From the NCBI GenBank assembly GCA_965227515.1, contig CBDDFZ010000001.1:3615692-3679691 (forward strand): a stretch of 64,000 nt of DNA, written 5' to 3'. Positions 1-64,000 of the stretch are shown piece by piece. Positions within the stretch are counted from its first letter, which is position 1. Each line of letters starts with the position of its first letter. The notes under the pieces are model-generated. The model worked only from the letters and a program-made list of their open reading frames with translations, did not search any database and was not told where the DNA came from. Position numbers and translations under genes: made by a program. This DNA comes from Alphaproteobacteria bacterium (GTDB lineage: Bacteria > Pseudomonadota > Alphaproteobacteria > CALKHQ01).

Positions 1-560
1 CGTTCTGCGCTTCGGCCCGCACCTCGCCGCACAATTGGGTGTTCCTGGAGGGCGTGAAGGCGGCACTGTGCGCGGACCAGGGCTGGAAGGGCGGCGACTA
101 CGCTTCGCCACCGGTCGCCGGGCTGAAGGCATTCGCGCGCGTCTATGCCGGCTGGGCCTATTCGCAGACCTTCTATCGCGAGGGGCTCTTCCGCCAGCTC
201 GGCTTCGCGACGCCGGAAGACCTGCTGGTCGACTGGGAGGACGACCACGCCACGAACTGGGATGCCAACGACCTGCTGGCCAAGCTCGCGACCTGGCAGG
301 CCGGCGATATCAGTGCCAATCCGCTTTATGGCGGCGATTTCGAAAAGGCCCTGGGGGCGATCACCGCGCGTGCGATCCTGATGCCGTCGACCACCGACCT
401 CTACTTCCCGCCTGATGACAATGCCATCGAGGCGCGGCACATGCCCAACGCCGAGTTCCGTCCGTACGCGTCCGACTGGGGCCATTGCGCCGCCAGCCCG
501 GGCAACGACCCCGGCTTCACCGCCGCCCTTGAGGCCAATTTGCGCGAGTTGTTGGGATAG
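1..560 (+). CDS. alpha/beta-fold hydrolase, MetX/homoserine O-acetyltransferase-like, C-terminal part (5' end outside window)
   Basis: Frame is open from the window edge (codon phase from nt 3) to TAG at 558-560. Segments DLYFPPDD and DWGHCA resemble the acid and His regions of MetX-type hydrolases. Codon third positions are GC-rich. Confidence 0.55.
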   Translation, partial: FCASARTSPHNWVFLEGVKAALCADQGWKGGDYASPPVAGLKAFARVYAGWAYSQTFYREGLFRQLGFATPEDLLVDWEDDHATNWDANDLLAKLATWQAGDISANPLYGGDFEKALGAITARAILMPSTTDLYFPPDDNAIEARHMPNAEFRPYASDWGHCAASPGNDPGFTAALEANLRELLG

Positions 561-597
561 GTCCCAAAATCGTCGCCCTCGTCGCCCCACCCCACTC

Positions 598-798
598 GTC
601 GTCCTCGCCCTTGTGGCGAGGACCCATGGCGGTGCCGGTCCCGATGCGCGAGTTGAAGGTCTCTACCGGCGTTGCCGGACGCGTGCAGCCCTCTGGAACC
701 GATCCCGCATGTCGCCCAGGAATGGGTCCTCGCCACAAGGGCGAGGACGACGAAGGAGTGGATTGCCGCGTCGCGCTAACGCGCTCCTCGCAATGACG
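598..798. repeat. REP-like hairpin elements in a convergent intergenic gap
   Basis: GTCGTCCTCGCCCTTGTGGCGAGGACCCAT (598-627) and its inverted copy (722-751) each form a CCTCGCC/GGCGAGG hairpin. GATTGCCGCGTCGCG..CGCTCCTCGCAATGACG (761-798) is the inverse of the element at 56520-56562. The hairpin family recurs at 56689-56715 and 56833-56862. Confidence 0.6.
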
Positions 799-813
799 GC
801 GGGAGAGGCCGCC

Positions 814-1848
814 CTACCCCGCGGGGCGCTTGATCGACTGGTCCACCAAGTCGCCGCGATGCTGCGCGATGGCCGCCATCAGCCGCAGCACCACGCACAC
901 CGCCAGCCGGCTGGTAACACCGCTGACATCGAATATCGGCGCCAGTTCCGACACCTCGATCACGCTCGGCCGGCCCCGCTTTCCGAGTGCTGAGGCGATG
1001 CGCATCATCTCGCGCGATTCCAGCCCGCCCGGCTCGGCCGACGTCACCCCCGGCGCCATTGACGCGTCCATGACGTTGAAGTTGAAACTGAGGTACTGCG
1101 CGTCCGTGCCATTCCAGGCCCGGTCCGCCGCCTCCGCCGCGCCGGCGTCGATGCCGTTGTCGATCAGCTCGAACATCGGATGGAAGCGGATGCCGCGCGC
1201 CTTGGCCAGGTCGACCCAGTCCTTCGGGTTCATCGAGTTGCGCGCGCCGATATGGCCGATATTCGCCGCCGCCAGGTTCGGCAGCTCGGAGATGCGGGCG
1301 AGCGCGCATGTGCTGACGTCGGCCTGACCGGCCCAGTTGTCGGCCAGGTCCAGATTGGCGCCGAAATGGAGGTAGCCCATTTTCTTGTCGGCACCCAGAT
1401 GATCCGACAGCGCCTTGGTCGCCGGGATCGAGATCGAGCGGTCGCCGCCGCAAACGATGGGCGTGATGCCGGCTTCCAGCACCTTCCGGACCGCGTCGTA
1501 AATGCGCTGCCGCGACAGGGTCGGGTTCACCTTCGGCATCGACACGTCGCCGCAGTCGACCGCCGCACCCTGCAGGTCGACCTGATATTCGAACCAGTAG
1601 GGGAAGTATTCCTGGGAGGCGATGCGGAACTCTCGCGGCCCCTCCTCCGAGCCCGGCTTGCCGACATTGCCCTCGTCGAACGGCACGCCGACGAACGCGT
1701 ACTCGACGCCGGCCTCCTTCAGCTTCTCGGTGTCCAGCGGCACGTGGTCGGCGCGCAGGAAGGTGAGTTGCGTCGGCGAGCGGTAGTTTTCGGCATCGTC
1801 GCCACCCAGCGGCGAGAAGATGTGGGCATAGGCCTTGGCGGGGTTCAT
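814..1848 (-). CDS. ureohydrolase (arginase/agmatinase) family protein with degenerate metal-binding motifs; probable non-catalytic partner subunit
   Basis: 344 aa, ATG with AAGGAA SD. Clear paralogue of the upstream gene (EYFPYWFEYQVDL vs QYFPYMFEYDVDL). It carries GGDRS, HFGANLD and SFNFNVMD in place of GGDHS, DxHxD and DxD. Confidence 0.8.
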   Translation of the reverse strand: MNPAKAYAHIFSPLGGDDAENYRSPTQLTFLRADHVPLDTEKLKEAGVEYAFVGVPFDEGNVGKPGSEEGPREFRIASQEYFPYWFEYQVDLQGAAVDCGDVSMPKVNPTLSRQRIYDAVRKVLEAGITPIVCGGDRSISIPATKALSDHLGADKKMGYLHFGANLDLADNWAGQADVSTCALARISELPNLAAANIGHIGARNSMNPKDWVDLAKARGIRFHPMFELIDNGIDAGAAEAADRAWNGTDAQYLSFNFNVMDASMAPGVTSAEPGGLESREMMRIASALGKRGRPSVIEVSELAPIFDVSGVTSRLAVCVVLRLMAAIAQHRGDLVDQSIKRPAG

Positions 1849-1865
1849 GACGTTTCCTTAGATAT

Positions 1866-2924
1866 TCAGGCCGTCTGGCCGGCGGCGCGCAGGGTGGCGG
1901 CCCGGCTGCCGAGATAGTGGTAGACCATGCAGGCGACGAGCTTGATGCTCATCTGGCTGACGTCGAACATCGGGCACAGCTCGGAGATTTCGAGCACATC
2001 GGCGCCATAGGTGCCGGCGATGCGGGCAAGCTGGATCGCCTCGCGCGGCTTGATGCCGAAGCACTCCGGCGCCGTCGTGCCGGGCATGCAGCTCGCGTCC
2101 AGAGAATCCGTGTCCCACGAGCAATAGACCGCGTCGGTACCGTTCCAGGCGATGTCGAAGATCTCGCGGGTGCAGACGTCGACCCCGCGCTCCGCCGCCT
2201 CCATCATCGGGATGATGCGGACCTGATTGTCGACGAAGAAGTCGTGCCAGTCCTTCGGGTTCAGCCCGTTGCGCGAGCCCATGTGGGCCATGTTGGCGCC
2301 GTCGCAGTTCGGCAGGTCGAACGCGCGCGCCGGGCCGGAGCAGTTGGTGTTGCGGATGCCGCCCCAGTCGGGCGCGGAGTCCAGGTGGCAGTCGATGTGC
2401 AGGTAGCCGATCTTGCCGTCGCGGTGGAAATCGGACAGCGCGTGGGCGGCTGGGATCGGCGCCGAGTGGTCGCCACCGCAGAATATCACCTTGGCACCGC
2501 CCTCCAGGCACTCGGTGATGTACTGGTGAATGTACTCGTGGCTGCGGTCGTTGTTGCCGGGCACGATCGGCACGTCGCCGCAGTCGACCGGCCGGAAGAA
2601 CGAGACCAGGTCGACATCGTACTCGAACATATAGGGGAAGTACTGGGTGGTCGCCTCACGCAGGCCGGCCGGCCCCTGCGAGGTGCCTGCGCGCACCATC
2701 TGGCCCTGATCCCACGGCACGCCCAGGAAGCAGATCTTCGCCCCCATCTCGCGGATCGCATGGCGGTCGGGCGGGCAATAGGGCGCGTTCATGAAGGTGG
2801 CGATGCCGGCCGACTTGAAGGTGCCGTTGTGCAGCTTGGGCGAGTTGATGTGATCGTCGGCGCCGCGCTGCTGCTGCGGCCCCTGGTGCTGGTGCGGCAC
2901 GAACTCCCAGGTGCCAGTGCTCAT
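1866..2924 (-). CDS. ureohydrolase (arginase/agmatinase/guanidine-hydrolase) family protein, catalytic-type subunit
   Basis: 352 aa. All three arginase-fold metal motifs are intact: CGGDHS, HIDCHLD, SWDTDSLD. The start lies 7 nt after the hypA stop. Confidence 0.85.
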   Translation of the reverse strand: MSTGTWEFVPHQHQGPQQQRGADDHINSPKLHNGTFKSAGIATFMNAPYCPPDRHAIREMGAKICFLGVPWDQGQMVRAGTSQGPAGLREATTQYFPYMFEYDVDLVSFFRPVDCGDVPIVPGNNDRSHEYIHQYITECLEGGAKVIFCGGDHSAPIPAAHALSDFHRDGKIGYLHIDCHLDSAPDWGGIRNTNCSGPARAFDLPNCDGANMAHMGSRNGLNPKDWHDFFVDNQVRIIPMMEAAERGVDVCTREIFDIAWNGTDAVYCSWDTDSLDASCMPGTTAPECFGIKPREAIQLARIAGTYGADVLEISELCPMFDVSQMSIKLVACMVYHYLGSRAATLRAAGQTA

Positions 2925-2931
2925 GACGTGC

Positions 2932-3327
2932 TCATGGGCGGTGTTCCTCGAACGCGGGTTGGATGGGTCGGGCCGGCGATGCCGGCGCGCCGAACTCGAT
3001 GCCGGTGACCTGCATCTCGCGGCCGGTCACCACCTCGTTCGCCGGCATGCCGCAGGTGCCGCAGCGGAAGGTGTAGCGCGCGGTCGGCCGGCGGGCGGCG
3101 TTGCATGTGCGGCACTGCACGGTCAGTGGCACTTCCTCGATCTCCAGGGCGGCGCCGTCGCACACCGTGCCGCGTGCCGCACGATCGAAGCAGAACAGGA
3201 GCGCGCGCCGGAAGCCCGACAGCTCGCCGAGCCGGATACGGATGGCGGCGACGTGCGTCTCGCCCTGGCTGGCGGCGTGTGCGGCCACCATCTCGATCAA
3301 ATTGCGGGCAATGGTCAGCTCATGCAT
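2932..3327 (-). CDS. hypA: HypA-type nickel metallochaperone
   Basis: N-terminal MHE(L) Ni-binding motif and two CxxC pairs (CRTC ... CGTC). The start overlaps the hypB stop by 8 nt. The longer ORF-track start (3429) would overlap hypB and is rejected. Confidence 0.85.
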
Positions 3328-4135
3328 GGGCGTGATGCGGTGTTGGCGACGCTTGGACCGCATCGCGGGTGCGGGCGAGCCAGTCGACCCAGCCCGCCAT
3401 GCCCTCGCCGGTCCGCGCCGAGAGCTCAAGCACCTCGATGTCGGGGTTCAATGCGCGGGCATGCGCGATGCAGCGCGCCACATCGAAATCGACATGGGGC
3501 AGCAGGTCGATCTTGTTCAGCACCATCAGGTCGGCGGCCATGAACATATCGGGGTACTTGGCCGGCTTGTCGTCGCCCTCGGTCACCGACAGCACGGCGA
3601 CCTTGGCGTGCTCGCCGAGGTCGAAGGTGGCGGGGCAGACCAGGTTGCCGACATTCTCGATGAACAGCACGTCGCCGGCGCCCAAGGTCAGCCCGTCCAT
3701 GGCATGGCCGATCATGTGCGCGTCCAGATGGCAGACCCGGCCAGTGTTGATCTGCACCGCCGGCACGCCGGCCGCCCGGATGCGTGCGGCGTCGTTCTCG
3801 GTCGCCTGGTCGCCCTCGATGACGGCCATCGACATGCGCCCGTCAAGCGCCGCGGCCGTGGCGGTGAGCAGGCTGGTCTTGCCGGCGCCGGGCGACGACA
3901 CGAGGTTGAGGGCGAGCACGCCCAACCCGGCAAACCGTACGCGGTTGGCTTCGGCGTAACCGTCGTTCTTGGCCAGGATGTCGAGCTCGACCGCATGCCA
4001 GTCGCGCTGGCCGTGATTGTGCTGGTGGCCGTGCGCGTGGTCGTGGTCTTGCGCGTGGCTGTGATGATGGTGGCGATGGCCATCCTTGCCACCGATGGTG
4101 ACCTCGCCCTCGCCGCAACCGCATACGCCACACAT
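3320..4135 (-). CDS. hypB: HypB-type Ni-binding GTPase (G3E family)
   Basis: Starts [10 protein letters not shown] (compare E. coli HypB MCTTCGCGEG), followed by the His-rich tract [23 protein letters not shown]-loop GSPGAGKTS, then [14 protein letters not shown] and NKIDL. The ORF-track extension to 4519 overlaps the upstream gene. Confidence 0.9.
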
Positions 4136-4146
4136 GATCGGGAATC

Positions 4147-5061
4147 CTATTCGGCCGCCTTCGCCTGCCACGACGACAGTTCCGGGATCGTGCCCTCGTA
4201 GTATGGCAGTTCGTCCACCCGCGGCGTCCACGATCCGTCGTCGATGCAGGCCTGCACGTGGGTCGCGATCTCTTCCATGGTCGCGAACCACACGCCGCCC
4301 TTGTTCTGCATCTCCTCGATCATCTTGGCGACCCGCTCGCAGCGCGCCAGCCGGCCGGAGACGAACGGATGCCACACCGTGACCCACAGGCCGTTGTGGC
4401 GGTACATCGCGTCGAACTCGGACATGAAGACGTTCATCGCCTCGTCGGGCGACTTGATCGGCATCATGTAGTGCATGTCGGGCGCGTGGGTGTAGTGCGG
4501 CCAGTCGTCCATCGCCCACTGGCTGGGCAGCTCGATCACCTGGCCCTTCTTGGTCTTCAGGATGTAAGGCACGTCGTCGCCCATCAGGCTGGCGTCATAG
4601 ATCATGCCCTGGTCGATCATGTAGTCGAGCGAGTATTTGGAGAAGTTGTAGAGCGGCGCGCGCCAGCCGCGCGGCTTCTTGCCGGTCATCTTGCGGATCG
4701 TTTCGATCTGGCGCTCGAACCAGTAGAGCTCCTCCTCGGCGCTGAGCTGGTTCGGGTTCTCGTGCAGATAGCCGTGGGCGGCGATCTCGTGCCCGCCCTC
4801 CAGGATGATGTCGACCAGGTGCGGATAGCGCTCCATGCACCACGCCGGATAGAAGAACGTCTGCTTGATGTCGTAGCGCTTGTACATCTCCACGATGCGC
4901 GGGATCGCGACCTCGTCGTACTTCAGCCACGACATGGTCGACAGCATGGTCGGCGCGCGGTCGCCGTGCTCCAGGTGCAGGATGCTGTCGGTGTCGATGT
5001 CGAAGGTGATGGCGCAGGCCACGCGGGCGCCGTTCGGCCAGGGCACGGGATTGCTGATCAT
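4147..5061 (-). CDS. polysaccharide deacetylase (NodB-fold, CE4/PuuE-like) family hydrolase
   Basis: 304 aa with TFDIDTD and [15 protein letters not shown] motifs. Paralogue of 52637-53515. GAGGGGA SD. Confidence 0.8.
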
Positions 5062-5094
5062 GGTCGTGGTCCCCTCATCCGCTATGAGAACGGT

Positions 5095-6369
5095 TCACTT
5101 TATGGCAATGCCGTCGGCCTGCACCAGCAGGCCTTCGCGCGGCAGGCCGTAGACACGCACCGGCGTCATCGCCGGCCGGGCATTCGGCGCCACCTGGCGC
5201 CACACATCGCACACGGCGTAGAAGGCGTCGGCCACGTCGGGCGCGCCCTCCTCACCGACCAGGAACAGGTTGAGCTTGACCAGGTCGTCCAGCGACGCGC
5301 CGCCCTCGGCCAGCACCCGCGCCACCCGGTCGAACACGATGCGCGCCTGTCCGGCAACGTCGCCCGGCGCCAGCACATCGCCGCCGCCGCTGAGCGCAAC
5401 CTGCCCGCCGACATAGATCTCCTCGCCCGCCGCAAGCCCGTCCGACGCGAAGGCCGGCTGGTAGCGCCCGCCCAGGTCCGCGGCGGACAGCACGTGGCGC
5501 GCCGGGTCGATCACCGCCATGGCGTCGATCTCCAGCACCAGGCCGGGATAGAGCAGGTCGACCCCGAAGGCGGAGAACACCGGCCCCGGTGCTTTGAAAA
5601 CCTCGCCCGACACGTCCAGGATCGATGGCAGATAGCCGGTCGCCGGATCGCCGCCCTGCGATTGCTTGAAGCAGATCTTCACCCGCACGACGTCGTCCAG
5701 CGTGCCGCCGGCATCGACGACCACCTGCTCGATGAAGCGATAGATATTGCGGGTCTGGGTCACCACGTCGTCGACCGCCACCGACCGGCCCTTCTCGTCG
5801 GCCGAGATCTGGCCGCCGACGAAGATCTGGTTGCCGGTGCGCCACCCCTGGGAAAGCGGCACCGCGATGCTCCAGTCCCAGCTTCCGTCGGGCATGATGC
5901 GCTGGCGGGTGCGCCGTGCCCCGCCGCGCAGCGCTACCCCTTCGATCTGGATCAACTGGCCGGCATAGGGCATGCCCTTGATCCGCACCGCGGTCGCCGC
6001 CGGGCCGGGATCGGGGAAGTACTCCAGACGGACGGCGGTCATGTCCTCCCAGTACTTGGTGGCGTCGGCATCGTCGCCCTCGAAGACGTAGTAGGTGTTC
6101 AGGCGCGCCAGATCGGCCATCTCCAGGCCCGACTGCGCCAGGGTCGCCTTCATGTTCTCGAACACATTGCGGGTCTGGGCGGCGATGTCGCCGGCATCTT
6201 TCACCGAACCGTCGGCATTCAGGGTCTGCTGCCCGCTGACGAAGACCTGGTCGCCGATCTCCACCGACTGCGCGAACGGCACGGGCCGCGCCCAAGCCCA
6301 AACGCCGCCATTGTCGGCGTTGGCGGTTCGCGGCGTCGCATCGCCGGGGTGCGGGACAGGCTGGCTCAT
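5095..6369 (-). CDS. fusion protein with three tandem YjgF/RidA (endoribonuclease L-PSP) domains
   Basis: 424 aa. Three successive ~125-aa units each carry the (V/I)(F/Y)V(S/G)GQ .. Q(T/A)R(N/I)(V/I)(F/Y) .. domain pattern. Confidence 0.8.
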   Translation of the reverse strand: MSQPVPHPGDATPRTANADNGGVWAWARPVPFAQSVEIGDQVFVSGQQTLNADGSVKDAGDIAAQTRNVFENMKATLAQSGLEMADLARLNTYYVFEGDDADATKYWEDMTAVRLEYFPDPGPAATAVRIKGMPYAGQLIQIEGVALRGGARRTRQRIMPDGSWDWSIAVPLSQGWRTGNQIFVGGQISADEKGRSVAVDDVVTQTRNIYRFIEQVVVDAGGTLDDVVRVKICFKQSQGGDPATGYLPSILDVSGEVFKAPGPVFSAFGVDLLYPGLVLEIDAMAVIDPARHVLSAADLGGRYQPAFASDGLAAGEEIYVGGQVALSGGGDVLAPGDVAGQARIVFDRVARVLAEGGASLDDLVKLNLFLVGEEGAPDVADAFYAVCDVWRQVAPNARPAMTPVRVYGLPREGLLVQADGIAIK

Positions 6370-6418
6370 TGTGTCGGGTCCGATTCAGGCACGTCAGATC
6401 AAGCGGATATGGGCAGGG

Positions 6419-7405
6419 TCAGCCGGCAACGGCCAGGCCGCGGTGATACTGCTCCAGGGCAGCGATCGCCTCCTCGGCCGCGCCGTCGCTTTCCGGCAGA
6501 GCACCGCAGTAGGTCTGGATGGCCTTCGCGGCCAGCGGCTTCCATTTCTCGATCCAGTCGCGCATCGCGGCACGGCTCGCCTCGTTGCCGGCGGCGAACT
6601 CCACCAGTGCCGCGCTCCACCGGCGCGACCGCTCGGCATCGCGCAACTGGTTGTCGGCCAGCATCGCCAGCAGCGGGTCGCGGAAGCGCCGCGCCGTCTT
6701 GCCGAGCTGGCGCAGGCATTCGTCGGCGGCCGGCTTGGCGACCACGTTCAGCGCAATGAAGTTTTCGCCCCAGTCGTAGGTGGCCAGCGTGCGCTCGATC
6801 AGTTCGCGCAGGCCCTGCCACGCCGGGTGCTCTTCCCAGTGCCGGCGCTCGTCCTTGCCGAAGCCGCGGTCGGGATGCGCGATCCGAAGCTCGCGGGTGC
6901 GATAGGCCATGCGCGACAGCCAGCGGAACTCGTCGCCCTCCTGGAACCCGGCGGCCGCCGTGATGGTGCTGGCGGGCGCAATCTGCAGGATGTAGGCGGC
7001 GCCCATCTGCAACGCCATCTGCAGGTAGCGGCGCGGCGTGTAGAGGGATTCCAGCACGCCCAGCCAGTCGTCGGCCAACTCGCTGTCGTAGCCCTGCTCG
7101 TTGTGCTCGTCGAGCAGGCCGTCGATGTATTCCTCCTGGCCGTCCTGGGTGCGGGTATAGACACGGTAGACTAGCTCGTCCGGGTCGCGGAACCCCTCCC
7201 AGTCGTCATGCTGCAGCGGGCTCTCGGCGACGTTCTTCTGGTACCAGGTATTCATATCCAGCAACGGCGCCGGCGACAGCTCATAGGCCTGGTCGGGGTA
7301 GCGGTTGCGGGTCTGCAGGTTGGTGGTGACGATCTCGTACTCGCTGGGACGGCGGCGGTTCTTCGCCAGCCCGCTCCAGGTCTTCATGCCGGTCAGTTCA
7401 ACCAT
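6419..7405 (-). CDS. soluble diiron monooxygenase hydroxylase beta subunit (TmoE/TouE-like)
   Basis: 328 aa. Family resemblance to aromatic/alkene monooxygenase beta subunits, and it occupies the position after the effector as in tmoABCDE. Confidence 0.8.
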   Translation of the reverse strand: MVELTGMKTWSGLAKNRRRPSEYEIVTTNLQTRNRYPDQAYELSPAPLLDMNTWYQKNVAESPLQHDDWEGFRDPDELVYRVYTRTQDGQEEYIDGLLDEHNEQGYDSELADDWLGVLESLYTPRRYLQMALQMGAAYILQIAPASTITAAAGFQEGDEFRWLSRMAYRTRELRIAHPDRGFGKDERRHWEEHPAWQGLRELIERTLATYDWGENFIALNVVAKPAADECLRQLGKTARRFRDPLLAMLADNQLRDAERSRRWSAALVEFAAGNEASRAAMRDWIEKWKPLAAKAIQTYCGALPESDGAAEEAIAALEQYHRGLAVAG

Positions 7406-7435
7406 TTCCCCACCCTTCCCGCTTGCGTCCGAAAC

Positions 7436-7735
7436 CTACTTCGCCAAGAAGCGCATCGCTTCGTTGTCGACGCGGATGAACCCCTCGAACGAGGGCATGA
7501 ACACTTCGATGTCGCCACGCGTCACCGCACGGCCCAGCATGTCGCCGACCGTGTCGAAGCGCACCACGCACTCGCCGCGCACCTTGATACGCAGGTAGGA
7601 GGCGTGCTCCTCCACCTGGATCTCGCGGCCCTGGTTGTCTTCCTCGATCGCCTCGACCACGGCGTCGGCCATGTCGCCGGTGCGCATCACCGGGCCGACG
7701 AAGCGGTCCTCCTCAGCTCCAGTTCCGTCTGGCAT
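7436..7735 (-). CDS. monooxygenase effector/coupling protein (MmoB/DmpM family, TmoD-like)
   Basis: 99 aa from the ATG at 7735, which is preceded by a GAGAGGAGGGGG SD. VGPVMRTGD...EITVEE-like pattern (REIQVEEHASYLRIKV) as in TmoD. Confidence 0.8.
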   Translation of the reverse strand: MPDGTGAEEDRFVGPVMRTGDMADAVVEAIEEDNQGREIQVEEHASYLRIKVRGECVVRFDTVGDMLGRAVTRGDIEVFMPSFEGFIRVDNEAMRFLAK

Positions 7736-7774
7736 CGCCCCCTCCTCTCGCGGCCCGGCCGCCAACCGCCGCGT

Positions 7775-8098
7775 TCAGCCCACGCCGGCCGGTGTCAGCA
7801 CCACCTTGACCTCGCCGTCCTCGACCTTGACCGGATAGCTGGTCAGCGCCACGCCGGTCGGGTTCACGCCCTTGCCGGTCAGCACGTCGAACTCCCACAT
7901 ATGCGCCAGGCACGTCAGCACGCAGCCGTCCAAATCGCCCTCGGCCAGCGACTGGTCCTGGTGCGGGCAGCGCGGATGGAACGCGCGCACCTCACCGCCC
8001 GGCGCGTGCACGATCAGCACGTCGGTGCCGGCGACCGTGAACAGCTCCATCTCGCCTTCCCAGATATCGTCCAGGCTGCAAACGGTCTGGTATTCCAT
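7775..8098 (-). CDS. Rieske [2Fe-2S] ferredoxin (TmoC-like)
   Basis: MEYQTVCSLDDIWEGEM aligns with the TmoC N-terminus. Cluster ligands CPH ... CLAH are present. The ORF-track start at 8113 is a TTG, so the ATG at 8098 is preferred. Confidence 0.85.
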   Translation of the reverse strand: MEYQTVCSLDDIWEGEMELFTVAGTDVLIVHAPGGEVRAFHPRCPHQDQSLAEGDLDGCVLTCLAHMWEFDVLTGKGVNPTGVALTSYPVKVEDGEVKVVLTPAGVG

Positions 8099-8109
8099 GC
8101 CGGTCCCGC

Positions 8110-8370
8110 TCAAGCTTCCGGATAGATTTCGATGGCTTCCATCTCGGCCAGCCCGGCGCCGGACACGGTAGCATCGTCGGCCAGCGGCGCGTCGGCGCCC
8201 TGCACCTTCACTTTCAGCCTGGTGCCATCCGGGAACGGCGCCACCAGCACGCTGGCCACCTGATCCAGCGCCTTCTCAACCACGGTCGTCATGGGGTCGC
8301 CATCGTCGACCACCAGCACCTTGTAGCCGTAGTCGCCGTGCAGGTAGCAGGCGAGCGGGAAGTCTGCCAT
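8110..8370 (-). CDS. TmoB-like small subunit of the diiron monooxygenase hydroxylase
   Basis: 86 aa, MADFPLACYL..YKVLVVDDGDPM..VEK pattern like TmoB. Position between alpha and ferredoxin. The long ORF-track version (to 8685) overlaps the alpha gene. Confidence 0.7.
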   Translation of the reverse strand: MADFPLACYLHGDYGYKVLVVDDGDPMTTVVEKALDQVASVLVAPFPDGTRLKVKVQGADAPLADDATVSGAGLAEMEAIEIYPEA

Positions 8371-8381
8371 GACGCCGTCCG

Positions 8382-9881
8382 TCACTCTGCGGCCTGGGCC
8401 GGCGGCTGGTGATAGCCGTCGATCCAGGCATAGTCGTAGCCGTCGACACCGCGCTCGGCCGGGCTCTGGCCCATGTATTCGTAGAAGGCGTCCTCGCCGG
8501 GCGGGATGGTGCCGTCGAACGCCCGGTCGATGATGCTGCGGTGGCCCTTGTAGCGGTTGGGCTCGACCTCGAAGATCCACTTGCAGACCGGCGAGCAGAA
8601 GTGATAGCGGCGCCCGTCCAGGTGAATGTGGTGGTCGGTCGCGTGCGCACCGGTCCCCGCGACGCCCGAGACCTCCAGCCCGCACATGTTGCAGATCAGC
8701 GGCGGCGCCACCGGCACCGTCTTCTCATAGGCACCCTGGCGGATGTTCTCGATGATGACGTCCCAGCACTTGCCGTAGGTGTCGTTCCAGCCGGGATACT
8801 TCTCCTCCAGCCAGTCGCGCTCCTCCGGCGACACGCCGGCGATCGGCCGCCACCATTCGGTCGCGCGGTAGATGTAGACGCCGATCTGCTGGGCGTGGTG
8901 GAAGGTCTCGATATCCCACTGGAAGTAGTCCCAGTACCACGGCATATCGAGGCCCAGCGCATCCAGGCTGCGGCCGAACTGGCCGATGACCCACTCGTGC
9001 ATGAACTCCTTCAGCGAGTTCTCCCGGTGCTCCAGCGGGGTGTAGTAGTCCATGCCGATGCCGCTCAGCGCGGAGAACTGCTTCCACATCCGCCAGAAGG
9101 CGATGTCGACCAGTTGCTGCGCCTCTTTCTTGCGGCCGTTCTCCAGCATGATGCGCACCATCGGCTCGCCGATCTGGGCGTGGCGCGCCTCGTCGGACTG
9201 GATCGACTGCAGCATGGTCGCGAATGTGTGGTCGCCGAACTTGGCCGCGTCCGCCGACAGGGCGACGAACTGCAGGTTCGTGAACGCCTGCTCCAGGCCC
9301 ATGTTCAACATGATGCCGGCACTCACCGCGTCGCGGGTGTGGGCGATGTCGTCCAGCGCGTGGCGCAGGCTGATGATGATCCAGTTCTCGGTCTTCGACG
9401 ACTTGTGGCACCAGTCGAACACGCGGTCGTGGCGCAGGAACTCATAGGCGAAGTAGATCTGGATCTGACCGTGGCGGATTTCGTCCAGCGTGCCGAAGGT
9501 CGCCATGTTGCGCAGGCCGGGCGCGCGGCCGAAGCGGGTCATCCGCCCGAACGCGGATGCGGAGTGGAACTCCGCCCAGCACACCGCGCTGAAGTGCAGC
9601 GCCAGCAACGCCTTCCAGTGCGGAGACGCATTCTTGAAGAAGTTGGAGCGTGACAGCGCCGCCTTCACCGAATAGGCGCCGACGTCCTTCTCGCGCTGGG
9701 TCTTCACATAGTCGCGGTACGAGACCTTGTAGGGCTCGTCGAACTTCTCCCACTCCTCGACCGGGATGCCGAAAGAGTTCGCCATCGGCGCCGGATACAG
9801 CTCGTCCTCGGTGACGTATTTCGGTGTCCAGTTGGTCTCGCGCGCCAGATCGTACCATTCGCTCATCGGCAGCATGGCCAT
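8382..9881 (-). CDS. soluble diiron monooxygenase hydroxylase alpha subunit (TmoA/TouA-like)
   Basis: 499 aa from the ATG at 9881 (GGAGGAG SD). Diiron motifs AEFH, DEIRH, GLEQAF and DEARH. C-terminal Cys-rich CNMCG...HFCSPVCK segment. Confidence 0.9.
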   Translation of the reverse strand: MAMLPMSEWYDLARETNWTPKYVTEDELYPAPMANSFGIPVEEWEKFDEPYKVSYRDYVKTQREKDVGAYSVKAALSRSNFFKNASPHWKALLALHFSAVCWAEFHSASAFGRMTRFGRAPGLRNMATFGTLDEIRHGQIQIYFAYEFLRHDRVFDWCHKSSKTENWIIISLRHALDDIAHTRDAVSAGIMLNMGLEQAFTNLQFVALSADAAKFGDHTFATMLQSIQSDEARHAQIGEPMVRIMLENGRKKEAQQLVDIAFWRMWKQFSALSGIGMDYYTPLEHRENSLKEFMHEWVIGQFGRSLDALGLDMPWYWDYFQWDIETFHHAQQIGVYIYRATEWWRPIAGVSPEERDWLEEKYPGWNDTYGKCWDVIIENIRQGAYEKTVPVAPPLICNMCGLEVSGVAGTGAHATDHHIHLDGRRYHFCSPVCKWIFEVEPNRYKGHRSIIDRAFDGTIPPGEDAFYEYMGQSPAERGVDGYDYAWIDGYHQPPAQAAE

Positions 9882-9910
9882 GGCCCCATCTCCTCCACTG
9901 GCAGTGCGGT

Positions 9911-10178
9911 CCACGAATTTCGTGGCGAACCTGGCCAGTGAAGCACGAATTCCTCCGCACTGCCAAGCGCGCTTGTGAGAAATTCGCGATATTGCCCAAA
10001 AATGCCGCACAATTCGTGGCTGGCGTGCAGGCCATGCCGCATTCGCAGGCAGTCAGGCGATCCGGCTTGTGCCAGTTCGAGGGTTGACAAGGACTTCATT
10101 GACGAAATTCGTGCGGATGAATACCGTGGGTACCGCAAACGCTCAGCAGTTCAGCTAGTTTGCATCGAAATTCGTGAC
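9911..10178. promoter_or_regulatory. array of CACGAA-n-TTCGTG operator-like boxes in the divergent control region
   Basis: Perfect 7-1-7 palindrome CCACGAAtTTCGTGG at 9911-9925. Related boxes at 9977-9988, 10005-10019, 10101-10114 and 10164-10178. TTCG cores recur about every 31 bp. TTGACA hexamer at 10084-10089. Confidence 0.5.
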
Positions 10179-10232
10179 CGCGCCGGCCTTCGCGCTGGAC
10201 ATGGTCCGCGGCCGCGGACGTTGGGGAACGCG

Positions 10233-10994
10233 ATGGCAGCCACAAACGGCAGGTCGGGGGGCACGAAGGCGAACGGCGCCAAGGCCGGGGGTGCGAAGAC
10301 GGGCGGCGCGAAAACGCGCGGCCGCTCCAAGCCTTCCGGAAAGTCGGCCGGAAAATCCGCTGCCAAGTCTTCCGCGAAATCCAGGCGAGCCGAGAGCGGC
10401 GCCGTCGATGCCCGCCTCGTCATGGGCGCGCGCAGCCTGCTCTCCAGCAACGGTGACGAAAACGTCGAAGATGCGTTCGGCCACCGCCCGCCGCCCATCG
10501 AGGGCCTGAACCGCAGCATCGTCGAAATCCTGCAGGAGGACGGCCGCGCCTCGCTGTCGTCGATCGCGGAAGTGCTGGGCGTTTCCGAGGCCACCGTGCG
10601 TAGCCGCGTGTCGCGCATGCGCAAGGCCAACCTGATCAACTTCATCGCCGTCATCAACCCGCTGGCCCTGGGCTTCACCGCATGGGCGATGCTGGGCATC
10701 CGGGTCGCCCAAGGGGCCAGCGCCGACGATGTGGCGCGCTACTTCAGCGACTGCCCGGAGGTGGTCTACGTCATGCGGGTTGCCGCCCGCTTCGACCTGT
10801 TGGCCGAGATCGTCTGCGAGACGCCCGACGACCTGCGCGACTTCCTGGATCGCCATTGTTATGGCGCACCCGACGTGGCGTCGGTCGAGCCGATGATCGG
10901 GCTCGGTCTCTACAAGAGCCTGTTCAAGTGGGACCGGCCGATCGTTGCCGGCAATGGTTCCAATCACGGCGGCAACAGCAACGGCAGCAAATAG
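10233..10994 (+). CDS. Lrp/AsnC-family transcriptional regulator with a ~90-aa Lys/Ala/Gly/Ser-rich N-terminal extension
   Basis: HTH_AsnC-like LNRSIVEILQEDGRASLSSIAEVLGVSEATVRSRVSRM followed by a RAM/AsnC_trans_reg-like C-terminal half. The N-terminus carries AKAGGAKTGGAKTRGRSKPSGKSAGKSAAKSSAKS. The start choice is uncertain. Confidence 0.75.
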   Translation: MAATNGRSGGTKANGAKAGGAKTGGAKTRGRSKPSGKSAGKSAAKSSAKSRRAESGAVDARLVMGARSLLSSNGDENVEDAFGHRPPPIEGLNRSIVEILQEDGRASLSSIAEVLGVSEATVRSRVSRMRKANLINFIAVINPLALGFTAWAMLGIRVAQGASADDVARYFSDCPEVVYVMRVAARFDLLAEIVCETPDDLRDFLDRHCYGAPDVASVEPMIGLGLYKSLFKWDRPIVAGNGSNHGGNSNGSK

Positions 10995-11124
10995 GGAGCC
11001 GGCCGATGGGGGGCGGGACATCGAAGCATGCAGGAACAGCGGCGCCGGCGGTCGCCGCACCACATGCGGCAAAGCTCTTGCATGGGACCGCCCCATGGCT
11101 GGGCCGCGAGACGAGTGGTGACCG

Positions 11125-12024
11125 ATGAGCGTGCGCGACGACATCAGCGACACCGATACGCGCGACGTGGAAACGATGCACGAGCACGACGGCGGTGCAG
11201 CGTCCCCGGCGCCGGTGTTCAAGCCGCCGCGCGAGCGCTTCCTGGAGGTGCGCGGCACCGTCAGCCAGCACCAGACGTTGTGGCTCGGCCTGATCGGTGT
11301 TGTCGTGTTCTTCGCGATCTGGGAAATCGCGCACCAGTTGACGCCGGAGGGTGAGCAGAAGTTCCTGCCCGGCGCGATCCAGGTGGTGTCCAAGATCGGC
11401 GAGCTGATCGATGAGGAGGGCTTCCTCTACGACATCGCCAAGTCGGTCTACCGCATCTATGTCAGCTTCCTGGCCGCCTGCCTGCTGGCGGTGCCGCTGG
11501 GCCTGCTGATGGGCAGCTTCGTGAAGATGCGGGCACTGATCAACCCGACCGTGGGCGGCCTGCGCTACCTGCCGGCCGCCTCGTTCGTGCCGCTGCTGCT
11601 GGTCTACCTCGGCCCCACCGACCTCTCCAAGATGGCACTGCTGTTCCTGGGCTGCGTGTTCTTCCTGATCGCGCTGATCCTGGACAACGTGCTGGCGGTG
11701 CCGAAGGAGTTTGCGGAATCCGCGCAGACCATGGGCGCCAGCCGCAGCCATATCGTCTGGCACGTCATCTTCAAGGCGTCGGCACCGCAGATCCTGGACT
11801 CCATGCGCAACATGATCGCGGTGTCGTGGACCTATCTGGTCATCGCGGAGATCGTGGCGGCGACCGACGGGATTGGCGCGGTGATGATGCGCGCGTCACG
11901 CTTCCTGCATGTCGACATCATCATGGCGGGGATTCTGACCATCGGCGTGCTCGGGGTGCTGACCGACATCTCGTTCCGGCTGATCAGCCGCGCCCTGTTC
12001 CCCTATGTCTACGCACGGCGCTGA
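11125..12024 (+). CDS. ABC transporter permease, NitT/TauT (nitrate/sulfonate/bicarbonate-type) family
   Basis: 299 aa, multi-TM, resembles SsuC/TauC-type BPD permeases. Confidence 0.8.
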   Translation: MSVRDDISDTDTRDVETMHEHDGGAASPAPVFKPPRERFLEVRGTVSQHQTLWLGLIGVVVFFAIWEIAHQLTPEGEQKFLPGAIQVVSKIGELIDEEGFLYDIAKSVYRIYVSFLAACLLAVPLGLLMGSFVKMRALINPTVGGLRYLPAASFVPLLLVYLGPTDLSKMALLFLGCVFFLIALILDNVLAVPKEFAESAQTMGASRSHIVWHVIFKASAPQILDSMRNMIAVSWTYLVIAEIVAATDGIGAVMMRASRFLHVDIIMAGILTIGVLGVLTDISFRLISRALFPYVYARR

Positions 12025-12039
12025 GGCTGGAGGCGGGGG

Positions 12040-12873
12040 ATGAACATGCCAGTCGATCCAGCCAGCCGCGAGGCGGCGACCCAGACCGCGGCATCGCCGC
12101 CCATCCGTTGCCGCCGCGTCACCAAGGAGTACCTGGGCGGCAGCCGCGTCGCGCTGAACGACATCACCCTCGACATCCATGAGAACCAGGTGACCGCCCT
12201 GATCGGCCCGTCCGGCTGCGGCAAGACCACCCTGCTCCGCCTGATCGCCGGCCTGGAATTCCCGACCCGCGGCGAGGTCCTGATGCACGACAAGCCGGTG
12301 CTGGGCCCCGGCCCGGAACGCGGCATGGTGTTCCAGGCCTACACCTCGTTCCCGTGGCTGACCGCGCGCAAGAACGTCGAGCACGGCATGAAGATCCAGA
12401 ACCTGCCGCGGCCCGAGCGGATGAGCCGGGCGCAGCATTTCCTGGAGCTGGTTCACCTGGACGAGTTCGCCGAGGCCTATCCGGTGGAGATGTCGGGCGG
12501 CATGAAGCAGCGCGTCGCCATCGCGCGCACACTGGCGCAGAACCCGGACCTGCTGCTGCTGGACGAGCCGTTCGGCGCGCTGGACGCCCAGGTGACCTGG
12601 GAAATGGAAGAGATGGTCATCGAGATCATCGAGAACGAGAGCAAGACCGTCATCCTGGTCACCCACGACATCCAGGAAGCGATCTACCTGGCCGACCGCA
12701 TCATCTTCTTCACGCGGCAGCCGGGCCGGATCAAGGCCGACCTGTCGATGGAGTTCAAGGAGGGACGGCGTTTCGCCAAGAAGGAGGAGCTGCTGGTCCA
12801 TCCCGGATACCCGGAGATGGAGAAGCTGCTCTACACGATGATGCGCGAAGAGATTCAGGGGCGCATCTCGTGA
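12040..12873 (+). CDS. ABC transporter ATP-binding protein, NitT/TauT family
   Basis: Walker A GPSGCGKTT, signature SGGMKQR, Walker B LLLLDEPF. GGAGG SD. Confidence 0.9.
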   Translation: MNMPVDPASREAATQTAASPPIRCRRVTKEYLGGSRVALNDITLDIHENQVTALIGPSGCGKTTLLRLIAGLEFPTRGEVLMHDKPVLGPGPERGMVFQAYTSFPWLTARKNVEHGMKIQNLPRPERMSRAQHFLELVHLDEFAEAYPVEMSGGMKQRVAIARTLAQNPDLLLLDEPFGALDAQVTWEMEEMVIEIIENESKTVILVTHDIQEAIYLADRIIFFTRQPGRIKADLSMEFKEGRRFAKKEELLVHPGYPEMEKLLYTMMREEIQGRIS

Positions 12874-12950
12874 GCCGGCGGCCAGGCAGGCGGCCGGGCC
12901 GGACAACCAGTGGGCCGATGGGGGTCCACGCAACCTCGGGGAGATCGGGT

Positions 12951-14000
12951 ATGAGGGACCACATCATGCGCGTTTGCAGGCCAGCCGCGCTGGCACTGGG
13001 CATTGTCGCGTTGGGGGGCGCGGCGGCCTCGACGGCAAGTGCACAGGAAACGGTGCGTATCGGCCACTTCAGCTGGCCCGGCTACGGCTTCTTCTACGTG
13101 GCTCAGGAACAGGGCTTGGCGCCCGACCTGGAGTTCGAGTTCACGGTGATCGAAGACCCGGTGCAGCTGTTCAGCCTGCTGGCGACCGATCAGCTCGACG
13201 TCGTGCTCAGCACCATCGAGTTCGGGCCGATCGCCGCCGCCGAGGACATGGCGCTGAAGCTGGTCTCGCTGACCAATCTCGGCTACGGCTCCGACCACAT
13301 CATCGTCCACCCCGACATCGAGAGCCCGGAAGACCTGCGCGGCCAGCAGGTGGCGGTACTGGAGGGCGGCCTGTCGCAGATCTACATGGCGATCTGGCTC
13401 GAGCAGCAGGGCATCGCCTGGGACGAGGTCGAGATGGTCAACCTGATCGCCGGTGACGCCGCCGCCGCGATGATCAGCGGCCAGGTGGCCGCCGCCGAGC
13501 TGTGGGACCCGTTCGGCGCCCAGGTGCTGGCGGAACTGGAAGGCTCCCGCGAGCTCAGCCACTCGCGCGAACCGCAGTGGCTTGAGTCGGCGCTGATCGC
13601 CGATGCGCTGTTCATGTCGGACACGTTCCTGACCGAGAACCGCGACACCGCCACCAAGACCGTGCAGGCGCTGTTCGCCGGCGTCGAGTGGTGGCGCGCC
13701 AACGCGACCGAGGCGAACGATATCATCGCCGAGGCGGTCGGCTTCAGCGTCGACGACGTGCAGGCCATCCTGGGCGGCGAGAACAACCCCGAGGACGGGA
13801 CCCTCTATATGTACTCGCTGGAAGAGGCGGCCCAGTTCTGCGGCGTGGCCGATGGCGAGCCGCCGTTCGGCCAGACCAACGGCCAGATGGCCGATCACTG
13901 GGCGCTGACCAACACCTGGTGGATCAACTTCGGGCTGATGGACGAGACGGTCGCGCCCGAAGCCGGGCTCGATTGCGCCCTCCTGGGCGAGGCGATGTAG
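12951..14000 (+). CDS. ABC transporter periplasmic substrate-binding protein (NMT1/SsuA/TauA-like)
   Basis: Signal peptide MRVCRPAALALGIVALGGAAASTASAQ and a GGGGAG SD. The ORF-track N-terminal extension (12354) overlaps the ATPase gene and is rejected. Confidence 0.8.
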   Translation: MRDHIMRVCRPAALALGIVALGGAAASTASAQETVRIGHFSWPGYGFFYVAQEQGLAPDLEFEFTVIEDPVQLFSLLATDQLDVVLSTIEFGPIAAAEDMALKLVSLTNLGYGSDHIIVHPDIESPEDLRGQQVAVLEGGLSQIYMAIWLEQQGIAWDEVEMVNLIAGDAAAAMISGQVAAAELWDPFGAQVLAELEGSRELSHSREPQWLESALIADALFMSDTFLTENRDTATKTVQALFAGVEWWRANATEANDIIAEAVGFSVDDVQAILGGENNPEDGTLYMYSLEEAAQFCGVADGEPPFGQTNGQMADHWALTNTWWINFGLMDETVAPEAGLDCALLGEAM

Positions 14001-14029
14001 CCCCGGTCAGATACAATCAACGCACGGCG

Positions 14030-14060
14030 ATGGCGGCCCCAGTGGCCGCCATTGTCGTTT
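14030..14060 (+). terminator. putative intrinsic terminator in a convergent gap
   Basis: ATGGCGGCC-ccagt-GGCCGCCAT stem-loop followed by TGTCGTTT. Confidence 0.4.
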
Positions 14061-14099
14061 GTGGCGCTCCGACGAAGTGCAGTTACCGCTGCCCCAACT

Positions 14100-15845
14100 C
14101 TAGCCCCCGGTGCCGACGCTGACTCCGTAGACCTCAAGCGCGCGCTCGGCGCTGATCCAGCCCTCGGCCACGTCATGGCGCACCTTCTCAGGGTCGCGTG
14201 CCTTCGGGTCCTCGTAGCCGCCGCCGCCGCAGGAGATCGAGACCATCATCTCGCCCGGCTCAAGCTTGACCTCGGCGCAACCCGGCTGCGGGTCCAGCGA
14301 CCCGTCGCGGCGGCGCACGTACTGGGCCGACGGGCCACCGGTGAGGCCGCCGCGCGCGCCCTGCGCCGGGTTGACGTTGCCGTCGCTGACGTAAGCGACG
14401 GTCATGGTGCCCTCGGTCGGGCCGAACACCGAGTAGGCGCTCAACGCGCCGCGTGTCCGCCCGGCGCCCTCGGTATCGGGCAGCAGCTTGCGGGCCTCGA
14501 CGTGGATCGGGTGGCGCATCTCGTCGAGCTCGATGCTGTCCTGGTAGCACATGCCGGCATTGCCGACATGGACGATGGAGAGCCAGCCGTCGGTGGTGGG
14601 CGCAGCGGCCCCACCGGTAATGCCGACGTAGATCTCGTTGACGTAGTCGTGGCCGGTGCGCGGATCGCGGCCGGAGATCACACCGCACGAGGGAGGAATG
14701 CAGCTTCCGGTCTCCGCCATGCCGATGCCGTCTCTGAGGTCGGCAATGGCGCGCTGCACCGGGTTGGCGACATGGTCGGCGACGTTGGTGGTGGCAACCG
14801 AGCAGCTCGTCGGGTGACGGGGCACGCCGACGATGCAGTTCTCGCGCAGCTTCACCTTCACCCGGCGGAAGCTGCCGGCGTTCTTCGGCACCGTGTGGTC
14901 GATGGAGTTGAAGATGCCGACCAGCGGCGCTGAGAGCGCACACCCCTCCGACAGATTGAGGCCGTTCGGCATGCAATCCGGATTATCGGTCATGTCGACC
15001 TCGATCCGCGCCGCCTCGGCGTCGACCGTCACGTCGACCTTGATGGTGATGCCGTCCTCCGGCGAGCCGGGGAACGGGTCATGGGTACTGGTCGTGACCA
15101 CCCGTCCGCTGGGGATGGCGCGGATCGCCTGGACCATGCGCTCCTCTGAATAGTCGAACCAGTCCTCGGCAAAGGCGGCCAGCGTGTCCCAGCCAACCTC
15201 GCGGCCCAGCGCCAGCATCTCCCGCTCGCCGATCCGTGCCGCGCCCAGTGTCGCCAGATAGTCGCCCCACCACTGGTGCGGCACCCGAATACGCTGCTGG
15301 CACATGCGGACGAGGTCCATGTTGTGCTGGTAGTCGGACTGGATCTTTACCGCCGGGAAGATCAGCGCGCCCTCGGCATAGACGTCCTGCGCAGCCCCCA
15401 TATAGGTGGTCGGCAGCGCGTTGCCGCAGTCGGCCTGGTGCGCCTTGGCCAGCACGGTGAAGCGATGCACGCCGTCGTCGTCGATCACCGGGATCAGGAT
15501 CGAATGGTCAGCCGGGTGGGTACAGCCGTGATAGGGCGAGTTGTGCAGATAGGCGTCGCCGCGCGCCAACACCGGATGGTTGTCGGTCATGGTGCGGGCC
15601 ATGATGTCCGGCCCGTAGAGCACATGGATCGGCAGGCTCTCGGCAACCGTCAACAGGCGGTGGTCGGCGGTCAGGATGACGCACGAGAAGTCGCGCGCGA
15701 TGGTCAGGATGCCGGAGCGCCCGGTGCGCAGCAGCGTGTTCGACATCTTGCGCGCGATGCCTTCCAGCCGCGCGTTCAGCACGGCCAACCGCACGCCATC
15801 GGCGCCCGCGCCCGCGTTCGTTTTGGCCTTTGCCATCTCGTTCAT
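14100..15845 (-). CDS. hyuB: hydantoinase B/oxoprolinase family protein (pair 1)
   Basis: The ATG at 15845 forms an ATGA overlap with the hyuA stop. Hydantoinase_B-like throughout, but the N-terminus (VLNARLEGIARKMSNTLLRTGRSG) diverges from pairs 2 and 3. Confidence 0.85.
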   Translation of the reverse strand: MNEMAKAKTNAGAGADGVRLAVLNARLEGIARKMSNTLLRTGRSGILTIARDFSCVILTADHRLLTVAESLPIHVLYGPDIMARTMTDNHPVLARGDAYLHNSPYHGCTHPADHSILIPVIDDDGVHRFTVLAKAHQADCGNALPTTYMGAAQDVYAEGALIFPAVKIQSDYQHNMDLVRMCQQRIRVPHQWWGDYLATLGAARIGEREMLALGREVGWDTLAAFAEDWFDYSEERMVQAIRAIPSGRVVTTSTHDPFPGSPEDGITIKVDVTVDAEAARIEVDMTDNPDCMPNGLNLSEGCALSAPLVGIFNSIDHTVPKNAGSFRRVKVKLRENCIVGVPRHPTSCSVATTNVADHVANPVQRAIADLRDGIGMAETGSCIPPSCGVISGRDPRTGHDYVNEIYVGITGGAAAPTTDGWLSIVHVGNAGMCYQDSIELDEMRHPIHVEARKLLPDTEGAGRTRGALSAYSVFGPTEGTMTVAYVSDGNVNPAQGARGGLTGGPSAQYVRRRDGSLDPQPGCAEVKLEPGEMMVSISCGGGGYEDPKARDPEKVRHDVAEGWISAERALEVYGVSVGTGG

Positions 15846-17938
15846 GCGTCGTCTCCGAATGGCCACAGCACCAGGCTGCCCGAGGGTTGGCGTGCGCAGG
15901 CGGCACCGGGGTCGACCACGATGGTGGTGACCGGGGATTCCACGATGGCCGGACCCGCGATGCGCTCGCCCGGCGGCATCGCATCGAAGGCCAGCACGGC
16001 GGCATCCACCTTGCCATGGCCGGGGAAATAGGCGGGCCGGCTGGCGTGTCCGGTGGCGGCACCGGGCGCGGCCGTCAGCGTGCCGAGGTCGCTGTCGCGC
16101 AGCCGGCAGCGCACCACCACCGACCAGCTTACGATCTCGATGTTGGAGCCTTCGTCGGCGACCGCGAACTGCTCCTCATGTGCGGCATTGAAGTCAGCCT
16201 CCAGCGCCGTGACATCGTCGTCGCTGTCGAAGCGGTCCTTGCGCAACGGCACTTCGATCTCCCACACCTGGTCGGGGTAGCGCGCCTCCATGAAGAACTG
16301 CAGCGCGGTCGACCGCGCGCCCTGCCCGGCATCGGCGGCGAAGGCACGCGCCTGGTCCGCCAGGTCGACGAGCACGGCGTTGACGCCCGCACGGTCAAAG
16401 CGCCCGGTATGGGCGTAGAAGGTGCGGCGATACTCGGCGCTGAGGTCGGAGGCGAGCGCACCGGCGGCGCTGAGCGCGGCGCCCACATCCGGCAGCACCA
16501 CCTCCGCGCAGCCCAGCCGCTGAGCCATGGCGCAGGCGTTCAGTCCGGCAGCACCACCGCCGCCGATCAGCACCGCCTGGCTGGCGTCGATGCCCTGGTT
16601 GACGGCGATGTCCATGATCGCCTGGACCATGTTCTCGGTCGCGAGCGCGACGATGGCGGCCGCTGCTTCTTGAAGATCTAGCCCCAATGGCGCCGCCACG
16701 TCCGTTGTCACCGCCTGTTCCGCCGCCGCGCGGTCAAGCTGGATGCCGCCGCCGAGGAAGTAGTCCGCGTCGATGTAGCCCAGCACCAGGGCGGCATCGC
16801 TCAGCGTCGGGCGGGTGCCGCCGCGTCCGTAGCAGGCCGGCCCCGGCACCGCGCCGGCACTGTCCGGCCCCACGTGCAGCAAGCCGGCCGGGTCGACCCA
16901 GGCGATGCTGCCGCCACCGGCGCCGATGCTCTTCACGTCGACCGACGGCAGGCCGGTCATGTGGCCGCGAAAGGGCTGGCCGATCCAGGTCTCGCGGGTG
17001 CGCGGAATGTGGCCGCGCCGCACAACGCTGACATCGAAGGTGGTGCCGCCGGTGTCGGCGACGATGACGGTCTCCGCCTTGCTGTCGAGGGCGGCGTAGT
17101 GGCGGCCGGCGACCGGCGCCATCGACGGGCCGGAGTTGATCAGGTGGACCGGCGCCTCAGCCACCACGGCCGCATCCATCACCCCGCCCTGCGAGGTGAT
17201 GATCAGCACCCGGCCGCCGAAGCCGGCATCGCGCAACCGCCCCTCCAGGTCGCGCATGTAGGCGCCCATCAGCGGTTTCAGCGAGGCATCGAGGCAGGTG
17301 GCGCTGGCCCGCCGGTATTCGCGCAGCGACGGGTTGGCCGCATGCGAAAGCGTGACCGGCACACCCGGCAGGTGCTCGGCCAGCAGCGCGCCGACGCGCT
17401 GTTCGTGCGCGGGATTGACGATCGACCACAGCAGACAGACGCCAACCGCCTCGACCTTCAGCTCTCGAAGGCGGCCGATGGTCTCGATCAGGGCCGCCTC
17501 GTCCAGGTCGCGGCGGATCGAGCCGTCGGCCATGATCCGCTCCGCAACCTCGAAGGTCAGCGCCTTCGGCACATAGGGTTCGGGGTACGGCACGGTGAAG
17601 TTGAACGGTTCGCTGCGCCCGCCCTCGCGGAACACCAGAATGTCGGGGTGGCCCTCGGTGGTCAGGAACGCGGTGCGGGCAGTGCGCCCGGTGACGATGG
17701 CGTTGATGGCGTGGGTGGTGCCGTGGATGAACAGTTCGCCCCGCCCCAGCAATTCGCCAAGACCTATGCCAAGCCCGTCGGCCGCCGCGGCCAGGCTGTC
17801 GAGCACACCGCGCACCGGGTCGTCGGGCGTGGTCGGCGCCTTGGTCATGCGAAGCGCGCCGGTATCGTCCTCGATCACCAGGTCGGTGAAGGTGCCGCCG
17901 GTATCGACGGCGAAGCGCAGCGCGCCGGTCAGGCTCAT
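15842..17938 (-). CDS. hyuA: hydantoinase A/oxoprolinase family protein (pair 1)
   Basis: 698 aa with the N-terminal ATPase motif VDTGGTFTD. Confidence 0.9.
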   Translation of the reverse strand: MSLTGALRFAVDTGGTFTDLVIEDDTGALRMTKAPTTPDDPVRGVLDSLAAAADGLGIGLGELLGRGELFIHGTTHAINAIVTGRTARTAFLTTEGHPDILVFREGGRSEPFNFTVPYPEPYVPKALTFEVAERIMADGSIRRDLDEAALIETIGRLRELKVEAVGVCLLWSIVNPAHEQRVGALLAEHLPGVPVTLSHAANPSLREYRRASATCLDASLKPLMGAYMRDLEGRLRDAGFGGRVLIITSQGGVMDAAVVAEAPVHLINSGPSMAPVAGRHYAALDSKAETVIVADTGGTTFDVSVVRRGHIPRTRETWIGQPFRGHMTGLPSVDVKSIGAGGGSIAWVDPAGLLHVGPDSAGAVPGPACYGRGGTRPTLSDAALVLGYIDADYFLGGGIQLDRAAAEQAVTTDVAAPLGLDLQEAAAAIVALATENMVQAIMDIAVNQGIDASQAVLIGGGGAAGLNACAMAQRLGCAEVVLPDVGAALSAAGALASDLSAEYRRTFYAHTGRFDRAGVNAVLVDLADQARAFAADAGQGARSTALQFFMEARYPDQVWEIEVPLRKDRFDSDDDVTALEADFNAAHEEQFAVADEGSNIEIVSWSVVVRCRLRDSDLGTLTAAPGAATGHASRPAYFPGHGKVDAAVLAFDAMPPGERIAGPAIVESPVTTIVVDPGAACARQPSGSLVLWPFGDDA

Positions 17939-19038
17939 GTAGCTATCCCAGGAGAGTCGATCCGCGCACCGGCGTGGTCGAACACGTGGACGGCGGCCGG
18001 CGCCACGGCGAGCGCCGCCGGCTGGCCGGCTTCAAGCGGTGCGTCCGGGCGGGTGCGGACCCGCAGCGAGACATCATCGCCAACCTGGACATCGCAATAG
18101 AGGTCCGACCCGGCGTACTCGACCCGGGTCACTGTGCCGTCCATCCGGTTGGCGGCATCGGGGCCTGGCGCCACCACGAGGTCGCTCGGGCGGATACCGA
18201 TGGTGACGCTGCGGTCCTGCTGGCCGCTGAAATGCGCGCGGGTCGCCAGCGTCAGCCCCCGCGCGCTGACCGCGCCGTCGTCGGCGATATCCGCAGCCAC
18301 GAAGTTCATCTGCGGGCTGCCGACGAACCCGGCGACGAAGATGTTGGCCGGCCGCTGGTAGACCTCGTGCGGGGTGCCCACCTGCTGCAACTGCCCGTCG
18401 CGCAGCACCACGATGCGGTCCGCCATCGTCATCGCCTCGAGCTGGTCGTGGGTGACGTAGACATTGGCGCGGCCCACCGCCTCGTGCACATCCAGCAGGT
18501 TGCGCCGCATCTCCGTTCGCAGCAGGGCGTCGAGGTTGGAGAGCGGCTCGTCCATCAGGAAGGCGACCGGCTGGCGGATGATCGCGCGGGCCAGGGCCAC
18601 CCGCTGGCGCTGTCCGCCGGAAAGCTGGCCCGGCAGCTTGTTGAGCTGGGATTCCAGGTCGACCAGGCGCGCCGCCTCAGCCACCCGCTCCATCACCTGC
18701 GCGCGCGGCGGGCGCTGTGCCCAGCGGGCGCGCAGCGGGAAGCTGATGTTCTGCGCCACCGTCATGTGCGGGTAGAGCGCATAGTTCTGGAACACCATCG
18801 CCACGTCGCGGTCACGCGGCGGCACGTAGTTGACCAGCTTGCCGCCGACATAGATCTCGCCGTCGGTCAGATCCTCGATGCCGGCGATCAGCTTCAGCAG
18901 CGTGCTCTTGCCGCAGCCGGACGGGCCGAGCAGCACGACGAACTCGTTCTCCGCGATCTGCAGCGAGAAGTCCTGCACCGCCACGTGCTCGCCGTAGTCC
19001 TTGGTCACCGCGACGAATTCGATCGCAGGCTCGGTCAT
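17935..19038 (-). CDS. ABC transporter ATP-binding protein, MalK/UgpC (CUT1) type
   Basis: [31 protein letters not shown] and a C-terminal TOBE-like domain. ATGA overlap with hyuA. Confidence 0.9.
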   Translation of the reverse strand: MTEPAIEFVAVTKDYGEHVAVQDFSLQIAENEFVVLLGPSGCGKSTLLKLIAGIEDLTDGEIYVGGKLVNYVPPRDRDVAMVFQNYALYPHMTVAQNISFPLRARWAQRPPRAQVMERVAEAARLVDLESQLNKLPGQLSGGQRQRVALARAIIRQPVAFLMDEPLSNLDALLRTEMRRNLLDVHEAVGRANVYVTHDQLEAMTMADRIVVLRDGQLQQVGTPHEVYQRPANIFVAGFVGSPQMNFVAADIADDGAVSARGLTLATRAHFSGQQDRSVTIGIRPSDLVVAPGPDAANRMDGTVTRVEYAGSDLYCDVQVGDDVSLRVRTRPDAPLEAGQPAALAVAPAAVHVFDHAGARIDSPGIAT

Positions 19039-19045
19039 TTGGTGG

Positions 19046-19921
19046 TCATTCCTTCAAGGCTCCGGCCAGGTTCTGCGCGATGAAAAAGCGCTGCAAGAAC
19101 ACGAACATCAAGGTGATCGGCACCGCGGCCAGCAGCGAGGCCGCGCTGATCAGGCCCCAGTCGACGGTGAAGATCGCCTTCAGGCTGGCGATGCCGACGG
19201 TCAGCACCTGCATCTCCTCGTCCTGCACCGCGACCAGCGGCCACAGGAAGCTGGTGTACTGGATCATGAAGGTGAAGACGGCATGGACCACCAGCCCCGG
19301 CTTCACCAGCGGCAGGATGATCTGGACGAAGATGCCGATCTCCCCGGAGCCGTCCAGGCGGGCGGAATGGTCCAGGTCCTGCGGCAGCGAGACGATGAAG
19401 CTCCTGATCATGAAGATGCCGATGGGGTTGGCCAGCGGCGGCAGGATCAGCGCCCAGTATGTGTTCAGGAGGTCGAGCCAGCGGACCAGGAAGTAGAGCG
19501 GAATCACCAGTGCCGCGATGGGGATGGCGACCGAGAACAGCAGCGTCGCGGTGATCGCCAGCCGGCCGGTGAAGCGCATCTTGGCCAGCGCATAGGCCGC
19601 CATGGCGTCGATCAGCACCTTGACCACCGTGATGGTGCCGGCGACGAACAGCGTGTTCAGAGTCCACTCCAGGAACAGATGGTCGGTGAACAGGCTGGTG
19701 TAGTTGCCCCAGAAGAAGACGTCGGGGATCCATTCCGGCGGATAGGTGAACAGCGAGCGCGTGTCCTTCACCGACGTGGAGAGGACGTACAGGAACGGCA
19801 CGATCGAGACGATGCAGCCGACGATCAGGATGGCGTAGGAGCCGGTGATGGCACCGCTGCCGGGCCGAAGCGCGCGGGAGCCGCGCCATTTTGGCTGGGA
19901 CCGGGAGACCGAGAGCGACAT
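19046..19921 (-). CDS. carbohydrate-type ABC transporter permease (MalG-like)
   Basis: 291 aa from the ATG at 19921, 2 nt after the upstream permease stop. Multi-TM. Confidence 0.85.
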   Translation of the reverse strand: MSLSVSRSQPKWRGSRALRPGSGAITGSYAILIVGCIVSIVPFLYVLSTSVKDTRSLFTYPPEWIPDVFFWGNYTSLFTDHLFLEWTLNTLFVAGTITVVKVLIDAMAAYALAKMRFTGRLAITATLLFSVAIPIAALVIPLYFLVRWLDLLNTYWALILPPLANPIGIFMIRSFIVSLPQDLDHSARLDGSGEIGIFVQIILPLVKPGLVVHAVFTFMIQYTSFLWPLVAVQDEEMQVLTVGIASLKAIFTVDWGLISAASLLAAVPITLMFVFLQRFFIAQNLAGALKE

Positions 19922-19923
19922 CG

Positions 19924-20859
19924 TCAGCGACGCTCCCGCAACAGGAAGGTCTGCGCCACCGTCAGCAGCAGGACGACAACCACCAGCGTCAGCGACAGGG
20001 CGGACCCGAAGCCAGTCTCGTTGAACGAGAACAGGCTGCGATAGATGTACCAGGCGACGGTGGCGGTGGAGTTCACCGGGCCGCCGTCGGTCAGCACGAA
20101 CACGCTGTCGAAGAGCTGCAGGTTGACGATGGTGGCGAAGATCACCGCGAAATAGAACGTCGGCTTCAACAGCGGCAGGGTGAGCTGCACGAAGCGGCGC
20201 ACCGGGCCAGCGCCGTCGAGTTCGGCGGCGTAGTAGAGCTCGCGCGGCAAGGCGACGATGCCGGCCAGGAACAACAGGGTCCAGAAGCCGACCCCGCGCC
20301 AGACCTCGATCATCGCAATGGTCGGCAGGGCCAGACTGCGGTCGCCCAGGAAGTTGATCGCCTCGCCGGAGACCCAGCGCGAGATCACGTTCAGCACGCC
20401 GAAGTCCGGGTGTAGCACGAATGTCCACATCAGGGCCGCGATCAGCACCGGCTGCAACGTGGGCAGATAGAGGATGGAGCGGATGGTCACCGCGCCCTTC
20501 GGGATCGCGTTCAGGCACAGCGCCATGATCATCGCGATGACGAACACCGCCGGGATCGCCATCGCGCAATAGAGCAGCGTGTTGAAGATGGTCTTCACCA
20601 CCATGCGGTCGCCGAACACGTCCTCCCAGTTGTCCAGCCAGACGAACTCCGGCGCGCCCAGCACGCCGCCCTCCTGGAACGTCAGCCAGACCAGCCAGCC
20701 CATCGGAAAGATCAGGAATACGCCGAACGCCAGCAGGTTCGGCGCCAGGAAGCCATAGGCGACCAGCGTGCGGCGCAGATTGTAGCGCCGGCGCAGGCGC
20801 CGGTGCTCCGCCGCGCTCAGGCGCGGGCGCGGGGTGGAATGCTCGACCGTCTCTGTCAT
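19924..20859 (-). CDS. carbohydrate-type ABC transporter permease (MalF-like)
   Basis: 311 aa, multi-TM, BPD transporter pattern. Confidence 0.85.
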   Translation of the reverse strand: MTETVEHSTPRPRLSAAEHRRLRRRYNLRRTLVAYGFLAPNLLAFGVFLIFPMGWLVWLTFQEGGVLGAPEFVWLDNWEDVFGDRMVVKTIFNTLLYCAMAIPAVFVIAMIMALCLNAIPKGAVTIRSILYLPTLQPVLIAALMWTFVLHPDFGVLNVISRWVSGEAINFLGDRSLALPTIAMIEVWRGVGFWTLLFLAGIVALPRELYYAAELDGAGPVRRFVQLTLPLLKPTFYFAVIFATIVNLQLFDSVFVLTDGGPVNSTATVAWYIYRSLFSFNETGFGSALSLTLVVVVLLLTVAQTFLLRERR

Positions 20860-20900
20860 CTACAGTTTCCGGCCCGGTGTCACAAAACCCGCCATACCGT

Positions 20901-21064
20901 CGTCATGCGCGGACTTGAGGAGCCTGTGCTCGGGCCGGGCCAGGGCCGGTCCCGAGTGCGCATCCACGTCTTCTTGGCCGACGCCGAACCAAAGGCGCGT
21001 ATGGCCCCTCGGGACCGGCCCTCAGGCCGGCCCAAGGGCAGGCTCATCAAGCCCGGCCATGACG
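20901..21064. repeat. REP-like elements between the binding-protein and permease genes
   Basis: CGTCATGC....CATCCACGTCTT (20901-20972) and AAGCCCGGCCATGACG (21049-21064). Same family as 34183-34294 and 56386-56492. Confidence 0.5.
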
Positions 21065-21103
21065 CAATCGAGAGTGGCTGAATTGAGTGCGAGGGCACCA
21101 AGC

Positions 21104-22441
21104 CTAGAGAACGTCGTCGATCGCCTCGCACATCTCCTCGATGGCCTCCGCGCCGGTCAGGTTGCCGAGATAGGCGTCCTCCGCCGTCGGCCACATGGTC
21201 TGCATGGCCTGCAGGATCTTCGGGTGCGGCTGCACGCCCTTCACCGTGGGCACGAACTCGGTCTGCACCTTCTGCATCGACGGGTTGCCGTCGAACAGGC
21301 CGTCGACGATGTCGGAGCGCACCACCTGCAGGTTCACCTGCTCGGCGAAGCGGCCGACCATCGGGCCCGACGCCCAGTGCTTGATGAACTCCCAGGCCTC
21401 CTCCTTGTTCTCGCTCGCCTCGGCAATGCACAGGATGCCGAAATTGCCCATCGCGGTGCGGCCGTGCGGGCCGGCCGGGGCGCGCGCGACATCCCAGCGG
21501 AAGCCTGGGTCGTTGGCCATCAGCTCGGCGATCATCGGCGTCTCGCCATGGTGGATGGCGATGCGGCCGGCCTTGAACATATCGGACATGCCCTGCCAGT
21601 CGACGCTGCCCACCTGCGGGGTCACACCGGCGGCGTGGATGTCGACCAGGAACTGCATCGCCGCCTTGGCATCGTCATTGTCCAGCCCGCACGCCGACCA
21701 GTCGTCGTTGAAGATGTTGGCATTGGCGTTGTGCATGTAGGGGAACCAGTCCCAGAACGCGAAGTCGGCGACGCGGCTGCGCATGGAAAAGCCGAACACG
21801 TCGTCGGTCGTCATCTTCTGCGCCGCTTCCATCATCGCGGCGTAGGAGCCGTCCCAGCTCTCGGTCACGCCGGCGCCGTCGAGCAGGTCGAGATTGAGGA
21901 AGATGTTGTAGACCGCGCCCAGCACCGGCACGCCCCAGGTGCCGCCCTGCTGGATTGCCAGGTCCCACGCGAAGGGCTCGATTGCCTCCTTCTCCGCCGC
22001 CCAGGCCGGGTCGCTGACCATCTCGGTCATGTCGTGCAGCACGCCCTGCTGCGCATATGCCGGATAGATCAGGTCGACCAGGTAGAGCACGTCCGGCGGC
22101 GAGCCGCTGGCGAACCCGGTGGTCAGCTCCGTGTTCATGTTGGCCCAGTCGTACGTGGTGAAGTTCACGTTGACGTTGGGCGCCACGTCACGATTGAAGT
22201 CCTCGATGATCATCGCCTCGAACTCGTGCTCGTTGGCCGAGTGTGGGCCCTTGATCATGGTGATGTCGCCGGTGAGGTCCGTGTTCGGCTCAGCCCAGCT
22301 CCGGCCGCTGGTCGCCATCAGCAAACCGCTGGCGACCGGCAGGGTTAGACCAGCGTGGGCGGCGTGCCGCATGAAGCGACGACGCGACAGGGTTCCGTCA
22401 TGCACACGCAGCGCTAGTCTTTCGATAGACTTATCGATCAT
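21104..22441 (-). CDS. ABC transporter substrate-binding protein (family 1), Tat signal
   Basis: Start MIDKSIE at 22441. The twin-arginine motif SRRRFM is followed by a hydrophobic stretch. Confidence 0.85.
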   Translation of the reverse strand: MIDKSIERLALRVHDGTLSRRRFMRHAAHAGLTLPVASGLLMATSGRSWAEPNTDLTGDITMIKGPHSANEHEFEAMIIEDFNRDVAPNVNVNFTTYDWANMNTELTTGFASGSPPDVLYLVDLIYPAYAQQGVLHDMTEMVSDPAWAAEKEAIEPFAWDLAIQQGGTWGVPVLGAVYNIFLNLDLLDGAGVTESWDGSYAAMMEAAQKMTTDDVFGFSMRSRVADFAFWDWFPYMHNANANIFNDDWSACGLDNDDAKAAMQFLVDIHAAGVTPQVGSVDWQGMSDMFKAGRIAIHHGETPMIAELMANDPGFRWDVARAPAGPHGRTAMGNFGILCIAEASENKEEAWEFIKHWASGPMVGRFAEQVNLQVVRSDIVDGLFDGNPSMQKVQTEFVPTVKGVQPHPKILQAMQTMWPTAEDAYLGNLTGAEAIEEMCEAIDDVL

Positions 22442-22587
22442 GGCCTCAATTCCCCTGTAGTCTGGATGGACGAACAGCGTTCGACAAATCGAAGCGTGAG
22501 CGCCGCTGGAAGCATTGTCAATCGCGATGCAAAATTGTTTCGTGCGACGAAACAGGGGCAAGCCCCGGCTCGGGTCAGAGGAAACGC

Positions 22588-24774
22588 ATGAAAATCACCG
22601 GGTACAGCGACCGCTGGAGCGGCGCGGCGGGCGAGACGATCCGCTTCAATGTGCATTGCGACGCGACCGAATGGCGCGCCGATCTGGTGCGATTGATCCA
22701 TGGCGACGAGAACCCCAAGGGCCCGGGCTTCAAGGAGATCGAACTGGATAGCCCGGTCAACGGCACCTATCCGGGCCGCCGACAGCCGATCCATCCCGGC
22801 AGTTGCGCCGTCATCGAGATGTCCGATCGGTTGCCGCTGCCGGCGGGTTTCACGCTGCTGGCTTGGGTGTGGCCGACGGCGCTGCAACGCGGCCCCTCCA
22901 CGCTTGCATCGTGGGACGGCGTGCGGCTGGGCCTGGACGAAGCGGGCCATTTGGAGTCTTCGGCCGGTGGCGTGCAGATCTCGCTCGGCCGGTCGCTGGT
23001 CGAGCGCGACTGGTATCTGGTCGGCGTGTCGGTCGACGTGGCGGCGGGAAATGTGCGGCTGTTCCGTTGCTCCAGGCGGGCGAACGCCGGCGAGCCGGAA
23101 TTGGACGAGGCGGTGGCCGACTGGCCGGGTGACAGCGACGTCGGGCAACCGACACGGCTGACGTTCGGCGCGTCCTGGGCAACCGGCGATCCCGCGCCAA
23201 GCCGTTGTTTCAATGGCAAGATCGGCGGGCCGGCGCTGTTCGGCGCGGTCCTGACGCCCGTGCAGGCGAAGGTCTGGGCGGATGCCGGTGGTCCGGCCGA
23301 TGACGCCGGCATCGTCGCGCGCTGGGATTTCAGCGCCGGCATCGCGGGCACCGGCATCCACGATGACGGTCCCAATGGATTGCATGGCACGACCCACAAC
23401 CGGCCGACTCGCGGCGTGACCGGGCCGAACTGGACCGGCGCCCAGCCGGGTTTCGCGCAGTCCCCGCGCGAGCACGACGCCATCCACTTCCATGACGACG
23501 ACCTCGGCGAGGCCGGCTGGGACGAGAGCCTCTCCCTTGAGATGCCGGCGGACCTGCCGAGCGCGGTCTATGCCATCCGCCTGCGCTGCGACGGCGGCGA
23601 GGATTACCTGCCCTTCGTCGTGCGGCCGGCGAAGGGCGCGCCGAAGAAGAAGATCGCGTTCCTGATGCCCACACTCTCCTACCTCGCCTATTCGAACGAG
23701 GCGCTCGACGTCAGCGATGCCGTGGTGGTGGCGCCGATGCGCGACATGGGCCTGCAGCCGGAGCGCTATGGCTACATGAACGCCAATGCGCTGAAGAGCA
23801 CCTACGACAGCCACACCGACGGCAGCGGCGTGTGCATGGCCAATCTGCGCCGGCCGATCCTGGACTACCGCCCCAAGGCGCGGTGCCGCACGTTCGATGC
23901 CCCGCATGGGTTCCCCGCCGATCTGTGCCTGGTCGACTGGCTGGAGACCAAGGGCTTCGCATACGACGTGATCACCGACCACGACCTGCACGCCGAAGGC
24001 ACCGACCTGCTGGACGACTATCGCGTGGTGCTGACCGGCTCCCACCCGGAGTACTGGACCGCCGGCATGCTCGACTCGCTCAACGCCTATCTCGATGGCG
24101 GCGGGCGGCTGATGTATCTCGGCGGCAACGGGTTCTATTGGGTGACTGCGGTCGATCCAGAGGATCCGGGTCAGATCGAGATCAGGCGGTTTACCGGCAC
24201 ACGCACCTGGCAGGCACCGCCCGGCGAGTTCCAGATCAGCCTGACCGGCGAGATCGGCGGGCTGTGGCGCGACCGGGGCCGGGCGCCGCAGAAGACCGTG
24301 GGCGTCGGGTTCACCGGCCAGGGTTTCGATCGCGGCGTACCCTTCCGCCGCACCCCCGAGAGCCACGACGCGCGGGCCGCGTTCGTGTTCGATGGCGTGG
24401 ATCGCGAGGTGTTCGGCGCCGGCCCGTCGCTGGTGTTGCATCACGGCGCCGGCGGCTTTGAGGTCGACAAGGCCAACCGCCTGCTGGGGACGCCGGCCCA
24501 CGCCATGGTGCTGGCGTCGACCTTCGGCCTCAGCGACGCCTACCAGATGTGTATCGAGGAGCGGAGGGCGTCGATGCCCGACACCGGTGGCACCGTGTGC
24601 CCCGATATCGGGGCCGACATGGTGTTGCTGCCCTATCCCAACGGCGGCGCCGTGTTCAGCGTTGGCTCAATCTCGTGGATCTATACGTTGTCGGGCAACG
24701 GCTATGCCGGCGACACCTCGCGCATCACCGAAAACGTCCTGCGCCGTTTCGCGGAGGACCCCGCTCCGGTCTGA
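22588..24774 (+). CDS. N,N-dimethylformamidase large (beta) subunit-like protein (LamG-like N-domain plus amidase-like C-domain)
   Basis: 728 aa, AGAGGAAA SD. The overall architecture and length resemble DmfA2-type proteins by recollection. No small-subunit gene is adjacent. Confidence 0.6.
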   Translation: MKITGYSDRWSGAAGETIRFNVHCDATEWRADLVRLIHGDENPKGPGFKEIELDSPVNGTYPGRRQPIHPGSCAVIEMSDRLPLPAGFTLLAWVWPTALQRGPSTLASWDGVRLGLDEAGHLESSAGGVQISLGRSLVERDWYLVGVSVDVAAGNVRLFRCSRRANAGEPELDEAVADWPGDSDVGQPTRLTFGASWATGDPAPSRCFNGKIGGPALFGAVLTPVQAKVWADAGGPADDAGIVARWDFSAGIAGTGIHDDGPNGLHGTTHNRPTRGVTGPNWTGAQPGFAQSPREHDAIHFHDDDLGEAGWDESLSLEMPADLPSAVYAIRLRCDGGEDYLPFVVRPAKGAPKKKIAFLMPTLSYLAYSNEALDVSDAVVVAPMRDMGLQPERYGYMNANALKSTYDSHTDGSGVCMANLRRPILDYRPKARCRTFDAPHGFPADLCLVDWLETKGFAYDVITDHDLHAEGTDLLDDYRVVLTGSHPEYWTAGMLDSLNAYLDGGGRLMYLGGNGFYWVTAVDPEDPGQIEIRRFTGTRTWQAPPGEFQISLTGEIGGLWRDRGRAPQKTVGVGFTGQGFDRGVPFRRTPESHDARAAFVFDGVDREVFGAGPSLVLHHGAGGFEVDKANRLLGTPAHAMVLASTFGLSDAYQMCIEERRASMPDTGGTVCPDIGADMVLLPYPNGGAVFSVGSISWIYTLSGNGYAGDTSRITENVLRRFAEDPAPV

Positions 24775-24782
24775 GGGGAACT

Positions 24783-26264
24783 CTACTGTCTGGTAGCCTG
24801 GAGGAAGGTGTTCAACGCCGCCTCGGTACCGGCCGCATTGATCCGTCCCAGCCACGTCTCGAACGCATCGGCAAAACGCGGCACGTCCGCCAGGTCGCCA
24901 TAGATGCTGCGCGCCTCCAGCCAGACCCGCGGCGACGCCACGGCCTCGGCAGCCCGTGCCGTAAGCTCGGGCCACAACGGGTCGTTGGGCTCGACCGCGC
25001 TGCCGTCGTCGCGGTTGCCCTGGCAGTAGCGCGCCCAGGCGGCCTCGACGAAGGCCAGCCCCTCGACCGGGGTGCCGGCGGCCAGACCGTCGCGGATCGA
25101 GGGCAGGATGAAACCGGGGTGGCGGCTGGCCCCGTCGAACGCGACGCGCCGGGTCGTGTCGGCAATCGCGGTGTTGGAGAAACGCTGCAGGATCAGGTCG
25201 ACATAGGCGGCGGGCGTGGTTCCCGGCACCGGCCGCACGTGCGGCATGATCTCGTTGGTCTGCACGTAGCGGAAGAAATCCCGGACCCTCGGATGGGCGA
25301 TGGCCTCGGCAATGGTGGCGAGGTTGAGCAGTTCACCCAGGTTCGCGACGACCTGGTGTCCGCCGTTCAGGATGCGAAGCTTCATCGCCTCGAAATCGTG
25401 CACCCGGTCGGTGAAGGTGGCGCCCGCCTTCTCCCACTGCGGGCGGCCGGCGCAAAACGCATCCTCAATCACCCATTGGCGGAAGTTCTCATGGCTGACC
25501 GGGGCCGCATCGTCGATGCCGAACGCTTTCGGCAACTCCCGCTCCTTTGGCCCGGTGGCGGGCACGATGCAGTCGACCATGGAATTCGGGAAGGTGCAGT
25601 GCCGGTCGATCCAGTCGGCCAGGTCGCCATCGGTCAGGCGCGCGAGACCAACCACCACCTGGCGCACGATATTGCCGTTGCCCTGAAGGTTGTCGCAGCT
25701 CTGCACCGTGAACGGGCCATGGCCGGCGGCGCGGCGCCGTTTCAGCGCGGCGACGATGGCGCCGAACGCGGTGCGCGGTCGTTCCGGGTGCGCGGCATCG
25801 TGCTGGATGTCGTCAAGCGTGGGGTCGAACGACTTGGAGACGGGCTCGGTGTAATAGCCGCCTTCGGTGACGGTCATCGCCACGATGCGAATGGCAGGGT
25901 CCGCCATCGCCGCGATCAGGGCGCCGTTGCCCTCCTCCACCGGCACGAAGTCGATCATCGAGCCGACCACCTCGGCCGACTTGCCGGACGGGTCCAGCTC
26001 GATCAGCGTGGTCAGATGATCCTGCCCCCGCAGTGCTGCGCGCATGCTGGCATCGGCGGCGCGCACCCCGGCACCGACGATCGCCCAGTCATGGTCCAAC
26101 CCCATCTGGAACAGCCGGTGCAGGTACCAGGCCTGGTGCGCGCGATGGAAGTTCCCGACGCCGATATGGACAATGCCCGGCGTCAGCGCGGTGCGGTCGT
26201 AGGTCGGCCTCGCCACCTCGTCGGGCAGCGCATCGAGCGTTGCGTTGGACAGTTTGGCGGTCAT
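24783..26264 (-). CDS. mtlK: mannitol dehydrogenase family oxidoreductase (mannitol 2-dehydrogenase-like)
   Basis: 493 aa with N-terminal IVHIGVGNFHRAHQA, typical of long-chain mannitol dehydrogenases. Lies downstream of a polyol ABC operon. Confidence 0.8.
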   Translation of the reverse strand: MTAKLSNATLDALPDEVARPTYDRTALTPGIVHIGVGNFHRAHQAWYLHRLFQMGLDHDWAIVGAGVRAADASMRAALRGQDHLTTLIELDPSGKSAEVVGSMIDFVPVEEGNGALIAAMADPAIRIVAMTVTEGGYYTEPVSKSFDPTLDDIQHDAAHPERPRTAFGAIVAALKRRRAAGHGPFTVQSCDNLQGNGNIVRQVVVGLARLTDGDLADWIDRHCTFPNSMVDCIVPATGPKERELPKAFGIDDAAPVSHENFRQWVIEDAFCAGRPQWEKAGATFTDRVHDFEAMKLRILNGGHQVVANLGELLNLATIAEAIAHPRVRDFFRYVQTNEIMPHVRPVPGTTPAAYVDLILQRFSNTAIADTTRRVAFDGASRHPGFILPSIRDGLAAGTPVEGLAFVEAAWARYCQGNRDDGSAVEPNDPLWPELTARAAEAVASPRVWLEARSIYGDLADVPRFADAFETWLGRINAAGTEAALNTFLQATRQ

Positions 26265-26322
26265 CGTGGCCCCGTCGGCGCATTCCTGCCGGCAAACGTG
26301 GTGACGTCGGCGGTCGGCACCG

Positions 26323-27327
<1,005 letters not shown>

Positions 27328-27338
27328 GATTCTTGTCC

Positions 27339-28169
27339 TTACTTCACCGCGCCGAAGGTCAGACCGCGGACCAATTGTTTCTGGCTGAACCAGCCCAGGA
27401 TCAGGATCGGCGCAATGGCCATGATGCTGGCGGCGCTGAGCTTGGCGTAGAACAGGCCTTCCGGACTGGAGTATTCGGCAATGAACTGCGTCAACGGCGC
27501 CGCATCGGAGGTCGTCAGGATCAGCGACCAGAATGCCTCGTTCCAGGCCAGGATGACGTTCAGCAGCAAGGTGGACGCGACACCCGGAACGGCCATCGGC
27601 AGCAAGACGTAGATCAGCTCCTGCCGCAGCATTGCGCCGTCCATCCGCGCGGCTTCGAGAATGGCCACCGGTATTTCGCGGAAGTAGGTGTAGAGCATCC
27701 AGATGATGATCGGCAGGTTGATCAGCGTCAGCACGATCACCAGCCCGATCCGCGTGTCGAGCAGGCCCAGGTCCCGGAACAGCAGATAGATCGGGATCAG
27801 GACGCCGACCGGCGGCAGCATCTTGGTGGACAGCATCCACATCAACACGTCCTTGGTCCGCCGGCCCGGCACGAACGCCATCGACCAGGCGGCCGGAATG
27901 GCGATGAGCAGCCCCAGCAGCGTGGAACCGAAGGCAATGATGACCGAGTTCACGAAGCGGCTGAAATAGTCAGAGCGCTCCTGCACCGTTGAGAAGTTTT
28001 CCAGCGTCAGCGGCGCGGTGATGACCTCGATGGGATCCTTGACTGCGTCGATCTCCGATTTGAACGACAGCAGGATGATCCAGATGATCGGGAAGAACAT
28101 CAGCAGGCTGATCGTCCAGCCAATGATGGTGTTGATCAGCTTGCGACTGTTGGAGACTCTGCGGGCCAT
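27339..28169 (-). CDS. polyol ABC transporter permease (SmoG/MtlG-like)
   Basis: 276 aa, multi-TM. Confidence 0.85.
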
Positions 28170-28184
28170 GGCGACAGGCTCCCC

Positions 28185-29069
28185 TCACGTATCCAGGTTC
28201 TTGCCGATCATCCGCATCAGGAAGATGGCAACGATGTTTGCGAGGATGATGGCGAGCACGCCGCCGGCCGATGCCAGACCGACATCGTTCTGCAGCTGCG
28301 ATGTCCGGTAGATCAAGTACGTCAGCGTGGTAGAGGCGTCGCCGGGGCCGCCATTGGTCGTGATCTTGATCTCGGCGAAGGTCGACAGGAAGAAGATCGT
28401 CTGGATCAGGATGACCACGGTGATCGCGCGCGCCAGATGCGGCAGCATGATGAACCAGAAGCGGCTGGGCCACTTGGCGCCGTCCATCTCGGCCGCCTCG
28501 AGCTGCTCGGAGTCAAGCGACTGAAGCGCGGTCAGGATGATGAGGGTCGAGAATGGTAACCATTGCCACGCCACGATCCATATGATCGACGTGAGTGGCG
28601 ATTGGCCGAAGAAGTCGTAGGGCTCCATCCCAAGCCCCGCCGCCAGATGTCCGAAGATCCCGCTCTGGGGATGGAAGAACATGTTCTTCCAGACCAATGC
28701 CGAAACCGTCGGCATCACGAAGAACGGCGAGATCATCAGGATGCGGACCCAACCGCGGCCCCACATCGGCAGGTCGAGCAATATGGCGAACAGGATACCG
28801 AATACGACGGTGATCAGCAGGACACCGCCGACAAGCTTCAAAGTATTGAACAGGGCGTCGTTGAAGCTGGGATCGGTCAAAAACCAATAGTAGTTGTCCC
28901 AGCCCGTCCAGCTCATCGGGGACGGCGACGTCAGTACATAGCGCTGGAACGAAAAGTAGAGCGTGAAACCAAGCGGTACGAGCATCCACCCCAGTAGCAG
29001 GAGCACTGAAGGCGAGATCATCAAACGCGCAGCGGCACGGGAGTGCTGGGTAGCCACGGCTGGCCTCAC
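28185..29069 (-). CDS. polyol ABC transporter permease (SmoF/MtlF-like)
   Basis: 294 aa, multi-TM. The annotated start is a GTG, so the exact start is uncertain. Confidence 0.8.
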   Translation of the reverse strand: MRPAVATQHSRAAARLMISPSVLLLLGWMLVPLGFTLYFSFQRYVLTSPSPMSWTGWDNYYWFLTDPSFNDALFNTLKLVGGVLLITVVFGILFAILLDLPMWGRGWVRILMISPFFVMPTVSALVWKNMFFHPQSGIFGHLAAGLGMEPYDFFGQSPLTSIIWIVAWQWLPFSTLIILTALQSLDSEQLEAAEMDGAKWPSRFWFIMLPHLARAITVVILIQTIFFLSTFAEIKITTNGGPGDASTTLTYLIYRTSQLQNDVGLASAGGVLAIILANIVAIFLMRMIGKNLDT

Positions 29070-29123
29070 ACGTGTCTGGGGCGGGGTGCGCGGACGCGCA
29101 CCCCGCTTTGGAACAGGAGGGTA

Positions 29124-30437
29124 TTAGTCGATGTAGCCCGCGCGGCTCATCTCGCGCTCAGCAAAGGTCTGCGAGTTGGCGAGCGCCTCCTCGACAGTCT
29201 GCTGACCGGCCAAGGCCGCGGCAATCTGCTGACCGACATAGTTGCCGATGCCCTGGAACTCGGGGATCGCTACGAACTGGACGCCCGTGTAGGGCACCGG
29301 CTCGGCGGTCGGGTTCGAGGGGTCAGCGGCCAGGATCGAGTTCAGCACGGTCAGCGCGAACGGCGCGGCCTCGAGATAGTTCTCGTTCTCGTAGGTCGAC
29401 TCGCGCGTGCCCGGAGGTGCTGAAATCCAGCTCACCTCTTCACCGACGGTCTCCACATAGGCCTGGCTGGTCGACCACGCCAGGAACTCCTTGGCCGCAT
29501 CGACGTTCTGCGAGCTGGTCGGGATCGCCAGCGCCCAGGCCCAGAACCAGCCGGTGCCACGATCGGTGACCTGCTTCGGCGCCTGGAAGAAGCCGGTCAC
29601 GTCGGCAACCGTGCTCTCCTCGGGATTGTAGATGTAGCCGGCGGCCGACGTCGCATCGACCCAGGTGGCGCACTTGCCATCGGCGAACAGCGCACGGTTT
29701 TCGTTGTGGCCGTTGCTGGATGCCCCGGGCGGGCCATACGCATGCATCAGCTCAACGTAGTAGTTGACGGCATTGTGCCACTCTTCGGAATCCAACTGCG
29801 GCTGCCAGTCCATGTCGAACCAACGGCCACCGAAGGCATTCACCAGCGGGCCGACGAACGCCATGTTCTCGCCCCAGCCCGCCTTGCCGCGCTGGCAGGT
29901 GCCGAACACGCCGTTGTCCGGGTCGTGGACCTGGGCCACAATCTCCGCGAACTCGTCGTAGGTGATCTGCTCGGTCGGCGCTTCGATGCCAGCCGCCTCG
30001 AAGATGTCGGTGCGGTAGAACGTGAACGAGCTCTCGGCATAGAACGGCACGGCATAGAGGGTGCCATTGGCCGACAGGCCATTGCGCACCGGCTCGAAGA
30101 TGTCGTCGTAGTTGTAGTCATCGCCCAGATCGTCCAGACCGACGAGCCACCCCAGGTCGCCCCAGATCGGTGTCTCGTAAGCACCGATGGTGATGATGTC
30201 GAACGATCCGGATCCAGTCGCGATGTCCGTCGTCACGCGTTCGCGCAAGACGTTTTCTTCCAAGATCACCCAGTTGATGGAGTGGCCGGTGGCCTCCTCC
30301 CAGATCGGCGACAACTGCTGCATGATGATCATGTCGGAGTTGTTCACCGTCGCGATGGTGATTTCGTCAGCCTGAGCGGCGACGGCCGAGGCGGCAACCA
30401 ACGCGGAAGCGGCGATCAGTGCGGATTTCAGTCTCAC
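29124..30437 (-). CDS. polyol (sorbitol/mannitol-type) ABC substrate-binding protein
   Basis: GTG at 30437 preceded by a GGGAGGA SD. Signal peptide RLKSALIAASALVAASAVAAQA. Confidence 0.8.
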   Translation of the reverse strand: MRLKSALIAASALVAASAVAAQADEITIATVNNSDMIIMQQLSPIWEEATGHSINWVILEENVLRERVTTDIATGSGSFDIITIGAYETPIWGDLGWLVGLDDLGDDYNYDDIFEPVRNGLSANGTLYAVPFYAESSFTFYRTDIFEAAGIEAPTEQITYDEFAEIVAQVHDPDNGVFGTCQRGKAGWGENMAFVGPLVNAFGGRWFDMDWQPQLDSEEWHNAVNYYVELMHAYGPPGASSNGHNENRALFADGKCATWVDATSAAGYIYNPEESTVADVTGFFQAPKQVTDRGTGWFWAWALAIPTSSQNVDAAKEFLAWSTSQAYVETVGEEVSWISAPPGTRESTYENENYLEAAPFALTVLNSILAADPSNPTAEPVPYTGVQFVAIPEFQGIGNYVGQQIAAALAGQQTVEEALANSQTFAEREMSRAGYID

Positions 30438-30513
30438 TACTCGATCCTCCCATGGAAACTTTTTGTTAACTAATCCGCACGGTACGAGATGTCGCACCCA
30501 TCGTCAAGAATTT

Positions 30514-30527
30514 TTGACGCGCGTCAA
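30514..30527. promoter_or_regulatory. LacI-type operator palindrome TTGACGCGCGTCAA upstream of the polyol operon
   Basis: Perfect 14-bp palindrome flanked by T-runs, 77-90 bp upstream of the binding-protein start. A near copy lies at 31647-31660. Confidence 0.5.
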
Positions 30528-30552
30528 TTTTTTGAAGCGACCACAGCGGTGT

Positions 30553-31584
30553 TCAGGCGGATTGTCGCTTGACCAGTTTGCCGTCGAACAGGGTGGTGAT
30601 CTTCCCGTCCCCTGACACACCGCTGTCGATGATGGCCAAGATTTCGCGCACGGCGGTCTTCGAGATCGCGGCGAAGTTCTGCGCCACTGTCGTCAGCGAC
30701 GGGCACGTGAACCTTGAATACGGATGGTCGTCGTGCCCGGCGATGCGGATGGCGCACCCCTGCCCCTTGCCGACCCGCAACCCCTTCTCATAAGCCGCGG
30801 CGAGGAAACCGATCGCCAAGCGATCGTTGCTGCACAACACGGTGTCGGTGGGCAGCGCACGAGATTCGATGAAGCGCATACCCTCGCGGTAGCCGATCTC
30901 CTCGAAACCCCAACCTGCCCCTTCGGCACTGAGCACCATCGGCTCGTGGCCCAGGACGCGCATCTGCGCATCATAGGCCGCACGCAGCTTGTTGGCGTTG
31001 GGGTTCGGTGCGTCCACCATCTCGAAGAACGCCGGTGGTTCGCCGGTCCGGCACAGATAGTCCACGATCAGGTCCGTGCACTGGCGCTTGTGCGAGCCGA
31101 CGAACACGTCGCCGACACCGTCGATGTCGCAATCAAACAGCACCGTCGGCACATCTTTGCAGAACGCTTCGACCTCGCGGTGGTCGGACCGCCTGCCCAG
31201 TGGCCCGAGCAGCACCCCGGCGGGCTTGATGGATCGAAGACTGTCCAGGTTCTCGATCTCATGCGCGGTTTCGCCATGGGAACTGAACAGGATCGGCCTG
31301 AAACCGGCGGCCGAGCACAGAGGCTCGAGATTACGCGCGATCTCGGCAAAGAACGGGTCGGCCAAATACGGCACGACGATTCCGATGTTCCTGGTCGACT
31401 GCCGGTTTTGATTAATCGCGTAGATATTCGGCGTGTATTCATACTGCTCGAGCGCGGCCTCGATACGGTCACGAGTCCGGGGCCGTACGCTGGACGGGTC
31501 GTTGAAGTACTTCGACAGTGTCGGCCGCGATATGCCGCTGACCGAGGCGAAGTCCTCCATCGTCCGGATCTTCTCGAGCTTCAT
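30553..31584 (-). CDS. LacI-family transcriptional regulator
   Basis: N-terminal HTH MEDFASVSGISRPTLSKYFN plus a periplasmic-binding-protein-like core. Confidence 0.9.
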   Translation of the reverse strand: MKLEKIRTMEDFASVSGISRPTLSKYFNDPSSVRPRTRDRIEAALEQYEYTPNIYAINQNRQSTRNIGIVVPYLADPFFAEIARNLEPLCSAAGFRPILFSSHGETAHEIENLDSLRSIKPAGVLLGPLGRRSDHREVEAFCKDVPTVLFDCDIDGVGDVFVGSHKRQCTDLIVDYLCRTGEPPAFFEMVDAPNPNANKLRAAYDAQMRVLGHEPMVLSAEGAGWGFEEIGYREGMRFIESRALPTDTVLCSNDRLAIGFLAAAYEKGLRVGKGQGCAIRIAGHDDHPYSRFTCPSLTTVAQNFAAISKTAVREILAIIDSGVSGDGKITTLFDGKLVKRQSA

Positions 31585-31646
31585 TTTCCCAATGCTCTCA
31601 CAACCGCCAATTCGTCATCCGTAGGACTGCCATGCTGCGGTGGAAT

Positions 31647-31660
31647 TTTACGCGCGTCAA
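31647..31660. promoter_or_regulatory. second LacI-type operator-like box TTTACGCGCGTCAA
   Basis: 13/14 identical to 30514-30527. Located in the divergent region between the lacI-family gene and the isochorismatase-family gene. Confidence 0.4.
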
Positions 31661-31882
31661 AACATGACGGTAGATTCTCGGCGCCAGTTCCGTCAAGCCC
31701 ACGACGCCAATCGGCATTGTCGCGCGCGTGGCCGCAACGATCCAGAACCTGCCAATTCCGTGCCACCACTGCTGGCTCCCTTCTTGCGTGACAGCATCGA
31801 CCCCGCCGGTGTCTTGCCGCTACAATCGTCCTGCCCATACGGCCCGCGCGCCCATGGAACACATTCGGAGATGGAGCCGAAC

Positions 31883-32606
31883 AATGAGTGGTCTGGATAC
31901 CGAAACCCTGGATCGCCTGCTGCAGCAGGCGTTCGACGAGGCCTCGAAGCTCTATGCCGAGCGCGGGTTCCAGCGGCGGGTCGGTTTCGGCACGCGCCCG
32001 GCGCTGGTCAGCGTCGACCTCGCCAATGCCTGGACGCGGCCCGGCAACCCGTTCACCTGCGACCAGGACAAGATGGACAACGAGATCATTCCCGGCATGC
32101 AGCGCCTGCTGGCGGCGTGCCGCGCCAATGGTCATCCGGTCGTCCACGTGACCACGGCCTACGAGATCACCGACCGCAACGCACCGTTCACCGACATGGG
32201 CCTGTGGCACTGCAAGATCCCGGTGGAGGCGGTGAACGTCACCGACACCGAGCTTTGGGCCATCGACAGCCGGATTGCGCCGGTCGACGGCGAGTACACG
32301 CTGATGAAGAAGCGGGCAAGCGCGTTCCATGGCACCGAGCTTGCCGGCATTCTGCGCGCCAACAACGTCGACACCATCCTGGTCACCGGAGTGACGGCGT
32401 GCGCGTGCGTGCGGCAGACGATCTGCGATGGGCTGGCGGACGGTTTCCGCACCATCGGCGTGCGCGAGTGCATCGGCGACCGTGTGCCGGGGGCCGTCGC
32501 CTGGAACCTGTTCGACATCGACGCCAAGTTCGCCGACGTGCATTCGGTCGATTCCGCGGTCGAGTACCTGGAAACCGTCAACGCCAAGCGGGCCGCCGCC
32601 GAATAG
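31883..32606 (+). CDS. isochorismatase-family cysteine hydrolase (N-carbamoylsarcosine amidase-like)
   Basis: 240 aa from the ATG at 31883 (GGAG SD). Asp (VSVDLANAW), Lys (LMKKRASAF) and Cys (VTGVTACACV) triad positions are present. Confidence 0.75.
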
Positions 32607-32647
32607 CGGTCGCACCAGCATTCATTACAATGGGGGATAACTGAGCG

Positions 32648-33847
32648 ATGCCGGACACGCACGCCTTCACACCATTCAAGCTCGGGGCATTCGAGCTGAA
32701 GAACCGCCTGGTCATGGCGCCGTTGACCCGGCAAGCGGCCGATGCCGACGGCACGCCGACCGATGAGATGGCGGCCTACTACGCGCGCCGGGCGCGCGGC
32801 GGCGTCAGCATGATCATCACCGAGGGCACTTATCAGAACGACGAGTTCGGCTGTAAGGCCTATCTCAGCGAACCCGGCTGCCTCACCGACGAACACATCG
32901 CCGGCTGGCGCAAGACCGTGGACGCGGTCCACGCCCACGGCGTGCCGATCATCCTGCAGCTGATGCATGGCGGCCGGGTGACCGACCCACGCTGCCTGTT
33001 CGAAGGCGAACAGCCGGTCAGCGCCAGCGACACGCAAAGCCCAGGCTTCGTGCTCTACACCAACTCCGACGACGAGAAGCATGACCGCGGCATCACCGGC
33101 GACTGGCCGTTGGTCACCTTCCCCCCGGCCCGCGCGCTGACCGCCGACGATATCGAGCAAGTCGCCGACGGCTTTGCCGAGGGCGCGAAGCGTGCCATGC
33201 AGGCCGGCTTCGACGGCGTCGAAATCCACGGCGCCAACGGCTACCTGCTGTATCAGTTCATCGACCCCAAGCAGAACCTGCGCACCGACGAGTACGGCGG
33301 GTCGGCGGAAAACAACGTGCGCGCTGCGAAACTGGCCTGCCAGAAGGTGCGCGACGCTATCGGGCCGGACAAGATCGTGACTTTGCGGCTGTCCCAGGAC
33401 GGCGTCGACGATTTCGCCGGCGCCTGGCCGGACGGCGTTGAGTATGCGCGCGCGGTCGGCACGGCGTTGCGCGACGCACCGGTCGACGCGCTGCACTGGT
33501 CGAGCTTCGACTGGTCCGACAACCGCGACCCGAATGCCGATACGCCGATGCCTCAGGTGATCCGAGAGGCAAGCGGCCACGCGATGATCGTCAATGGCGG
33601 CATCAGCGAAGCCGAGCACGTGGAGCAGGTCATCGGCTCCGGCGCCGGCGAGCTGTGCGCGGTCGGGCGGCCGCTGTTCGCCCACCCGGACTGGCCGTAT
33701 ATCATCCGGTCCGGCGTGCCCTATGACTGGATACCGTTCGACCGCAAGTACGTGGTCAAGCCGCCCTACGACTATGCGCTCGGCTACCCGCTCGACCTGC
33801 GAGAGTCGGCCTGGGACCCGGACACCAGCAAGCGCCGGCAACGGTAG
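32648..33847 (+). CDS. Old Yellow Enzyme family NADH:flavin oxidoreductase
   Basis: 399 aa with FELKNRLVMAPLTR and ILQLMHGGR motifs. Confidence 0.85.
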   Translation: MPDTHAFTPFKLGAFELKNRLVMAPLTRQAADADGTPTDEMAAYYARRARGGVSMIITEGTYQNDEFGCKAYLSEPGCLTDEHIAGWRKTVDAVHAHGVPIILQLMHGGRVTDPRCLFEGEQPVSASDTQSPGFVLYTNSDDEKHDRGITGDWPLVTFPPARALTADDIEQVADGFAEGAKRAMQAGFDGVEIHGANGYLLYQFIDPKQNLRTDEYGGSAENNVRAAKLACQKVRDAIGPDKIVTLRLSQDGVDDFAGAWPDGVEYARAVGTALRDAPVDALHWSSFDWSDNRDPNADTPMPQVIREASGHAMIVNGGISEAEHVEQVIGSGAGELCAVGRPLFAHPDWPYIIRSGVPYDWIPFDRKYVVKPPYDYALGYPLDLRESAWDPDTSKRRQR

Positions 33848-33921
33848 GTCTGGCGCAACGCCACACCCCGTCGTCGCCCTTGTGGCTGGCCATTCGCGCA
33901 TATTGCGATGGCGCGGTCGTA

Positions 33922-34134
33922 CCCCTCTCCCATTTCGGGAGAGGGAGGGGCCCAGCCGAAGGCTGGGAGGGTGAGGGCTGGCACGATCGGTCGCGTATGT
34001 GCAGGATTCAGCAAGAAGCGAAGACAACGGAAGGCTTGAAGGCGCCGACGGCGTCTCCGCAGCTTCGCCGCGGCCCTCACCCTCCCGGCGCTTGTCGCGC
34101 CGGGTCCCTCCCTCTCCCGAAATGGGAGAGGGGG
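33922..34134. repeat. MITE-like inverted repeat (~57-bp arms, each with internal hairpins)
   Basis: The left arm (33922-33978) and right arm (34073-34134) share GCCCTCACCCTCCC and CCCTCCCTCTCCCGAAATGGGAGAGGGG in inverted orientation. A related element lies at 42116-42345. Confidence 0.6.
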
Positions 34135-34182
34135 TTACAGCGCGCGTACCAGTCGGACTGGGCGGCGGCCGCGAGAATTCAC

Positions 34183-34294
34183 CGTCATGCCCGCACTTGT
34201 GGAGCCTGTCCTCGGACTTGATCCGAGGGGGCATCCACGTCTTTGATCAGACGAAGCTAATTCGTGGATGGCCGGGTCAAGCCCGGCCATGACG
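34183..34294. repeat. REP-like elements (CGTCATGC...CATCCACGTCTT family)
   Basis: 34183-34243 and inverse-type 34263-34294. Same family as 20901-21064 and 56386-56492. Confidence 0.5.
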
Positions 34295-34316
34295 ATTATT
34301 GTGCGGACGGCCGCCC

Positions 34317-36098
34317 CTACTCCGCGGCCGCGACCGACATCTGCGCGCGGAGTTCCTCGGTCGCAGCCTGGTCGACCGTTTCGGTCTCCAGGTCAACGAC
34401 CACGCCATAGACCCTGCGCGCCTCGTCCGCCGAGTAGTAGTCGTCGAGCACGTCGTCCAGCACCAGCGCCGGATCGCGCTCCAGCGGGTTGCCGTAGCCG
34501 CCGCCGCACGGCGCATAGAACGCCATCACGTCGTTGTCGCGCACGCGCAGGCCGGAGAACTTGGCCGGCGTCGCCTTCGGCGGCTGGTTGTCGTTGACGT
34601 TGTAGATCTCGACCTTGCCGACCACGCCGTCATGGCCGCCGAACACGCCCCACGGCACGTCCTCGTGGCGCTCGCACTCGTGGGTGATGAAGCCGTCGGT
34701 CAGCACCCGCTGCGCCTTCACCACGCCCATGCCGCCATGGAATTTGCCGGCCCCCGGCGAGACGTCGTCGCGCAGTTCGTAACGGTCGCAGATCATCGGG
34801 ATGTGGACCGCCAGGTCCTCCAGCGGATTGTTGCGGGTGTTGGCCATCAGATTGTCGACCGCGTCCGGCCCGTCGGACCGTGGACGCCCGCCGTACGAGC
34901 CTTCGTTGACCTCCAGGAACACCCAATAGTCGCCGCTTGGCCGCACGCCGGAATAGGCGGCGAACGACAGGCTGGCCGAGCTGCCGGCGACCACCTTGTC
35001 GGGCAGTGCCGGCGCCAACGCCTTGTAGATCAGGTCGATCATCCGGTTGCACTGGGTGAACCGGGCCTCGGCCGCGGCCGGGAAGTTCGGGTTGAAGATC
35101 GAGCCCTTGGGCGCGTGGACCGTGATCGGGCGGAACGAGCCCTCGTTGGTCGGCACGCCGCGGCCCATGGTCTCCGCATCCAGCAGCAGCGAGCGGAAGG
35201 CGCAGAAGCAGGCGACCTTGGTCGAGCCTTCGAACGGCACGTTGAAGCCGGTCTCCACCTGGTCGGCCGAGCCGGTCAGGTCGACCAGCACATTGTCGCC
35301 CTTCACCTCGACCCGCACCTTGATCGGCAAGTGGACGCCGCGGTTCTTGCCGTCGTCGTCCAGGAAGCCCTCGGCGAAATACTCGCCGTCCGGGATCTGG
35401 GCGATCTGCTGGCGCATCACGCTTTCGGTGTAGTCCATCAACTGCCGGGTCGCGGCCATCACCGTCTGGTGGCCGAACTTGTCCATCAGCTCCTGGAACC
35501 GCTTCACGCCGAGCCGGGCCGATGCGATCTGCGCGTCCAGGTCGTCCTGCAACTGGCGCGCGGCGCGGCTGTTGTGGCGCAGGAAGTTCCACATCGCCTC
35601 GTTGCGCTCGCCCTTGCGGTAGAGCTTGGTGCCGGCGAACAGCATGCCCTCGGCATAGACGTCGGGAATGTCGATGATCAGGCCCGGGGTCGCCGCACCG
35701 ATGTCCAGATGGTGCGCCGTGTTGGCCGAATAGCCGACCAGCTCGCCATTGTGGAAGATCGGGATGACGATGGCGATGTCGGGCGAGTGGCTGGCGCCGT
35801 AGTACGGATGGTTGTGGATGACGACGTCGTCCTCGTACCACTCGCCATCCTGCAGGCACTGCTCGATGCCGGCCATGTAGCCGGGCAGCGAGCCGATGTG
35901 GAGCGGCGTCGATTCCGACTCGCACAGCGTGTTGTATTCGGTGTCGAACAGGCCGGCGCCCAGATCCTGCGACTCCCGGATGATCGAGGAGAACGACATC
36001 CGATAGAGCACGTGGCCCATTTCCTCGGCGATCGTGTCCAGCGCGCCGGAAATCACCTGCAAGGTGATCGGGTCGAGCTTGGGGCTGATTTCATTCAT
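34317..36098 (-). CDS. hyuB: hydantoinase B/oxoprolinase family protein (pair 2)
   Basis: 593 aa with DPITLQVISGALDTIAEEMG..SSIIRESQD typical of the family. Confidence 0.9.
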   Translation of the reverse strand: MNEISPKLDPITLQVISGALDTIAEEMGHVLYRMSFSSIIRESQDLGAGLFDTEYNTLCESESTPLHIGSLPGYMAGIEQCLQDGEWYEDDVVIHNHPYYGASHSPDIAIVIPIFHNGELVGYSANTAHHLDIGAATPGLIIDIPDVYAEGMLFAGTKLYRKGERNEAMWNFLRHNSRAARQLQDDLDAQIASARLGVKRFQELMDKFGHQTVMAATRQLMDYTESVMRQQIAQIPDGEYFAEGFLDDDGKNRGVHLPIKVRVEVKGDNVLVDLTGSADQVETGFNVPFEGSTKVACFCAFRSLLLDAETMGRGVPTNEGSFRPITVHAPKGSIFNPNFPAAAEARFTQCNRMIDLIYKALAPALPDKVVAGSSASLSFAAYSGVRPSGDYWVFLEVNEGSYGGRPRSDGPDAVDNLMANTRNNPLEDLAVHIPMICDRYELRDDVSPGAGKFHGGMGVVKAQRVLTDGFITHECERHEDVPWGVFGGHDGVVGKVEIYNVNDNQPPKATPAKFSGLRVRDNDVMAFYAPCGGGYGNPLERDPALVLDDVLDDYYSADEARRVYGVVVDLETETVDQAATEELRAQMSVAAAE

Positions 36099-36123
36099 CG
36101 CGCAGCACTCCTCATGGGACGCC

Positions 36124-38199
36124 TCAACTGGTGCGGTTGATCAGCAGATGGCCGTGGTCCAGCACGGTGGCAGCATACCCGTCAGGCACGATTGTCGTCG
36201 AATCATGCTGGATCACGATGGCGGGTCCCGCCACCTGGTTGCCGGGCCGCAGCTTGGTGCGGTCATAGCGCGGCGTGACGGTGGCGGTGCCGTCATCGAA
36301 AACCGTTTCGCGCTCATACATGCGCGCGGCCTCCACCTCGCCGCCGACAGCCTTGTCCAGCGTCGGCAGCTTCATCGGGTCGGTCGGCGCACCGCCGATG
36401 ACCCGAATGGTGATCAGCTCCACCTTGCCGTCGTCGAAGGCATAGCCGTAGTCCAGCCGGTGCTGGCGATGGAAGTCGGCGATGATGGCGTCGATGGCCG
36501 CCCGGTCGATGGGACCGTCCGGCATCGCGGCGCGCAGCTCGAACCCCTGGCCGTGATAGCGGCACTCGGCCACCCGGCGCACGTGCTGGTTGTCGCCGGT
36601 CACGCCGTCGGCGCTCAGTTCCTCGCGGCAATCCTGCTCCAGCCGGGCGACCATGGCATTGATCGCCTTCAGCGCCGCGTCGTCGATGTCGTTCAACGTC
36701 GTGATGACCGAGCCGGTGTGCTCGTACTGGATCTCGGTGACCAGCAGGCCCATGGCGGCGGTGATGCCTGGCGCGACCGGCACCACCACATCCTTGGCCG
36801 CGATCGCCTCGGCCAGCGCCACGCCATGCAGCGGGCCGGCGCCACCGAACGGCATCAGCGTGAACTCGCGCGGGTCGACGCCCTTTGCGACCGAGTTGGA
36901 CCGGATCGCCAGCGACATATTGGAGTTGATGACCTTGATGATGCCCAGTGCGGCATCGGTGATCGACATGCCGAGCGGCTTGGCGATCTTGGCCTCGATG
37001 GCCTTCGACGCCAGATCGGGGTCGATGGGCAGGTCGCCGCCGAGCACCGCGTCGGGGTCCAGCCGCCCCAGCGCCACCTGGGCATCGGTGACCGTTGGCT
37101 CCTCGCCGCCCCTGCCGTAGCAGGCCGGTCCCGGCTCGGCACCGGCCGACCGCGGGCCGACATGGAAGCCGCCGGCCTCGTCCAGATAGGCGATGGAGCC
37201 GCCGCCGGCACCGATGGTGACCAGGTCGATCATCGGCACCAGCACCGGGTGGCCGTTGACGTAGGTGTCGCGCGGGTTCTTGATCTTCACCTGCCCGTTG
37301 GGGATGGTGCTGATGTCGGCCGACGTGCCGCCGATATCCACCGTGATCAGGTTCTGCCGCCCGGTCAGCGCGCCCTCCGCGCGCGCACCGATCACACCGC
37401 CGGCCGGCCCCGACATCAGGATGTTGACCGCCCGTTGCGAGCAATTCTGCACCGTGGCTAGGCCGCCGTTGGACTGGATCACCCGCAGCCGGGCATTGAC
37501 GTCGTTCTCGTGCAGCCGGCCCTCCAGCCGCCGCAGGTAGTGGGTCGTCTTCGGCCCGACGAAAGCGTTCATCGCCGTGGTGCTGAACCGCTCGTACTCG
37601 CGCAGCACGTTGGCGACCTCGCTGGAGCACCAGACGAACGCATCCGGCATGTGCTTCTCGACCAGCTCCTTCGCCCTCAGCTCGTGGCTGTTGTTCATGA
37701 ACGAGAACATGAAGCAGATGATGATGGAGCTGAGCCCGCGGCGCTTGAACACCTCGATCGCGGCCAGCACGTCCTCCTCGCTCAGCGGAGTCTCGACATG
37801 GCCGTCCGGCGGCAGGATGCGCTCGGTCACCGGAATGCGGTTGCGGCGCTTGACCAGCGGGCGGTCCTGCCACGGCACCTCGAAGTGAAGCGAGAAATTA
37901 TGCGGGCGCTTGTGGCGGCCGATGTGGAGGATGTCGCGAAAGCCGCGCGTGGTGATCATGCCCACGTCGGCGCCATTGTGCTCGATGGTGATGTTGGTCG
38001 CGACCGTCGTGCCGTGCACCACCAGGTCGAGATCGGGCAACGCCACACCGCTGCGCTCGCAAATCTCGGCGATGCCGCGCAACGTGCCTTCCGACTGATC
38101 CTGCGGGGTGCTCGGCACCTTGTGATAGTAGACGGCGCCGTTCGCCTCCAGAACCAGGTCGGTGTTGGTGCCGCCAACATCTACACCAATGCGAGCCAT
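36124..38199 (-). CDS. hyuA: hydantoinase A/oxoprolinase family protein (pair 2)
   Basis: 691 aa with IGVDVGGTNTD. Confidence 0.9.
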   Translation of the reverse strand: MARIGVDVGGTNTDLVLEANGAVYYHKVPSTPQDQSEGTLRGIAEICERSGVALPDLDLVVHGTTVATNITIEHNGADVGMITTRGFRDILHIGRHKRPHNFSLHFEVPWQDRPLVKRRNRIPVTERILPPDGHVETPLSEEDVLAAIEVFKRRGLSSIIICFMFSFMNNSHELRAKELVEKHMPDAFVWCSSEVANVLREYERFSTTAMNAFVGPKTTHYLRRLEGRLHENDVNARLRVIQSNGGLATVQNCSQRAVNILMSGPAGGVIGARAEGALTGRQNLITVDIGGTSADISTIPNGQVKIKNPRDTYVNGHPVLVPMIDLVTIGAGGGSIAYLDEAGGFHVGPRSAGAEPGPACYGRGGEEPTVTDAQVALGRLDPDAVLGGDLPIDPDLASKAIEAKIAKPLGMSITDAALGIIKVINSNMSLAIRSNSVAKGVDPREFTLMPFGGAGPLHGVALAEAIAAKDVVVPVAPGITAAMGLLVTEIQYEHTGSVITTLNDIDDAALKAINAMVARLEQDCREELSADGVTGDNQHVRRVAECRYHGQGFELRAAMPDGPIDRAAIDAIIADFHRQHRLDYGYAFDDGKVELITIRVIGGAPTDPMKLPTLDKAVGGEVEAARMYERETVFDDGTATVTPRYDRTKLRPGNQVAGPAIVIQHDSTTIVPDGYAATVLDHGHLLINRTS

Positions 38200-38420
38200 G
38201 CGTCGTGTTCCCCCAGATAGTCAAATGCCAGGCCAGATGTCCAAGCGCCCGATAGCCAGGCAGGTGTGGGCAAGGAAACCTAGCAGTGCGCCAATTCGGC
38301 CCGCAACCTGGATCGGTGCCATGCGAGCGCCGTGCCATGCGGCATATCGCGAGACGGTGGCGGCACGCGACGCAACCGGCTAGCGTGCGGCAGCACAATA
38401 GCAATCACTCCAGGACCCAC

Positions 38421-39596
38421 ATGCAGTTCCGTCACGCCGAACAGGACAGTGAAATTCGCGAGGCCGTGACGCGGCTGTGCGCTGGCTTTCCGGGCGAATA
38501 CTGGCGCGCGCTGGACCGCGAGCGCACCTACCCCACCGAGTTCGTCGCGGCGCTCACCGAGGCCGGCTATCTGGCCGCCCTGATCCCCGAGGACTATGGC
38601 GGGGCGGGCCTCGGTCTTTCGACCGCTGCCGCGATCCTGGAGGAGGTGCAGCGCTCCGGCGCCAATGCCGGCGCCTGCCATGCCCAGATGTACATCATGG
38701 GCCTGCTGCTGCGGCACGGCAGCGATGACCACAAGCAGCGCTGGCTGCCGGCGATTGCCGACGGCTCGATCCGCTTGCAGGCGTTCGGGGTGACCGAGCC
38801 GACCAGCGGCACCGACACCACAGCCATCCGCACCACCGCGCGGCGTGACAGCGATGGCTATGTCGTCAATGGCCAGAAGGTGTGGACCTCGCGCGCCGAG
38901 CACTCCGACCTGATGCTGCTGCTGGCACGCACCACGCCGCGCGACGAGGTGGCGAAGCGCACCGACGGGCTCTCGGTGTTCCTGGTCGACCTGCGCGAGG
39001 CGCGCGGCAACGGCCTGGAGATCCGCCCGCTGCGCGCGATGGTCAACCACGCCACCACCGAGATCTTCATGGACAACATGAGGATTCCGGCCGACAGCCT
39101 GGTCGGCGAGGAGGGCCGCGGCTTTCGCTACATCCTGTCCGGCATGAACGCGGAGCGGATATTGATCGCGGCGGAATGCATCGGCGACGCGCGCTTCTTC
39201 ATCGAAAAGGCGGTCGACTACGCCAACGAGCGGCAGGTGTTCGGCCGGCCGATCGGCCAGAACCAGGGCGTGCAGTTCCCCATCGCCCGCGCCTATGCCC
39301 AGACCTGCGCCGCCGCGTCCATGGTCTATCAGGCGGCCGCCCTGTTCGATGACGGCACGGATGCCACCACCCTTGGCGGAGCGGACGCCAACATGGCGAA
39401 GCTGCTGGCGGCCGATGCCTCGTGGGCGGCGGCGGATATGTGCCTGCAGACCCATGGCGGCTTCGGCTTCGCGGAGGAGTACGATATCGAGCGTAAGTTC
39501 CGCGAGACCCGGCTCTATCAGGTGGCGCCGATTTCGACCAACCTGATCCTCTCCTACCTGGCCGAGCACGTGCTGGGCCTGCCGCGCTCGTTCTGA
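38421..39596 (+). CDS. acyl-CoA dehydrogenase family protein
   Basis: 391 aa from the ATG at 38421, with ACAD-like N/M/C domains (FGVTEPTSGTD, ...QTHGGFGF). Confidence 0.85.
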   Translation: MQFRHAEQDSEIREAVTRLCAGFPGEYWRALDRERTYPTEFVAALTEAGYLAALIPEDYGGAGLGLSTAAAILEEVQRSGANAGACHAQMYIMGLLLRHGSDDHKQRWLPAIADGSIRLQAFGVTEPTSGTDTTAIRTTARRDSDGYVVNGQKVWTSRAEHSDLMLLLARTTPRDEVAKRTDGLSVFLVDLREARGNGLEIRPLRAMVNHATTEIFMDNMRIPADSLVGEEGRGFRYILSGMNAERILIAAECIGDARFFIEKAVDYANERQVFGRPIGQNQGVQFPIARAYAQTCAAASMVYQAAALFDDGTDATTLGGADANMAKLLAADASWAAADMCLQTHGGFGFAEEYDIERKFRETRLYQVAPISTNLILSYLAEHVLGLPRSF

Positions 39597-40750
39597 TGGC
39601 GGGGGAGGATACAGCGCAGCCATTGCCGCTGGCGGGACTGCTGGTCGTCACCGTCGAGCAGGCGGTTGCCGCACCGATGTGCAGCAACCGGCTGGCGGCG
39701 GCCGGCGCGCGGGTGATCAAAGTCGAGCGGCCGGAGGGCGACTTCGCCCGCGAGTACGACCACATCGTCCACGGCGAGAGCGCCTATTTCGTCTGGCTGA
39801 ACCGGGGCAAGCAGTCGGTGGTGCTGGACCTGCGCGCGGCAGACGACCTCGCCCTGCTCCGCCGCATGGTGGCGCGGGCCGACGTGCTGGTGCAGAACCT
39901 GAAGCCCGGCGCGCTCGCCCGGCTCGGCATGCCGTTGGAAGACCTGCGCCGCGCCCACCCGCGCCTGATCACCTGCTCGATCTCCGGCTATGGCGACACG
40001 GGGCCCTATGCCGCCCGCAAGGCGTATGACCTGCTGATCCAGGCTGACAGCGGGCTCGCCTCGCTGACCGGCGGACCGGAAGCGCCTGCGCGCGTCGGCG
40101 TGTCGGTCACCGACATCGCCACCGGCATGAACGCCTATGAGGCGGTGCTGGAGGCGCTGATCCGGCGCGGCACCACGGGCCGGGGTGCTGCCATCAACGT
40201 GTCGATGTTCGACGCCATGGCCGACTGGCTGACAGTGCCGCTGCTGCAGGCCGAGCACGGCAAGCCGCCGGGCCGTATCGGGCTGAGCCACCCAAGCATC
40301 GCGCCCTATGGCGTGTTCGCCGCCGCAGACGGCACGCCGGTGCTGATCTCGATCCAGAACGAGCGCGAGTGGCGCAAGCTCTGCGCCGACGTGCTCGACC
40401 GGCCGGAGATGGCGGGCGATCCCCGCTACGACAACTCGACCGCGCGGGTCGCCAACCGCGTGGCACTCGATGCCGACGTGCAGCAGGCATTCGGCGTCCA
40501 TGACAGCAAGGCCTTGACCGCGCGGCTGGCCGCCGCCGACATCGCGTTCGCCACCGTCAACGACATGGCCGGCCTGTCGGCGCACCCGCACCTGCGGCGC
40601 ATCACGGTCGACACCCCGACCGGGCCGGTGGCGATGCCGGCCCCGCCTGGCATGATCGACGGCATCGAACCCGCGCCCGGCCCGGTGCCCGAACTGGGCG
40701 CGCACACCGAGCAAATTCGCCAAGAGTTCGCGGAGACAAACGATGACTGA
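39596..40750 (+). CDS. family III (CaiB/BaiF) CoA-transferase
   Basis: 384 aa with the pattern LAGLLVVTVEQAVAAPMCSNRLAAAGARVIKVERPEGD. The start overlaps the ACAD stop by 1 nt. Confidence 0.85.
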   Translation: MAGEDTAQPLPLAGLLVVTVEQAVAAPMCSNRLAAAGARVIKVERPEGDFAREYDHIVHGESAYFVWLNRGKQSVVLDLRAADDLALLRRMVARADVLVQNLKPGALARLGMPLEDLRRAHPRLITCSISGYGDTGPYAARKAYDLLIQADSGLASLTGGPEAPARVGVSVTDIATGMNAYEAVLEALIRRGTTGRGAAINVSMFDAMADWLTVPLLQAEHGKPPGRIGLSHPSIAPYGVFAAADGTPVLISIQNEREWRKLCADVLDRPEMAGDPRYDNSTARVANRVALDADVQQAFGVHDSKALTARLAAADIAFATVNDMAGLSAHPHLRRITVDTPTGPVAMPAPPGMIDGIEPAPGPVPELGAHTEQIRQEFAETNDD

Positions 40751-42107
40751 CGAAACCGCGACTGTTGCCGCATTCGCAGCACGGTTCAGGCAGGAGCACG
40801 CGCCTGAAGAGGTGCGCCGCCGGGTACGCCTGCTGCTGCTCGATGCGCTGGGGAGCGCGATCCGCGCGGGCAAGGAGGCGGAGAGCACGCCGTCGATCGC
40901 CGCCGCCGCCAAGACCGCGTTCGGATCGGGCGACGCGCGAGTTATCGCGGACACGCAAGGCTACGCGCCCGCCGCGGCGGCGGTGATCAACGGGGCGCTG
41001 ATCCACAGCCTGGACTTCGACGACACCCACGGCCGCTCGTCGCTGCACTGTGGGGCGGCGGTCATCCCCGCCGCCCTGGCTGCCGCCGAGTTGTCGCCGG
41101 TCGCCATGGACACGTTGCTAACGGCCATCGCCGTCGGGTTCGAGGTGCAGATCAGGCTCGGCCTTGCGGCCGACCCGCGCGCCCACTACGCGCGTGGGTT
41201 CCATCCGACGGCGACCTGCGGTGTGTTCGGCGCGGCGGCGGCCGCCGGCATTATCCTCGGTCTCGATGGCGGCCAACTGGAGTCGGCGTTCGGGGCCGCC
41301 CTCAGCCAGTCCGCCGGCTCGCTGCAGTTCCTGGAGAACGGTGCCTGGACCAAGCGCTTCCAGGTCGGCTGGGCATCGGGCAGCGGCCTGGTCGCCGCGT
41401 TGTTGGCGCGCGAGGGCTTCCAGGGGCCGTCCGCGGCCCTGGAAGGCAGGTTCGGCTTCCTCAATGCCTACTCACCCTCGCCCGACCCGGCGAAAGCCAC
41501 CGGCGATCTCGGCCAGCGCTGGGAGACGCTGGAGATCGCGGTCAAGCCCTACCCATGCTGCCGCTACATCCACCCGGCGCTGGATGCGTTGCAGGCGCTG
41601 AGTGCCGCGCACGGCGCGGACCGGCTGCGCGGGGCGTCATCGTTCGAAATCGGGCTGCCGGAGCCAGCGATGCGGCTGATCGCCGAACCGGCGGAGGCCA
41701 AGCGCCGTCCGTCATCGGTGGTCGATGGCCAGTTCTCGATGCCGTTCTGCGGCGCCGTACTACTGGCCCAGGGCGCGTTCGGTTGGGACGACTACGGGCG
41801 CTACCTTGGCGACAGCGCGATCAACGACCTGGCAGCCCGCTTCACATGCGCGGTCGATCCGGACATCGACAGCCTGCCGCAGAACTTCGCCGCCCGCGTC
41901 ACCGTGCGCAATGGCGGCGAAGCCTGGACGGAAACCGTCGAGGTGGCGAAGGGCGAGCCGGCGAACTTCCTGACCGACGACGAGTTCAAACGGAAATTCG
42001 CCACCCTGGCCGATCCGGTCATCGGGGCCGATGCGGCCGCCAATGTCGTCGCGGCGGTGCTCGATGCGCCCGGCTCATCGCCGCTGTCTTTGTCAGAAGC
42101 GATGTGA
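40743..42107 (+). CDS. MmgE/PrpD family protein
   Basis: 454 aa with LDFDDTH..LHCGAAVIPAALA typical of the family. 8-nt overlap with the CoA-transferase gene. Confidence 0.85.
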   Translation: MTDETATVAAFAARFRQEHAPEEVRRRVRLLLLDALGSAIRAGKEAESTPSIAAAAKTAFGSGDARVIADTQGYAPAAAAVINGALIHSLDFDDTHGRSSLHCGAAVIPAALAAAELSPVAMDTLLTAIAVGFEVQIRLGLAADPRAHYARGFHPTATCGVFGAAAAAGIILGLDGGQLESAFGAALSQSAGSLQFLENGAWTKRFQVGWASGSGLVAALLAREGFQGPSAALEGRFGFLNAYSPSPDPAKATGDLGQRWETLEIAVKPYPCCRYIHPALDALQALSAAHGADRLRGASSFEIGLPEPAMRLIAEPAEAKRRPSSVVDGQFSMPFCGAVLLAQGAFGWDDYGRYLGDSAINDLAARFTCAVDPDIDSLPQNFAARVTVRNGGEAWTETVEVAKGEPANFLTDDEFKRKFATLADPVIGADAAANVVAAVLDAPGSSPLSLSEAM

Positions 42108-42115
42108 CGCGACTT

Positions 42116-42345
42116 CCCCTCTCCCCGCGGAACGCGCGGGAGAGGGAGGGGCCCGCGAACCACAGGTTTGCGGGAGGGTGAGGGCTTGGCTTCGACGGAG
42201 GGTCGTCGCCGAATTGTGCGACAGGAATCCCATCCTCTTGCCCTCGAGACCATTGAATGGCGACCGGCCGCACCATGCCCCTCACCTTCCCAGCCTGCGG
42301 CTGAGCCCCTTCCTCTCCCGCACCGCTACGCGGCGGGGAGAGGAG
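42116..42345. repeat. MITE-like inverted repeat related to 33922-34134
   Basis: Arms at 42116-42185 and 42277-42345 share the CTCTCCC..GGGAGAGGGAGGGGCCC...GGGAGGGTGAGGGC architecture in inverted orientation. Confidence 0.6.
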
Positions 42346-42366
42346 ATAGGACGGCCTAGAATCACC

Positions 42367-43380
42367 TCACGTCGAAATCATCTTCTTCTCGATGCCGACG
42401 CCGGCGGCGACCGCGCGCTCGTACTCCAGCGGGATGGTCGCGGAGTCCTGCAGCGCGATACCGGTGCTGTCGAACACCGTGATCTCGTCGGCGGAGGTGC
42501 GGCCGGGCATCTTGCCCGCGACGACCTGACCGATCTCACCGGCGATGTCCGACTCCTTGATCAGGCCCTGTTGCAGCGGCACGTTGATTTCGCCGTCAGT
42601 GCGGCACTGGCGGATGTCGTCGACGAAGATGCGGGCGCGCTGCAGGATGGCTGGCTCCAGTTCCTGATCGCCGTCCTTGTCCGCCCCGACCGCGGCGATG
42701 TGGGTGCCGGGCGCGATCCACTCGTCCTTCACGATGGGACCCCGCGCAGGCGTCAGCGTCACCACCACATCGGCGCCAACGACCACGGACTCGAGGTCGG
42801 TCGAGGTCTTGATGGGCAGGTTCTCGTACTTCGGCTGCTGGGTCTCGGCGAAGTGGTCCAGAGTCTTCTGGCTGCGGCTCCACACCCGCACCTCGTCCCA
42901 GTCGAACACGGCGTTGCAGGTCGCCAGCGCGCCCTCGGCCATGTGGCCGGCGCCGACGATGGCGAGCGTCTTGCTGTCGGGCCGGGCCAGCCACTTCGCC
43001 GAAACCGCCGCCGACGAGCCGGTGCGCATCACCGTGTGGTGGCTGCCGTCGACGATGGCGAGCGGAAAGCCGGTCTCCGGGTGGGTGTAGATCAGGATCG
43101 AGAACACGGTCGGCAGGCCGAAGCGGTCGCGGTTCTGTTCGCGGATCGACACCCACTTGCAGGCGGCGGCCTCCGGCTCCTCGATGTAGGACGGCATCGC
43201 CTCCCACTCGCCGGGGTACTTGTCGAGCACGATGTGGCCCTTCGGCTCCATGAAGAACCGGCCCTCGCCATGCATGCGATAGGCCTGCTCGACGCACCCG
43301 TTGTACTCGGCGGGGCTGAGCAGCCCCATCATGTCAGTGCGGCTGAGGATCAGTGTCTTGCGATTCGACCAGTTTTCCAT
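42367..43380 (-). CDS. ornithine cyclodeaminase/mu-crystallin family protein
   Basis: 337 aa with Rossmann LAIVGAGHMA and the N-terminal LILSRTDMMGLL pattern typical of the family. Confidence 0.85.
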   Translation of the reverse strand: MENWSNRKTLILSRTDMMGLLSPAEYNGCVEQAYRMHGEGRFFMEPKGHIVLDKYPGEWEAMPSYIEEPEAAACKWVSIREQNRDRFGLPTVFSILIYTHPETGFPLAIVDGSHHTVMRTGSSAAVSAKWLARPDSKTLAIVGAGHMAEGALATCNAVFDWDEVRVWSRSQKTLDHFAETQQPKYENLPIKTSTDLESVVVGADVVVTLTPARGPIVKDEWIAPGTHIAAVGADKDGDQELEPAILQRARIFVDDIRQCRTDGEINVPLQQGLIKESDIAGEIGQVVAGKMPGRTSADEITVFDSTGIALQDSATIPLEYERAVAAGVGIEKKMIST

Positions 43381-44159
43381 CCAATTTCCCTCTCGGGTCG
43401 CTGCGGACTTTCACCCGGCCCGGGTTCGGGCGTGCCGAAGCGTTCGAACATGCCGGTGAAGGGCTTGGCCTCGGGCGGGCGATAGGTGAAGTGCCGGCTG
43501 GTGGTCTTGCCGAGCTCAACCAGCCCCTCGGCCATCTTCACCGCGCAGACCACGCCGTCGAGCACCGGGATGCCAAGCTCGCGTTCCAGGTCGGCGGCGA
43601 ACGACGCGAAACCGGCGCAGCCGAGCAGGATGGCCTCCGCCGTGTCCTCTTCCATCGCGCGCCGGGCCTCGTCACGCAGCGCCTGCATCGCGCCGGTCGG
43701 ATCGCGCTCGATGTCGAGCACATAGTACGGCGTGGTCCGCACCGAGACGCATTTGAGGCTGAAGCCGTAACCGGCCACCATCTCCTCGATCATGGTGCGG
43801 ATGCGCGGGATGACGGTGACCACCGAGAAGCGTGCCGCCAGCATGGCGGCGGTGTAAAGCGACGTCTCGCCGATGCCGAGCACGGGCTTGGCCGTTGCCT
43901 CTCGCGCGCCCTGCAGGCCGGGATCGCCGTAGCAGGCGATGACGAAGGCGTCGCAGCCGTCGCGGTCGCCCTTCATCACCTCGTCGATGGTGCCGGGGGC
44001 GGCCATGTACTCGTCATAGTAGGACTCGATGCTCGCCGGCCCGAACTCCGGGTTGGTGGCGACGATCTCGGTGCCCTGGCGCGCCACCATGCGGCCAGCC
44101 TCGCCGATGGAGCGGGTCATCTCCGCCGACGTGTTCGGGTTGATGATCTTGATCTTCAT
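43350..44159 (-). CDS. Asp/Glu/hydantoin racemase family protein
   Basis: 269 aa with two catalytic-Cys contexts (FVIACYGDPGL and ILLGCAGFA). ATGA overlap with the upstream hyuB stop and a 31-nt overlap with the downstream gene. Confidence 0.85.
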   Translation of the reverse strand: MKIKIINPNTSAEMTRSIGEAGRMVARQGTEIVATNPEFGPASIESYYDEYMAAPGTIDEVMKGDRDGCDAFVIACYGDPGLQGAREATAKPVLGIGETSLYTAAMLAARFSVVTVIPRIRTMIEEMVAGYGFSLKCVSVRTTPYYVLDIERDPTGAMQALRDEARRAMEEDTAEAILLGCAGFASFAADLERELGIPVLDGVVCAVKMAEGLVELGKTTSRHFTYRPPEAKPFTGMFERFGTPEPGPGESPQRPEREIGWKTGRIARH

Positions 44160-45964
44160 GATGCTCCTCCCGCCGCTCCGGCGCGCAGCGCCTCGGTTGC
44201 GGCCATGTCCAGCTCAAGGGCCTCATTGCAGACGACGCCGTAGTCCCGCCGCGCCTCGTCCACGTCAAGATAGCCGTCGCGCACGTCTTCCAGCACCTGG
44301 GCCGGGTCGCGCTGCATCGGGTCGCCGTAGCCGCCGCCGCACGGCCCGACCATCACGATCTTGTCGCCGGCGGCCATCGCCTTGTTCGGCAGCTTCGACG
44401 GCAACTCGGTATCGGCGCCTGCCTGGGCGCGCACGCCCAACGCCGAGGTACGCCCATCGCCGCCGCCGTCCATGCCCCAGGGGGCGTAGACGTGGCCCTC
44501 GCCTTCCACCGACACGCCGCCGTCCTCCAGGAACTCGAACTCGCGTATCGAGCCGATGCCGCCCCGCCACTGGCCGGGCGGGCAGGCATTGTCCCGCAGT
44601 TCGTATCGGTTCACCCGCAGCGGCAGGTGGGATTCGATATCCTCGATCGGGTTGTTGCGGGTGTTGGCATAGAGGGTGTCTACGGCGTCCATGCCGTCCT
44701 TGCCGTGCCGCCCGCCGTAGCAGCCCTCGTGGATCTCCATGTGCACCCAGTGCTCGGCATCGCGGATGCCGGAGAACGCCACCACGTGGAGGTTGCCGAC
44801 ACCGGCCGACACCTGTTTCGGCACCACCTGCCCCAGCGCCTTCATTAGCGTGTCGGCAGCCTGGTTGCCGGCGCAGAAGCGGGCGATGGTCGGCGCCGGG
44901 AACGAGGGGTTCACCAGGCTCTTTTCCGGTGCGGTGATGTGGATCGGCCGGGTCAGGCCCGAGTTCTGCGGGATGTGGCCGTGGGTCACGGTGTCGAGCA
45001 GGATCGAGCGCACGGTCAGCCAGACCGCGCAGTCGGTGGTGCCCTTCAGCGGCATGTTGATCGGCCGGTCGTCCACCTGCGGCGCGGTACCGGTGAAATC
45101 CACCGTCAGGTCGCTGCCGTCCACGATGGCGGTCACCTGGATCGGCAGGTCGCGGCGCTTCGGGTCGTCGCTGTCCTCGTAGCCATCGATGAAGGTGCGC
45201 GCGGTGTAGCGGCCGTCCGGCAGGGCCTGGATGGCGTCGCGCATCAGGCGCTCCGAATAGTCCATCAGGTTCTCGTACGCCGCTTCCACCGTCTCGATGC
45301 CGTACTGGTCGATCAGGCTGACGAAGCGGGCGGCACCGATGCGGGCGGCGGCGATCTGCGCTTCCATGTCGCCGAGCACGAGGTCGGAGGCGCGGATGTT
45401 GTCGCGCAACATCTGCCAAAGTGCGGCGTTGCGCTTGCCGCCCTCATAGAGCTTCAGTGCCTTCATCTGCAGGCCCTCGGCATAGGCGTCCATGGCATCG
45501 ACGATGCCGCAACTGCCGGGGCTGAGCGCGCCGATATCCAGATGATGGGCGGTGGTGACCGAGAAGCCGACCAGCCTGTCCTTGTCGATGAACACGGGCA
45601 CCAGGAAGGCCACGTCCGGCCCGTGGGAAGCGCCGTGATAGGCCGAGTTGTGGATGACGATATCGCCCGGTGTCAGCGTGTTGCCGCGCTCGGCGAACAG
45701 GCCGAGCACGCCCTCGACATAGCCGGGGATCGGCCCGGACTGCAGCGGCGTCGACTGCGGTGTCTCGCAGAGCTGGCGGCCCCGGGCGTCGGTCAGCGCG
45801 GCGCCGAAATCCTCCGACTCCCGGATGATCGAGGAATAGGACATGCGCATCAGCTTGTGCCCCATCTCGACCGCGATGTTCTCCAGCGCGCCCTGGATGA
45901 CGCTGGCGGTCACCGGATCGATGCGATTGCGCAACTGCGTGTCGGTCAATGCATCCGCTGACAT
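44156..45964 (-). CDS. hyuB: hydantoinase B/oxoprolinase family protein (pair 3)
   Basis: 602 aa with DPVTASVIQGALENIAVEMG..SSIIRESED. Confidence 0.9.
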   Translation of the reverse strand: MSADALTDTQLRNRIDPVTASVIQGALENIAVEMGHKLMRMSYSSIIRESEDFGAALTDARGRQLCETPQSTPLQSGPIPGYVEGVLGLFAERGNTLTPGDIVIHNSAYHGASHGPDVAFLVPVFIDKDRLVGFSVTTAHHLDIGALSPGSCGIVDAMDAYAEGLQMKALKLYEGGKRNAALWQMLRDNIRASDLVLGDMEAQIAAARIGAARFVSLIDQYGIETVEAAYENLMDYSERLMRDAIQALPDGRYTARTFIDGYEDSDDPKRRDLPIQVTAIVDGSDLTVDFTGTAPQVDDRPINMPLKGTTDCAVWLTVRSILLDTVTHGHIPQNSGLTRPIHITAPEKSLVNPSFPAPTIARFCAGNQAADTLMKALGQVVPKQVSAGVGNLHVVAFSGIRDAEHWVHMEIHEGCYGGRHGKDGMDAVDTLYANTRNNPIEDIESHLPLRVNRYELRDNACPPGQWRGGIGSIREFEFLEDGGVSVEGEGHVYAPWGMDGGGDGRTSALGVRAQAGADTELPSKLPNKAMAAGDKIVMVGPCGGGYGDPMQRDPAQVLEDVRDGYLDVDEARRDYGVVCNEALELDMAATEALRAGAAGGAS

Positions 45965-45969
45965 CTCAC

Positions 45970-48033
45970 CTACTCCTTTCGAAGCGTCATCGTGCCGTCT
46001 TCGTGCGCGGTGGCGGTCCAGCCCGGCGGCACGACCGTCGTCGTGTCGGTCTGGACGATGATTACCGGCCCCTGCAATGCCACGCCGGTCGGCATCCGCT
46101 CGCGATCATAGTAGCCGGTTTCGAACCCCTGCAACGCGCCATCGACGCTGAACATGCAGCGCGCCTGCCGCAGCAGCGCATCGTCCATCGCGCCTTCGGA
46201 CTTCAGCGCAGGCGTTTGCAGCGTGGGCATGGCGCCGATGCCGACGACGCGGATATTGACGATTTCGATCGGGCTGTCGGGGAAGGCATGGCCGTACTCG
46301 GCCTCATGCCTGGCATGGAACGCCTGCCAGACGCCCTCCATCGTATTGTCGTCCAGCGTGCCATCCGGGAACGGGATGCGCAGCTCGTAGCCTTGGCCGA
46401 CATAGCGCAACTCGCCGGACCGGCTGAGCGCGATGTCGGCCGGGTCGATGCTGTCGGCCGCGAACCGACCGACCAGATCCTCGGCCAGCGCCGAGAAGTC
46501 GCGGTCCAGCCGCGCCAGGTCGACGGCGCCCTGCACCATGAACTCGGTCTTGATGGCGTCGTACTTCAGGTCGGTGGTCAGCAGGCCGGCGGCCGACGTG
46601 ATGCCGGGGTGCGCCGGCACCACCACTTCGGGAATGCCGAGCAGGTCGGCAACCTCGGCGCCATGCAGCGGCCCGGCGCCGCCGAACGCCACCAGCGCGA
46701 AGTCGCGCGGATCGAGCCCCTTCTGAACGGTGCGGGATCGGATGGCATTGGCCATGTTGGCGTTGACGATGGTCAGCACGCCGGCCGCACAGGCATGCGC
46801 CGACAGGCCCAGCTCCTCCGCCAAGCCGCCGATCACCCGCTCGGACGCCGCGGCATCCAGCGCCATGGCGCCGCCAAGGAAATGCTCCGGATCCAGGCGC
46901 CCCAGCACCAGATTGGCATCGGTGACCGTCGGCCGTGTGCCACCGTTACCATAGGCCGCCGGCCCCGGCGTCGACCCCGCGCTCTGCGGCCCGACACGGA
47001 ACGCACCGCCCTTGTCGACCTGGGCGATGCTGCCGCCGCCGGCACCGATGGTCTCGATGTCGATCATCGGAACTAGCACCGGGAATCCGCCGATCTGGGT
47101 GTCGCGCGCCGCGGCCTCCTGGATCAGGCCGTCCTTGACGATGCCGATATCGGCGCTGGTGCCGCCGACATCGAAGGTGATGACGCGACCCCGGCCGGCG
47201 GCCGACCATGCGCCGCCATGCACGCCTGCGGCCGGGCCCGACAGCAAGGTCAACACCGGGTTCTGGGTCACCATGGCCGGGGTCAGCGCGCCGCCGTGGC
47301 TGCCCATCACCCTGAGCGTGGCATCCAGCCCGGCCGAAACCAGGCCACCCTCGAAATTGGCCACGTAGCGCCGGACCTTCGGCCCGATGAAGGCGTTCAT
47401 CGCCGCGGTCGTGAACCGCTCGAATTCGCGGAACTGTGGCGCCACGCCGGCTGAGTGGACCACGAAAACGTCCGGGCATTCGGCGGCCACGATCTCTGCC
47501 GCGCGCCGCTCGTGTGCGTCGTCGAGGTAGGAGAACAGGAAGCAGACCGCGATGGCCTCGACACCGTCTGCGCCGAGCTGGCGCGCGGCCTCGCGCACCC
47601 CATCCTCGTCCAGCGGGGTCAGCACGTGGCCGTCGGGCGGCGCGATCCGCTCGTCCACGACAAGGCGGTGCCGGCGCCGCACCAGCGGCGTCGCCTGCCA
47701 CGGGATGTCCTGCATGATCGAGTAGTTGAGCGGGCGCTGATGGCGGCCGATGTGCAGCACGTCGCGATAGCCCCGGCTGGTGATCATGCCGGTCTTGGCG
47801 CCGTCGTGCTCCAGCACCGCGTTGGTGGCGATGGTCGTGCCGTGGAAGACGACGTCGATGTCGCCGGGCTGCACGCCGGCCTTCGCGCAAAGCTCCGCGA
47901 TCCCGGCCATCGCACCCACCGAAGGGTCTTCGGTGGTCGTCGGCACCTTGTGGATGGTGGTCCTGCCGCTGCCTGTCTCGGTGTGGATCAGGTCGGTGAA
48001 TGTGCCCCCGACGTCGACGCCTATCAGATGCAC
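45970..48033 (-). CDS. hyuA: hydantoinase A/oxoprolinase family protein (pair 3)
   Basis: 687 aa with a GTG start and IGVDVGGTFTD. Confidence 0.9.
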   Translation of the reverse strand: MHLIGVDVGGTFTDLIHTETGSGRTTIHKVPTTTEDPSVGAMAGIAELCAKAGVQPGDIDVVFHGTTIATNAVLEHDGAKTGMITSRGYRDVLHIGRHQRPLNYSIMQDIPWQATPLVRRRHRLVVDERIAPPDGHVLTPLDEDGVREAARQLGADGVEAIAVCFLFSYLDDAHERRAAEIVAAECPDVFVVHSAGVAPQFREFERFTTAAMNAFIGPKVRRYVANFEGGLVSAGLDATLRVMGSHGGALTPAMVTQNPVLTLLSGPAAGVHGGAWSAAGRGRVITFDVGGTSADIGIVKDGLIQEAAARDTQIGGFPVLVPMIDIETIGAGGGSIAQVDKGGAFRVGPQSAGSTPGPAAYGNGGTRPTVTDANLVLGRLDPEHFLGGAMALDAAASERVIGGLAEELGLSAHACAAGVLTIVNANMANAIRSRTVQKGLDPRDFALVAFGGAGPLHGAEVADLLGIPEVVVPAHPGITSAAGLLTTDLKYDAIKTEFMVQGAVDLARLDRDFSALAEDLVGRFAADSIDPADIALSRSGELRYVGQGYELRIPFPDGTLDDNTMEGVWQAFHARHEAEYGHAFPDSPIEIVNIRVVGIGAMPTLQTPALKSEGAMDDALLRQARCMFSVDGALQGFETGYYDRERMPTGVALQGPVIIVQTDTTTVVPPGWTATAHEDGTMTLRKE

Positions 48034-48070
48034 GCCACCCTACCCCCGCACTCGTCCGCTGGCCTTGTGA

Positions 48071-49165
48071 TCACCCTTCCAGCACGTGGATCTGGTCGGC
48101 CCGCCACGACACGATGGCCGTCTCGCCAATCGACAACGGCTCCTTGAAGAACAGATCGTCGGGCACGTAGGACACGAATTCGTCGTCGCCCGGCACGCTC
48201 AGCGTCACCTTGACGTAGGTGCCCTGGTACTCGATGGCGCGCACGGTCCCCAACACATGGTTGGGGCTGCCGTCGACACCGTCGCCGTGCGCCACGGCGG
48301 TGTAGTCCCGGCGGATCGAGAGCGCCACGTGCTGGCCATTCGAAAACGTCTTGCCGCCGCTGTCGAACTGATACGCCTGGCCCTGCTCGCCGCGCAGGTT
48401 GACCGTGGTCCCCGAGACCGATTCCACCGCACCGCTCATCACGTTCTGGCCGCCCATGAAGCGGGCGACATAACCGTTGTTGGGGTGCGCGTAGACGTCC
48501 ACCGCCGACGATGTCTGCGAGATGTGGCCCTGGTCCATCACCACCACCTGGTCGGCAACCGCGATCGCCTCGAGCTGGGTGTGGGTGACGTGGATAAAGG
48601 TGATGCCCAGGTCGCGCTGCATCTGCCTGAGCTCGCTGCGCATCTGCAGGCGCAGGAATTCGTCGAGCGCCGACAGCGGTTCGTCCAGCAACAGCACCCG
48701 CGGATTGGTGATCACTGCGCGGGCCAGCGCCACGCGCTGCTGCTGCCCGCCGGAAAGCTGCGCCGGCATGCGGCCTGCCAACTGGTCGAGCTGGACCCGT
48801 TGCAAGGTCTCGAACGCCTTCTCGCGGCGCTCCGTTTTGCCCATGCCCTGCATCTTCAGCCGGAAGGCGACATTGTCCAGCACCGACAAGTGTGGGAACA
48901 GCGCATAGCTCTGGAACATCATCGCCGTTCCGCGTTCCACCGGCGTCTTGCCGATCACCGGCTGGCCGCCGATCGTCACCTCGCCACTGCTCGGGCTCTC
49001 GTGGCCGGCGATCATGCGCAGGATCGTGGTCTTGCCGCAGCCGCTGGGGCCGAGCAGGCAGCAATAGGTGCCGCCCTCGATGGTCAGGTCGATGTTGTCG
49101 ACGGCCTTCAGGTCGCCAAAGGTCTTGGTGACGCCCTTGAGTTGTATTTCGCCAGGCTTGGTCAT
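48071..49165 (-). CDS. ABC transporter ATP-binding protein (PotA/spermidine-putrescine type)
   Basis: Start MTKPGEIQL at 49165. GPSGCGKTT, LSGGQQQRVALARA, LLLDEPLS. Confidence 0.9.
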   Translation of the reverse strand: MTKPGEIQLKGVTKTFGDLKAVDNIDLTIEGGTYCCLLGPSGCGKTTILRMIAGHESPSSGEVTIGGQPVIGKTPVERGTAMMFQSYALFPHLSVLDNVAFRLKMQGMGKTERREKAFETLQRVQLDQLAGRMPAQLSGGQQQRVALARAVITNPRVLLLDEPLSALDEFLRLQMRSELRQMQRDLGITFIHVTHTQLEAIAVADQVVVMDQGHISQTSSAVDVYAHPNNGYVARFMGGQNVMSGAVESVSGTTVNLRGEQGQAYQFDSGGKTFSNGQHVALSIRRDYTAVAHGDGVDGSPNHVLGTVRAIEYQGTYVKVTLSVPGDDEFVSYVPDDLFFKEPLSIGETAIVSWRADQIHVLEG

Positions 49166-49173
49166 GAGTGCGT

Positions 49174-50004
49174 TCAGGTTCCTTGCCGCCGGCGGTGCCG
49201 GATATATGCGATCGAGCCCAGGGCCAGCGCGATGGCCGCAAACGAGATCAGCGTGGTGACGGTGCCGAGCGCATAGAGCGCGGGCGACGTCACGTTCGTG
49301 GTCATGGTGTAGATCTCGATCGGCAGCGTGTTGCGCGAGCCCACGGCCACCCAACTGCGGGGGAATTCATCGTAGGAGAGCGTGAAGCCGAACAGCGCCA
49401 CCGCGATGATGCCGGGCAGCACGATAGGGATGACCACCTGGGTCAGCCGCTGCCAGCGGTTGGCGCCCAGGTCGTAGGCCGCCTCCTCGTACGCCGGGTT
49501 CAGGCGGCTGAGCACCGCGAACATGATCAACAGCCCGAACGGCAGCGTCCAGGTCAGGTGCGCGCCCAGGCCGGACGAGTACCAGCGCGTCGGGATATCG
49601 AAGAACTCGCGGAACGAGATCTGGATACCGACGCTCAGCACCAGGCTGGGCATGATCAGGCTGATCAGCACCATGTAGAACAGCACCGCGGAGCCCGGGA
49701 ACTTGCGGCGGAACGCCAGGCCGGCGGCGACCGACACCACGACGGTGATGATCATGACGATGAAGGCCAGCGGCAGCGTGCGTGAGAACGCGCCGCCGAC
49801 GTCGCCGGTGCGGGCCTGGCCGAACAGCGCCTCGAACCAGTGGAAGCCGGGGTCGCGCAGCGGGAACACAAGGCCGCCGGTCGGACCCTGGAACGACAGC
49901 ACGAAGATCGAGATCATCGGCCCGTACAGGAACAGCACGAACAGCGCGAACACCGCTGCCAGTACGTAGAACGTCCAGGGACGCTTGCCACGTTGTTGCT
50001 GCAT
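49174..50004 (-). CDS. ABC transporter permease (PotC-like)
   Basis: 276 aa, multi-TM. Confidence 0.85.
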   Translation of the reverse strand: MQQQRGKRPWTFYVLAAVFALFVLFLYGPMISIFVLSFQGPTGGLVFPLRDPGFHWFEALFGQARTGDVGGAFSRTLPLAFIVMIITVVVSVAAGLAFRRKFPGSAVLFYMVLISLIMPSLVLSVGIQISFREFFDIPTRWYSSGLGAHLTWTLPFGLLIMFAVLSRLNPAYEEAAYDLGANRWQRLTQVVIPIVLPGIIAVALFGFTLSYDEFPRSWVAVGSRNTLPIEIYTMTTNVTSPALYALGTVTTLISFAAIALALGSIAYIRHRRRQGT

Positions 50005-50010
50005 GTGCCC

Positions 50011-50868
50011 CTAGCCCGTCAGTTCTTTGCGCACATCGACAATGCGGAACACCGCCAACGCGATCAGCACGACGATAATCAGCAGGATGATGGAGTTCGC
50101 CGCGACGCGCGGGTAGTTCTGGATATTGAGGTCGTTGGCGACGCCGAACGAGACCGAGCCGGAGAGGCCGCCGCTCATGACGGCCACGACGTAGAAGTCG
50201 CTCATCACCAGGGTCACCACGAACACGGTGCCCAGCGCGATACCCGTCTTCGACAACGGGATAATCACGTTCCAGATCACGCTCCAGCGGCTGGCGCCGG
50301 CATCGACCGCCGCCTCGACCAGGTTCTTGTCGATGCGCGCCATGGCGTTGAAGATCGGCACGATCATGAACAGCGTGAACAGGTGGACATAGGCCACCAC
50401 GACCGAAAAGTCGGAGAACAACAGCCACTTCACCGGCTCGTCGACCACGCCGGCGTCCATCAGCGCGGCGTTGATCAGCCCCTCGGTGCCGAGCAGCGGC
50501 TTCCACGAAATCATGCGGATGATGTTGGAGGTCCAGAACGGCACCGTGCAGACCAGGAACAGGCCGATGGCAACCAGGATGGAGCGGATGTGGAAGACCA
50601 GGAAATAGGCGATCCAGAACCCCAGCACCAACGTGATCACCAGCACGATGGCGGTGAATTTGAGACTGGACAGGTAGAGCTGCAGGTTCACCGAACTGGT
50701 CAGCACGTCGATGTAGTTTTCGAACGTGAAGTCCGGAACGCTGCCCGTGTAGAGCACGAAGCGATAGACGCTGACCACCAGCACCAGCGCCATCGGCACG
50801 ACCAGAAAGATCAGCAGCACCAGGGCCAGCGGCGTTACCTGCAAGAGCGCGAGCGTGTTCCGTGTCAT
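50011..50868 (-). CDS. ABC transporter permease (PotB-like)
   Basis: 285 aa, multi-TM. Confidence 0.85.
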   Translation of the reverse strand: MTRNTLALLQVTPLALVLLIFLVVPMALVLVVSVYRFVLYTGSVPDFTFENYIDVLTSSVNLQLYLSSLKFTAIVLVITLVLGFWIAYFLVFHIRSILVAIGLFLVCTVPFWTSNIIRMISWKPLLGTEGLINAALMDAGVVDEPVKWLLFSDFSVVVAYVHLFTLFMIVPIFNAMARIDKNLVEAAVDAGASRWSVIWNVIIPLSKTGIALGTVFVVTLVMSDFYVVAVMSGGLSGSVSFGVANDLNIQNYPRVAANSIILLIIVVLIALAVFRIVDVRKELTG

Positions 50869-51001
50869 CTGGCCGGGGTCATCTGGTCGGGGTCATCTGG
50901 TCGTGCTTGCCCTGTCGATCATGCATTCGCATTTGAGGGTATCGAAAATTCGGGGACGGCCATCGGCCGCCCCCGTCCTGCATCGGATGCAAACCTGATG
51001 C

Positions 51002-52312
51002 CTAAGCGGCGTTGAACTCGTTCCACTTGGCGAACAGGAACTCCGCCTCGTCCATCAGGTTGTTCCAGACCGCGACCTTGCTGAAGCGATCCTCGTAGGA
51101 GCCGCCGTCGCGCACGTCGCCCGGCTGGTTGGTCACGTCGCCGGTCGGGCTGGTGATGACGTCGGTCGCCGGCTGGCCGCCGTAGAAGAAGCCCCACTCG
51201 TTCTCGGTCAGGAAGTCCTTCGCCGTCTCCGGCACCGAGATGTAGTAGCCCTGCTTGGCGATGAAGCCGCCGGTCCAGCCGGAGACGTACCAGTTCAGGT
51301 ACTCGTAGGCCGCATCGAGCCGGATGCCTTCCAGGTGCGACATCAGCGCCAGGCCGTTGCCCCAGCCGCGCAGCCCCTCTTTCAGGTGCACGTACTCGCA
51401 GTCGATGCCCTGGGTGCGCACCGCGGTCACCGCCGGCGACCACATCGACTGGATCAGCACCTCGCCGGCCGCCATCAGGTTCACCGACTCATCGAACGTG
51501 TTCCACAGGGCGCGCCAGTGGCCGTCCTGCTTCAACTGGATCAGTTTGTTGATGGTGGCTTCCAGCTCGTCGCGGGTCGGGTTGCCCTTATCGGCGTAGG
51601 TCAGTTCGCCCGACGCCTCCATGGCCATGATCGCGTCCATGATGCCGATGGTCGGGATGTTCTGGATCGCGGTCTGGCCGGCGAACTCCGGATTGAACAG
51701 CTCGGCCCAGCTCTCGACCGGGCGGCCGATCAGGTCGGGGCGAATGCCCAGGGTGTCGGCGTTGTACACGCCGGGCATGAAGGTCGCCCACTCGGTCGGC
51801 CCGTCGGTGAACCCACCGTCGATGCCGTCGCGATACATCAGCTCGAACGGCGAGTCGCCCTCGCGGCTGACCTCGGCGCCCTCGAACTGGCCCTCGGTGT
51901 AGATGGGCGTCATCTTGTCCCACAACGAGATGCGGTTGACGTCGACCGCCTGGGTCACGCCCTGCGGCACATAGATCTTGGTCTGCCAGATCTCGCTGTC
52001 CGCGACGTCGATGGATTCCGGCTCGTTCGACATCCGGTTCAACAGGCCGCCATGGTCGGTGACCGACATTTCCACCGTGAAGCCCAGATCCTCGCTGGCC
52101 TGGCGCGAGATGTCGATCAGCGTCGAATACGACATGCCGGTGTGATTGATGGTGATGTCGCGGATTTCCTGCGCCCAGATGGTCGGGGCGCCAATCACGC
52201 TGGTCGTCGCGGCGGCACCGGTTGCGGCGGCAGCACCCTTCAGCACCTTGCGGCGGCTGATGTCCCCGGTGACGGCCTGCTCGGCGGCATTCGACGTTTT
52301 CGGCTTGGTCAT
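51002..52312 (-). CDS. ABC substrate-binding protein (PotD/PotF-like), Tat signal
   Basis: ATG at 52312 preceded by a GGGGGAGA SD. The SRRKVLKGAAAATGAAA twin-arginine leader is present. Confidence 0.85.
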   Translation of the reverse strand: MTKPKTSNAAEQAVTGDISRRKVLKGAAAATGAAATTSVIGAPTIWAQEIRDITINHTGMSYSTLIDISRQASEDLGFTVEMSVTDHGGLLNRMSNEPESIDVADSEIWQTKIYVPQGVTQAVDVNRISLWDKMTPIYTEGQFEGAEVSREGDSPFELMYRDGIDGGFTDGPTEWATFMPGVYNADTLGIRPDLIGRPVESWAELFNPEFAGQTAIQNIPTIGIMDAIMAMEASGELTYADKGNPTRDELEATINKLIQLKQDGHWRALWNTFDESVNLMAAGEVLIQSMWSPAVTAVRTQGIDCEYVHLKEGLRGWGNGLALMSHLEGIRLDAAYEYLNWYVSGWTGGFIAKQGYYISVPETAKDFLTENEWGFFYGGQPATDVITSPTGDVTNQPGDVRDGGSYEDRFSKVAVWNNLMDEAEFLFAKWNEFNAA

Positions 52313-52636
52313 GCTGTCTCCCCCTGGATCATCGGCCGCGTACGGCACGCATCCGCTCGATAAACGAAAACCTGCCGGCCGGGGCGATTCCGGATCGTCC
52401 CATGCTGCAGGCGCGTACGAAAATTTCAGTTGGTTCCTCGACGAATGTCAAGGCATTGCGCATTCCGGACGGTGTAATTTATTGATGCAGGGGAAAAGTT
52501 TTTACGCGGCCGCCCAGGGGTAGCCGACTCTTTGTGATGGACATGACCCGCGGTCTCGTTGGACCCTTGCTGCGCCGCACCAAGGCACACCGGGGCTGGC
52601 GATGACCGGCGGGGCGACTGAGGGAGGGTACACGGA

Positions 52637-53515
52637 ATGGCCAAGGAAATTTTCTGCGCGTTCGGAGTCGACGTCGATGCGGTTGGCGGTTGGCTGGGCT
52701 CCTATGGTGGCGAGGACAGCCCCTGCGACATCTCGCGCGGCATGTTCTCCGGCGAGGTCGGGTCACTGCGCCTGCTCAAGCTGTTCGACCGCTGGGGCAT
52801 CAAGACCACGTGGTTCATCCCCGGCCATTCGATCGAGACGTTCCCCGAGCAGATGAAGGCGGTTGCGGATGCCGGCCACGAGATCGGCATGCACGGCTAC
52901 AGCCACGAGAACCCGATCGCCATGTCCCCGGATCAGGAAGAGGCAGTGATGGACAAGTCCATCGCCCTGATCGAGGAGTTGTGCGGGCGGCGGCCGACCG
53001 GCTTCGTCGCGCCATGGTGGGAGTTCTCCCCCATCTCCAACGAGCTATTGCTGAAGAAGGGCATCAAGTACGACCACTCGCTGATGCACGACGACTTCAC
53101 GCCCTACTACGTGCGGGTCGGCGATAGCTGGACCAAGATCGACTACACCAAGAAGGCCGAGGAGTGGATGAAGCCGCTGGTGCGCGGCACCGAGACCGAC
53201 CTGATCGAAATCCCGGCCTCGTGGTACCTGGACGACCTGCCGCCGATGATGTTCATGAAGGCGGCGCCGAACAGCCACGGTTTCGTCAATCCGCGCCACC
53301 TGGAGGAAATGTGGCGCGACCAGTTCGACTGGGTCTACCGCGAGATGGACTATGCGGTGGTCACGTTCACCATCCACCCAGACGTGTCCGGCAAGCCGCA
53401 GGTGCTGCTGATGCTGGAGCGGCTGTACGAGCACATCATCGGCCACGCGGGCGTCACGTTCACGACGTTCGATGCCATCGCCGACGATTTCGCCAAGCGG
53501 TCGCCGCGGACCTGA
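52637..53515 (+). CDS. polysaccharide deacetylase (NodB-fold) family hydrolase, paralogue of 4147-5061
   Basis: 292 aa with FGVDVDAV and [15 protein letters not shown] motifs. GAGGGAGGG SD. Confidence 0.85.
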
Positions 53516-53532
53516 CCGCGCGGGCACGGGCG

Positions 53533-53880
53533 ATGTGCGGGCTTTGCGGCATGCTGGGGGTCGACGTTCACTGGAGCGACGCCGCCAGCACGCCCGAAGC
53601 CTTCGTCGGCCGGGACATATCGCGCCGGCGGGATCGTGCCGAACGCATCACGCTGATCGATCGCATCCTGCGCCCTGCCGGCATTCGGGCCCGTGACTGG
53701 CAGGGCACGTCCTATGTGCTGTCGACCCTGACCGGCAAGACCGCAGTGGTCGATCATCTGGGCCGTCTTTGGGCGGAGGCGGAGCGTCTGGCCGGGCGCC
53801 CGCTCGACCCGCTTGCCCCGGATCTGATCGTCGCCCTGGAGCGTGCCGGCGAACCGGAAGCGGCCGATGCCGGCATATGA
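53533..53880 (+). CDS. hypothetical small protein with N-terminal CxxC (MCGLCGM...)
   Basis: 115 aa with GC3-rich codon usage like its neighbours. Starts 18 nt after the deacetylase stop and overlaps the COG0523 start by 14 nt. No family recognised. Confidence 0.45.
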   Translation: MCGLCGMLGVDVHWSDAASTPEAFVGRDISRRRDRAERITLIDRILRPAGIRARDWQGTSYVLSTLTGKTAVVDHLGRLWAEAERLAGRPLDPLAPDLIVALERAGEPEAADAGI

Positions 53881-54898
53881 GGCGTTCATCCCGGTCAATG
53901 TGCTGACCGGCTTCCTGGGCAGCGGCAAGACCAGCCTGCTGCAGCGCCTGGTGCGCGCGCCGCAGATGGCGCGCACCGCCGTGCTGATCAACGAGTTCGG
54001 CGAGATCGGGCTCGACCATTTGCTGCTGGAAGCGGTCGACGAGGGCACGGTGGTGCTGCAAAGCGGCTGCGTGTGCTGCACCATTCGCGGCGACCTGCGC
54101 GATGCGATCCGCGATCTCTACGGCAAGCGCGAAAGCGGCGCGGTGCCCTATTTCGACCGGCTGGTGATCGAGACCACGGGGCTGGCCGATCCCGCCCCCA
54201 TCGTCAGCACCCTGATGGCGGACCCGATGATCCGCCACCATTTCCGCCTGGGCAACGTGGTCACCACCGTCGACGGGCAGCACGGCGTGCTGCACCTGGC
54301 GGACAACCCGGAATCGGCCAAGCAGGCCGCCGTGGCCGACCGGTTGGTGATCACCAAGACCGACATTGCCGATGCCGATGGGGTCGCGGCTGTGCGCCGC
54401 GCGCTCGCCGCCATCAATCCCACCGCCGGCGTCTATGACGGCGCCCATGACGCGCTGGACCCCGACGACCTGTTGCGCGCCGATGTCTACGACCCGGCGA
54501 CCAAGGCGGCCGAAGTGCAACGCTGGCTGCAGGACGAAGCGCCCGGCACCGCTCATGGCCACGCCCACGACCCGAACCGCCACGACCGCGATATCCACGC
54601 GTTCTCCATCGTCGAGGATCGCCCGCTGGACTGGTCCGCCTTCGGGCTCTGGCTCACCATGCTGCTGAACCGCCATGGCGACCGCGTGCTGCGGGTGAAG
54701 GGCATCCTGAACGTCATCGGCACGTCGGCGCCGGTGGTGCTGCACGGCGTGCAGTACACGGTGCATCCGCCGGTGCACCTGCCCGACTGGCCGAGCAAGG
54801 ACCGGCGTTCGCGCATCGTGTTCATCGTGCGCGGCCTGGACGAGGCGGCGATCCGGCGCTCGCTGATGGCCTTCAACCGGCTCGCCAACGCGGCCTGA
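53867..54898 (+). CDS. CobW/COG0523-family G3E GTPase metallochaperone
   Basis: P-loop GFLGSGKTS, CxCC motif GCVCCT, ETTGLADP, TKTD, His-rich linker HGHAHDPNRHDRDIH and a CobW_C-like end. Confidence 0.85.
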   Translation: MPAYEAFIPVNVLTGFLGSGKTSLLQRLVRAPQMARTAVLINEFGEIGLDHLLLEAVDEGTVVLQSGCVCCTIRGDLRDAIRDLYGKRESGAVPYFDRLVIETTGLADPAPIVSTLMADPMIRHHFRLGNVVTTVDGQHGVLHLADNPESAKQAAVADRLVITKTDIADADGVAAVRRALAAINPTAGVYDGAHDALDPDDLLRADVYDPATKAAEVQRWLQDEAPGTAHGHAHDPNRHDRDIHAFSIVEDRPLDWSAFGLWLTMLLNRHGDRVLRVKGILNVIGTSAPVVLHGVQYTVHPPVHLPDWPSKDRRSRIVFIVRGLDEAAIRRSLMAFNRLANAA

Positions 54899-54930
54899 CC
54901 GACCCAAGCAGCCGACCAAGGGGGATGAAC

Positions 54931-56340
54931 ATGAGCACGGTACTGATCCGCAACGGCCGCATCATCACCGCCGTCGACGACTACAAGGCCGACATCGTGG
55001 TGCAGGACGGGCGCATCCACACCATCGGCCGCGATATCGAGGTCGGCGGCGATGTCGAGGTGCACGACGCCTCCGGCCTCTACGTCTTTCCCGGCGGCGT
55101 CGACGTGCACACGCACCTGGACTGGGAGTTCGGCGTCGCGCGCACCGTCGACACGTTCGAGACCGGCACCATGGCCGCGGCCTTCGGCGGCACCACCACG
55201 GTCATCGACTTCTGCAACCAGAACATGGGCGAGAGTCCGCTGGTCGGCCTGGAGGACTGGTACGGGCGCGCCGCCAGCGCCTGTGTCGACGTCGCCGCCC
55301 ATATGATCATGCTCGACGTCAACGACCAGTCGCTGGCCGACATGAAGACGCTGATCGACCGCGAAGGCGTGACCACGTTCAAGCTCTTCATGGCCTATCC
55401 CGGTGTGCTGATGCTGGACGACGGCGCGCTGTTCAAGGCGATGCGGCTGGCCGGCAACAACGGCGCTATGATCTGCGTCCATGCCGAGAATGGCGGCGTA
55501 ATCCAGGTGCTGGTCGAGGAAGCGGTCGCGGCCGGCAACACCTCGCCGAAGTACCACTCGATCACCCGGCCGACGATCATGGAGGGCGAGGCCACCCACC
55601 GCGCCATTCGAATCTCCGAACTGGCCGAGGTGCCGCTCTACATCGTCCACCTGTCGGCGGCCGAGGCGCTGTCGGCGGTGACCGAGGCGCGCGACCGCGG
55701 CATTCCGGTGCATGCGGAGACCTGCCCGCACTACCTGTTCCTGACCGACGAAGAATACGACCGGCCGGAGTTCGACGGCGCCAAGTATGTGATGACGCCG
55801 CCGCTGCGCACCCACCATCACCAGGAGGCGCTTTGGCGGGGGCTCAGGACCGACGACCTGCAGGTGATCTCGACCGACCATTGCCCGTTCTGCTTCGCCG
55901 AGCAGCCCTATGGCATCAAGTTCTCCAAGCAACAGGGCATCGACGACTTCAGCAAGATCCCGAACGGCGCGCCGGGCCTGGAGACCCGCCTGCCGCTGGT
56001 GTTCGACGGCGGCGTGCACGACAAGGGCATGTCGCTGAACCGGTTCGTCGAGCTGACCGCCACCACGCCGGCCAAGCTGTTCGGCCTGTTCCCGAAGAAG
56101 GGCACCATCGCGGTCGGCACCGACGGCGACATCGTGCTGTTCGACCCGAACGAGAAGTGGACCATCCGCGCGGCCGAGCACCACAGCCGCATCGACTATT
56201 CGCTGTTCGAGGGGCGGCAGGTCACCGGCCGGGTGAAGAAGGTGTTCTCACGCGGCCGCATGGTGGTCGACGGCGACAACTGGCACGGCAAGGCCGGCGG
56301 CGGCCAGATCCTGAAGCGCGGCCAGGCCGGGATGGCTTGA
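54931..56340 (+). CDS. dihydropyrimidinase/D-hydantoinase (cyclic amidohydrolase)
   Basis: Metal/carboxy-Lys positions are visible: VDVHTH, FKLFMAY, VHAEN, IVHLS, STDHCP. The second ATG is preferred because of its spacing to the AAGGGGG SD. Confidence 0.9.
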   Translation: MSTVLIRNGRIITAVDDYKADIVVQDGRIHTIGRDIEVGGDVEVHDASGLYVFPGGVDVHTHLDWEFGVARTVDTFETGTMAAAFGGTTTVIDFCNQNMGESPLVGLEDWYGRAASACVDVAAHMIMLDVNDQSLADMKTLIDREGVTTFKLFMAYPGVLMLDDGALFKAMRLAGNNGAMICVHAENGGVIQVLVEEAVAAGNTSPKYHSITRPTIMEGEATHRAIRISELAEVPLYIVHLSAAEALSAVTEARDRGIPVHAETCPHYLFLTDEEYDRPEFDGAKYVMTPPLRTHHHQEALWRGLRTDDLQVISTDHCPFCFAEQPYGIKFSKQQGIDDFSKIPNGAPGLETRLPLVFDGGVHDKGMSLNRFVELTATTPAKLFGLFPKKGTIAVGTDGDIVLFDPNEKWTIRAAEHHSRIDYSLFEGRQVTGRVKKVFSRGRMVVDGDNWHGKAGGGQILKRGQAGMA

Positions 56341-56385
56341 GGTTCTCAACGTCATCGGTGCAGGTGGCGCAACACAAACAATCAC

Positions 56386-56926
56386 CGTCATGCCCCGGCC
56401 GGCCGGAGGCCGAGTCCCGGGTATCCACGTCTTTGAAACGGCAGACGATGCAAAGAAAGACGTGGATGCCCGCAACAAGTGCGGGCATGACGATTGTGAA
56501 TGATTTCAACAAGATACCCCGTCATTGCGAGGAGCGCCGAAGAACGGCGCGACGCGGCAATCCGCAGTAAACGTAGCCCGGGTGGAACGAAGTGTAACCC
56601 GGGGACATCGAGCCGCCGGCACCCGAACCCGGGTTCCGCTGCGCTCCACCCAGGCTACTTATGTTTGCCGGGACAACGAATAATCATCGTCGCCCTCGCC
56701 CTTGTGGCGAGGGCCTATTTGCATGGAAGTTCGAATTCGAGCCTGATGGGCCGCACAGTTGGACCCAGCCAATGACCTGCGCCTCCGCGACCAGTTGCCG
56801 AATGACCCGCATTCCTGGCGTATTGGACGTGAATGGGTCCTCGCCACAAGGGTGAGGACGACGACTGGATACAGCAATAGCCGTAGCCCGGGTGGAACGT
56901 AGTGGAACCCGGGGACATCGAACCGC
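56386..56926. repeat. composite cluster of at least four REP families
   Basis: 56386-56433 and 56457-56492 (CGTCATGC/ATCCACGTCTT family). 56520-56562 (CGTCATTGCGAGGAGCGC..GCGACGCGGCAATC; inverse copy at 761-798). 44-bp direct repeat GTAGCCCGGGTGGAACG.AGTG.AACCCGGGGACATCGA.CCGC at 56573-56616 and 56883-56926. Hairpins at 56689-56715 and 56833-56862 (family of 598-751). Confidence 0.6.
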
Positions 56927-57084
56927 AGGCACCCTAAATGACATTCAGACGCCATCGGCCCCCGTGCCGAGGGCCCATGGTTGCGGTAGCGCGCTCCGTC
57001 CCGTGGGAGCGCAACTACAAGGAACAGCGCTGCGACAGAACTTCTTCGCAACTATGGATCACATGAGGCAATCCATTGGCGCAA

Positions 57085-57119
57085 ATGCATAAATAGGCCC
57101 TCGGCACAAGGCCGAGGGC
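57085..57119 (-). terminator. putative intrinsic terminator after the dpp-like/SDR operon
   Basis: GCCCTCGGC-n5-GCCGAGGGC stem (57097-57119), followed on the minus strand by CTATTTATGCATTT. Confidence 0.4.
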
Positions 57120-57191
57120 GTCAAGTATTGATGAGATCGGCAGAGCCGTCGAAGCCTGCCAGTCGCCAAGCGCGGCCCCGACTGCCCTCAC

Positions 57192-57941
57192 TCAAATCAT
57201 GTAGTCGCCGCCGTTCATGTTCATCGACGCGCCGAGGTAGTAGGCGCCGTCGTCGCTGGCCAGCAGCAGGGCGGTCGGCGCCACTTCCGAGGTCTTGCCG
57301 AAGCGCCTGATCGGTAATTCGCCGAGCTTGTTGTCCAGCCAATCCTGCGGGATCGCGCGCAGCAGCGGCGTGTCGATAGGGCCCGGGTTGATGCAGTTCA
57401 CCGTGATGCCCTCGGCCCCCACCTCATAGGCCAGCGCGCGGGTGAAGCCCATGATGCCGGCCTTGGCCGCGCAATAGTGCACCATGGTCGGCGCGCCCTT
57501 GTGCGCCAGTTGCGACGAGAAGTTGATGATCCGCCCCCAGCCCTTGGCCTTCATTGCCGGCAGCACCGCACGGGTGCACAGGAAGGTGCCGCGCATGTGT
57601 ACGCCGATCATGGTATCCCACGCCTCGGTCGTCATTTCGTGCAGCATGCAGGTGGCATCGATGCCGGCACAATTGACCAGGATGTCGACGTCGCCGATCT
57701 CCGCCGCGATGGCGCCGAAGGCTTTGGTGACCGCTGCCTCGTCGCTGACGTCGGCGACCACGCTGGCCGACTTGGCGCCCGCCTGCATGTCCGCCTCCGC
57801 CAGCACGGCCGCCGCCGCATCGCCGTTCAGGTCGACCACGCCCAGCGCCGCCCCCTCGCTGGCGAACAACAGCGCGATTTCCTTGCCGATGCCGCTGCCG
57901 CCACCGGTGACCAGTGCCGCCTTACCCGCCAGTTTTCCCAT
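57192..57941 (-). CDS. short-chain dehydrogenase/reductase (FabG-like)
   Basis: TGGGSGIG cofactor motif and YCAAK catalytic motif. GGGAGAGGA SD. Confidence 0.9.
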   Translation of the reverse strand: MGKLAGKAALVTGGGSGIGKEIALLFASEGAALGVVDLNGDAAAAVLAEADMQAGAKSASVVADVSDEAAVTKAFGAIAAEIGDVDILVNCAGIDATCMLHEMTTEAWDTMIGVHMRGTFLCTRAVLPAMKAKGWGRIINFSSQLAHKGAPTMVHYCAAKAGIMGFTRALAYEVGAEGITVNCINPGPIDTPLLRAIPQDWLDNKLGELPIRRFGKTSEVAPTALLLASDDGAYYLGASMNMNGGDYMI

Positions 57942-59037
57942 GATCCTCTCCCGTTGCTTCCGCCCGTGCGCGTTCGGCGGCCTCGGCGGCCGACTTCAGC
58001 GCCGCCTCCGAGACACCCGCGCTCAAAATGCGCTCCGCCTCTTCCTGGAAGGCGGCGAAATAGTCCACGGCGCGCTCCTGGCGCGCAACTTCGTCGTGCC
58101 GCAGGCAATGCACCTGATGCCCTGGTTCGACGGTCTCGGCCGGCGGCCGGGTGGCGCGGCACCGCTCCTCCACCATCGGGCAGCGGCTGGCCAGAAAGCA
58201 GCCGTCCGGCAGGTCGATGGGGCTGGGGATCTCGCCCTCCAGCCTGATGTCGGTCTCCCGCCGCAGCCGGGGGTTCGGCAGCAGCACCGACGACAACAGC
58301 CCGACCGAATACGGGTGGCTGGGCGTCGCGAACAGCTTCGCCGCCGGCCCCTGCTCCACGATCATGCCCAAATAGAGCACCGCGACCCGGTGGCTGATGT
58401 GACGCACCGCCGACAGATCGTGGGAGATGAACAGGTAGGCAGTGCCCAGTTCCTTCTGCACGTCGATCAAGAGGTCGATCACCTCGGCCCGCGCGGTCGG
58501 ATCCAGCGCCGACGTCGGCTCGTCCAGAATGATGATCTCCGGGTCGGAGATGATCGCCCGCGCAATGCCGACGCGCTGCTGCAGGCCCATGGAGATTTCG
58601 GCCGGATAGGCATCCAGCAGTGTCTCGGTGATGCCGACCCGCGCCGCAGCCAGCCGGGTCTGATGGTCGCGGTCGGCCCTGTTGACGCCAGCCGCGCGCA
58701 GCGGCTCTGAGATCAACTGATGCACCCTGTGCCTGGGGTCGAGGGACTCCGCCGGCTCCTGGAACACGAGCTGCAACTTGCCGCGCACCTCCGGCGAGCG
58801 CACGGTGCGGCGCCCGCCCATCTGGAGGTCGCGGAAAGTGATGTTGCCGGCCGTCGGCCGGATCAGCCCCAGCACGCAACGGCCGATGGTGGTCTTGCCG
58901 GAACCGGACTCGCCCACCAGCGCCAGCGTCTCGCCATGGTCGAGCTGGAACGACACGTCGTTGACCGCCTGGACCACGGCCTTGGTCCCCGCAATCGGGA
59001 AGTGCTGGACCAGGTTTTCAACGGTCAGAATAGGCAT
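57922..59037 (-). CDS. oligopeptide/dipeptide-type ABC ATP-binding protein (DppF/OppF-like)
   Basis: GESGSGKTT, a degenerate signature motif (ISMGLQQRVGIARA where SGGQ is expected), ILDEPTS and a C-terminal oligo_HPY-like region with a ~50-aa tail. 20-nt overlap with the SDR gene. Confidence 0.9.
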   Translation of the reverse strand: MPILTVENLVQHFPIAGTKAVVQAVNDVSFQLDHGETLALVGESGSGKTTIGRCVLGLIRPTAGNITFRDLQMGGRRTVRSPEVRGKLQLVFQEPAESLDPRHRVHQLISEPLRAAGVNRADRDHQTRLAAARVGITETLLDAYPAEISMGLQQRVGIARAIISDPEIIILDEPTSALDPTARAEVIDLLIDVQKELGTAYLFISHDLSAVRHISHRVAVLYLGMIVEQGPAAKLFATPSHPYSVGLLSSVLLPNPRLRRETDIRLEGEIPSPIDLPDGCFLASRCPMVEERCRATRPPAETVEPGHQVHCLRHDEVARQERAVDYFAAFQEEAERILSAGVSEAALKSAAEAAERARAEATGEDHGKTGG

Positions 59038-59040
59038 CTA

Positions 59041-60063
59041 TCAGCGATCGATCGGGAAGTGGCAGCGCACGGCATGGTCGTCGCGCAGCGGACGCAACGG
59101 TGGTGCCTCTGCATTGCAACGGTCCTGCGCGCGCACACAACGGTGCCGAAACACGCAGCCGCCATCGCCGGCACGGGTGGTGGCATCCTGCGGCATGTCC
59201 TCGCGCAGCCAGTACCGGCGCAGCTTGGCGTTGTGGGAGAACGCGGCTAGCAGCAGCACCGTGTAGGGGTGGGCGGGGTTGTCGAAGAACTCGCCGCGCT
59301 TGGCGACCTCGACGATTTCGCCGGAATAGATCACCGCCACGCGGTCGGCGAAGTGGGCGGCGATGCCGATGTCCCGGGTGATGAACAGCATCGACGAGCC
59401 GCGATCCGCGATCAGCTTGCGCAGCAGCTCCAGCACCTGGGCCTGCACGGTGACGTCCAGGCCCGATGTGGCATCGTCGGAGATGATGAACTTGGGCGAG
59501 CACGCCAGCGCGATCGCCATCACCACGCGCTGCGCCATGCCGCCGGACAGCTCGTGCGGAAACGCCTTCATGCGGCGGGCGGGGTCCGGGATCTGCACGT
59601 CCCTCAATAGGGCCAGCGTGCGCGCCTTCACCTCGCGCTCGCCCAGCGACAGATGATGGCGCAGCACGTCGCCGATCTGGCGGCCCACCGTGCGCAGCGG
59701 GTCAAGCTCGCCGCGCGGGTTCGATACCACCATGGCGATGTCGCGGCCGCGCAGCTCGCGCAACCTGGTCTCATCGATGGTGGTGATCTCATGGCCGTCG
59801 AATGCGATCGAGCCGCTGTCGATGCGCCCGGGCGGCGGCACCAGCCTGAGCGCGGCGCGGGCCAGCATGGTCTTGCCGGACCCGGACTCGCCCACCAGCG
59901 CCACCACCTCCCCCCGGGCGACCGACAGCGTGATGTCGTGCAGCACGGTCTGGCGCGCGTGCCCAAACCTGGGAAACGACACCGACAGACCGCTGATGTC
60001 GATCAGCGGGGCGTTTGCCGCATCTTCGACCTGGTCGGTCATTTCGGTTGCCGGCAATGCCAT
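59041..60063 (-). CDS. oligopeptide/dipeptide-type ABC ATP-binding protein (DppD/OppD-like)
   Basis: GESGSGKT, LSGGMAQRVVMA, IISDDATS. Confidence 0.9.
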   Translation of the reverse strand: MALPATEMTDQVEDAANAPLIDISGLSVSFPRFGHARQTVLHDITLSVARGEVVALVGESGSGKTMLARAALRLVPPPGRIDSGSIAFDGHEITTIDETRLRELRGRDIAMVVSNPRGELDPLRTVGRQIGDVLRHHLSLGEREVKARTLALLRDVQIPDPARRMKAFPHELSGGMAQRVVMAIALACSPKFIISDDATSGLDVTVQAQVLELLRKLIADRGSSMLFITRDIGIAAHFADRVAVIYSGEIVEVAKRGEFFDNPAHPYTVLLLAAFSHNAKLRRYWLREDMPQDATTRAGDGGCVFRHRCVRAQDRCNAEAPPLRPLRDDHAVRCHFPIDR

Positions 60064-60112
60064 CTCAGCGCGCGCCCATTTCAGCGTGTGCCCATCTCAG
60101 CGTGTGCCCATC

Positions 60113-61123
60113 TCAGCGTGTACGGGGATCGATGGCGAAATAGATCAGGTCGACGATCAGGTAGATCACCAGCGACAGCACGGCGGAGGCTAGCACGAAG
60201 CCCAAGACCGGATTGAAATCGGCGTTGAGCACGCCATTGACCGCGTACTGTCCGGCGCCGCCCCAACTGAACACGATCTCCACCAGCACCGCGCCGCCGA
60301 TCAGGAAGCCATAGAGCACGCTGACGATGGTGACCACCGAGGGCAGCGCGTTGCGAAACGCCTTGCGCGAGATGGTCTTGGGCGGCAGGCCGCACATCTC
60401 CGCATACTTGCTGAAGTCGGACTCCAGCATGCGCTCCATCGTCGACTGGGTCATCTTCAGGATCGGGCCGGCATTGATCAGGCCCAGGGTCACCACCGGC
60501 AGGATCAAGTGGCCGGCGGCGTTCAGGAACGCATCCCAGTTGCCGGCGATGATGCTGTCGATCAGCAGCGACCCCGTGATCACTTGCGGCGGCAGGATGG
60601 AGAAGTCGATGCGGCCTAGTGGCGCCGGCACCGCGCCCAGGATGGTGTAGAAGACGAAGATCAGCACCATGCCCAGCCAGAAGTCCGGCAGCGCGCCGGC
60701 GAACAGGCCGTAGTAGTCGGCAATCTTGCGCAGCACACCCTTCTTGCGGCGGGCGCCGGCAACGCCGAGCGGCACGCCGATGACCAGGGCCAGCAACAGG
60801 CTGAGCGTGATCAGCTCCAGGGTTGCCGGCAAGCGTTGCGCCAGATCCTCGGTGACCGGCAGCGTCGTCTGCCACGACGTGCCCAGGTCGCCTTGCACGA
60901 CATTGCCCAGATAGATCAGGAACTGGTCGAACACGGACTCATCGAGCCCCAGTTCGGTGCGCAGGTCGGCCAGGGCGGATTCGGTGGCAAACGGCCCCAG
61001 CATCAGCACCGCCGGGTCGCCAGGGATCAGCTTGATCAACAGGAAGCTGACCAGAAGGATGCCGACCAGTTGCGGCACCACGAAGATCATGCGCTTGCCG
61101 ATATAGATGGCGAGGACGCGCAC
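60113..61123 (-). CDS. Dpp/Opp-type ABC permease (DppB-like)
   Basis: GTG at 61123 preceded by AAGGGGAG, 5 nt after the upstream stop. The N-terminus IGKRMIFVVPQLVGILLVSFLLIKLIPGDP is typical of DppB/OppB. Confidence 0.85.
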   Translation of the reverse strand: MRVLAIYIGKRMIFVVPQLVGILLVSFLLIKLIPGDPAVLMLGPFATESALADLRTELGLDESVFDQFLIYLGNVVQGDLGTSWQTTLPVTEDLAQRLPATLELITLSLLLALVIGVPLGVAGARRKKGVLRKIADYYGLFAGALPDFWLGMVLIFVFYTILGAVPAPLGRIDFSILPPQVITGSLLIDSIIAGNWDAFLNAAGHLILPVVTLGLINAGPILKMTQSTMERMLESDFSKYAEMCGLPPKTISRKAFRNALPSVVTIVSVLYGFLIGGAVLVEIVFSWGGAGQYAVNGVLNADFNPVLGFVLASAVLSLVIYLIVDLIYFAIDPRTR

Positions 61124-61128
61124 GGCCG

Positions 61129-62106
61129 TCAGCTCCCCTTGGCCGGCGTATCGGCCCGCTGCTCGACCAGCTCGCCGACAATGGCGCGGCGGCGCGCCGG
61201 GTCGGCCAGCGTCTCGATGCTGGAGCCGATCAACGCGAACGCGAACACCGTGATCGCCAGCGCCAGGCCGGGGAAGATCGACGGCCACCAGTGACCGGTG
61301 ACGATGTTCTGGAAGCCCATCGCGATCATGCTGCCCCATTCGGGCGTCGGCGCCTCCACCCCGGCGCCGATGAAGCTGAGCGCTGCGGTCAGCAGCACCG
61401 CCCAGCCGATGTTGACCGAAAGCTGCGCCAACACGGGTGCGATGGCATTGGGAATGACGTGGCGGGTCATGATCGCGAAGTCGGAGGCGCCGGCGACATA
61501 GGCCGCCTCGACATAGCGCAGGCGGCGGACGGAGAGCGCCTGCGCGCGCATCAATCTAAGGTAGATGGGCGCGTTCACGAAGGCGATGGCGAGCACGAGG
61601 CTCTGCACGCTCTGCCCCATCACCGCGACCACGGCGATGGCGAACACGAACACGGGAAACGCCTGGATCACATCGGCCGCGCGCATGATGAAGCCGGAGC
61701 CGATCTTGCCCCAGCCGCGCACGGACTCGTAGTAGCCGGCAATCGCGCCCAGCGCGACGCCGACGATGGCGGAGGTCAGGGTTCCGGCGAGTGCAATCGC
61801 CAGGTCGATGCGCGGCGCATAAAGGACGCGCGAGAAGATATCCATGCCGGTGGCATCGGTGCCCATCAGATAGGGCCAGCCCGGCGGTTGCAGATAGACC
61901 GACGGGTCGGCCTTGATCGGGTCGAAGGGTGCGACCACCGGCGCGAAGATCGCCAGCAGGATGATGATGCCGACCAGGATATAGCCCAGGGCAAATGACG
62001 GGCGGCGGCGCAGCACGGCGAGGAAGAACCTCAAACGGCCACGCCACGCGCCGCCGCGCGACGGCGATATGTGCGGGCGCACGGTGGCGCCCGCAGTCTC
62101 TGTCAT
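61129..62106 (-). CDS. Dpp/Opp-type ABC permease (DppC-like)
   Basis: 325 aa with the OppC_N-like segment LAIFAPVVAPFDP. Confidence 0.85.
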   Translation of the reverse strand: MTETAGATVRPHISPSRGGAWRGRLRFFLAVLRRRPSFALGYILVGIIILLAIFAPVVAPFDPIKADPSVYLQPPGWPYLMGTDATGMDIFSRVLYAPRIDLAIALAGTLTSAIVGVALGAIAGYYESVRGWGKIGSGFIMRAADVIQAFPVFVFAIAVVAVMGQSVQSLVLAIAFVNAPIYLRLMRAQALSVRRLRYVEAAYVAGASDFAIMTRHVIPNAIAPVLAQLSVNIGWAVLLTAALSFIGAGVEAPTPEWGSMIAMGFQNIVTGHWWPSIFPGLALAITVFAFALIGSSIETLADPARRRAIVGELVEQRADTPAKGS

Positions 62107-62136
62107 GCTCGCCTGCTCGGTCAGGGATTACCCCGA

Positions 62137-63795
62137 TCAGCCACGCGAGAAGTCCTGGAAACGCATGTTGTTGGACGTGTAGTACGTCCACCCCATCAGG
62201 TCCGCCTTTCGCGCCATGGTGTAGTTCGGGTAGGCGATGAAGGTCCATGGCGCTTCGTCCATGATGATCTCCTGCGCCTCGCCCATCGCCTCCAGCCGCG
62301 TGTCCTCGTCGGCGGTCGATGCGGCAATCGCCAACAGCTCGTCCACCCGCTCGTTCACGTAGTTGGAATAGTTCACGAAGCTCTCGGACTGGAAGTAGAG
62401 CTGCATGGAATAGCCGGGGTCCGGGCACCACGGGCTGTCGACGTAGAAGATCATCGGCTCGCCGCGCTGCGACACCGCATTGTAGAACGAGCCCGCCGGC
62501 ACCTTCTTGAGCTGCAGCTCGATACCGATCTCGCGCAGCGACGACTGGTAGAGGATGGCGATCGGCTCCTGCACCGGATCGCCGGCGTTGTAGGACAGCG
62601 TGGTCTCGAAACCGTCGGCCATGCCGGCCGCCGCCAACAGCTCGCGCGCCTTGTCCAGGTCGTATCCGTACGGATCGAGCTCGACGTAGCCAGGATAGAT
62701 GTTGGGCATGCAGCCGTTCAGCGGCGATGCCAGCCCCTGGTAGACCGACTGCATCACCTGCTCGCGCGGGAAGGCGAAATTCATCGCCCGGCGCACATCC
62801 GCATTGTCGAACGGCGCGATCTTCGCGTTGAGCTCGATCCAGATCATGAACGAGGCCGGCACGGTTTCCACCGCGACCTCGGGCACCGACTGCAGGCTGA
62901 TGATCTCCAGCGGCTGCAGGTACTGGGCGATGTCGACGGCGCCGCCCTGCAGCAACTGCACCCGCGCGGCCGACGTCGGCACCTCTCGGAAGATGACCGT
63001 GTCGATGGCGGGCTTGCCGGCCCAATAGTCCTCGCGCGCCCTGAACACGGCCTGCTGGCCGCGGGTGAGCTGCTCGATCACATAGGGGCCGAAGCCGGCG
63101 CTGTCGTTCTCGATGAACTGGGTGGCCCACGGGTCGTCGTCGGTGGCCATCTCCATGCACTTCACGGAGTCATAGATCGGGCCGCCATAGAGGTTGGGCT
63201 GGATCTTCAGCAGCAGCGGGTTCGGCTCGTCGAGATTGAACGACACCTCGTACTTGCTCTCCACGACCACGTCCTCGGGCCGGTTGAGGCCGATCACCGC
63301 GGTGTAGAACGCGCCCAGCGCCCCCAGGCCGAACTTGCGGTCCCAGGTCCATTTGACGTCGTCCGCGGTCAACTCGTTGCCCCAGTTGCTCATCACGCCT
63401 TCGCGCAGCTTGAACCGCGCGAAACGGCCCTCGGGGTCGATCTCCCAGCTTTCGGCCAGCTTGCCGACCATCTTCACGCCGCCCGGCTGGTCCGGGTGAT
63501 AGCTGATGTCCTCGCGGCTGGCCGTCGGCACGCCCTCGTCCGGGATGATCTCGAAGCCCAGCAAGTGGTCGTACATCGCCGCAATCGCCTCGAACGTGCC
63601 CAGCGACACGTCGAACTCGCAGTCCAGGCTTTGCGGGGTGGCGGGGGCCGCGATCACCATCGTCGTGCCGTCCTGGGCGGCGGCCGGCGAGATGCCGATG
63701 ATCTTCGGCATGACGGCAATGGACGCCAGCGCCGACGTGGTTTGCATGAACTTCCGGCGATCGACTGCCAGCTTCGGATTCCAACCAACCTTCAT
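62137..63795 (-). CDS. family-5 (DppA/OppA-like) ABC substrate-binding protein, Tat signal
   Basis: ATG at 63795 with a GGAGG SD. Leader DRRKFMQTTSALASIAV. The ORF-track start at 63804 is a GTG. Confidence 0.85.
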   Translation of the reverse strand: MKVGWNPKLAVDRRKFMQTTSALASIAVMPKIIGISPAAAQDGTTMVIAAPATPQSLDCEFDVSLGTFEAIAAMYDHLLGFEIIPDEGVPTASREDISYHPDQPGGVKMVGKLAESWEIDPEGRFARFKLREGVMSNWGNELTADDVKWTWDRKFGLGALGAFYTAVIGLNRPEDVVVESKYEVSFNLDEPNPLLLKIQPNLYGGPIYDSVKCMEMATDDDPWATQFIENDSAGFGPYVIEQLTRGQQAVFRAREDYWAGKPAIDTVIFREVPTSAARVQLLQGGAVDIAQYLQPLEIISLQSVPEVAVETVPASFMIWIELNAKIAPFDNADVRRAMNFAFPREQVMQSVYQGLASPLNGCMPNIYPGYVELDPYGYDLDKARELLAAAGMADGFETTLSYNAGDPVQEPIAILYQSSLREIGIELQLKKVPAGSFYNAVSQRGEPMIFYVDSPWCPDPGYSMQLYFQSESFVNYSNYVNERVDELLAIAASTADEDTRLEAMGEAQEIIMDEAPWTFIAYPNYTMARKADLMGWTYYTSNNMRFQDFSRG

Positions 63796-64000
63796 TGCCT
63801 GCACCCTCCGATGTTTTACGGCCGATAAGTCACTGCCGTCGCGGACAAGGTCCGACGAGAGCCATCACGGTTTCCCATCGCGGATGATGGAACACCTGAA
63901 ACCGAAAGACAATGGCCAATATTCCCAACAATAAATGCCAACGGCAGCGAAAAGAATACTGATGTTATCACGCCGCCAACACACAATATCTTTGCTGCGG

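Follow-up and report, generated by a model that had tools for sequence, protein, structure and literature searches.

A putative nitrogen-scavenging operon that combines a diiron monooxygenase module with a DmgH-family nickel ureohydrolase

Introduction

What could a diiron monooxygenase (SDIMO) do beside a ureohydrolase that is serviced by the nickel chaperones HypA and HypB? The question is raised by a 64-kb stretch of alphaproteobacterial DNA (the window), in which the two are encoded in a single gene cluster. A first-pass annotation had proposed an oxidative route for a guanidine-type compound, in a genetic coupling without prior description. The literature that we searched likewise holds no description of a diiron monooxygenase coupled to a HypAB-serviced heteromeric ureohydrolase. 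As a whole, that interpretation is partly supported by the analysis reported here.

Results

Layout and boundaries of the cluster

Open reading frame analysis placed eleven genes, all on the minus strand, in a compact cluster at 814-9881, in the order TmoA-B-C-D-E, triple-Rid protein, NodB/CE4 hydrolase, HypB, HypA and two arginase-family genes. Gene families were called by Pfam and NCBIfam.

8382-9881, minus: SDIMO hydroxylase alpha, TmoA/TouA-like, 499 aa (PF02332 plus YHS domain)
8110-8370, minus: TmoB-like small subunit, 86 aa, 11 nt past the alpha stop codon (PF06234 TmoB, 55.5 bits)
7775-8098, minus: Rieske [2Fe-2S] ferredoxin, TmoC-like (PF00355/PF13806)
7436-7735, minus: effector/coupling protein TmoD, MmoB/DmpM family, ATG at 7735 (PF02406, 82 bits)
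6419-7405, minus: SDIMO hydroxylase beta, TmoE-like (PF02332, 205 bits)
5095-6369, minus: triple-domain Rid/YjgF-family protein Rid3, 424 aa (three PF01042 stretches)
4147-5061, minus: NodB/CE4-fold hydrolase, 304 aa (PF01522, Polysacc_deac_1)
3320-4135, minus: HypB Ni-GTPase metallochaperone, 271 aa, 11 nt past the NodB stop codon, starting MCGVCGCG at 4135, with a CxxCGC motif and a His-rich tract (TIGR00073, 290 bits, over cutoff)
2932-3327, minus: HypA Ni metallochaperone, overlapping HypB by 8 nt (PF01155, 96.5 bits)
1866-2924, minus: predicted DmgH-type heteromeric Ni ureohydrolase, catalytic alpha (match to MefH alpha structures, E = 5e-178)
814-1848, minus: predicted DmgH-type ureohydrolase, degenerate beta (match to MefH beta, E = 1.5e-158)

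After the start codons had been rechecked, the junctions in gene order were 11, 11, 39, 30, 49, 33, 11, -8, 7 and 17 nt, in exact agreement with the gene number, strand, order and junction range (-8 to 49 nt) first described. No terminator-like site was found on the coding (minus) strand of the operon. The cluster is best read as one compact catabolic, nitrogen-scavenging operon assembled from two modules that also exist apart, TmoABCDE-Rid3-NodB (module 1) and HypB-HypA with the alpha/beta pair (module 2); its co-transcription we infer. No TmoF-type reductase is encoded anywhere in the 64-kb window; the Rieske ferredoxin must be supplied with electrons by a reductase whose gene lies elsewhere. 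The first-pass annotation overlooked this missing reductase, as it did the characterised close relatives of the ureohydrolase pair, the DmgH enzymes.

Both ends of the operon are bounded by elements that had been proposed earlier, a 351-bp control region on one side and REP hairpins with a convergent gene (ORF 39-560, beyond the hairpins) on the other.

592-760, unstranded: inverted pair of REP-like hairpins at the operon 3' end, GTCCTCGCC-N5-GGCGAGGAC at 601-623 and 726-748 (fold z = -6.9)
9882-10232, unstranded: divergent control region, 351 bp, up to the Lrp/AsnC gene ATG, with six GAAATTCGTG boxes at 9912-10176
10233-10994, plus: Lrp/AsnC-family regulator with a Lys/Ala-rich N-terminal tail (PF13404 plus PF01037)
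11125-14000, plus: NitT/TauT-type ABC importer called by Pfam (permease 11125-12024, ATPase 12040-12873, NMT1-type binding protein 12951-14000)

A second REP-like pair lies at 56692-56859. The 10-bp box of the control region occurs nine times in the whole window against a chance expectation of 2.1, and is also enriched upstream of tmoA in the loci L164 (four copies), L017 (three), L022 and L108. No riboswitch was found in the control region. An Lrp/AsnC orthologue, 60-82% identical, adjoins the module in many loci.

The ureohydrolase half belongs to a described family

By sequence, module 2 falls within the DmgH/MefH family (Sinn 2024, PMC11399263) and is not new; its product would be a heteromeric ureohydrolase loaded with nickel. 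The earlier proposal of a heteromeric Ni ureohydrolase with HypAB agrees with this family match, but the enzyme is not an unknown one, DmgH having already been described (PMC11399263). Identity to the Hyphomicrobium DmgH that has been tested is about 79% for alpha and 72% for beta; for Aminobacter DmgH the values are about 69% and 66%. Alpha keeps every metal ligand (GGDHS, HIDCHLD, WDTDSLD) and has the specificity loop GTT, matching Hyphomicrobium DmgH; the ligand motifs of beta are degenerate (GGDRS, HFGANLD, FNFNVMD). The assignment rests on this ligand pattern, on the GTT loop, on closeness to MefH structures and to the Hyphomicrobium enzyme, and on the adjacent hypAB genes.

DmgH and MefH/MfmAB/MetCaCb are Ni-dependent alpha2beta4 ureohydrolases with HypA/HypB (Sinn 2024, PMC11399263; Li 2024, PMC11271267; Tassoulas 2024, PMC10927577), and dimethylguanidine hydrolase is the precursor of metformin hydrolase (PMC11399263). 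As in those systems, tandem alpha/beta arginase-family genes, full-ligand and degenerate, stand behind hypB-hypA. The window differs in that these genes lie directly downstream of the SDIMO-Rid3-NodB module in the same operon, and in that neither a HupE nor a urease gene follows the pair.

Among close relatives, activity has been shown on N,N-dimethylguanidine alone, and the reaction yields dimethylamine. On the best reading, the pair in the window is likewise predicted to hydrolyse a 1,1-disubstituted guanidine, with a secondary amine and urea as products. Aminobacter DmgH is inactive on methylguanidine, creatine, creatinine and ADMA; unless the enzyme in the window has another specificity, this rules out the simplest scheme based on creatinine. 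The Km of DmgH for dimethylguanidine is very high (28 mM even for the improved T289S variant), which leaves its true substrate uncertain.

The oxygenase module is an uncharacterised unit

TmoABCDE, Rid3 and NodB make up a separate, uncharacterised unit, in which a hydroxylase is joined by a Rid-fold protein and by a CE4 amidohydrolase. We count it as a unit because the order TmoABCDE(F)-Rid3-NodB recurs in >50 loci, mostly marine or sponge-associated and usually without DmgH, and because identity in NodB, its most conserved gene, stays at 78-90% from Alpha- to Gammaproteobacteria. Among solved structures, the uncharacterised 3rxz is nearest to NodB; HpPgdA and PuuE allantoinase come next. Wherever NodB was found in a module locus (45/45), its neighbour was Rid3, which has >400 homologues. 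In many orthologous loci the TmoF reductase follows the beta gene; the window has Rid3 there, 49 nt on.

The component set and order (alpha, TmoB, Rieske ferredoxin, effector, beta) are those of the group 2 SDIMOs ToMO (TouABCDEF) and T4MO (TmoABCDEF), apart from the reductase gene. The window alpha aligns end to end with TouA from residue 1, almost gap-free (E about 1e-186 to 3e-186; 1e-176 against T4MO), and keeps all six Fe ligands. The pocket is different: thirteen pocket or near-pocket positions are changed relative to ToMO (I100V, A101C, L102W, E103A, A106H, A107S, E111F, F175A, F176L, M180A, M181H, T193N and F196L), of which seven are invariant and six near-invariant among 28 orthologues. 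These substitutions predict an enlarged, neutral pocket with no gained acidic residue, which we counted toward the substrate class. The family also departs from ToMO and T4MO in being always linked to Rid3 and NodB and never to aromatic ring-cleavage genes. In addition, a class-A flavin monooxygenase stands in for the SDIMO in eight loci, which points to an electron-rich ring substrate.

At the column of RidA Arg105, Rid3 has A, F or M across its three domains. Because the canonical arginine is missing from all three, an imine-deaminase role is unproven. The initial scheme, in which the SDIMO hydroxylates beside a guanidine nitrogen and the Rid protein handles the imine, is therefore weakened on three counts: the enlarged neutral pocket without acidic gain, the flavin replacement and the missing arginines.

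Module 1 resembles the Rut pathway (RutA oxygenase, RutB amidohydrolase, Rid-family RutC) in its oxygenase, amidohydrolase and Rid-fold logic, a logic for freeing the nitrogen of an N-heterocycle in which no ring-cleavage dioxygenase takes part. Vitamin B6 degradation offers a second analogue in its MHPCO/AAMS-amidohydrolase step. Rid3 has a sub-threshold match to RutC, but the oxygenase is diiron or class-A flavin here and luciferase-like in Rut, the amidohydrolase is CE4 rather than isochorismatase-family, and the Rid protein is a triple fusion without the RidA Arg. The likeness is one of mechanism only, not of membership.

The two modules are recurrently linked

The modules were neighbours in 11 of 80 DmgH-seeded loci (69 had no partner) and in 7/16 Rid3-seeded loci, a count restricted to the 16 loci with enough flank; over half of module 1 loci have no DmgH partner. 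Neighbourhood searches bore out the expectation that the diiron monooxygenase co-occurs with HypAB and the ureohydrolase pair in other genomes, at least 18 loci besides the window showing this coupling. The linked loci span Alpha- and Gammaproteobacteria. The modules are co-directional, convergent (the commonest arrangement), convergent with an M20 gene between, or separated by urease, a GS-like gene or several kb. Several arrangements in two proteobacterial classes indicate that the linkage is real, and chance adjacency is negligible given that our DmgH scan of the whole genome collection confirmed merely 143 relatives.

True co-directional fusion was seen in the window and its closest relative, L164, only. 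There, one transporter/regulator set is present for both modules, and the gap from NodB to the DmgH side is 11 nt and about 99 nt, respectively. The description of the two halves as fused holds for these two loci and is otherwise overstated: they are independent modules, alone in most genomes and usually convergent when adjacent. Convergent orientation in most linked loci implies separate transcription units, and modules mostly found alone must each be self-sufficient, so that a serial pathway is not required.

DmgH-only operons come with a related ABC transporter and Lrp regulator of their own. In the binding-protein tree, the window protein falls in an SDIMO-associated clade, distinct from that of the DmgH-only operons. 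For the both-module loci in this tree (the window, L026, L066 and L108), the SDIMO-type transporter was the only one found, which fits a DmgH acting on something made intracellularly. The surroundings of the modules are also recurrent: L164 runs directly into urease, gmaS-like GS and N-methylglutamate-synthase-like genes, and other module loci are flanked by urease accessory genes, a creatinase or a TMADH-like gene.

Discussion

Gene identities, DmgH-family membership, modularity and recurrent linkage are established by this analysis. From them we infer an order of steps and a class of substrate, at a probability of roughly 0.4: module 1 would open a neutral, N-methylated, guanidine-bearing heterocycle, and DmgH would then split the freed 1,1-disubstituted guanidine into an amine and urea. 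The adjoining NitT/TauT-type transporter, controlled by the Lrp-type regulator through the repeated boxes, would import a small, uncharged, N-methylated heterocycle with a guanidine or amidine carbon, perhaps of the methylated-guanine or 2-amino-imidazolone/pyrimidinone class. The diiron enzyme would hydroxylate a ring carbon, NodB would hydrolyse the resulting lactam or N-acyl bond, Rid3 might resolve an unstable enamine-, imine- or hemiaminal-type intermediate, and DmgH would cleave the substituted guanidine thus freed. The 11-nt NodB-HypB gap and the terminator-free coding strand support the operon structure, and neighbouring genes (urease, gmaS-like GS, N-methylglutamate-synthase-like, creatinase and TMADH-like) fit the products of this pathway. 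Against it, we know of no natural heterocycle established to yield 1,1-dimethylguanidine.

The modules may instead work in parallel, each degrading its own imported compound (for example, a methylated heterocycle and free dimethylguanidine, two related small N-rich compounds), with clustering and co-regulation arising solely from a shared role in nitrogen and methylamine scavenging. This possible but somewhat unlikely explanation draws on the occurrence of each module alone in most loci, the prevalence of convergent arrangements, the separate transporters and regulators of DmgH-only operons, and Arenicellales, where an Lrp of its own and a distinct symporter gene accompany the DmgH side. It accounts less well for the single transporter/regulator set of the window and L164, for DmgH directly downstream of NodB, for the exclusively SDIMO-type binding proteins of four loci, and for adjacency that arose in several independent arrangements. 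Reversing the order, so that DmgH acts first on an imported 1,1-disubstituted guanidine and the secondary amine or another product that it releases is then broken down by the oxygenase with Rid3 and NodB, seems improbable. Related imported ligands are suggested by homologous ABC and Lrp genes, with binding proteins of the two module types 44-59% identical, and methylated-amine metabolism genes cluster nearby; however, many module 1 loci lack DmgH, and NodB and Rid3 would have no obvious role after dimethylamine. To our knowledge, class-A flavoprotein monooxygenases are not expected to oxidise dimethylamine-type aliphatic amines, and such an enzyme replaces the SDIMO in eight loci.

Similarity to ToMO and T4MO and the canonical tmoABCDE order could also denote an ordinary toluene, alkene or phenol monooxygenase in a functionally meaningless ureohydrolase neighbourhood. 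This is very improbable in view of the invariant Rid3-NodB synteny in >50 loci without a ring-cleavage dioxygenase or other aromatic-pathway gene, the fixed or nearly fixed pocket substitutions, flanking NitT/TauT-type transporter and Lrp genes in place of aromatic-pathway regulators, and recurrent linkage to DmgH, urease and methylamine genes. We consider an adaptation to metformin, with the ureohydrolase pair acting as a hydrolase of the drug (MefH/MfmAB), least probable of all, even though the best PDB matches are metformin hydrolase subunits A and B. Identity to MefH is about 70% only (68-69% to Aminobacter loci), whereas known MefH proteins are nearly identical among themselves (PMC11399263); the specificity-switching loop is GTT, as in the Hyphomicrobium enzyme without metformin activity, and not NSA as in MefH; and the hosts are marine and sponge-associated MAG lineages.

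The proposed pathway, in which module 1 precedes DmgH, has a partial precedent in MgdH/MgdL, a 2-oxoglutarate/Fe(II) dioxygenase and a lyase that oxidatively demethylate methylguanidine under guanidine riboswitch control and feed a guanidine carboxylase (PMC12508155). There, as in guanidine-releasing oxygenases, an oxygenase is genetically coupled to a guanidine-degrading module, and resolution of a stable hydroxylated intermediate depends on a helper protein; the window differs in its lack of a riboswitch, its diiron oxygenase and its downstream Ni ureohydrolase. The recurring pairing of the two modules offers a testable lead on the natural origin of dimethylguanidine.

Organization of the gene cluster

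The cluster comprises eleven consecutive ORFs of high GC3 on the minus strand (814-9881), combining a diiron monooxygenase (SDIMO) module, TmoABCDE-Rid3-NodB, with a ureohydrolase module, HypB-HypA-alpha-beta.

Genes of the cluster at 814-9881, with Pfam and NCBIfam assignments
minus strand, SDIMO hydroxylase alpha subunit (PF02332 and a YHS domain)
minus strand, TmoB (PF06234)
minus strand, Rieske ferredoxin
minus strand, MmoB/DmpM effector
minus strand, hydroxylase beta subunit
5095-6369, minus strand, Rid3 (three PF01042 Rid domains)
4147-5061, minus strand, NodB/CE4 hydrolase (NodB)
minus strand, HypB
minus strand, HypA
1866-2924, minus strand, arginase-family protein (ureohydrolase alpha)
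814-1848, minus strand, arginase-family protein (ureohydrolase beta)

Start codons were rechecked: the alignment between the SDIMO alpha subunit and TouA, the alpha subunit of toluene/o-xylene monooxygenase (ToMO), starts at residue 1; HypB begins MCGVCGCG at 4135; and TmoD begins with an ATG at 7735. With these starts, the junctions measure 11, 11, 39, 30, 49, 33, 11, -8, 7 and 17 nt, the same values as in the first-pass annotation. Likewise confirmed were the 351-bp control region described there, reaching the divergent Lrp/AsnC gene, and, at the opposite end of the cluster, the inverted pair of REP-like hairpins. The REP-like pair (592-760) folds as a long hairpin (z = -6.9). Its palindrome, GTCCTCGCC-N5-GGCGAGGAC, forms inverted pairs at two intergenic sites (601-623/726-748 and 56692-56714/56837-56859).

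A 10-bp box, GAAATTCGTG, occurs six times (at most one mismatch) in the control region between the divergent tmoA and lrp genes, all in a stretch of 265 bp (9912-10176); across the entire window, nine copies were observed versus 2.1 expected. The box is also enriched upstream of tmoA in L164, the closest relative of the window cluster, and in the related loci L017, L022 and L108. The Lrp/AsnC regulator probably uses this box as its operator. This regulator (10233-10994, in an ORF open from 9975) has a long Lys/Ala/Gly-rich, histone-H1-like N-terminal tail (e.g., GAKAGGAKTGGAKTRGRSKPSGKSAGKSAAKSSAKS), and basic N-terminal extensions are also found on its orthologues in the related loci L020 and L066. 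A sigma-70/terminator consensus scan, low-powered and uninformative at ~67% GC, returned a single weak terminator-like site on the non-coding strand, with no promoter-like sites and no terminator-like sites on the coding strand of the cluster. No riboswitch, including the guanidine riboswitch, was detected in 1-15000 by an Rfam scan (E <= 1).

The ureohydrolase half belongs to the dimethylguanidine hydrolase family

Both arginase-family genes carry PF00491; they are adjacent, represent distinct alpha and beta lineages, and are only 41% identical to each other. Their best solved relatives by far are the subunits of metformin hydrolase, MefH (A, E = 5e-178; B, E = 1.5e-158; roughly 70% identity). 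The metal-ligand motifs are complete in alpha (GGDHS, HIDCHLD, WDTDSLD), and the metal site of beta is degenerate (GGDRS, HFGANLD, FNFNVMD). HypB (TIGR00073, 290 bits) and HypA (PF01155) are encoded immediately upstream, with HypA ending 7 nt before alpha, and no hydrogenase or urease genes were found in the 64-kb window.

MefH is a recent evolutionary offshoot of dimethylguanidine hydrolase, DmgH (Sinn et al., PMC11399263), a heteromeric, Ni-dependent enzyme that requires HypA/HypB and converts N,N-dimethylguanidine to dimethylamine and urea (PMC11399263). Dimethylguanidine, but not metformin, is also hydrolyzed by a Hyphomicrobium homologue that shares ~70% identity with Aminobacter DmgH (PMC11399263). 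The specificity loop near the metals reads S-T-S in DmgH and N-S-A in MefH. In the window alpha subunit it is G-T-T (CMPGTTAPECFG), the same as in the Hyphomicrobium DmgH that has been tested. Identity to the latter is ~79% for alpha and ~72% for beta in the published trimmed alignment. Based on the MefH matches, the Hyphomicrobium DmgH identity, the ligand motifs and the GTT loop, we conclude that the second half of the cluster is a new DmgH-family member with its own dedicated nickel chaperones, the family itself having been described in 2024. Homology predicts that the window pair would be Ni dependent, assemble as alpha2beta4, and cleave N,N-dimethylguanidine to dimethylamine and urea. The first-pass annotation had read this half as a Ni-chaperone-serviced heteromeric ureohydrolase; the gene pair, the degenerate beta subunit and HypAB bear that out, but the enzyme is of an already described kind (DmgH, 2024). 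The homomeric guanidine hydrolase GdmH and ordinary agmatinase were rejected as identities for the pair, both being far more distant (E = 1e-42 or weaker). Even in the improved DmgH variant T289S, the Km for dimethylguanidine is 28 mM (PMC11399263), and two papers state that it is not known where N,N-dimethylguanidine comes from in nature or what it does there (PMC11399263; PMC12508155).

The diiron enzyme has a conserved but altered pocket

The genes of the group 2 (four-component) SDIMO run in tmoABCDE order: alpha, TmoB, Rieske ferredoxin, effector and beta. All six diiron ligands (E104, E134, H137, E197, E231 and H234, ToMO numbering) are intact in the window protein and 28 orthologues. 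Relative to ToMO, thirteen pocket or near-pocket changes (I100V, A101C, L102W, E103A, A106H, A107S, E111F, F175A, F176L, M180A, M181H, T193N and F196L) are invariant or nearly so in the 28 orthologues. The pocket is enlarged by F175A, F176L, M180A and F196L, and polarity is brought by S107, H106, H181 and N193; the net cavity is larger and somewhat more polar than that of ToMO, with zero acidic residues gained. The hydrophobic aromatic pocket characteristic of ToMO as an arene hydroxylase (I100, E103/G103, A107, F176, M180, F196 and others) is absent in the window enzyme.

A tblastn search with an orthologous query gave no match in the 64-kb window to TmoF, the NADH:ferredoxin oxidoreductase of four-component SDIMOs. 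In 27 related loci, L164 and Sneathiella among them, the TmoF gene sits between those for TmoE and Rid3; the tmoE-rid3 gap in the window (6369-6419) is only 49 nt, compared with the TmoF-bearing interval of L164 (7216-8109). Loci from Arenicellales also lack TmoF, and its absence both there and in the window therefore implies more than one loss. The M20, FPMO, GS-like, PhyH, HMT, GMC and MBL neighbors of related loci were also without tblastn matches in the window.

The oxygenase half is a widespread module in its own right

Related loci were gathered by a genome scan seeded with DmgH alpha, a metagenome scan seeded with Rid3, and individual protein look-ups. Rid3 has more than 400 homologues in public data, mostly from marine samples, and the order TmoA-B-C-D-E-(F)-Rid3-NodB is kept in more than 30 gathered loci. 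An ArgE/DapE-type M20 deacylase often comes next after the module, and an Lrp regulator and NMT1-type ABC transporter are usually divergent and upstream. NodB, the most conserved gene of the module, shows 78-90% identity when Alpha- and Gammaproteobacteria are compared. The cultured bacterium Sneathiella litorea carries the module, the TmoF reductase and the M20 gene, without DmgH. There is also a more distant soil version (Rid3 about 40-44% and TmoA about 60-64% identical), and a plasmid search for Rid3 orthologues found nothing closer than 27-28% identical proteins.

In eight loci on marine contigs (L111, L114, L115, L118, L119, L121, L122 and L131; e.g., L119 8760-12155), a class-A flavoprotein (FAD) monooxygenase is encoded directly upstream of Rid3-NodB, and the diiron system is absent. 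The flavoprotein is a non-orthologous replacement of the module's first enzyme. Among NCBIfam families it matches the urate hydroxylase HpxO best, under the family cutoff and barely above other aromatic hydroxylases. We conclude that TmoABCDE(F)-Rid3-NodB is an independent, widespread, uncharacterized module. The altered pocket and the flavoprotein replacement together argue for a neutral, electron-rich ring as the SDIMO substrate, rather than a hydrocarbon or a permanently cationic guanidinium; guanidinium as the direct substrate is disfavored by the neutral pocket and the same replacement.

The Rid/YjgF fold of Rid3 is supported by its three PF01042 stretches and by TIGR00004 (131.8 bits, above cutoff). 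A conserved Arg, R105 in E. coli RidA, is needed for enamine/imine deaminase activity. In the alignment column of this Arg, the three Rid3 domains have Ala, Phe and Met, and a canonical RidA was rejected because Arg105 is missing from all three. Another Arg, four residues downstream of the R105 column, is conserved in domains 1 and 3. NodB matches PF01522 (64 bits), and motifs picked out by eye (TFDID, HEIAAH, RAPLY, DDW and WH) suggest that it keeps the CE4 Asp-His-His metal triad. PuuE-type allantoinase lacks this triad, and NodB matches PuuE and TIGR03212 weakly. In the gathered loci, a ring-cleavage dioxygenase never accompanies the module; therefore ring opening, if any, would be hydrolytic, plausibly a job for the CE4 enzyme NodB. 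The Rut pathway likewise joins an oxygenase, an amidohydrolase and a Rid-fold protein, a similarity of logic that we offer purely as analogy. Comparison of Rid3 and the transporter binding protein with the PDB gave nothing beyond remote, uninformative matches.

The two modules are recurrently linked

A neighborhood check proposed in the first-pass annotation showed that the oxygenase module and the HypAB/ureohydrolase pair co-occur elsewhere. Of 80 DmgH-seeded loci, 11 have the module no more than 10 kb from DmgH (9 of 51 counting full-flank loci), and DmgH is present in 7/16 Rid3-seeded loci that reach at least 3.5 kb past NodB. The co-directional arrangement of the window is shared by L164 only, whose TmoA and alpha subunit have 84-88% identity to those of the window. 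Convergent arrangements were found in eleven loci, mainly from Arenicellales, 'Poriferihabitaceae' and other Gammaproteobacteria, and a convergent arrangement with the M20 gene in between in three. In L066 a GS-like gene, hypB and urease genes stand between the modules, and in the related loci L084 and L108 several kb separate them.

A scan of 185,579 species genomes confirmed 143 DmgH relatives. Because these relatives are few and the juxtaposition arose repeatedly and independently, the two modules are functionally connected, though not obligatorily linked. Most DmgH operons, including the characterized Aminobacter and Hyphomicrobium types, read Lrp-ABC-hypB-hypA-alpha-beta without an oxygenase. 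The transporter binding proteins form two clades, one accompanying the oxygenase module (including the window) and one accompanying DmgH-only operons; in the window, L026, L066 and L108, which have both modules, only the oxygenase-clade protein was found. The earlier view that this coupling had not been described still stands: literature searches on metformin/dimethylguanidine hydrolase plus monooxygenase, and on SDIMO plus RidA/deacetylase, found no paper describing the linkage, and none of the searchable papers describes the oxygenase-Rid3-NodB module or its DmgH coupling.

Neighboring genes and possible end products

Straight after beta, L164 encodes urease, a type-III GS-like (gmaS-like) protein and GATase/GXGXG/Glu-synthase proteins (14064-19511). 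The last of these resemble N-methylglutamate synthase, which would place them in the methylamine pathway. The same GS-like gene is beside DmgH in six or seven further loci. Such urease, gmaS-like and N-methylglutamate-synthase-like neighbors of DmgH in several loci (also L021 1611-3035 and L066 12229-13638) suggest that urea and methylamines are channeled onward. In L163 the module is flanked by urease accessory genes and creatinase, and in L165 by a PhyH dioxygenase and a trimethylamine/dimethylamine-dehydrogenase-like flavoprotein. The flanking genes of L164, L163, L165 and other loci fit urea and methylated amines as the end products.

Other genes recur or stand out near the modules. L020, a gammaproteobacterial locus that also has the oxygenase module, encodes, upstream of hypB and DmgH, a third ureohydrolase (1484-2677, 397 aa) that has a His-rich insertion and is accompanied by a binding protein of its own; judged by eye, this ureohydrolase is possibly a GdmH-type homomeric guanidine hydrolase. 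Three linked loci (L017 1061-2850, L037 1288-3123, L124 8222-10057) have, next to their DmgH side, both a homocysteine-S-methyltransferase-like gene and a PhyH-family dioxygenase.

The window region is an island for cyclic-amide and N-heterocycle catabolism. It contains three hydantoinase/oxoprolinase A+B pairs (14100-17938, 34317-38199 and 44156-48033), each beside an ABC transporter, the third adjoined by a hydantoin racemase (43350-44159) and an ornithine cyclodeaminase (42367-43380). The hydantoinase A/B neighbors of the window, L093 and L152 were dropped as evidence for a creatinine/hydantoin substrate, since a mutual identity of only 27-35% indicates that they are not orthologous. A 728-aa protein (22588-24774) with an N,N-dimethylformamidase beta-subunit-like C-terminal domain (PF20254, 285 bits) is another candidate methylated-amine-releasing enzyme near the cluster. 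A second NodB/CE4 deacetylase paralogue (52637-53515) precedes genes for a CobW-type metallochaperone GTPase and an amidohydrolase (53843-56340), an arrangement that may represent another metal chaperone-hydrolase pairing.

A proposed pathway and its alternatives

We tentatively favor a serial pathway in which the oxygenase module feeds DmgH (probability roughly 0.4). A small neutral N-methylated heterocycle with a guanidine or amidine carbon would be imported, and its ring hydroxylated by the diiron enzyme; NodB would open the ring hydrolytically or deacylate it, Rid3 would resolve the unstable intermediate, and Ni-DmgH would cleave the freed 1,1-disubstituted guanidine. The oxidative substituted-guanidine route of the first-pass annotation is partly supported; direct guanidinium oxidation is disfavored, and a canonical RidA role for Rid3 is rejected. 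A simple scheme from creatinine to methylguanidine is weakened by the inactivity of Aminobacter DmgH on methylguanidine, creatine and creatinine.

The main rival holds that each module handles a compound of its own, the two compounds being related, and that the modules share no more than their location. In most genomes either module suffices by itself, which speaks for this explanation, and their repeated juxtaposition speaks for a connection; we consider this rival a serious contender, if a doubtful one. The reverse order, with DmgH acting before the oxygenase module, seems quite unlikely. An ordinary arene oxygenase placed here by coincidence would share the tmoABCDE gene order but not the altered pocket, and is very improbable; a true metformin hydrolase, toward which the MefH matches point but the G-T-T loop does not, is scarcely credible.

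A more specific form of the serial pathway, unlikely as it stands, would make the oxygenase module the missing biological source of N,N-dimethylguanidine, oxidatively dismantling a neutral heterocycle with a dimethylguanidine unit. Among candidate substrates N2,N2-dimethylguanine is the most attractive, with a dimethylamino-imidazolone or -pyrimidinone as the alternative. Eukaryotic and archaeal tRNA turnover frees N2,N2-dimethylguanine. The succession of hydroxylase, CE4 hydrolase and Rid-fold enzyme would parallel purine/ureide catabolism. If so, module-only bacteria would excrete a guanidine fragment that DmgH-only bacteria would consume, and the window organism would perform both steps from a single operon.

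The recurrent linkage is the first contextual lead found on the natural origin of dimethylguanidine and on the native role of DmgH, the enzyme that gave rise to metformin hydrolase (PMC11399263), and the direction in which it leads is an oxidative pathway of bacteria from marine and sponge-associated settings. A large uncharacterized branch of toluene-monooxygenase-like enzymes is defined as well, for which public data contain more than 400 Rid3 partners. The cultured carrier Sneathiella litorea makes the question accessible experimentally. Judging from the conserved partners and the altered pocket, the substrate of this branch is more likely a nitrogen heterocycle than a hydrocarbon; if this is true, the 'toluene monooxygenase' genes of ocean metagenomes would have to be read differently.

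Follow-up and report, generated by a model that had tools for sequence, protein, structure and literature searches.

The window, the whole 64 kb stretch of DNA that we analysed, includes a tandem pair of ureohydrolase genes (alpha followed by beta) at the end of an array of 11 minus-strand genes that runs from position 9881 to position 814 with gaps of at most 49 nt. In Table 1, we report all features of the locus. Within the array, the five monooxygenase genes are separated by 9-49 nt and appear in the canonical TmoA-to-TmoE order. The sixth component, the NADH reductase, has no gene in the operon, and we find no reductase homologue in the operon or in the 64 kb window; some other loci carry one in the module. 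The monooxygenase alpha protein matches the hydroxylase alpha subunits of ToMO (E 1e-186) and T4MO (E 1e-176). The triple-RidA protein is assigned to the NCBIfam Rid family and is RutC-like, with PDB relatives that are uncharacterised or generic. The best PDB match of the CE4 protein is the uncharacterised 3rxz, and its match to allantoinase PuuE is weak, far below the cut-off. The CE4 stop is found 11 nt 5' of the hypB ATG, the hypB stop and the hypA start overlap by 8 nt with the two genes translationally coupled, and the hypA stop is 7 nt 5' of the alpha ATG, so that hypB and hypA are directly upstream of alpha as in all characterised operons. A promoter and terminator scan, otherwise uninformative, places no terminator-like site between any of the 11 genes, and an Rfam scan of the whole window reports no guanidine riboswitch or other RNA family.

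Table 1. Features of the ureohydrolase locus, in window positions.
Feature	Positions	Strand	Basis
Alpha (putative catalytic) subunit, DmgH/MefH-alpha type ureohydrolase	1866-2924	minus	352 aa, ATG start, ORF list
Beta (putative metal-free scaffold/pseudo-enzyme) subunit	814-1848	minus	344 aa, ATG start, ORF list
Shine-Dalgarno-like AAGGAA in alpha-beta spacer	1854-1859	minus	read from sequence
hypA nickel metallochaperone, 131 aa, starts MHE, two CxxC pairs	2932-3327	minus	Pfam HypA PF01155, E 2.6e-27
hypB nickel GTPase, 271 aa, N-terminal MCGVCGCG, His-rich tract, P-loop	3320-4135	minus	Pfam cobW/HypB PF02492
CE4 (polysaccharide-deacetylase fold) hydrolase	4147-5061	minus	Pfam PF01522
Triple RidA/YjgF (imine deaminase) domain protein, 424 aa	5095-6369	minus	Pfam PF01042, 3 stretches
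Toluene/o-xylene-monooxygenase-like soluble diiron monooxygenase, five genes	6419-9881	minus	Pfam
Monooxygenase alpha	8382-9881	minus	Pfam; match to ToMO/T4MO hydroxylase alpha
TmoB-like	8110-8370	minus	Pfam
Rieske ferredoxin	7775-8098	minus	Pfam
MmoB/DmpM effector	7436-7765	minus	Pfam
Monooxygenase beta	6419-7405	minus	Pfam
AsnC/Lrp-type regulator, divergent from operon, start codon uncertain	10422-10994	plus	Pfam HTH_AsnC + AsnC_trans_reg
NitT/TauT-family ABC importer, three genes	11125-14000	plus	Pfam
Importer permease	11125-12024	plus	Pfam
Importer ATPase	12040-12873	plus	Pfam
Importer binding protein	12966-14000	plus	Pfam; NCBIfam SsuA-family

Both proteins of the pair match Pfam Arginase PF00491 (E 5e-49 and 1.5e-53), and they are 39.5% identical to each other. 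The junction between the genes reads TGA-ATATCTAAGGAAACGTC-ATG, a 17-nt gap in which an AAGGAA is placed 5 nt 5' of the beta ATG. The open reading frames, the junction and the Pfam matches bear out the preliminary description, which had proposed two intact tandem ureohydrolase paralogues, 17 nt apart and with a good Shine-Dalgarno sequence, of which the 352-aa protein keeps a complete metal site and the 344-aa protein has five of the six ligands replaced. The metal sites hold up as well when 166 sequences are aligned with MAFFT and the ligand columns are anchored on the crystallised P. mendocina MefH alpha (nickel ligands H158, D183, H185, D187, D276 and D278, which are H159/D184/H186/D188/D277/D279 in the numbering of PMC10927577). 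The window alpha has H-D-H-D-D-D in these columns, all six ligands kept, a set found in 84 alpha-type sequences in all, made up of 78 of the 82 family alphas together with the single-gene ureohydrolases. The window beta has R-G-N-D-N-N. Its five replaced ligands are within the published range for betas of the DmgH/MefH family, which is three to five of the six (PMC11271267). A shift in the hand alignment behind the original reading could have hidden ligands kept in the 344-aa protein; HMMER aligns beta to the crystallised metformin hydrolase subunit A without any change of register from the hand alignment (GGDRS/GGDHS, HFGANLD/HVDCHLD and FNFNVMD/WDTDSID), and we see no shift by MAFFT either.

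The loss of five of the six beta ligands could also indicate a functionless decaying duplicate, with alpha alone acting as a conventional homo-oligomeric ureohydrolase. We regard this as very improbable. The beta gene is intact, with a dN/dS of 0.05-0.18 over eight pairs (0.13-0.18 against its clade mates) and similar values for alpha. Beta is evolving under purifying selection, and the low dN/dS leads us to reject a decaying pseudogene. The replaced columns are themselves conserved over about 80 betas, as R, G, H/Q/N, D/E, N and N; the window beta has Asn where most betas retain the second His. Beta partners alpha in nearly every locus: the tandem, alpha first and on the same strand, is found in essentially all of 80 related loci (about 78), most of them with hypB and hypA upstream. 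In the characterised homologues, alpha without beta is insoluble or inactive, and beta is metal-free (PMC11271267, PMC11399263).

Amongst solved structures, the best match of alpha is metformin hydrolase subunit A (8snf, 8x3g and 8ryi; E 1e-178), and the best match of beta is MefH subunit B (8ryi_C; E 1.5e-158, residues 1-341). At E-values of 1e-158 to 1e-178 against solved structures, chance is not an issue for the homology. The next-best solved relative is GdmH (7ESR/7OI1), at E 1e-42. Alpha and beta are respectively 68.9% and 65.6% identical to MefH, 68.6% and 66.5% to the Aminobacter DmgH, and 75.4% and 71.6% to the DmgH of Hyphomicrobium SMAG_U6089 (locus L044); the closest relative that we find for the window alpha is 89% identical, and searching public assemblies for the exact alpha protein gave no hit. 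The window alpha has Asn199, invariant in all 82 family alphas, at the position where other ureohydrolases have a conserved catalytic His (PMC11271267, PMC10927577). In a joint neighbour-joining tree, alphas and betas form two reciprocally monophyletic groups. Both window proteins cluster with the same loci, L001-L016, and the alpha clade has a bootstrap of 96/100; the larger clade that is bounded by the two characterised DmgH enzymes and has the window alpha inside it has a bootstrap of only 61/100. This tree puts the window alpha and beta in matching family clades. Together with the identities, the PDB matches and the upstream hypB and hypA, it supports the initial proposal of an obligate heteromer, one subunit catalytic and the other a pseudo-enzyme, like the 2024 Ni-dependent metformin hydrolase. 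From these comparisons, we place the pair in the known DmgH/MefH family as a new member, about 69-75% identical to characterised ones. We hold family membership and heteromeric architecture, taken jointly, to be very probable.

Three homologous pairs, with alphas 93.8, 71.2 and 61.7% identical to MetCa, were all purified as heterohexamers (PMC11271267). We infer that the window pair forms a heteromer as well, presumably an alpha2beta4 with an alpha that is inactive or insoluble alone, and the adjacent hypAB and the characterised homologues suggest that it depends on nickel. In such an enzyme, alpha would hold a dinickel centre loaded by HypA and HypB. Beta, its metal site lost, would act as a scaffold, with one alpha and two betas in each trimer to give the alpha2beta4 hexamer. 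Beta would also maintain the solubility of alpha, and its N-terminus would cap the substrate channel. In the DmgH/MefH family, about 23 residues at the N-terminus of beta form a cap over the active site of alpha. At the level of sequence, the window beta cap MNPAKAYAHIFSPLGGDDAENYR aligns with that of MetCb, another beta with replacements at five ligand positions out of six, and both aromatic residues, Y22 and F82, are kept. Y22 is the residue of the Hyphomicrobium beta, and F82 is that of MefH and the Aminobacter DmgH, where the Hyphomicrobium beta has Leu.

The preliminary description held that the substrate of the pair cannot be read from the sequence. This needs amending: the published specificity residues are those of the dimethylguanidine-specific Hyphomicrobium enzyme and not those of metformin hydrolase, so a substrate can be predicted. 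The alpha pocket residues Q80, C184, W192, N199, T288, T289, A290 and E320 are all identical to those of the Hyphomicrobium DmgH alpha, and the SMAG_U6089 enzyme hydrolyses N,N-dimethylguanidine and not metformin (PMC11399263). On the pocket residues, we lean slightly towards dimethylguanidine as the preferred substrate. The most likely reaction would be the hydrolytic release of urea and the amine from N,N-dimethylguanidine or from another small substituted guanidine much like it. Clade mates have a urease immediately downstream, in keeping with urea as a product. In the 64 kb window, we find no urease, hupE or amine-assimilation gene, which counts against this prediction; GS-like and M20 genes are absent there as well. 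The natural origin of dimethylguanidine has been called elusive (PMC12508155).

A genuine metformin hydrolase would be in keeping with the best solved-structure matches, which are metformin hydrolase subunits, and with Cys184, common to the window alpha and MefH. However, Cys184 is the commonest residue at its position (67 of 82 family alphas), and the metformin signature N288-S289-A290 is absent from the window alpha, which has T-T-A there. For lack of the signature we reject this reading, which we consider scarcely credible on the other evidence too. All known metformin hydrolases share more than 97% identity with one another (PMC10927577), far above the 68.9% between the window alpha and MefH alpha; the pocket that the window alpha has in full belongs, in Hyphomicrobium, to an enzyme inactive on metformin. 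On metformin, the pairs with alphas 93.8% and 71.2% identical to MetCa have activities lower by a factor of about 20,000, and that of the 61.7% pair is undetectable (PMC11271267). In a plasmid search, only the metformin plasmids matched, with about 69% nucleotide identity across the four-gene block. The CodB-type transporter and the TetR regulator of those plasmids have no counterpart in the window.

The best explanation of the pair is, quite probably, a two-subunit nickel enzyme of the DmgH type acting on dimethylguanidine or a close relative. It is possible, with a clearly smaller chance, that the same heteromeric nickel enzyme acts on another guanidine, one made by or fed into the monooxygenase/triple-RidA/CE4 module. 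Examples would be a guanidine freed when a cyclic or larger one is oxygenated, or one that has been demethylated by oxidation. One reason to consider another substrate is the alpha loop at 193-197, beside W192 and N199. This loop is clade-specific, GGIRN in the window, AGNAY in Hyphomicrobium and AGNLI in Aminobacter; as it is unlike those of the characterised enzymes, specificity could differ. A second reason is the close spacing of the 11 genes, uninterrupted by any terminator-like site. That the hypB-hypA-alpha-beta genes are in line behind oxygenase, triple-RidA and CE4 genes is new, and it is the sole unusual feature of the pair.

The module neighbours alpha/beta pairs in different arrangements and lineages, at least three of each: in line as in the window, convergent to the pair in Arenicellales and relatives, and together with the pair and a urease on one strand in the Rhodospirillales loci L056 and L090. 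Of 24 close-variant modules, about 13 lie no more than 20 kb from a pair; others are accompanied by a GdmH-like single ureohydrolase instead. The window importer and AsnC regulator have paralogues in canonical DmgH loci (about 50% identical for the importer and about 45% for the regulator), where the importer precedes hypB. Elsewhere, copies of the AsnC regulator 71-76% identical to that of the window are beside the oxygenase module. The recurrence of the module and the paralogues in canonical loci speak for a different substrate, and the module may bear on the natural substrate of the pair. Against it, the window alpha shares its pocket residues and its 193-197 loop with clade mates L001 and L007, whose loci have a urease and no oxygenase. 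The oxygenase-linked alphas have only four specific positions in common (117, 204, 207 and 214), none of which is a published pocket residue, so there is no sign of specialisation relative to the urease-linked clade mates. The module is also common without a nearby alpha/beta pair, and our search for literature on a monooxygenase, RidA and deacetylase module found nothing relevant. We entertain only tentatively that the hydrolase is one step in an undescribed O2-dependent pathway for a natural guanidine, together with the oxygenase, the triple-RidA and CE4 proteins, the NitT/TauT importer and the AsnC regulator. If so, the linkage of module and pair, sometimes with a urease or a GdmH-like ureohydrolase, would be a clue to the real substrate of the DmgH family or to where it originates in nature.

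The nearest known systems to the predicted dimethylguanidine hydrolase are the DmgH enzymes of Aminobacter niigataensis DSM 7050 and Hyphomicrobium sp. SMAG_U6089 (Sinn et al. 2024, PMC11399263). They share with the window the order hypB-hypA-alpha-beta and the combination of a six-ligand alpha with a degenerate-site beta. A canonical locus has a regulator, an ABC importer, HypBA, alpha-beta and a urease; in both the Hyphomicrobium and the window clades, an AsnC regulator, a NitT/TauT ABC importer and a urease are usually around the pair. The window differs from the DmgH loci in its GGIRN loop, in having no downstream urease or hupE, and in the position of its genes behind the monooxygenase/RidA/CE4 operon. 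The Aminobacter DmgH, at about 69%/66% identity to the window pair, is further set apart by S184 and by S-T-S at 288-290. MefH, MfmAB and MetCaCb (PDB 8RYI, 8SNF and 8X3G) share the family, the fold and the two-gene architecture with the window, and the beta N-terminal cap, Y22 and F82 are conserved. Unlike theirs, the window locus is not carried by a wastewater plasmid; it lacks a CodB-type permease, a TetR regulator and HupE, and metformin activity is not expected. GdmH (Synechocystis Sll1077, PDB 7ESR/7OI1) is a nickel ureohydrolase activated by HypA/HypB-type chaperones, as the window pair would be; it differs in being a single-gene homo-oligomer with a full metal site in every subunit, and its similarity to the window pair is much lower. 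The carboxyguanidine deiminase CgdAB (PMC10927577) has two homologous chains, one catalytic and one without ligands yet required; its fold is unrelated and its reaction different, and it is an analogy only.

The architecture of a catalytic subunit with a pseudo-subunit was a surprise in 2024 and is now backed by three crystal-structure papers, and the window pair adds a family member, not a principle. What it does offer is the operon linkage of hydrolase and oxygenase, a concrete and testable lead on the natural origin of N,N-dimethylguanidine and on whether it is the true substrate. We also find about 119 relatives of the pair, mostly in metagenome-assembled genomes of marine and sponge-associated Alpha- and Gammaproteobacteria, which makes the DmgH/MefH family far bigger than the 'few dozen' sequences of the 2024 report.

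The ureohydrolase alpha and its paralogue beta, 39.5% identical to each other, are both intact reading frames that fall within the Pfam Arginase family (alpha E 5e-49, beta E 1.5e-53). The junction between them reads TGA-ATATCTAAGGAAACGTC-ATG, and its 17-nt spacer holds a ribosome-binding site (AAGGAA). In a MAFFT alignment of alpha, beta and single-gene ureohydrolases (n=166), anchored on the alpha subunit of P. mendocina metformin hydrolase (MefH), whose nickel ligands come from crystal structures (PMC10927577), the six ligand columns read H-D-H-D-D-D in alpha and R-G-N-D-N-N in beta, that is, five of the six ligands are replaced in beta. The HMMER alignment of beta to the crystallised metformin hydrolase subunit A pairs GGDRS with GGDHS, HFGANLD with HVDCHLD, and FNFNVMD with WDTDSID. 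This is the register of the hand alignment in the preliminary description, whose claims of a complete metal site in alpha, five lost ligands in beta, and an intact beta gene with a good ribosome-binding site in a 17-nt gap are borne out. For the MefH beta, the papers disagree on whether "four of six" (PMC11399263) or "five of six" (PMC11271267) ligands are lost. In our alignment it reads R-G-Q-D-N-N (five lost), and the commonest beta pattern is R-G-H-D-N-N (four lost).

Features of the window
Feature	Coordinates	Strand	Remarks
MetX-like alpha/beta hydrolase (NCBIfam PRK07581 subfamily)	3-560	+	cut by window start; convergent to beta
158-bp element	596-753		just downstream of beta
beta	814-1848	-	344 aa
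alpha	1866-2924	-	352 aa
hypA	2932-3327	-	MHE start, two CxxC pairs
hypB	3320-4135	-	N-terminal CxxCGC motif, His-rich tract, P-loop
CE4-fold hydrolase	4147-5061	-
Protein with three RidA domains (RidA3)	5095-6369	-
Toluene/o-xylene-monooxygenase-like diiron oxygenase	6419-9881	-	five genes; alpha subunit vs ToMO E 1e-186
Oxygenase module stretch	4147-10010	-	one array with hypBA-alpha-beta
AsnC regulator and NitT/TauT ABC importer	10422-14000	+	divergent from array
Further nitrogen-compound genes	14100-18031, 34317-38220, 44156-48039, 22429-24774, 31674-32606, 52622-56340
Second copy of the 158-bp element's arm pair	56692-56859

Sequence comparisons indicate that beta is a metal-free subunit maintained by selection. 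Approximately 80 betas conserve the replaced ligand positions, dN/dS in eight pairwise comparisons is similar for beta (0.05-0.18) and alpha (0.03-0.14), and a beta is present beside alpha in nearly every locus with enough flanking sequence. Together with the intact reading frame, the low dN/dS, the conserved replacements and the near-constant company of alpha lead us to reject the alternative of a decaying copy. Betas of a basal clade (loci L045-L048, L051, L056, L058, L068 and L071) keep the first and second His, as in H-G-H-E-N-N or H-G-H-N-D-N, and their alphas have N80 in place of Q80 and CAPGTTAPEP in place of CMPGTTAPEC. These pairs may be intermediate stages in metal-site loss.

The family was described in three 2024 papers, according to which the enzyme is an alpha2beta4 hexamer with two Ni2+ bound by alpha only and no metal in beta, the N-terminus of beta forms a cap over the active site of alpha, a lone alpha is insoluble or inactive, and HypAB is required in vivo (PMC10927577, PMC11271267, PMC11399263). 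The best solved-structure matches of the window alpha are metformin hydrolase subunit A (8SNF, 8X3G, 8RYI; E ~1e-178), and that of beta is subunit B (8RYI_C, E 1.5e-158, residues 1-341). The guanidine hydrolase GdmH follows (E 1e-42), ahead of guanidino-acid hydrolases, agmatinases and arginases. Amongst plasmid records, only Pseudomonas metformin plasmids match over the ureohydrolase genes (~69% nucleotide identity); the remaining matches cover the hypB region alone. The window has the four-gene unit hypB-hypA-alpha-beta known from the published operons for metformin and dimethylguanidine hydrolase; the end of hypB and the beginning of hypA overlap by 8 nt, and 7 nt separate the hypA stop from the start of alpha. 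The pair is thus supported as a new member of the known nickel-dependent heteromeric DmgH/MefH family. From its close characterised homologues we infer its heteromeric state, nickel dependence and substrate, and the earlier reading of a catalytic and pseudo-enzyme heteromer like the 2024 metformin hydrolase gains support from the homology to both subunits and from hypBA upstream.

Scanning a single genome for each species, we found at least 119 relatives of alpha and kept 80 loci. These include the two characterised dimethylguanidine hydrolases (DmgH), from A. niigataensis DSM 7050 (L059) and Hyphomicrobium SMAG_U6089 (L044), whose computed identities to each other, 70.1% and 68.0%, agree with the published figures. 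In a neighbour-joining tree where the alphas and the betas serve as each other's root, the window alpha forms a clade with L001-L013 and L016 (support 96/100), nested, with support of only 61/100, in a group bounded by both DmgH enzymes.

Identity of the window pair to its relatives, and residues at specificity positions of alpha
Enzyme	Alpha identity	Beta identity	Position 184	Positions 288-290
Window pair			C	T-T-A
Hyphomicrobium DmgH	75.4%	71.6%	C	T-T-A
Aminobacter DmgH	68.6%	66.5%	S	S-T-S
MefH	68.9%	65.6%	C	N-S-A
Nearest relative (L001, Rhodospirillales MAG)	88.9%	82.3%

Sinn et al. report that the Aminobacter enzyme releases urea and dimethylamine from N,N-dimethylguanidine and does not hydrolyse metformin, and that the Hyphomicrobium homologue (70%/68% identical to it) behaves in the same way (PMC11399263). 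Li et al. find that pairs with alphas 93.8, 71.2 and 61.7% identical to MetCa (the metformin hydrolase alpha) all purify as heterohexamers; metformin activity was reduced about 20,000-fold in the 93.8% and 71.2% pairs, and none was detectable in the 61.7% pair (PMC11271267). Positions 184 and 288-290 experimentally separate the two specificities (PMC11399263). Having T-T-A and not N-S-A at 288-290, the window pair is ruled out as a metformin hydrolase. Alpha Q80, W192, N199 and E320 and beta Y22 are identical to those of the Hyphomicrobium enzyme; beta F82 is as in MefH and Aminobacter DmgH, whereas the Hyphomicrobium beta has Leu. Because the published alpha pocket residues match those of Hyphomicrobium DmgH, dimethylguanidine is our default prediction for the substrate, and the pair is most likely a dimethylguanidine-type hydrolase. 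A caveat is the clade-specific alpha loop 193-197, between W192 and N199 (GGIRN in the window, AGNAY in Hyphomicrobium, AGNLI in Aminobacter). The initial view that the substrate cannot be read from sequence was too strict, in that the pocket match predicts one, and stands in that this is a prediction.

The canonical locus, in the window and Hyphomicrobium clades, runs from AsnC, in some cases followed by a GS-like gene, through a NitT/TauT ABC importer and hypB-hypA-alpha-beta to urease (ureEF-AB-C-G-D), a gene content consistent with uptake of a small guanidine and release of urea. Urease and the GS-like gene each occur in 26/80 loci; neither these nor hupE were found within the 64-kb window. 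Some genomes hold two pairs from different clades (L007/L070, L016/L078, L071/L080), which implies that the family covers more than one specificity. Often nearby is a single ureohydrolase of the GdmH type, ~397 aa long and with its six ligands complete, along with HupE, a LysR regulator and a second NitT/TauT binding protein (L019 6672-7631, L089 12584-13777). The family of the MetX-like hydrolase is a recurrent neighbour, in 11/80 alpha/beta loci (53-70% identity).

Nothing is new except that hypBA-alpha-beta is fused into one operon with an oxygenase module, which lies 11 nt upstream of hypB on the same strand. The resulting eleven-gene array has gaps of at most 49 nt, with no terminator-like site found between the genes and no reductase gene for the diiron oxygenase. 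A scan with the CE4 protein finds the oxygenase/RidA3/CE4/AsnC/ABC module in 37/80 loci, of which roughly a third adjoin alpha/beta pairs. Of 24 close variants (CE4 identity of 82% or more), about 13 have a pair within 20 kb; pairs are otherwise rare (~119 matches among 185,579 species genomes). The linkage takes three arrangements: in line (window only), convergent (Arenicellales/Poriferihabitaceae and related Gammaproteobacteria; L017-L024, L032, L082-L127), and, with every gene on one strand, hypA-alpha-beta-GS-like-urease-oxygenase-RidA3-CE4-M20 (one Rhodospirillales MAG, where L056 and L090 overlap). In some modules (L089, L102) a GdmH-like single ureohydrolase takes the place of the pair. 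These patterns suggest a functional link between module and pair. However, the module also occurs frequently with no ureohydrolase in its vicinity, the pocket and loop of the window alpha are indistinguishable from those of clade mates in canonical urease loci, and we found no literature on the module. We treat the functional link as a lead, and an unlikely one. The operon fusion may help with the question of the family's natural substrate, whose source has been called elusive (PMC12508155).

Overall, the window resembles a region for the catabolism of nitrogen compounds. The further genes comprise three hydantoinase A/B (oxoprolinase/caprolactamase-like) pairs, an N,N-dimethylformamidase-beta-like gene and an isochorismatase; there are also a second CE4 gene adjoining a CobW GTPase and an amidohydrolase, and at least five ABC importers. 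The 158-bp element has perfect 32-nt terminal inverted repeats, each arm containing the palindrome GTCCTCGCCCTTGTGGCGAGGAC. The window has four arm matches versus 0 expected by chance. The element resembles a MITE or REP-type repeat.

Follow-up and report, generated by a model that had tools for sequence, protein, structure and literature searches.

DmgH is a nickel-dependent dimethylguanidine hydrolase (Sinn et al. 2024, Nat Commun 15:8045; PMC11399263). Both DmgH and the related enzyme MefH depend on Ni2+, and activation of the recombinant enzymes needed co-expression of the hypA and hypB genes from directly upstream (PMC11399263); the same dependence on nickel and HypAB was found for MfmAB in a PNAS paper that drew the parallel to GhaA/GhaB (PMC10927577). 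The published MefH-type enzyme is an α2β4 hexamer (PMC11399263; PMC10927577). The di-nickel ligands of MefH-α are H158, D183, H185, D187, D276, and D278, and substrate choice is determined in α by position 184 and positions 288 to 290 (PMC11399263). Among metformin degraders, MefH genes share >97% identity, and many of them lie on plasmids (PMC11399263; PMC10927577). When the operon of Hyphomicrobium sp. SMAG_U6089 was synthesized and assayed, dimethylguanidine was hydrolyzed and metformin was not; according to Sinn et al., biology offers no known source of dimethylguanidine (PMC11399263). GdmH (Sll1077) of Synechocystis (7ESR/7OI1) is likewise a nickel enzyme of the arginase fold, with the hydrogenase-independent HypA/HypB-like chaperones GhaA/GhaB, and it was the analogy on which an earlier note about the DNA analyzed here had drawn.

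The window, the whole 64-kb stretch of DNA that was analyzed, contains a hypB-hypA pair followed on the same strand by two arginase-fold genes:

3320..4135, minus strand: hypB, GTPase nickel metallochaperone (271 aa; TIGR00073, HypB_prefix_1, PF02492)
2932..3327, minus strand: hypA, nickel metallochaperone (131 aa; PF01155; matches to PDB 3A43 and 6G81)
1866..2924, minus strand: α, predicted catalytic subunit of a MefH/DmgH-type Ni-dependent ureohydrolase (352 aa; 8X3G_A, 8SNF_D)
814..1848, minus strand: β, predicted non-catalytic subunit with a degenerate metal site (344 aa; 8RYI_C)

The translation of hypA begins with MHELT and carries two CxxC pairs, CRTC and CGTC, which make up the Zn site; it matches Pfam PF01155 with an E value of 1.3e-27 (96.5 bits, cut-off 28.9) and falls marginally below the cut-off of NCBIfam TIGR00100 (85.5 bits, cut-off 88.1). 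HypB has an N terminus with a CxxCGC high-affinity site, a 22-residue His-rich tract containing 12 His, a P-loop (SPGAGKTS), and the motifs GRVCHLDAH, ENVGNLVCP, and NKID. Its scores lie well above the cut-offs of TIGR00073 (290.6 bits, cut-off 121.2) and HypB_prefix_1 (44.9 bits, cut-off 30), and its nearest solved structures are archaeal and Helicobacter pylori HypB (2HF8, 2WSM, 4LPS). Translation and profile scores thus bear out what the earlier note had described for both proteins, namely the MHE start and paired CxxC motifs of HypA and the Ni motif, His tract, P-loop, CH, and NKxD motifs of HypB.

The junctions, whose distances in that note agree with a direct reading of the sequence, are close throughout. 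The TAG stop of the NodB-fold (CE4) gene is followed after 11 nt by the ATG of hypB, hypB and hypA overlap by 8 nt within ATGCATGA, the TGA of hypA is separated by 7 nt from the ATG of α, and the TGA of α is separated from the ATG of β by 17 nt that contain AAGGAA. This tight spacing of hypB-hypA-α-β is consistent with translational coupling. A scan of positions 1 to 11200 returned no promoter-like sites and a single terminator-like hit, which is fewer than shuffled sequences gave; it lay on the wrong strand and left none between the four genes. In this high-GC DNA the scan thus says nothing about operon boundaries. Forty-eight ORFs that cover the 64-kb window gave no Pfam match to hydrogenase (NiFeSe_Hases), HypC, HypD, HypE, HypF, or urease, and none to the HupE/UreJ family. 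The gaps between filtered ORFs, judged by eye, appear to encode a substrate-binding protein, a permease, and the ATPase of an ABC transporter and otherwise to be non-coding, and the binding protein alone was also profile-scanned. Together with the ORF reading, these scans uphold the earlier statement that hydrogenase, hypCDEF, and ure genes are absent from the window. Repeats in the window were limited to segments of paralogous genes and to one short repeat between genes.

We found that α is closest to metformin hydrolase subunit A (8X3G_A, 8SNF_D; E 5.5e-178) and β to subunit B (8RYI_C; E 1.5e-158), with 69.3% and 64.5% identity to the MefH subunits, respectively. The runner-up family for both is GdmH (7ESR; E 1.5e-42 for α and 2.4e-41 for β). 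The two window subunits are 39.5% identical to each other, compared with ~33–34% in the published enzymes. Alignment to MefH places all six metal ligands in α (H153, D178, H180, D182, D271, and D273), while in β the ligands are replaced by R137, G163, N165, N256, and N258, and D167 is the sole survivor; MefH-β has R, G, Q, D, N, and N at these positions, with five of six likewise replaced. The specificity patch of α consists of C179 and G282-T-T-A285 and, together with the ligands, is identical to that of the Hyphomicrobium sp. SMAG_U6089 enzyme (locus L051). The H-D-C-H-D-D-D plus G-T-T-A pattern is found in the window, at L051, and in 54 of 82 sequences in a comparison across the family; the characterized C...GTTA variant is the commonest form in that set, rather than the Aminobacter type. 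By these alignments, the genes downstream of hypA are assigned as a MefH/DmgH α/β pair and not as generic ureohydrolases.

Two other identities were considered and set aside. Metformin hydrolase was rejected, as the A-N-S-A patch is missing and the 76%-identical relative that has been assayed is inactive on metformin. GdmH-type guanidine hydrolase was rejected on the α/β pairing and the far weaker similarity (E ~1e-42).

The unit fits most closely with the DmgH operons of Aminobacter niigataensis DSM 7050 and Hyphomicrobium SMAG_U6089, which have the same hypB-hypA-α-β order. Identity between the window and L051 is 76% for α, 71% for β, 62% for HypB, and 50% for HypA. Near the unit, the DmgH loci and the window both encode an Lrp regulator, and their NMT1-type ABC transporters are homologous; in all of them the metal site of β is degenerate. 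The characterized DmgH operons differ from the window in three respects: they have urease and a HupE/UreJ nickel importer as partners, both of which the window lacks, though one or both accompany Aminobacter DmgH and most related loci as accessory rather than strictly defining traits; they lie behind transporter genes, whereas the window unit comes straight after the co-directional monooxygenase/RidA/CE4 operon; and the Aminobacter patch is S184 plus S-T-S, compared to C plus T-T-A in the window. With MefH, MfmAB, and MetCaCb (8RYI, 8SNF, 8X3G), the window shares the α/β architecture, the six Ni ligands, and the upstream hypB-hypA pair, and, by analogy, probably also their nickel dependence within the arginase fold. 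The MefH patch reads A-N-S-A (with C) where the window has G-T-T-A, and metformin activity is not expected of the window enzyme because it is a distant, chromosomal-type relative of MefH. GdmH is a homohexamer that needs just one gene, and its relationship to the α/β pair of the window is distant.

The family is large, with >100 protein clusters at 55–89% identity. Among the best 80 genome loci, uncultured Alpha- and Gammaproteobacteria predominate, many of them apparently marine or sponge-associated. Synteny was scored at 75 genome loci with sufficient upstream DNA. Directly upstream of α we observed hypA at 57 of the 75 loci, hypB at 53, and both at 50; this hypB-hypA-α-β unit recurs across several orders. 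Within 10 kb of α-β, hypA and/or hypB is present at 64 of 75 loci and neither is present at 11; thus, members of the family can do without chaperone genes close by. A urease α gene lies within 10 kb at 27 of the 75 related loci.

Upstream of hypB, the window contains a set of genes related to those of toluene monooxygenases, together with a divergent regulator and transporter:

4147..5061, minus strand: CE4/NodB-fold hydrolase, last gene of the monooxygenase module (304 aa; PF01522)
5095..6369, minus strand: triple RidA/YjgF-domain fusion (424 aa; PF01042 in three stretches, TIGR00004)
6419..7405, minus strand: diiron monooxygenase hydroxylase β subunit, TmoE-like (PF02332, E 1e-60)
7436..7765, minus strand: monooxygenase effector/coupling protein, TmoD/MmoB-like (PF02406, E 3.6e-23)
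7775..8113, minus strand: Rieske [2Fe-2S] ferredoxin, TmoC-like (PF00355, E 3.8e-17)
8110..8370, minus strand: small hydroxylase subunit, TmoB-like (86 aa; PF06234, E 8.9e-15)
8382..9881, minus strand: diiron monooxygenase hydroxylase α subunit, TmoA/TouA-like (PF02332; C-terminal YHS domain, PF04945)
9975..10994, plus strand: Lrp/AsnC-family regulator, divergent from the monooxygenase operon (PF13404, PF01037; ORF limits)
11125..14000, plus strand: NitT/TauT-type ABC transporter (permease 11125-12024, ATPase 12040-12873, NMT1/SsuA-like binding protein ~12975-14000)

The eleven genes from the monooxygenase through β are all co-directional and separated by short spacers. The TmoA/TouA-like subunit matches toluene/o-xylene monooxygenase (1T0Q) at E 1e-185 and toluene 4-monooxygenase (T4MO, 3DHG) at E 4e-176; its start, MAMLPMSEW, was set from the residue ranges of the PDB matches and from the N terminus of TouA, and the TmoB-like start, MADFPL, was picked by reading the ORF. 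The tmoA-B-C-D-E order is common to the window and to T4MO/ToMO (TmoABCDEF, TouABCDEF). The window lacks a TmoF-type reductase gene, which is present at the related locus L090, and its monooxygenase genes lie beside the triple-RidA and CE4 genes in a nitrogen-compound catabolic region, whereas those of T4MO/ToMO belong to an aromatic-degradation cluster. CE4 orthologs (79–90% identical) always occur right after a triple-RidA gene, and, at every locus with sequence on that side, a triple-RidA ortholog (52–71% identical) immediately precedes the CE4 gene. The best PDB match of the CE4 protein is 3RXZ (E 7e-53), with HpPgdA (3QBU) and PuuE (3CL6) more remote; D21, D23, H91, H96, and H100 are invariant among nine aligned orthologs and may form a CE4 Asp/His metal site. 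The HTH of the Lrp/AsnC regulator falls at ORF residues 178 to 216, and its true start is therefore probably further inside the ORF; orthologs (60–69% identical) are placed likewise in L021, L078, L106, and L108. The transporter was assigned from PF00528 and PF00005, with the binding protein matching SsuA_fam at E 4e-22, below the cut-off, and homologous transporters adjoin both kinds of DmgH locus.

We conclude, with a probability of roughly 85%, that hypB-hypA-α-β belongs to the MefH/DmgH system, in which HypAB would supply nickel to α, the nickel and the need for HypAB being taken by analogy from the characterized enzymes. That the pair loads nickel into the adjacent arginase-fold enzyme and not into a hydrogenase is strongly supported. 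The earlier proposal is thus supported in part: the homology to MefH/DmgH and the hypB-hypA-α-β synteny favor HypA/HypB as Ni loaders for the neighboring ureohydrolase, probably dedicated ones, but not the extension to the NodB-fold hydrolase. We consider it improbable that HypA/HypB are instead ordinary hydrogenase or urease maturation factors whose client, either solely or besides the ureohydrolase, is encoded elsewhere on the chromosome. Such a role would agree with the capture of the window HypB, well above cut-off, by the NCBIfam hydrogenase HypB equivalog. One HypA/HypB pair can have several clients: in H. pylori it serves hydrogenase and urease alike, in line with how PDB 4LPS and 2KDX are named. 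Moreover, Inmirania thermothiophila encodes a HypB within a complete [NiFe]-hydrogenase/hypCDEF cluster, and this protein shares 66% identity with the window HypB overall and 71% in the G domain, closer than the proven DmgH-linked HypB of Aminobacter (59%) and Hyphomicrobium (68%). A HypB phylogeny, of the kind suggested in the earlier note, did not separate the two groups: in a neighbor-joining tree of HypB G domains, a rough tree without support values and with few hydrogenase-linked sequences, the Inmirania protein nests among the DmgH-linked ones. HypB sequence was accordingly dropped as a discriminator, with ureohydrolase- and hydrogenase-linked proteins mixed in the tree, and the client is assignable by gene context alone. 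That context argues against a distant client. The four genes form one string, in which hypB and hypA overlap by 8 nt and α starts 7 nt beyond hypA, the same unit is found at 50 of 75 loci in several orders, and orthologous hypAB genes are reported to be necessary for activating the orthologous enzyme (PMC11399263). The nearest HypB relatives with known context (P0155 and P0128) both lie within hypB-hypA-α-β units. Hydrogenase, urease, and hypCDEF are absent from the 64 kb, whereas the one true hydrogenase cluster examined, Inmirania L084, has its own hypAB beside hypFCDE, amid genes for the hydrogenase large and small subunits, hycI, and hypC/F/D/E. Very improbable, in our estimate, is that HypA/HypB also, or instead, put nickel into the CE4 hydrolase. 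With a gap of 11 nt, CE4 and hypB appear to be co-transcribed, several CE4 Asp/His residues that can be read as a metal site are invariant, and CE4-like genes of 51–56% identity lie near hypBA-α-β in L033, L041, and L063; however, a CE4 ortholog is missing from 54 of the 64 loci that have hypAB near α-β, and loading of the NodB-fold hydrolase by HypAB is for this reason not supported. In addition, close CE4 orthologs (79–90%) are always the 3′ gene of a TmoABCDE-RidA3 operon at ~40 metagenomic loci, where hypAB appears only alongside α-β (L107, L111). No hypAB lies in the available downstream DNA of L090, L095, L104, L106, and L110 (10 kb in three and 4–5 kb in two), and related genomes with both modules carry CE4 on the strand opposite hypA-α-β. 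CE4 enzymes usually use Zn or Co, and the PuuE branch of the family does not require a metal.

A further alternative leaves nickel loading as it is and concerns what the enzyme is for. Rather than acting on free environmental dimethylguanidine, the α-β enzyme could complete a multistep pathway, if the monooxygenase, triple-RidA, and CE4 proteins oxidize and open a larger nitrogen compound imported by the ABC transporter and so free dimethylguanidine or a relative. We regard this as possible but doubtful. The co-directional run of eleven genes speaks for it, as do the homologous Lrp regulators and NMT1-type ABC transporters common to both locus types and the statement of Sinn et al. that dimethylguanidine has no known biological source (PMC11399263). 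The monooxygenase module also occurs within 10 kb of α-β at 11 of 75 loci (Arenicellales, Poriferihabitaceae, Acidiferrobacteraceae, and Rhodospirillales MAGs), in arrangements that vary from convergent to co-directional behind urease, and a reverse search found the module followed by α-β in L100, L107, L108, L111, and L115. On the other hand, the majority of α-β loci have no monooxygenase module, and the module is present without α-β in L090, L095, L104, L106, and L110, where it is followed by an enolase-superfamily protein and an amidase, or by an amine oxidase. A shared regulator and transporter could alone explain the adjacency. A literature search found no chemistry tying a toluene-monooxygenase-like enzyme to guanidine, and no paper that combines a diiron monooxygenase, RidA, and a polysaccharide deacetylase. 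A new point is that, in marine genomes, DmgH-type genes repeatedly have this monooxygenase, triple-RidA, and CE4 module as a neighbor. Because it recurs in unrelated marine and sponge-associated lineages, it lends support to reading the whole monooxygenase-RidA-CE4-hypB-hypA-α-β string as one pathway, from a larger natural nitrogen compound through (dimethyl)guanidine to cleavage by the nickel enzyme, although we think this single-pathway reading unlikely. Its starting compounds might, as speculation, be a methylated guanidino compound or an N-heterocycle.

For the preferred reading, nickel supply by HypAB to a MefH/DmgH-type enzyme, we propose the following scheme. HypA would bind Ni at its MHE N terminus and hold a structural Zn at the two CxxC pairs, while the GTPase HypB would contribute its CxxCGC site, the His-rich tract as a Ni store, and the Cys-His-Cys site of the G domain. 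Together they would bring Ni2+ to α, and this delivery would keep more abundant metals out of the α site. By analogy with the characterized enzymes, α would hold a di-nickel center through H153, D178, H180, D182, D271, and D273, and β, having lost its metal ligands, would act as an obligatory structural partner. N,N-dimethylguanidine would then be hydrolyzed to dimethylamine and urea. This compound is the most likely substrate because the patch is identical to that of the tested Hyphomicrobium DmgH and unlike the metformin-adapted patch. The assignment is extrapolated from a 76%-identical enzyme, and a different guanidine could be the substrate, given the missing urease and HupE/UreJ partners and the position behind the monooxygenase module.

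The window is, by its sequence, a new example of a known system, unusual in that the unit shares one gene string with a toluene-monooxygenase-like enzyme set. The earlier note's suggestion of a Ni enzyme in a fold that usually uses Mn is true but not novel, since the exact four-gene system was published in 2024. For annotation, the labels "hydrogenase nickel incorporation protein" and "agmatinase" should be replaced at such loci by MefH/DmgH-type nickel-dependent guanidine-compound hydrolase, a family that is widespread. The T4MO-like/triple-RidA/CE4 neighborhood offers a lead on why bacteria keep a dimethylguanidine enzyme whose substrate has no known natural source. If the single-pathway reading is true, the missing biological source of the DmgH substrate would be identified, and a toluene-monooxygenase-like enzyme would have a role outside hydrocarbon metabolism.

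All genes of interest in the window, hypB, hypA and their neighbours, lie on the minus strand:

4147-9881 (-), monooxygenase module: T4MO-like diiron monooxygenase in tmoABCDE order, three fused RidA, and CE4 (NodB-fold) hydrolase at 4147-5061
3320-4135 (-), hypB, 271 aa; TIGR00073, HypB_prefix_1
2932-3327 (-), hypA, 131 aa; PF01155
1866-2924 (-), arginase-family subunit alpha
814-1848 (-), arginase-family subunit beta

HypB carries a 22-residue tract followed by a P-loop (SPGAGKTS) and NKID, and HypA begins MHELT and has the pairs CRTC and CGTC. HypB scored 290.6 bits against TIGR00073 (NCBIfam; cut-off 121.2) and its N-terminus passed the HypB_prefix_1 model, while HypA matched PF01155 (Pfam, E 1.3e-27) and scored 85.5 bits against TIGR00100 (NCBIfam), slightly below the cut-off of 88.1. 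For both HypB and HypA, the nearest solved structures come from archaea and Helicobacter. When the junctions were read on the DNA, the CE4 stop (TAG) lay 11 nt from the hypB ATG, hypB and hypA shared an 8-nt overlap (ATGCATGA), the hypA stop (TGA) lay 7 nt from the alpha ATG, and 17 nt containing AAGGAA separated alpha from beta, the last gene. The pair, its motifs, the overlap, and the 7- and 11-nt spacings are exactly as the earlier note had described them.

We rejected a generic ureohydrolase identity for 1866-2924 and 814-1848, for which the top matches were metformin hydrolase (MefH) subunits. Alpha matched subunit A (8X3G, 8SNF, 8RYI) with E about 1e-178 and beta matched subunit B with E 1.5e-158; the next-ranking family for both, the nickel guanidine hydrolase GdmH (7ESR), reached just 1e-42. 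In a four-way alignment, alpha was 69.3% identical to MefH-alpha and beta 64.5% identical to MefH-beta, and the two window subunits shared 39.5% identity. In the MefH crystal structure the two nickel ions are held by six residues (H158, D183, H185, D187, D276, and D278), and window alpha keeps every one of them, as H153, D178, H180, D182, D271, and D273; the equivalent positions of beta read R, G, N, D, N, and N, a degenerate set nearly that of MefH-beta. The system was described in three 2024 papers. The metformin-degradation operon consists of hypA, hypB, and two ureohydrolase genes, and its product depends on Ni2+ and forms an alpha2-beta4 heterohexamer; alpha alone binds metal, and each subunit is inactive by itself (Sinn et al., PMC11399263). 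Activation of MefH and DmgH is reported to require co-expression of HypA/HypB (Sinn et al., PMC11399263). The more widely distributed relatives, dimethylguanidine hydrolases (DmgH), are inactive on metformin, and the relatives assayed included one of Hyphomicrobium sp. isolate SMAG_U6089 (Sinn et al., PMC11399263). For the metformin hydrolase MfmAB, Tassoulas et al. share Sinn et al.'s view of HypAB and draw the parallel to GhaA/GhaB of guanidine hydrolase (PMC10927577). The earlier note's main reading, that HypA/HypB load nickel into the adjacent ureohydrolase, is therefore right, but for a system published in 2024; its point about nickel in a fold where manganese is usual is correct yet not new, because those papers already describe the system. 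We conclude that the MefH/DmgH family gains a new member here, moderately divergent and set in an operon context that is itself new.

Specificity has been traced to alpha position 184 and positions 288-290 (PMC11399263). In our alignment, window alpha has C and T-T-A there, with G before T-T-A, the same as the Hyphomicrobium SMAG_U6089 enzyme (L051); this patch is the commonest in our comparison, occurring in 54 of 82 family sequences. In contrast, Aminobacter DmgH has S and S-T-S, and MefH has C and N-S-A with A before it. Because the L051 enzyme, with the same patch, hydrolyzes dimethylguanidine and not metformin (PMC11399263), our best guess, by extrapolation, is that N,N-dimethylguanidine would be the substrate of the window enzyme.

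A protein collection search returned over 100 clusters that are 55-89% identical to alpha, and scanning one genome per species gave 143 loci. The best 80 of these were mostly from uncultured Alpha- and Gammaproteobacteria and included two characterised loci, those of Aminobacter (A. niigataensis DSM 7050, L069) and L051. Window proteins were placed on all loci by tblastn (identity to L051: alpha 76%, beta 71%, HypB 62%, HypA 50%), and synteny was counted in the 75 loci, from the best 80 of 143, whose alpha gene is preceded by 2.5 kb or more of sequence. Here hypA lay directly upstream of alpha in 57, hypB in 53, and both in 50. Chaperone genes in cis are the rule, yet no absolute requirement, because hypA and/or hypB lay within 10 kb of alpha-beta in 64 of the 75 and both were absent within that distance in 11 (L003, L006, L007, L008, L010, L011, L013, L019, L024, L042, and L043). 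These 11 include several loci that are among the nearest to the window (82-87% alpha identity), and a urease cluster with ureE/F/G/D adjoins seven of the 11. Just one of the two chaperone genes was detected beside alpha-beta in the Arenicellales and Poriferihabitaceae MAGs that have the monooxygenase module: hypA in L022, L025, L026, and L028, and hypB in L020, L021, and L047. Glutamine-synthetase-like, GcvT-family, and MttB-family methyltransferase genes occur near some DmgH loci (L082:3399-4820 and 18524-21068; L088:12253-13662) and would suit the further processing of the methylated amine that the hydrolase releases.

Sequence alone cannot assign the chaperones' client. The HypB of Inmirania thermothiophila (L084), encoded inside a complete [NiFe]-hydrogenase/hypFCDE cluster (7658-8780), shares 66% identity with window HypB overall and 71% in the G domain. 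The DmgH-linked HypBs of Aminobacter (59%) and Hyphomicrobium (68%) are more distant, and in a rough neighbor-joining tree the Inmirania protein falls among DmgH-linked sequences. Phylogeny spoke neither for nor against the dedication that the earlier note had proposed, and a second client elsewhere in the genome is possible. Gene context supports dedication to the ureohydrolase: the nearest HypBs with readable context, P0155 and P0128, both sit in hypB-hypA-alpha-beta units. Because a hydrogenase-cluster HypB is closer than some DmgH-linked ones, HypAB-type chaperones apparently came to serve ureohydrolases with little sequence change.

The further suggestion that HypAB also load the NodB-fold hydrolase was not supported. 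This protein is a CE4 enzyme (closest structure 3RXZ; PgdA of H. pylori and PuuE allantoinase are more distant), and its orthologues all keep several Asp and His residues unchanged. Of the 64 hypAB-bearing loci (75 loci, best 80 of 143), 54 lack an orthologue. A metagenome scan with the CE4 alignment as query found close orthologues, 79-90% identical across marine metagenomes, in about 40 loci (L089-L128), and wherever upstream sequence exists it holds the tmoABCDE-like operon and the triple-RidA gene. In these loci, hypAB occurred just where alpha-beta was also present (L107, L111) and was absent from the 4-10 kb of downstream DNA in L090, L095, L104, L106, and L110. The CE4 gene goes with the monooxygenase operon and does not travel with hypAB; its spacing from hypB therefore reflects two modules end to end, not a chaperone-client pair.

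ORFs were called by codon-position GC, and among the 48 window ORFs scanned against Pfam none matched hydrogenase subunits, HypC/D/E/F, urease, or UreD/E/F/G. Gaps left by the ORF filter, read by eye, held apparent genes for a binding protein (the only one of the three later scanned against profiles), a permease, and an ABC ATPase, and also 850 nt of non-coding DNA. On this coverage, the earlier claim that hydrogenase, hypCDEF, and ure genes are absent from the window is borne out. The window is a region of nitrogen-compound catabolism, with several ABC transporters, an isochorismatase-family hydrolase, and the following genes:

14100-17938, 34317-38199, and 44156-48033 (-), three pairs of hydantoinase B/hydantoinase A paralogues, caprolactamase- or oxoprolinase-like
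43350-44159, Asp/Glu/hydantoin racemase family, after one hydantoinase pair
42367-43380, ornithine cyclodeaminase family, after the same pair
22588-24774 (+), 728-aa protein, dimethylformamidase-beta-like
52637-53515 (+), second CE4/PuuE-like hydrolase
53843-54898 (+), COG0523 CobW/ZigA-like metallochaperone GTPase, after the CE4/PuuE-like gene
54925-56340 (+), dihydropyrimidinase/D-hydantoinase, TIGR02033 571.7 bits, above cut-off

ABC transporter genes adjoin at least two of the three hydantoinase pairs, and the COG0523 GTPase is a further metallochaperone beside hydrolases. The 728-aa protein has a C-terminal N,N-dimethylformamidase beta-subunit-like domain (PF20254, E 1e-84) and received no NCBIfam name; it might be a link to methylated-amine/amide metabolism near a dimethylamine-releasing enzyme. 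In the non-coding gap (56340-57192), 64 nt occur twice as a direct repeat (56564-56627 and 56874-56937, 88% identical). Similar peptides (GPRHKGE.D., SPQGRGRR) are encoded by spurious ORFs in this gap and in the intergenic DNA at 560-814, downstream of beta, which suggests a dispersed intergenic repeat element (regions concerned: 56340-57192 and about 400-814).

The genes upstream of hypB begin with a T4MO/ToMO-like hydroxylase alpha (1T0Q matched at E 1e-185) and continue through TmoB-, TmoC- (Rieske), TmoD-, and TmoE-like genes to the three-RidA protein and CE4; an Lrp regulator, transcribed divergently, and an ABC transporter of the NMT1 type lie beyond. A TmoF-type reductase (Fer2-FAD-NAD) gene is missing from this operon, whereas L090 has one (7522-8562); in L090 and several other loci the interval between the beta-subunit and RidA genes is wide enough for a reductase, but in the window it is just ~50 nt (6369-6419). 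The reductase must be supplied from elsewhere. The module also occurs in L017, L020-L023, L025, L026, L028, L037, L047, L066, and L089-L128. It lies within 10 kb of alpha-beta, in several orders, in 11 of the 75 genome loci (best 80 of 143), and precedes alpha-beta in five metagenomic loci; it also occurs without alpha-beta, followed by enolase-superfamily and amidase genes or an amine oxidase. Related loci show two kinds of context: some run Lrp, ABC transporter, hypB, hypA, alpha, beta, and a urease cluster (e.g. L082), and others have hypA-alpha-beta convergent with CE4-RidA3-tmoEDCBA and then the transporter (e.g. L081). In L088, hypA-alpha-beta is followed by a glutamine-synthetase-like gene, a reversed hypB, urease, and tmoA. 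Among the loci examined, the window alone runs from the module directly into hypB-hypA-alpha-beta on one strand. A literature search on the module's chemistry found no match, and a functional link between the module and alpha-beta is plausible but unproven. The remaining interest of the locus lies in this link and in the hint it might give on the natural origin of DmgH's substrate.
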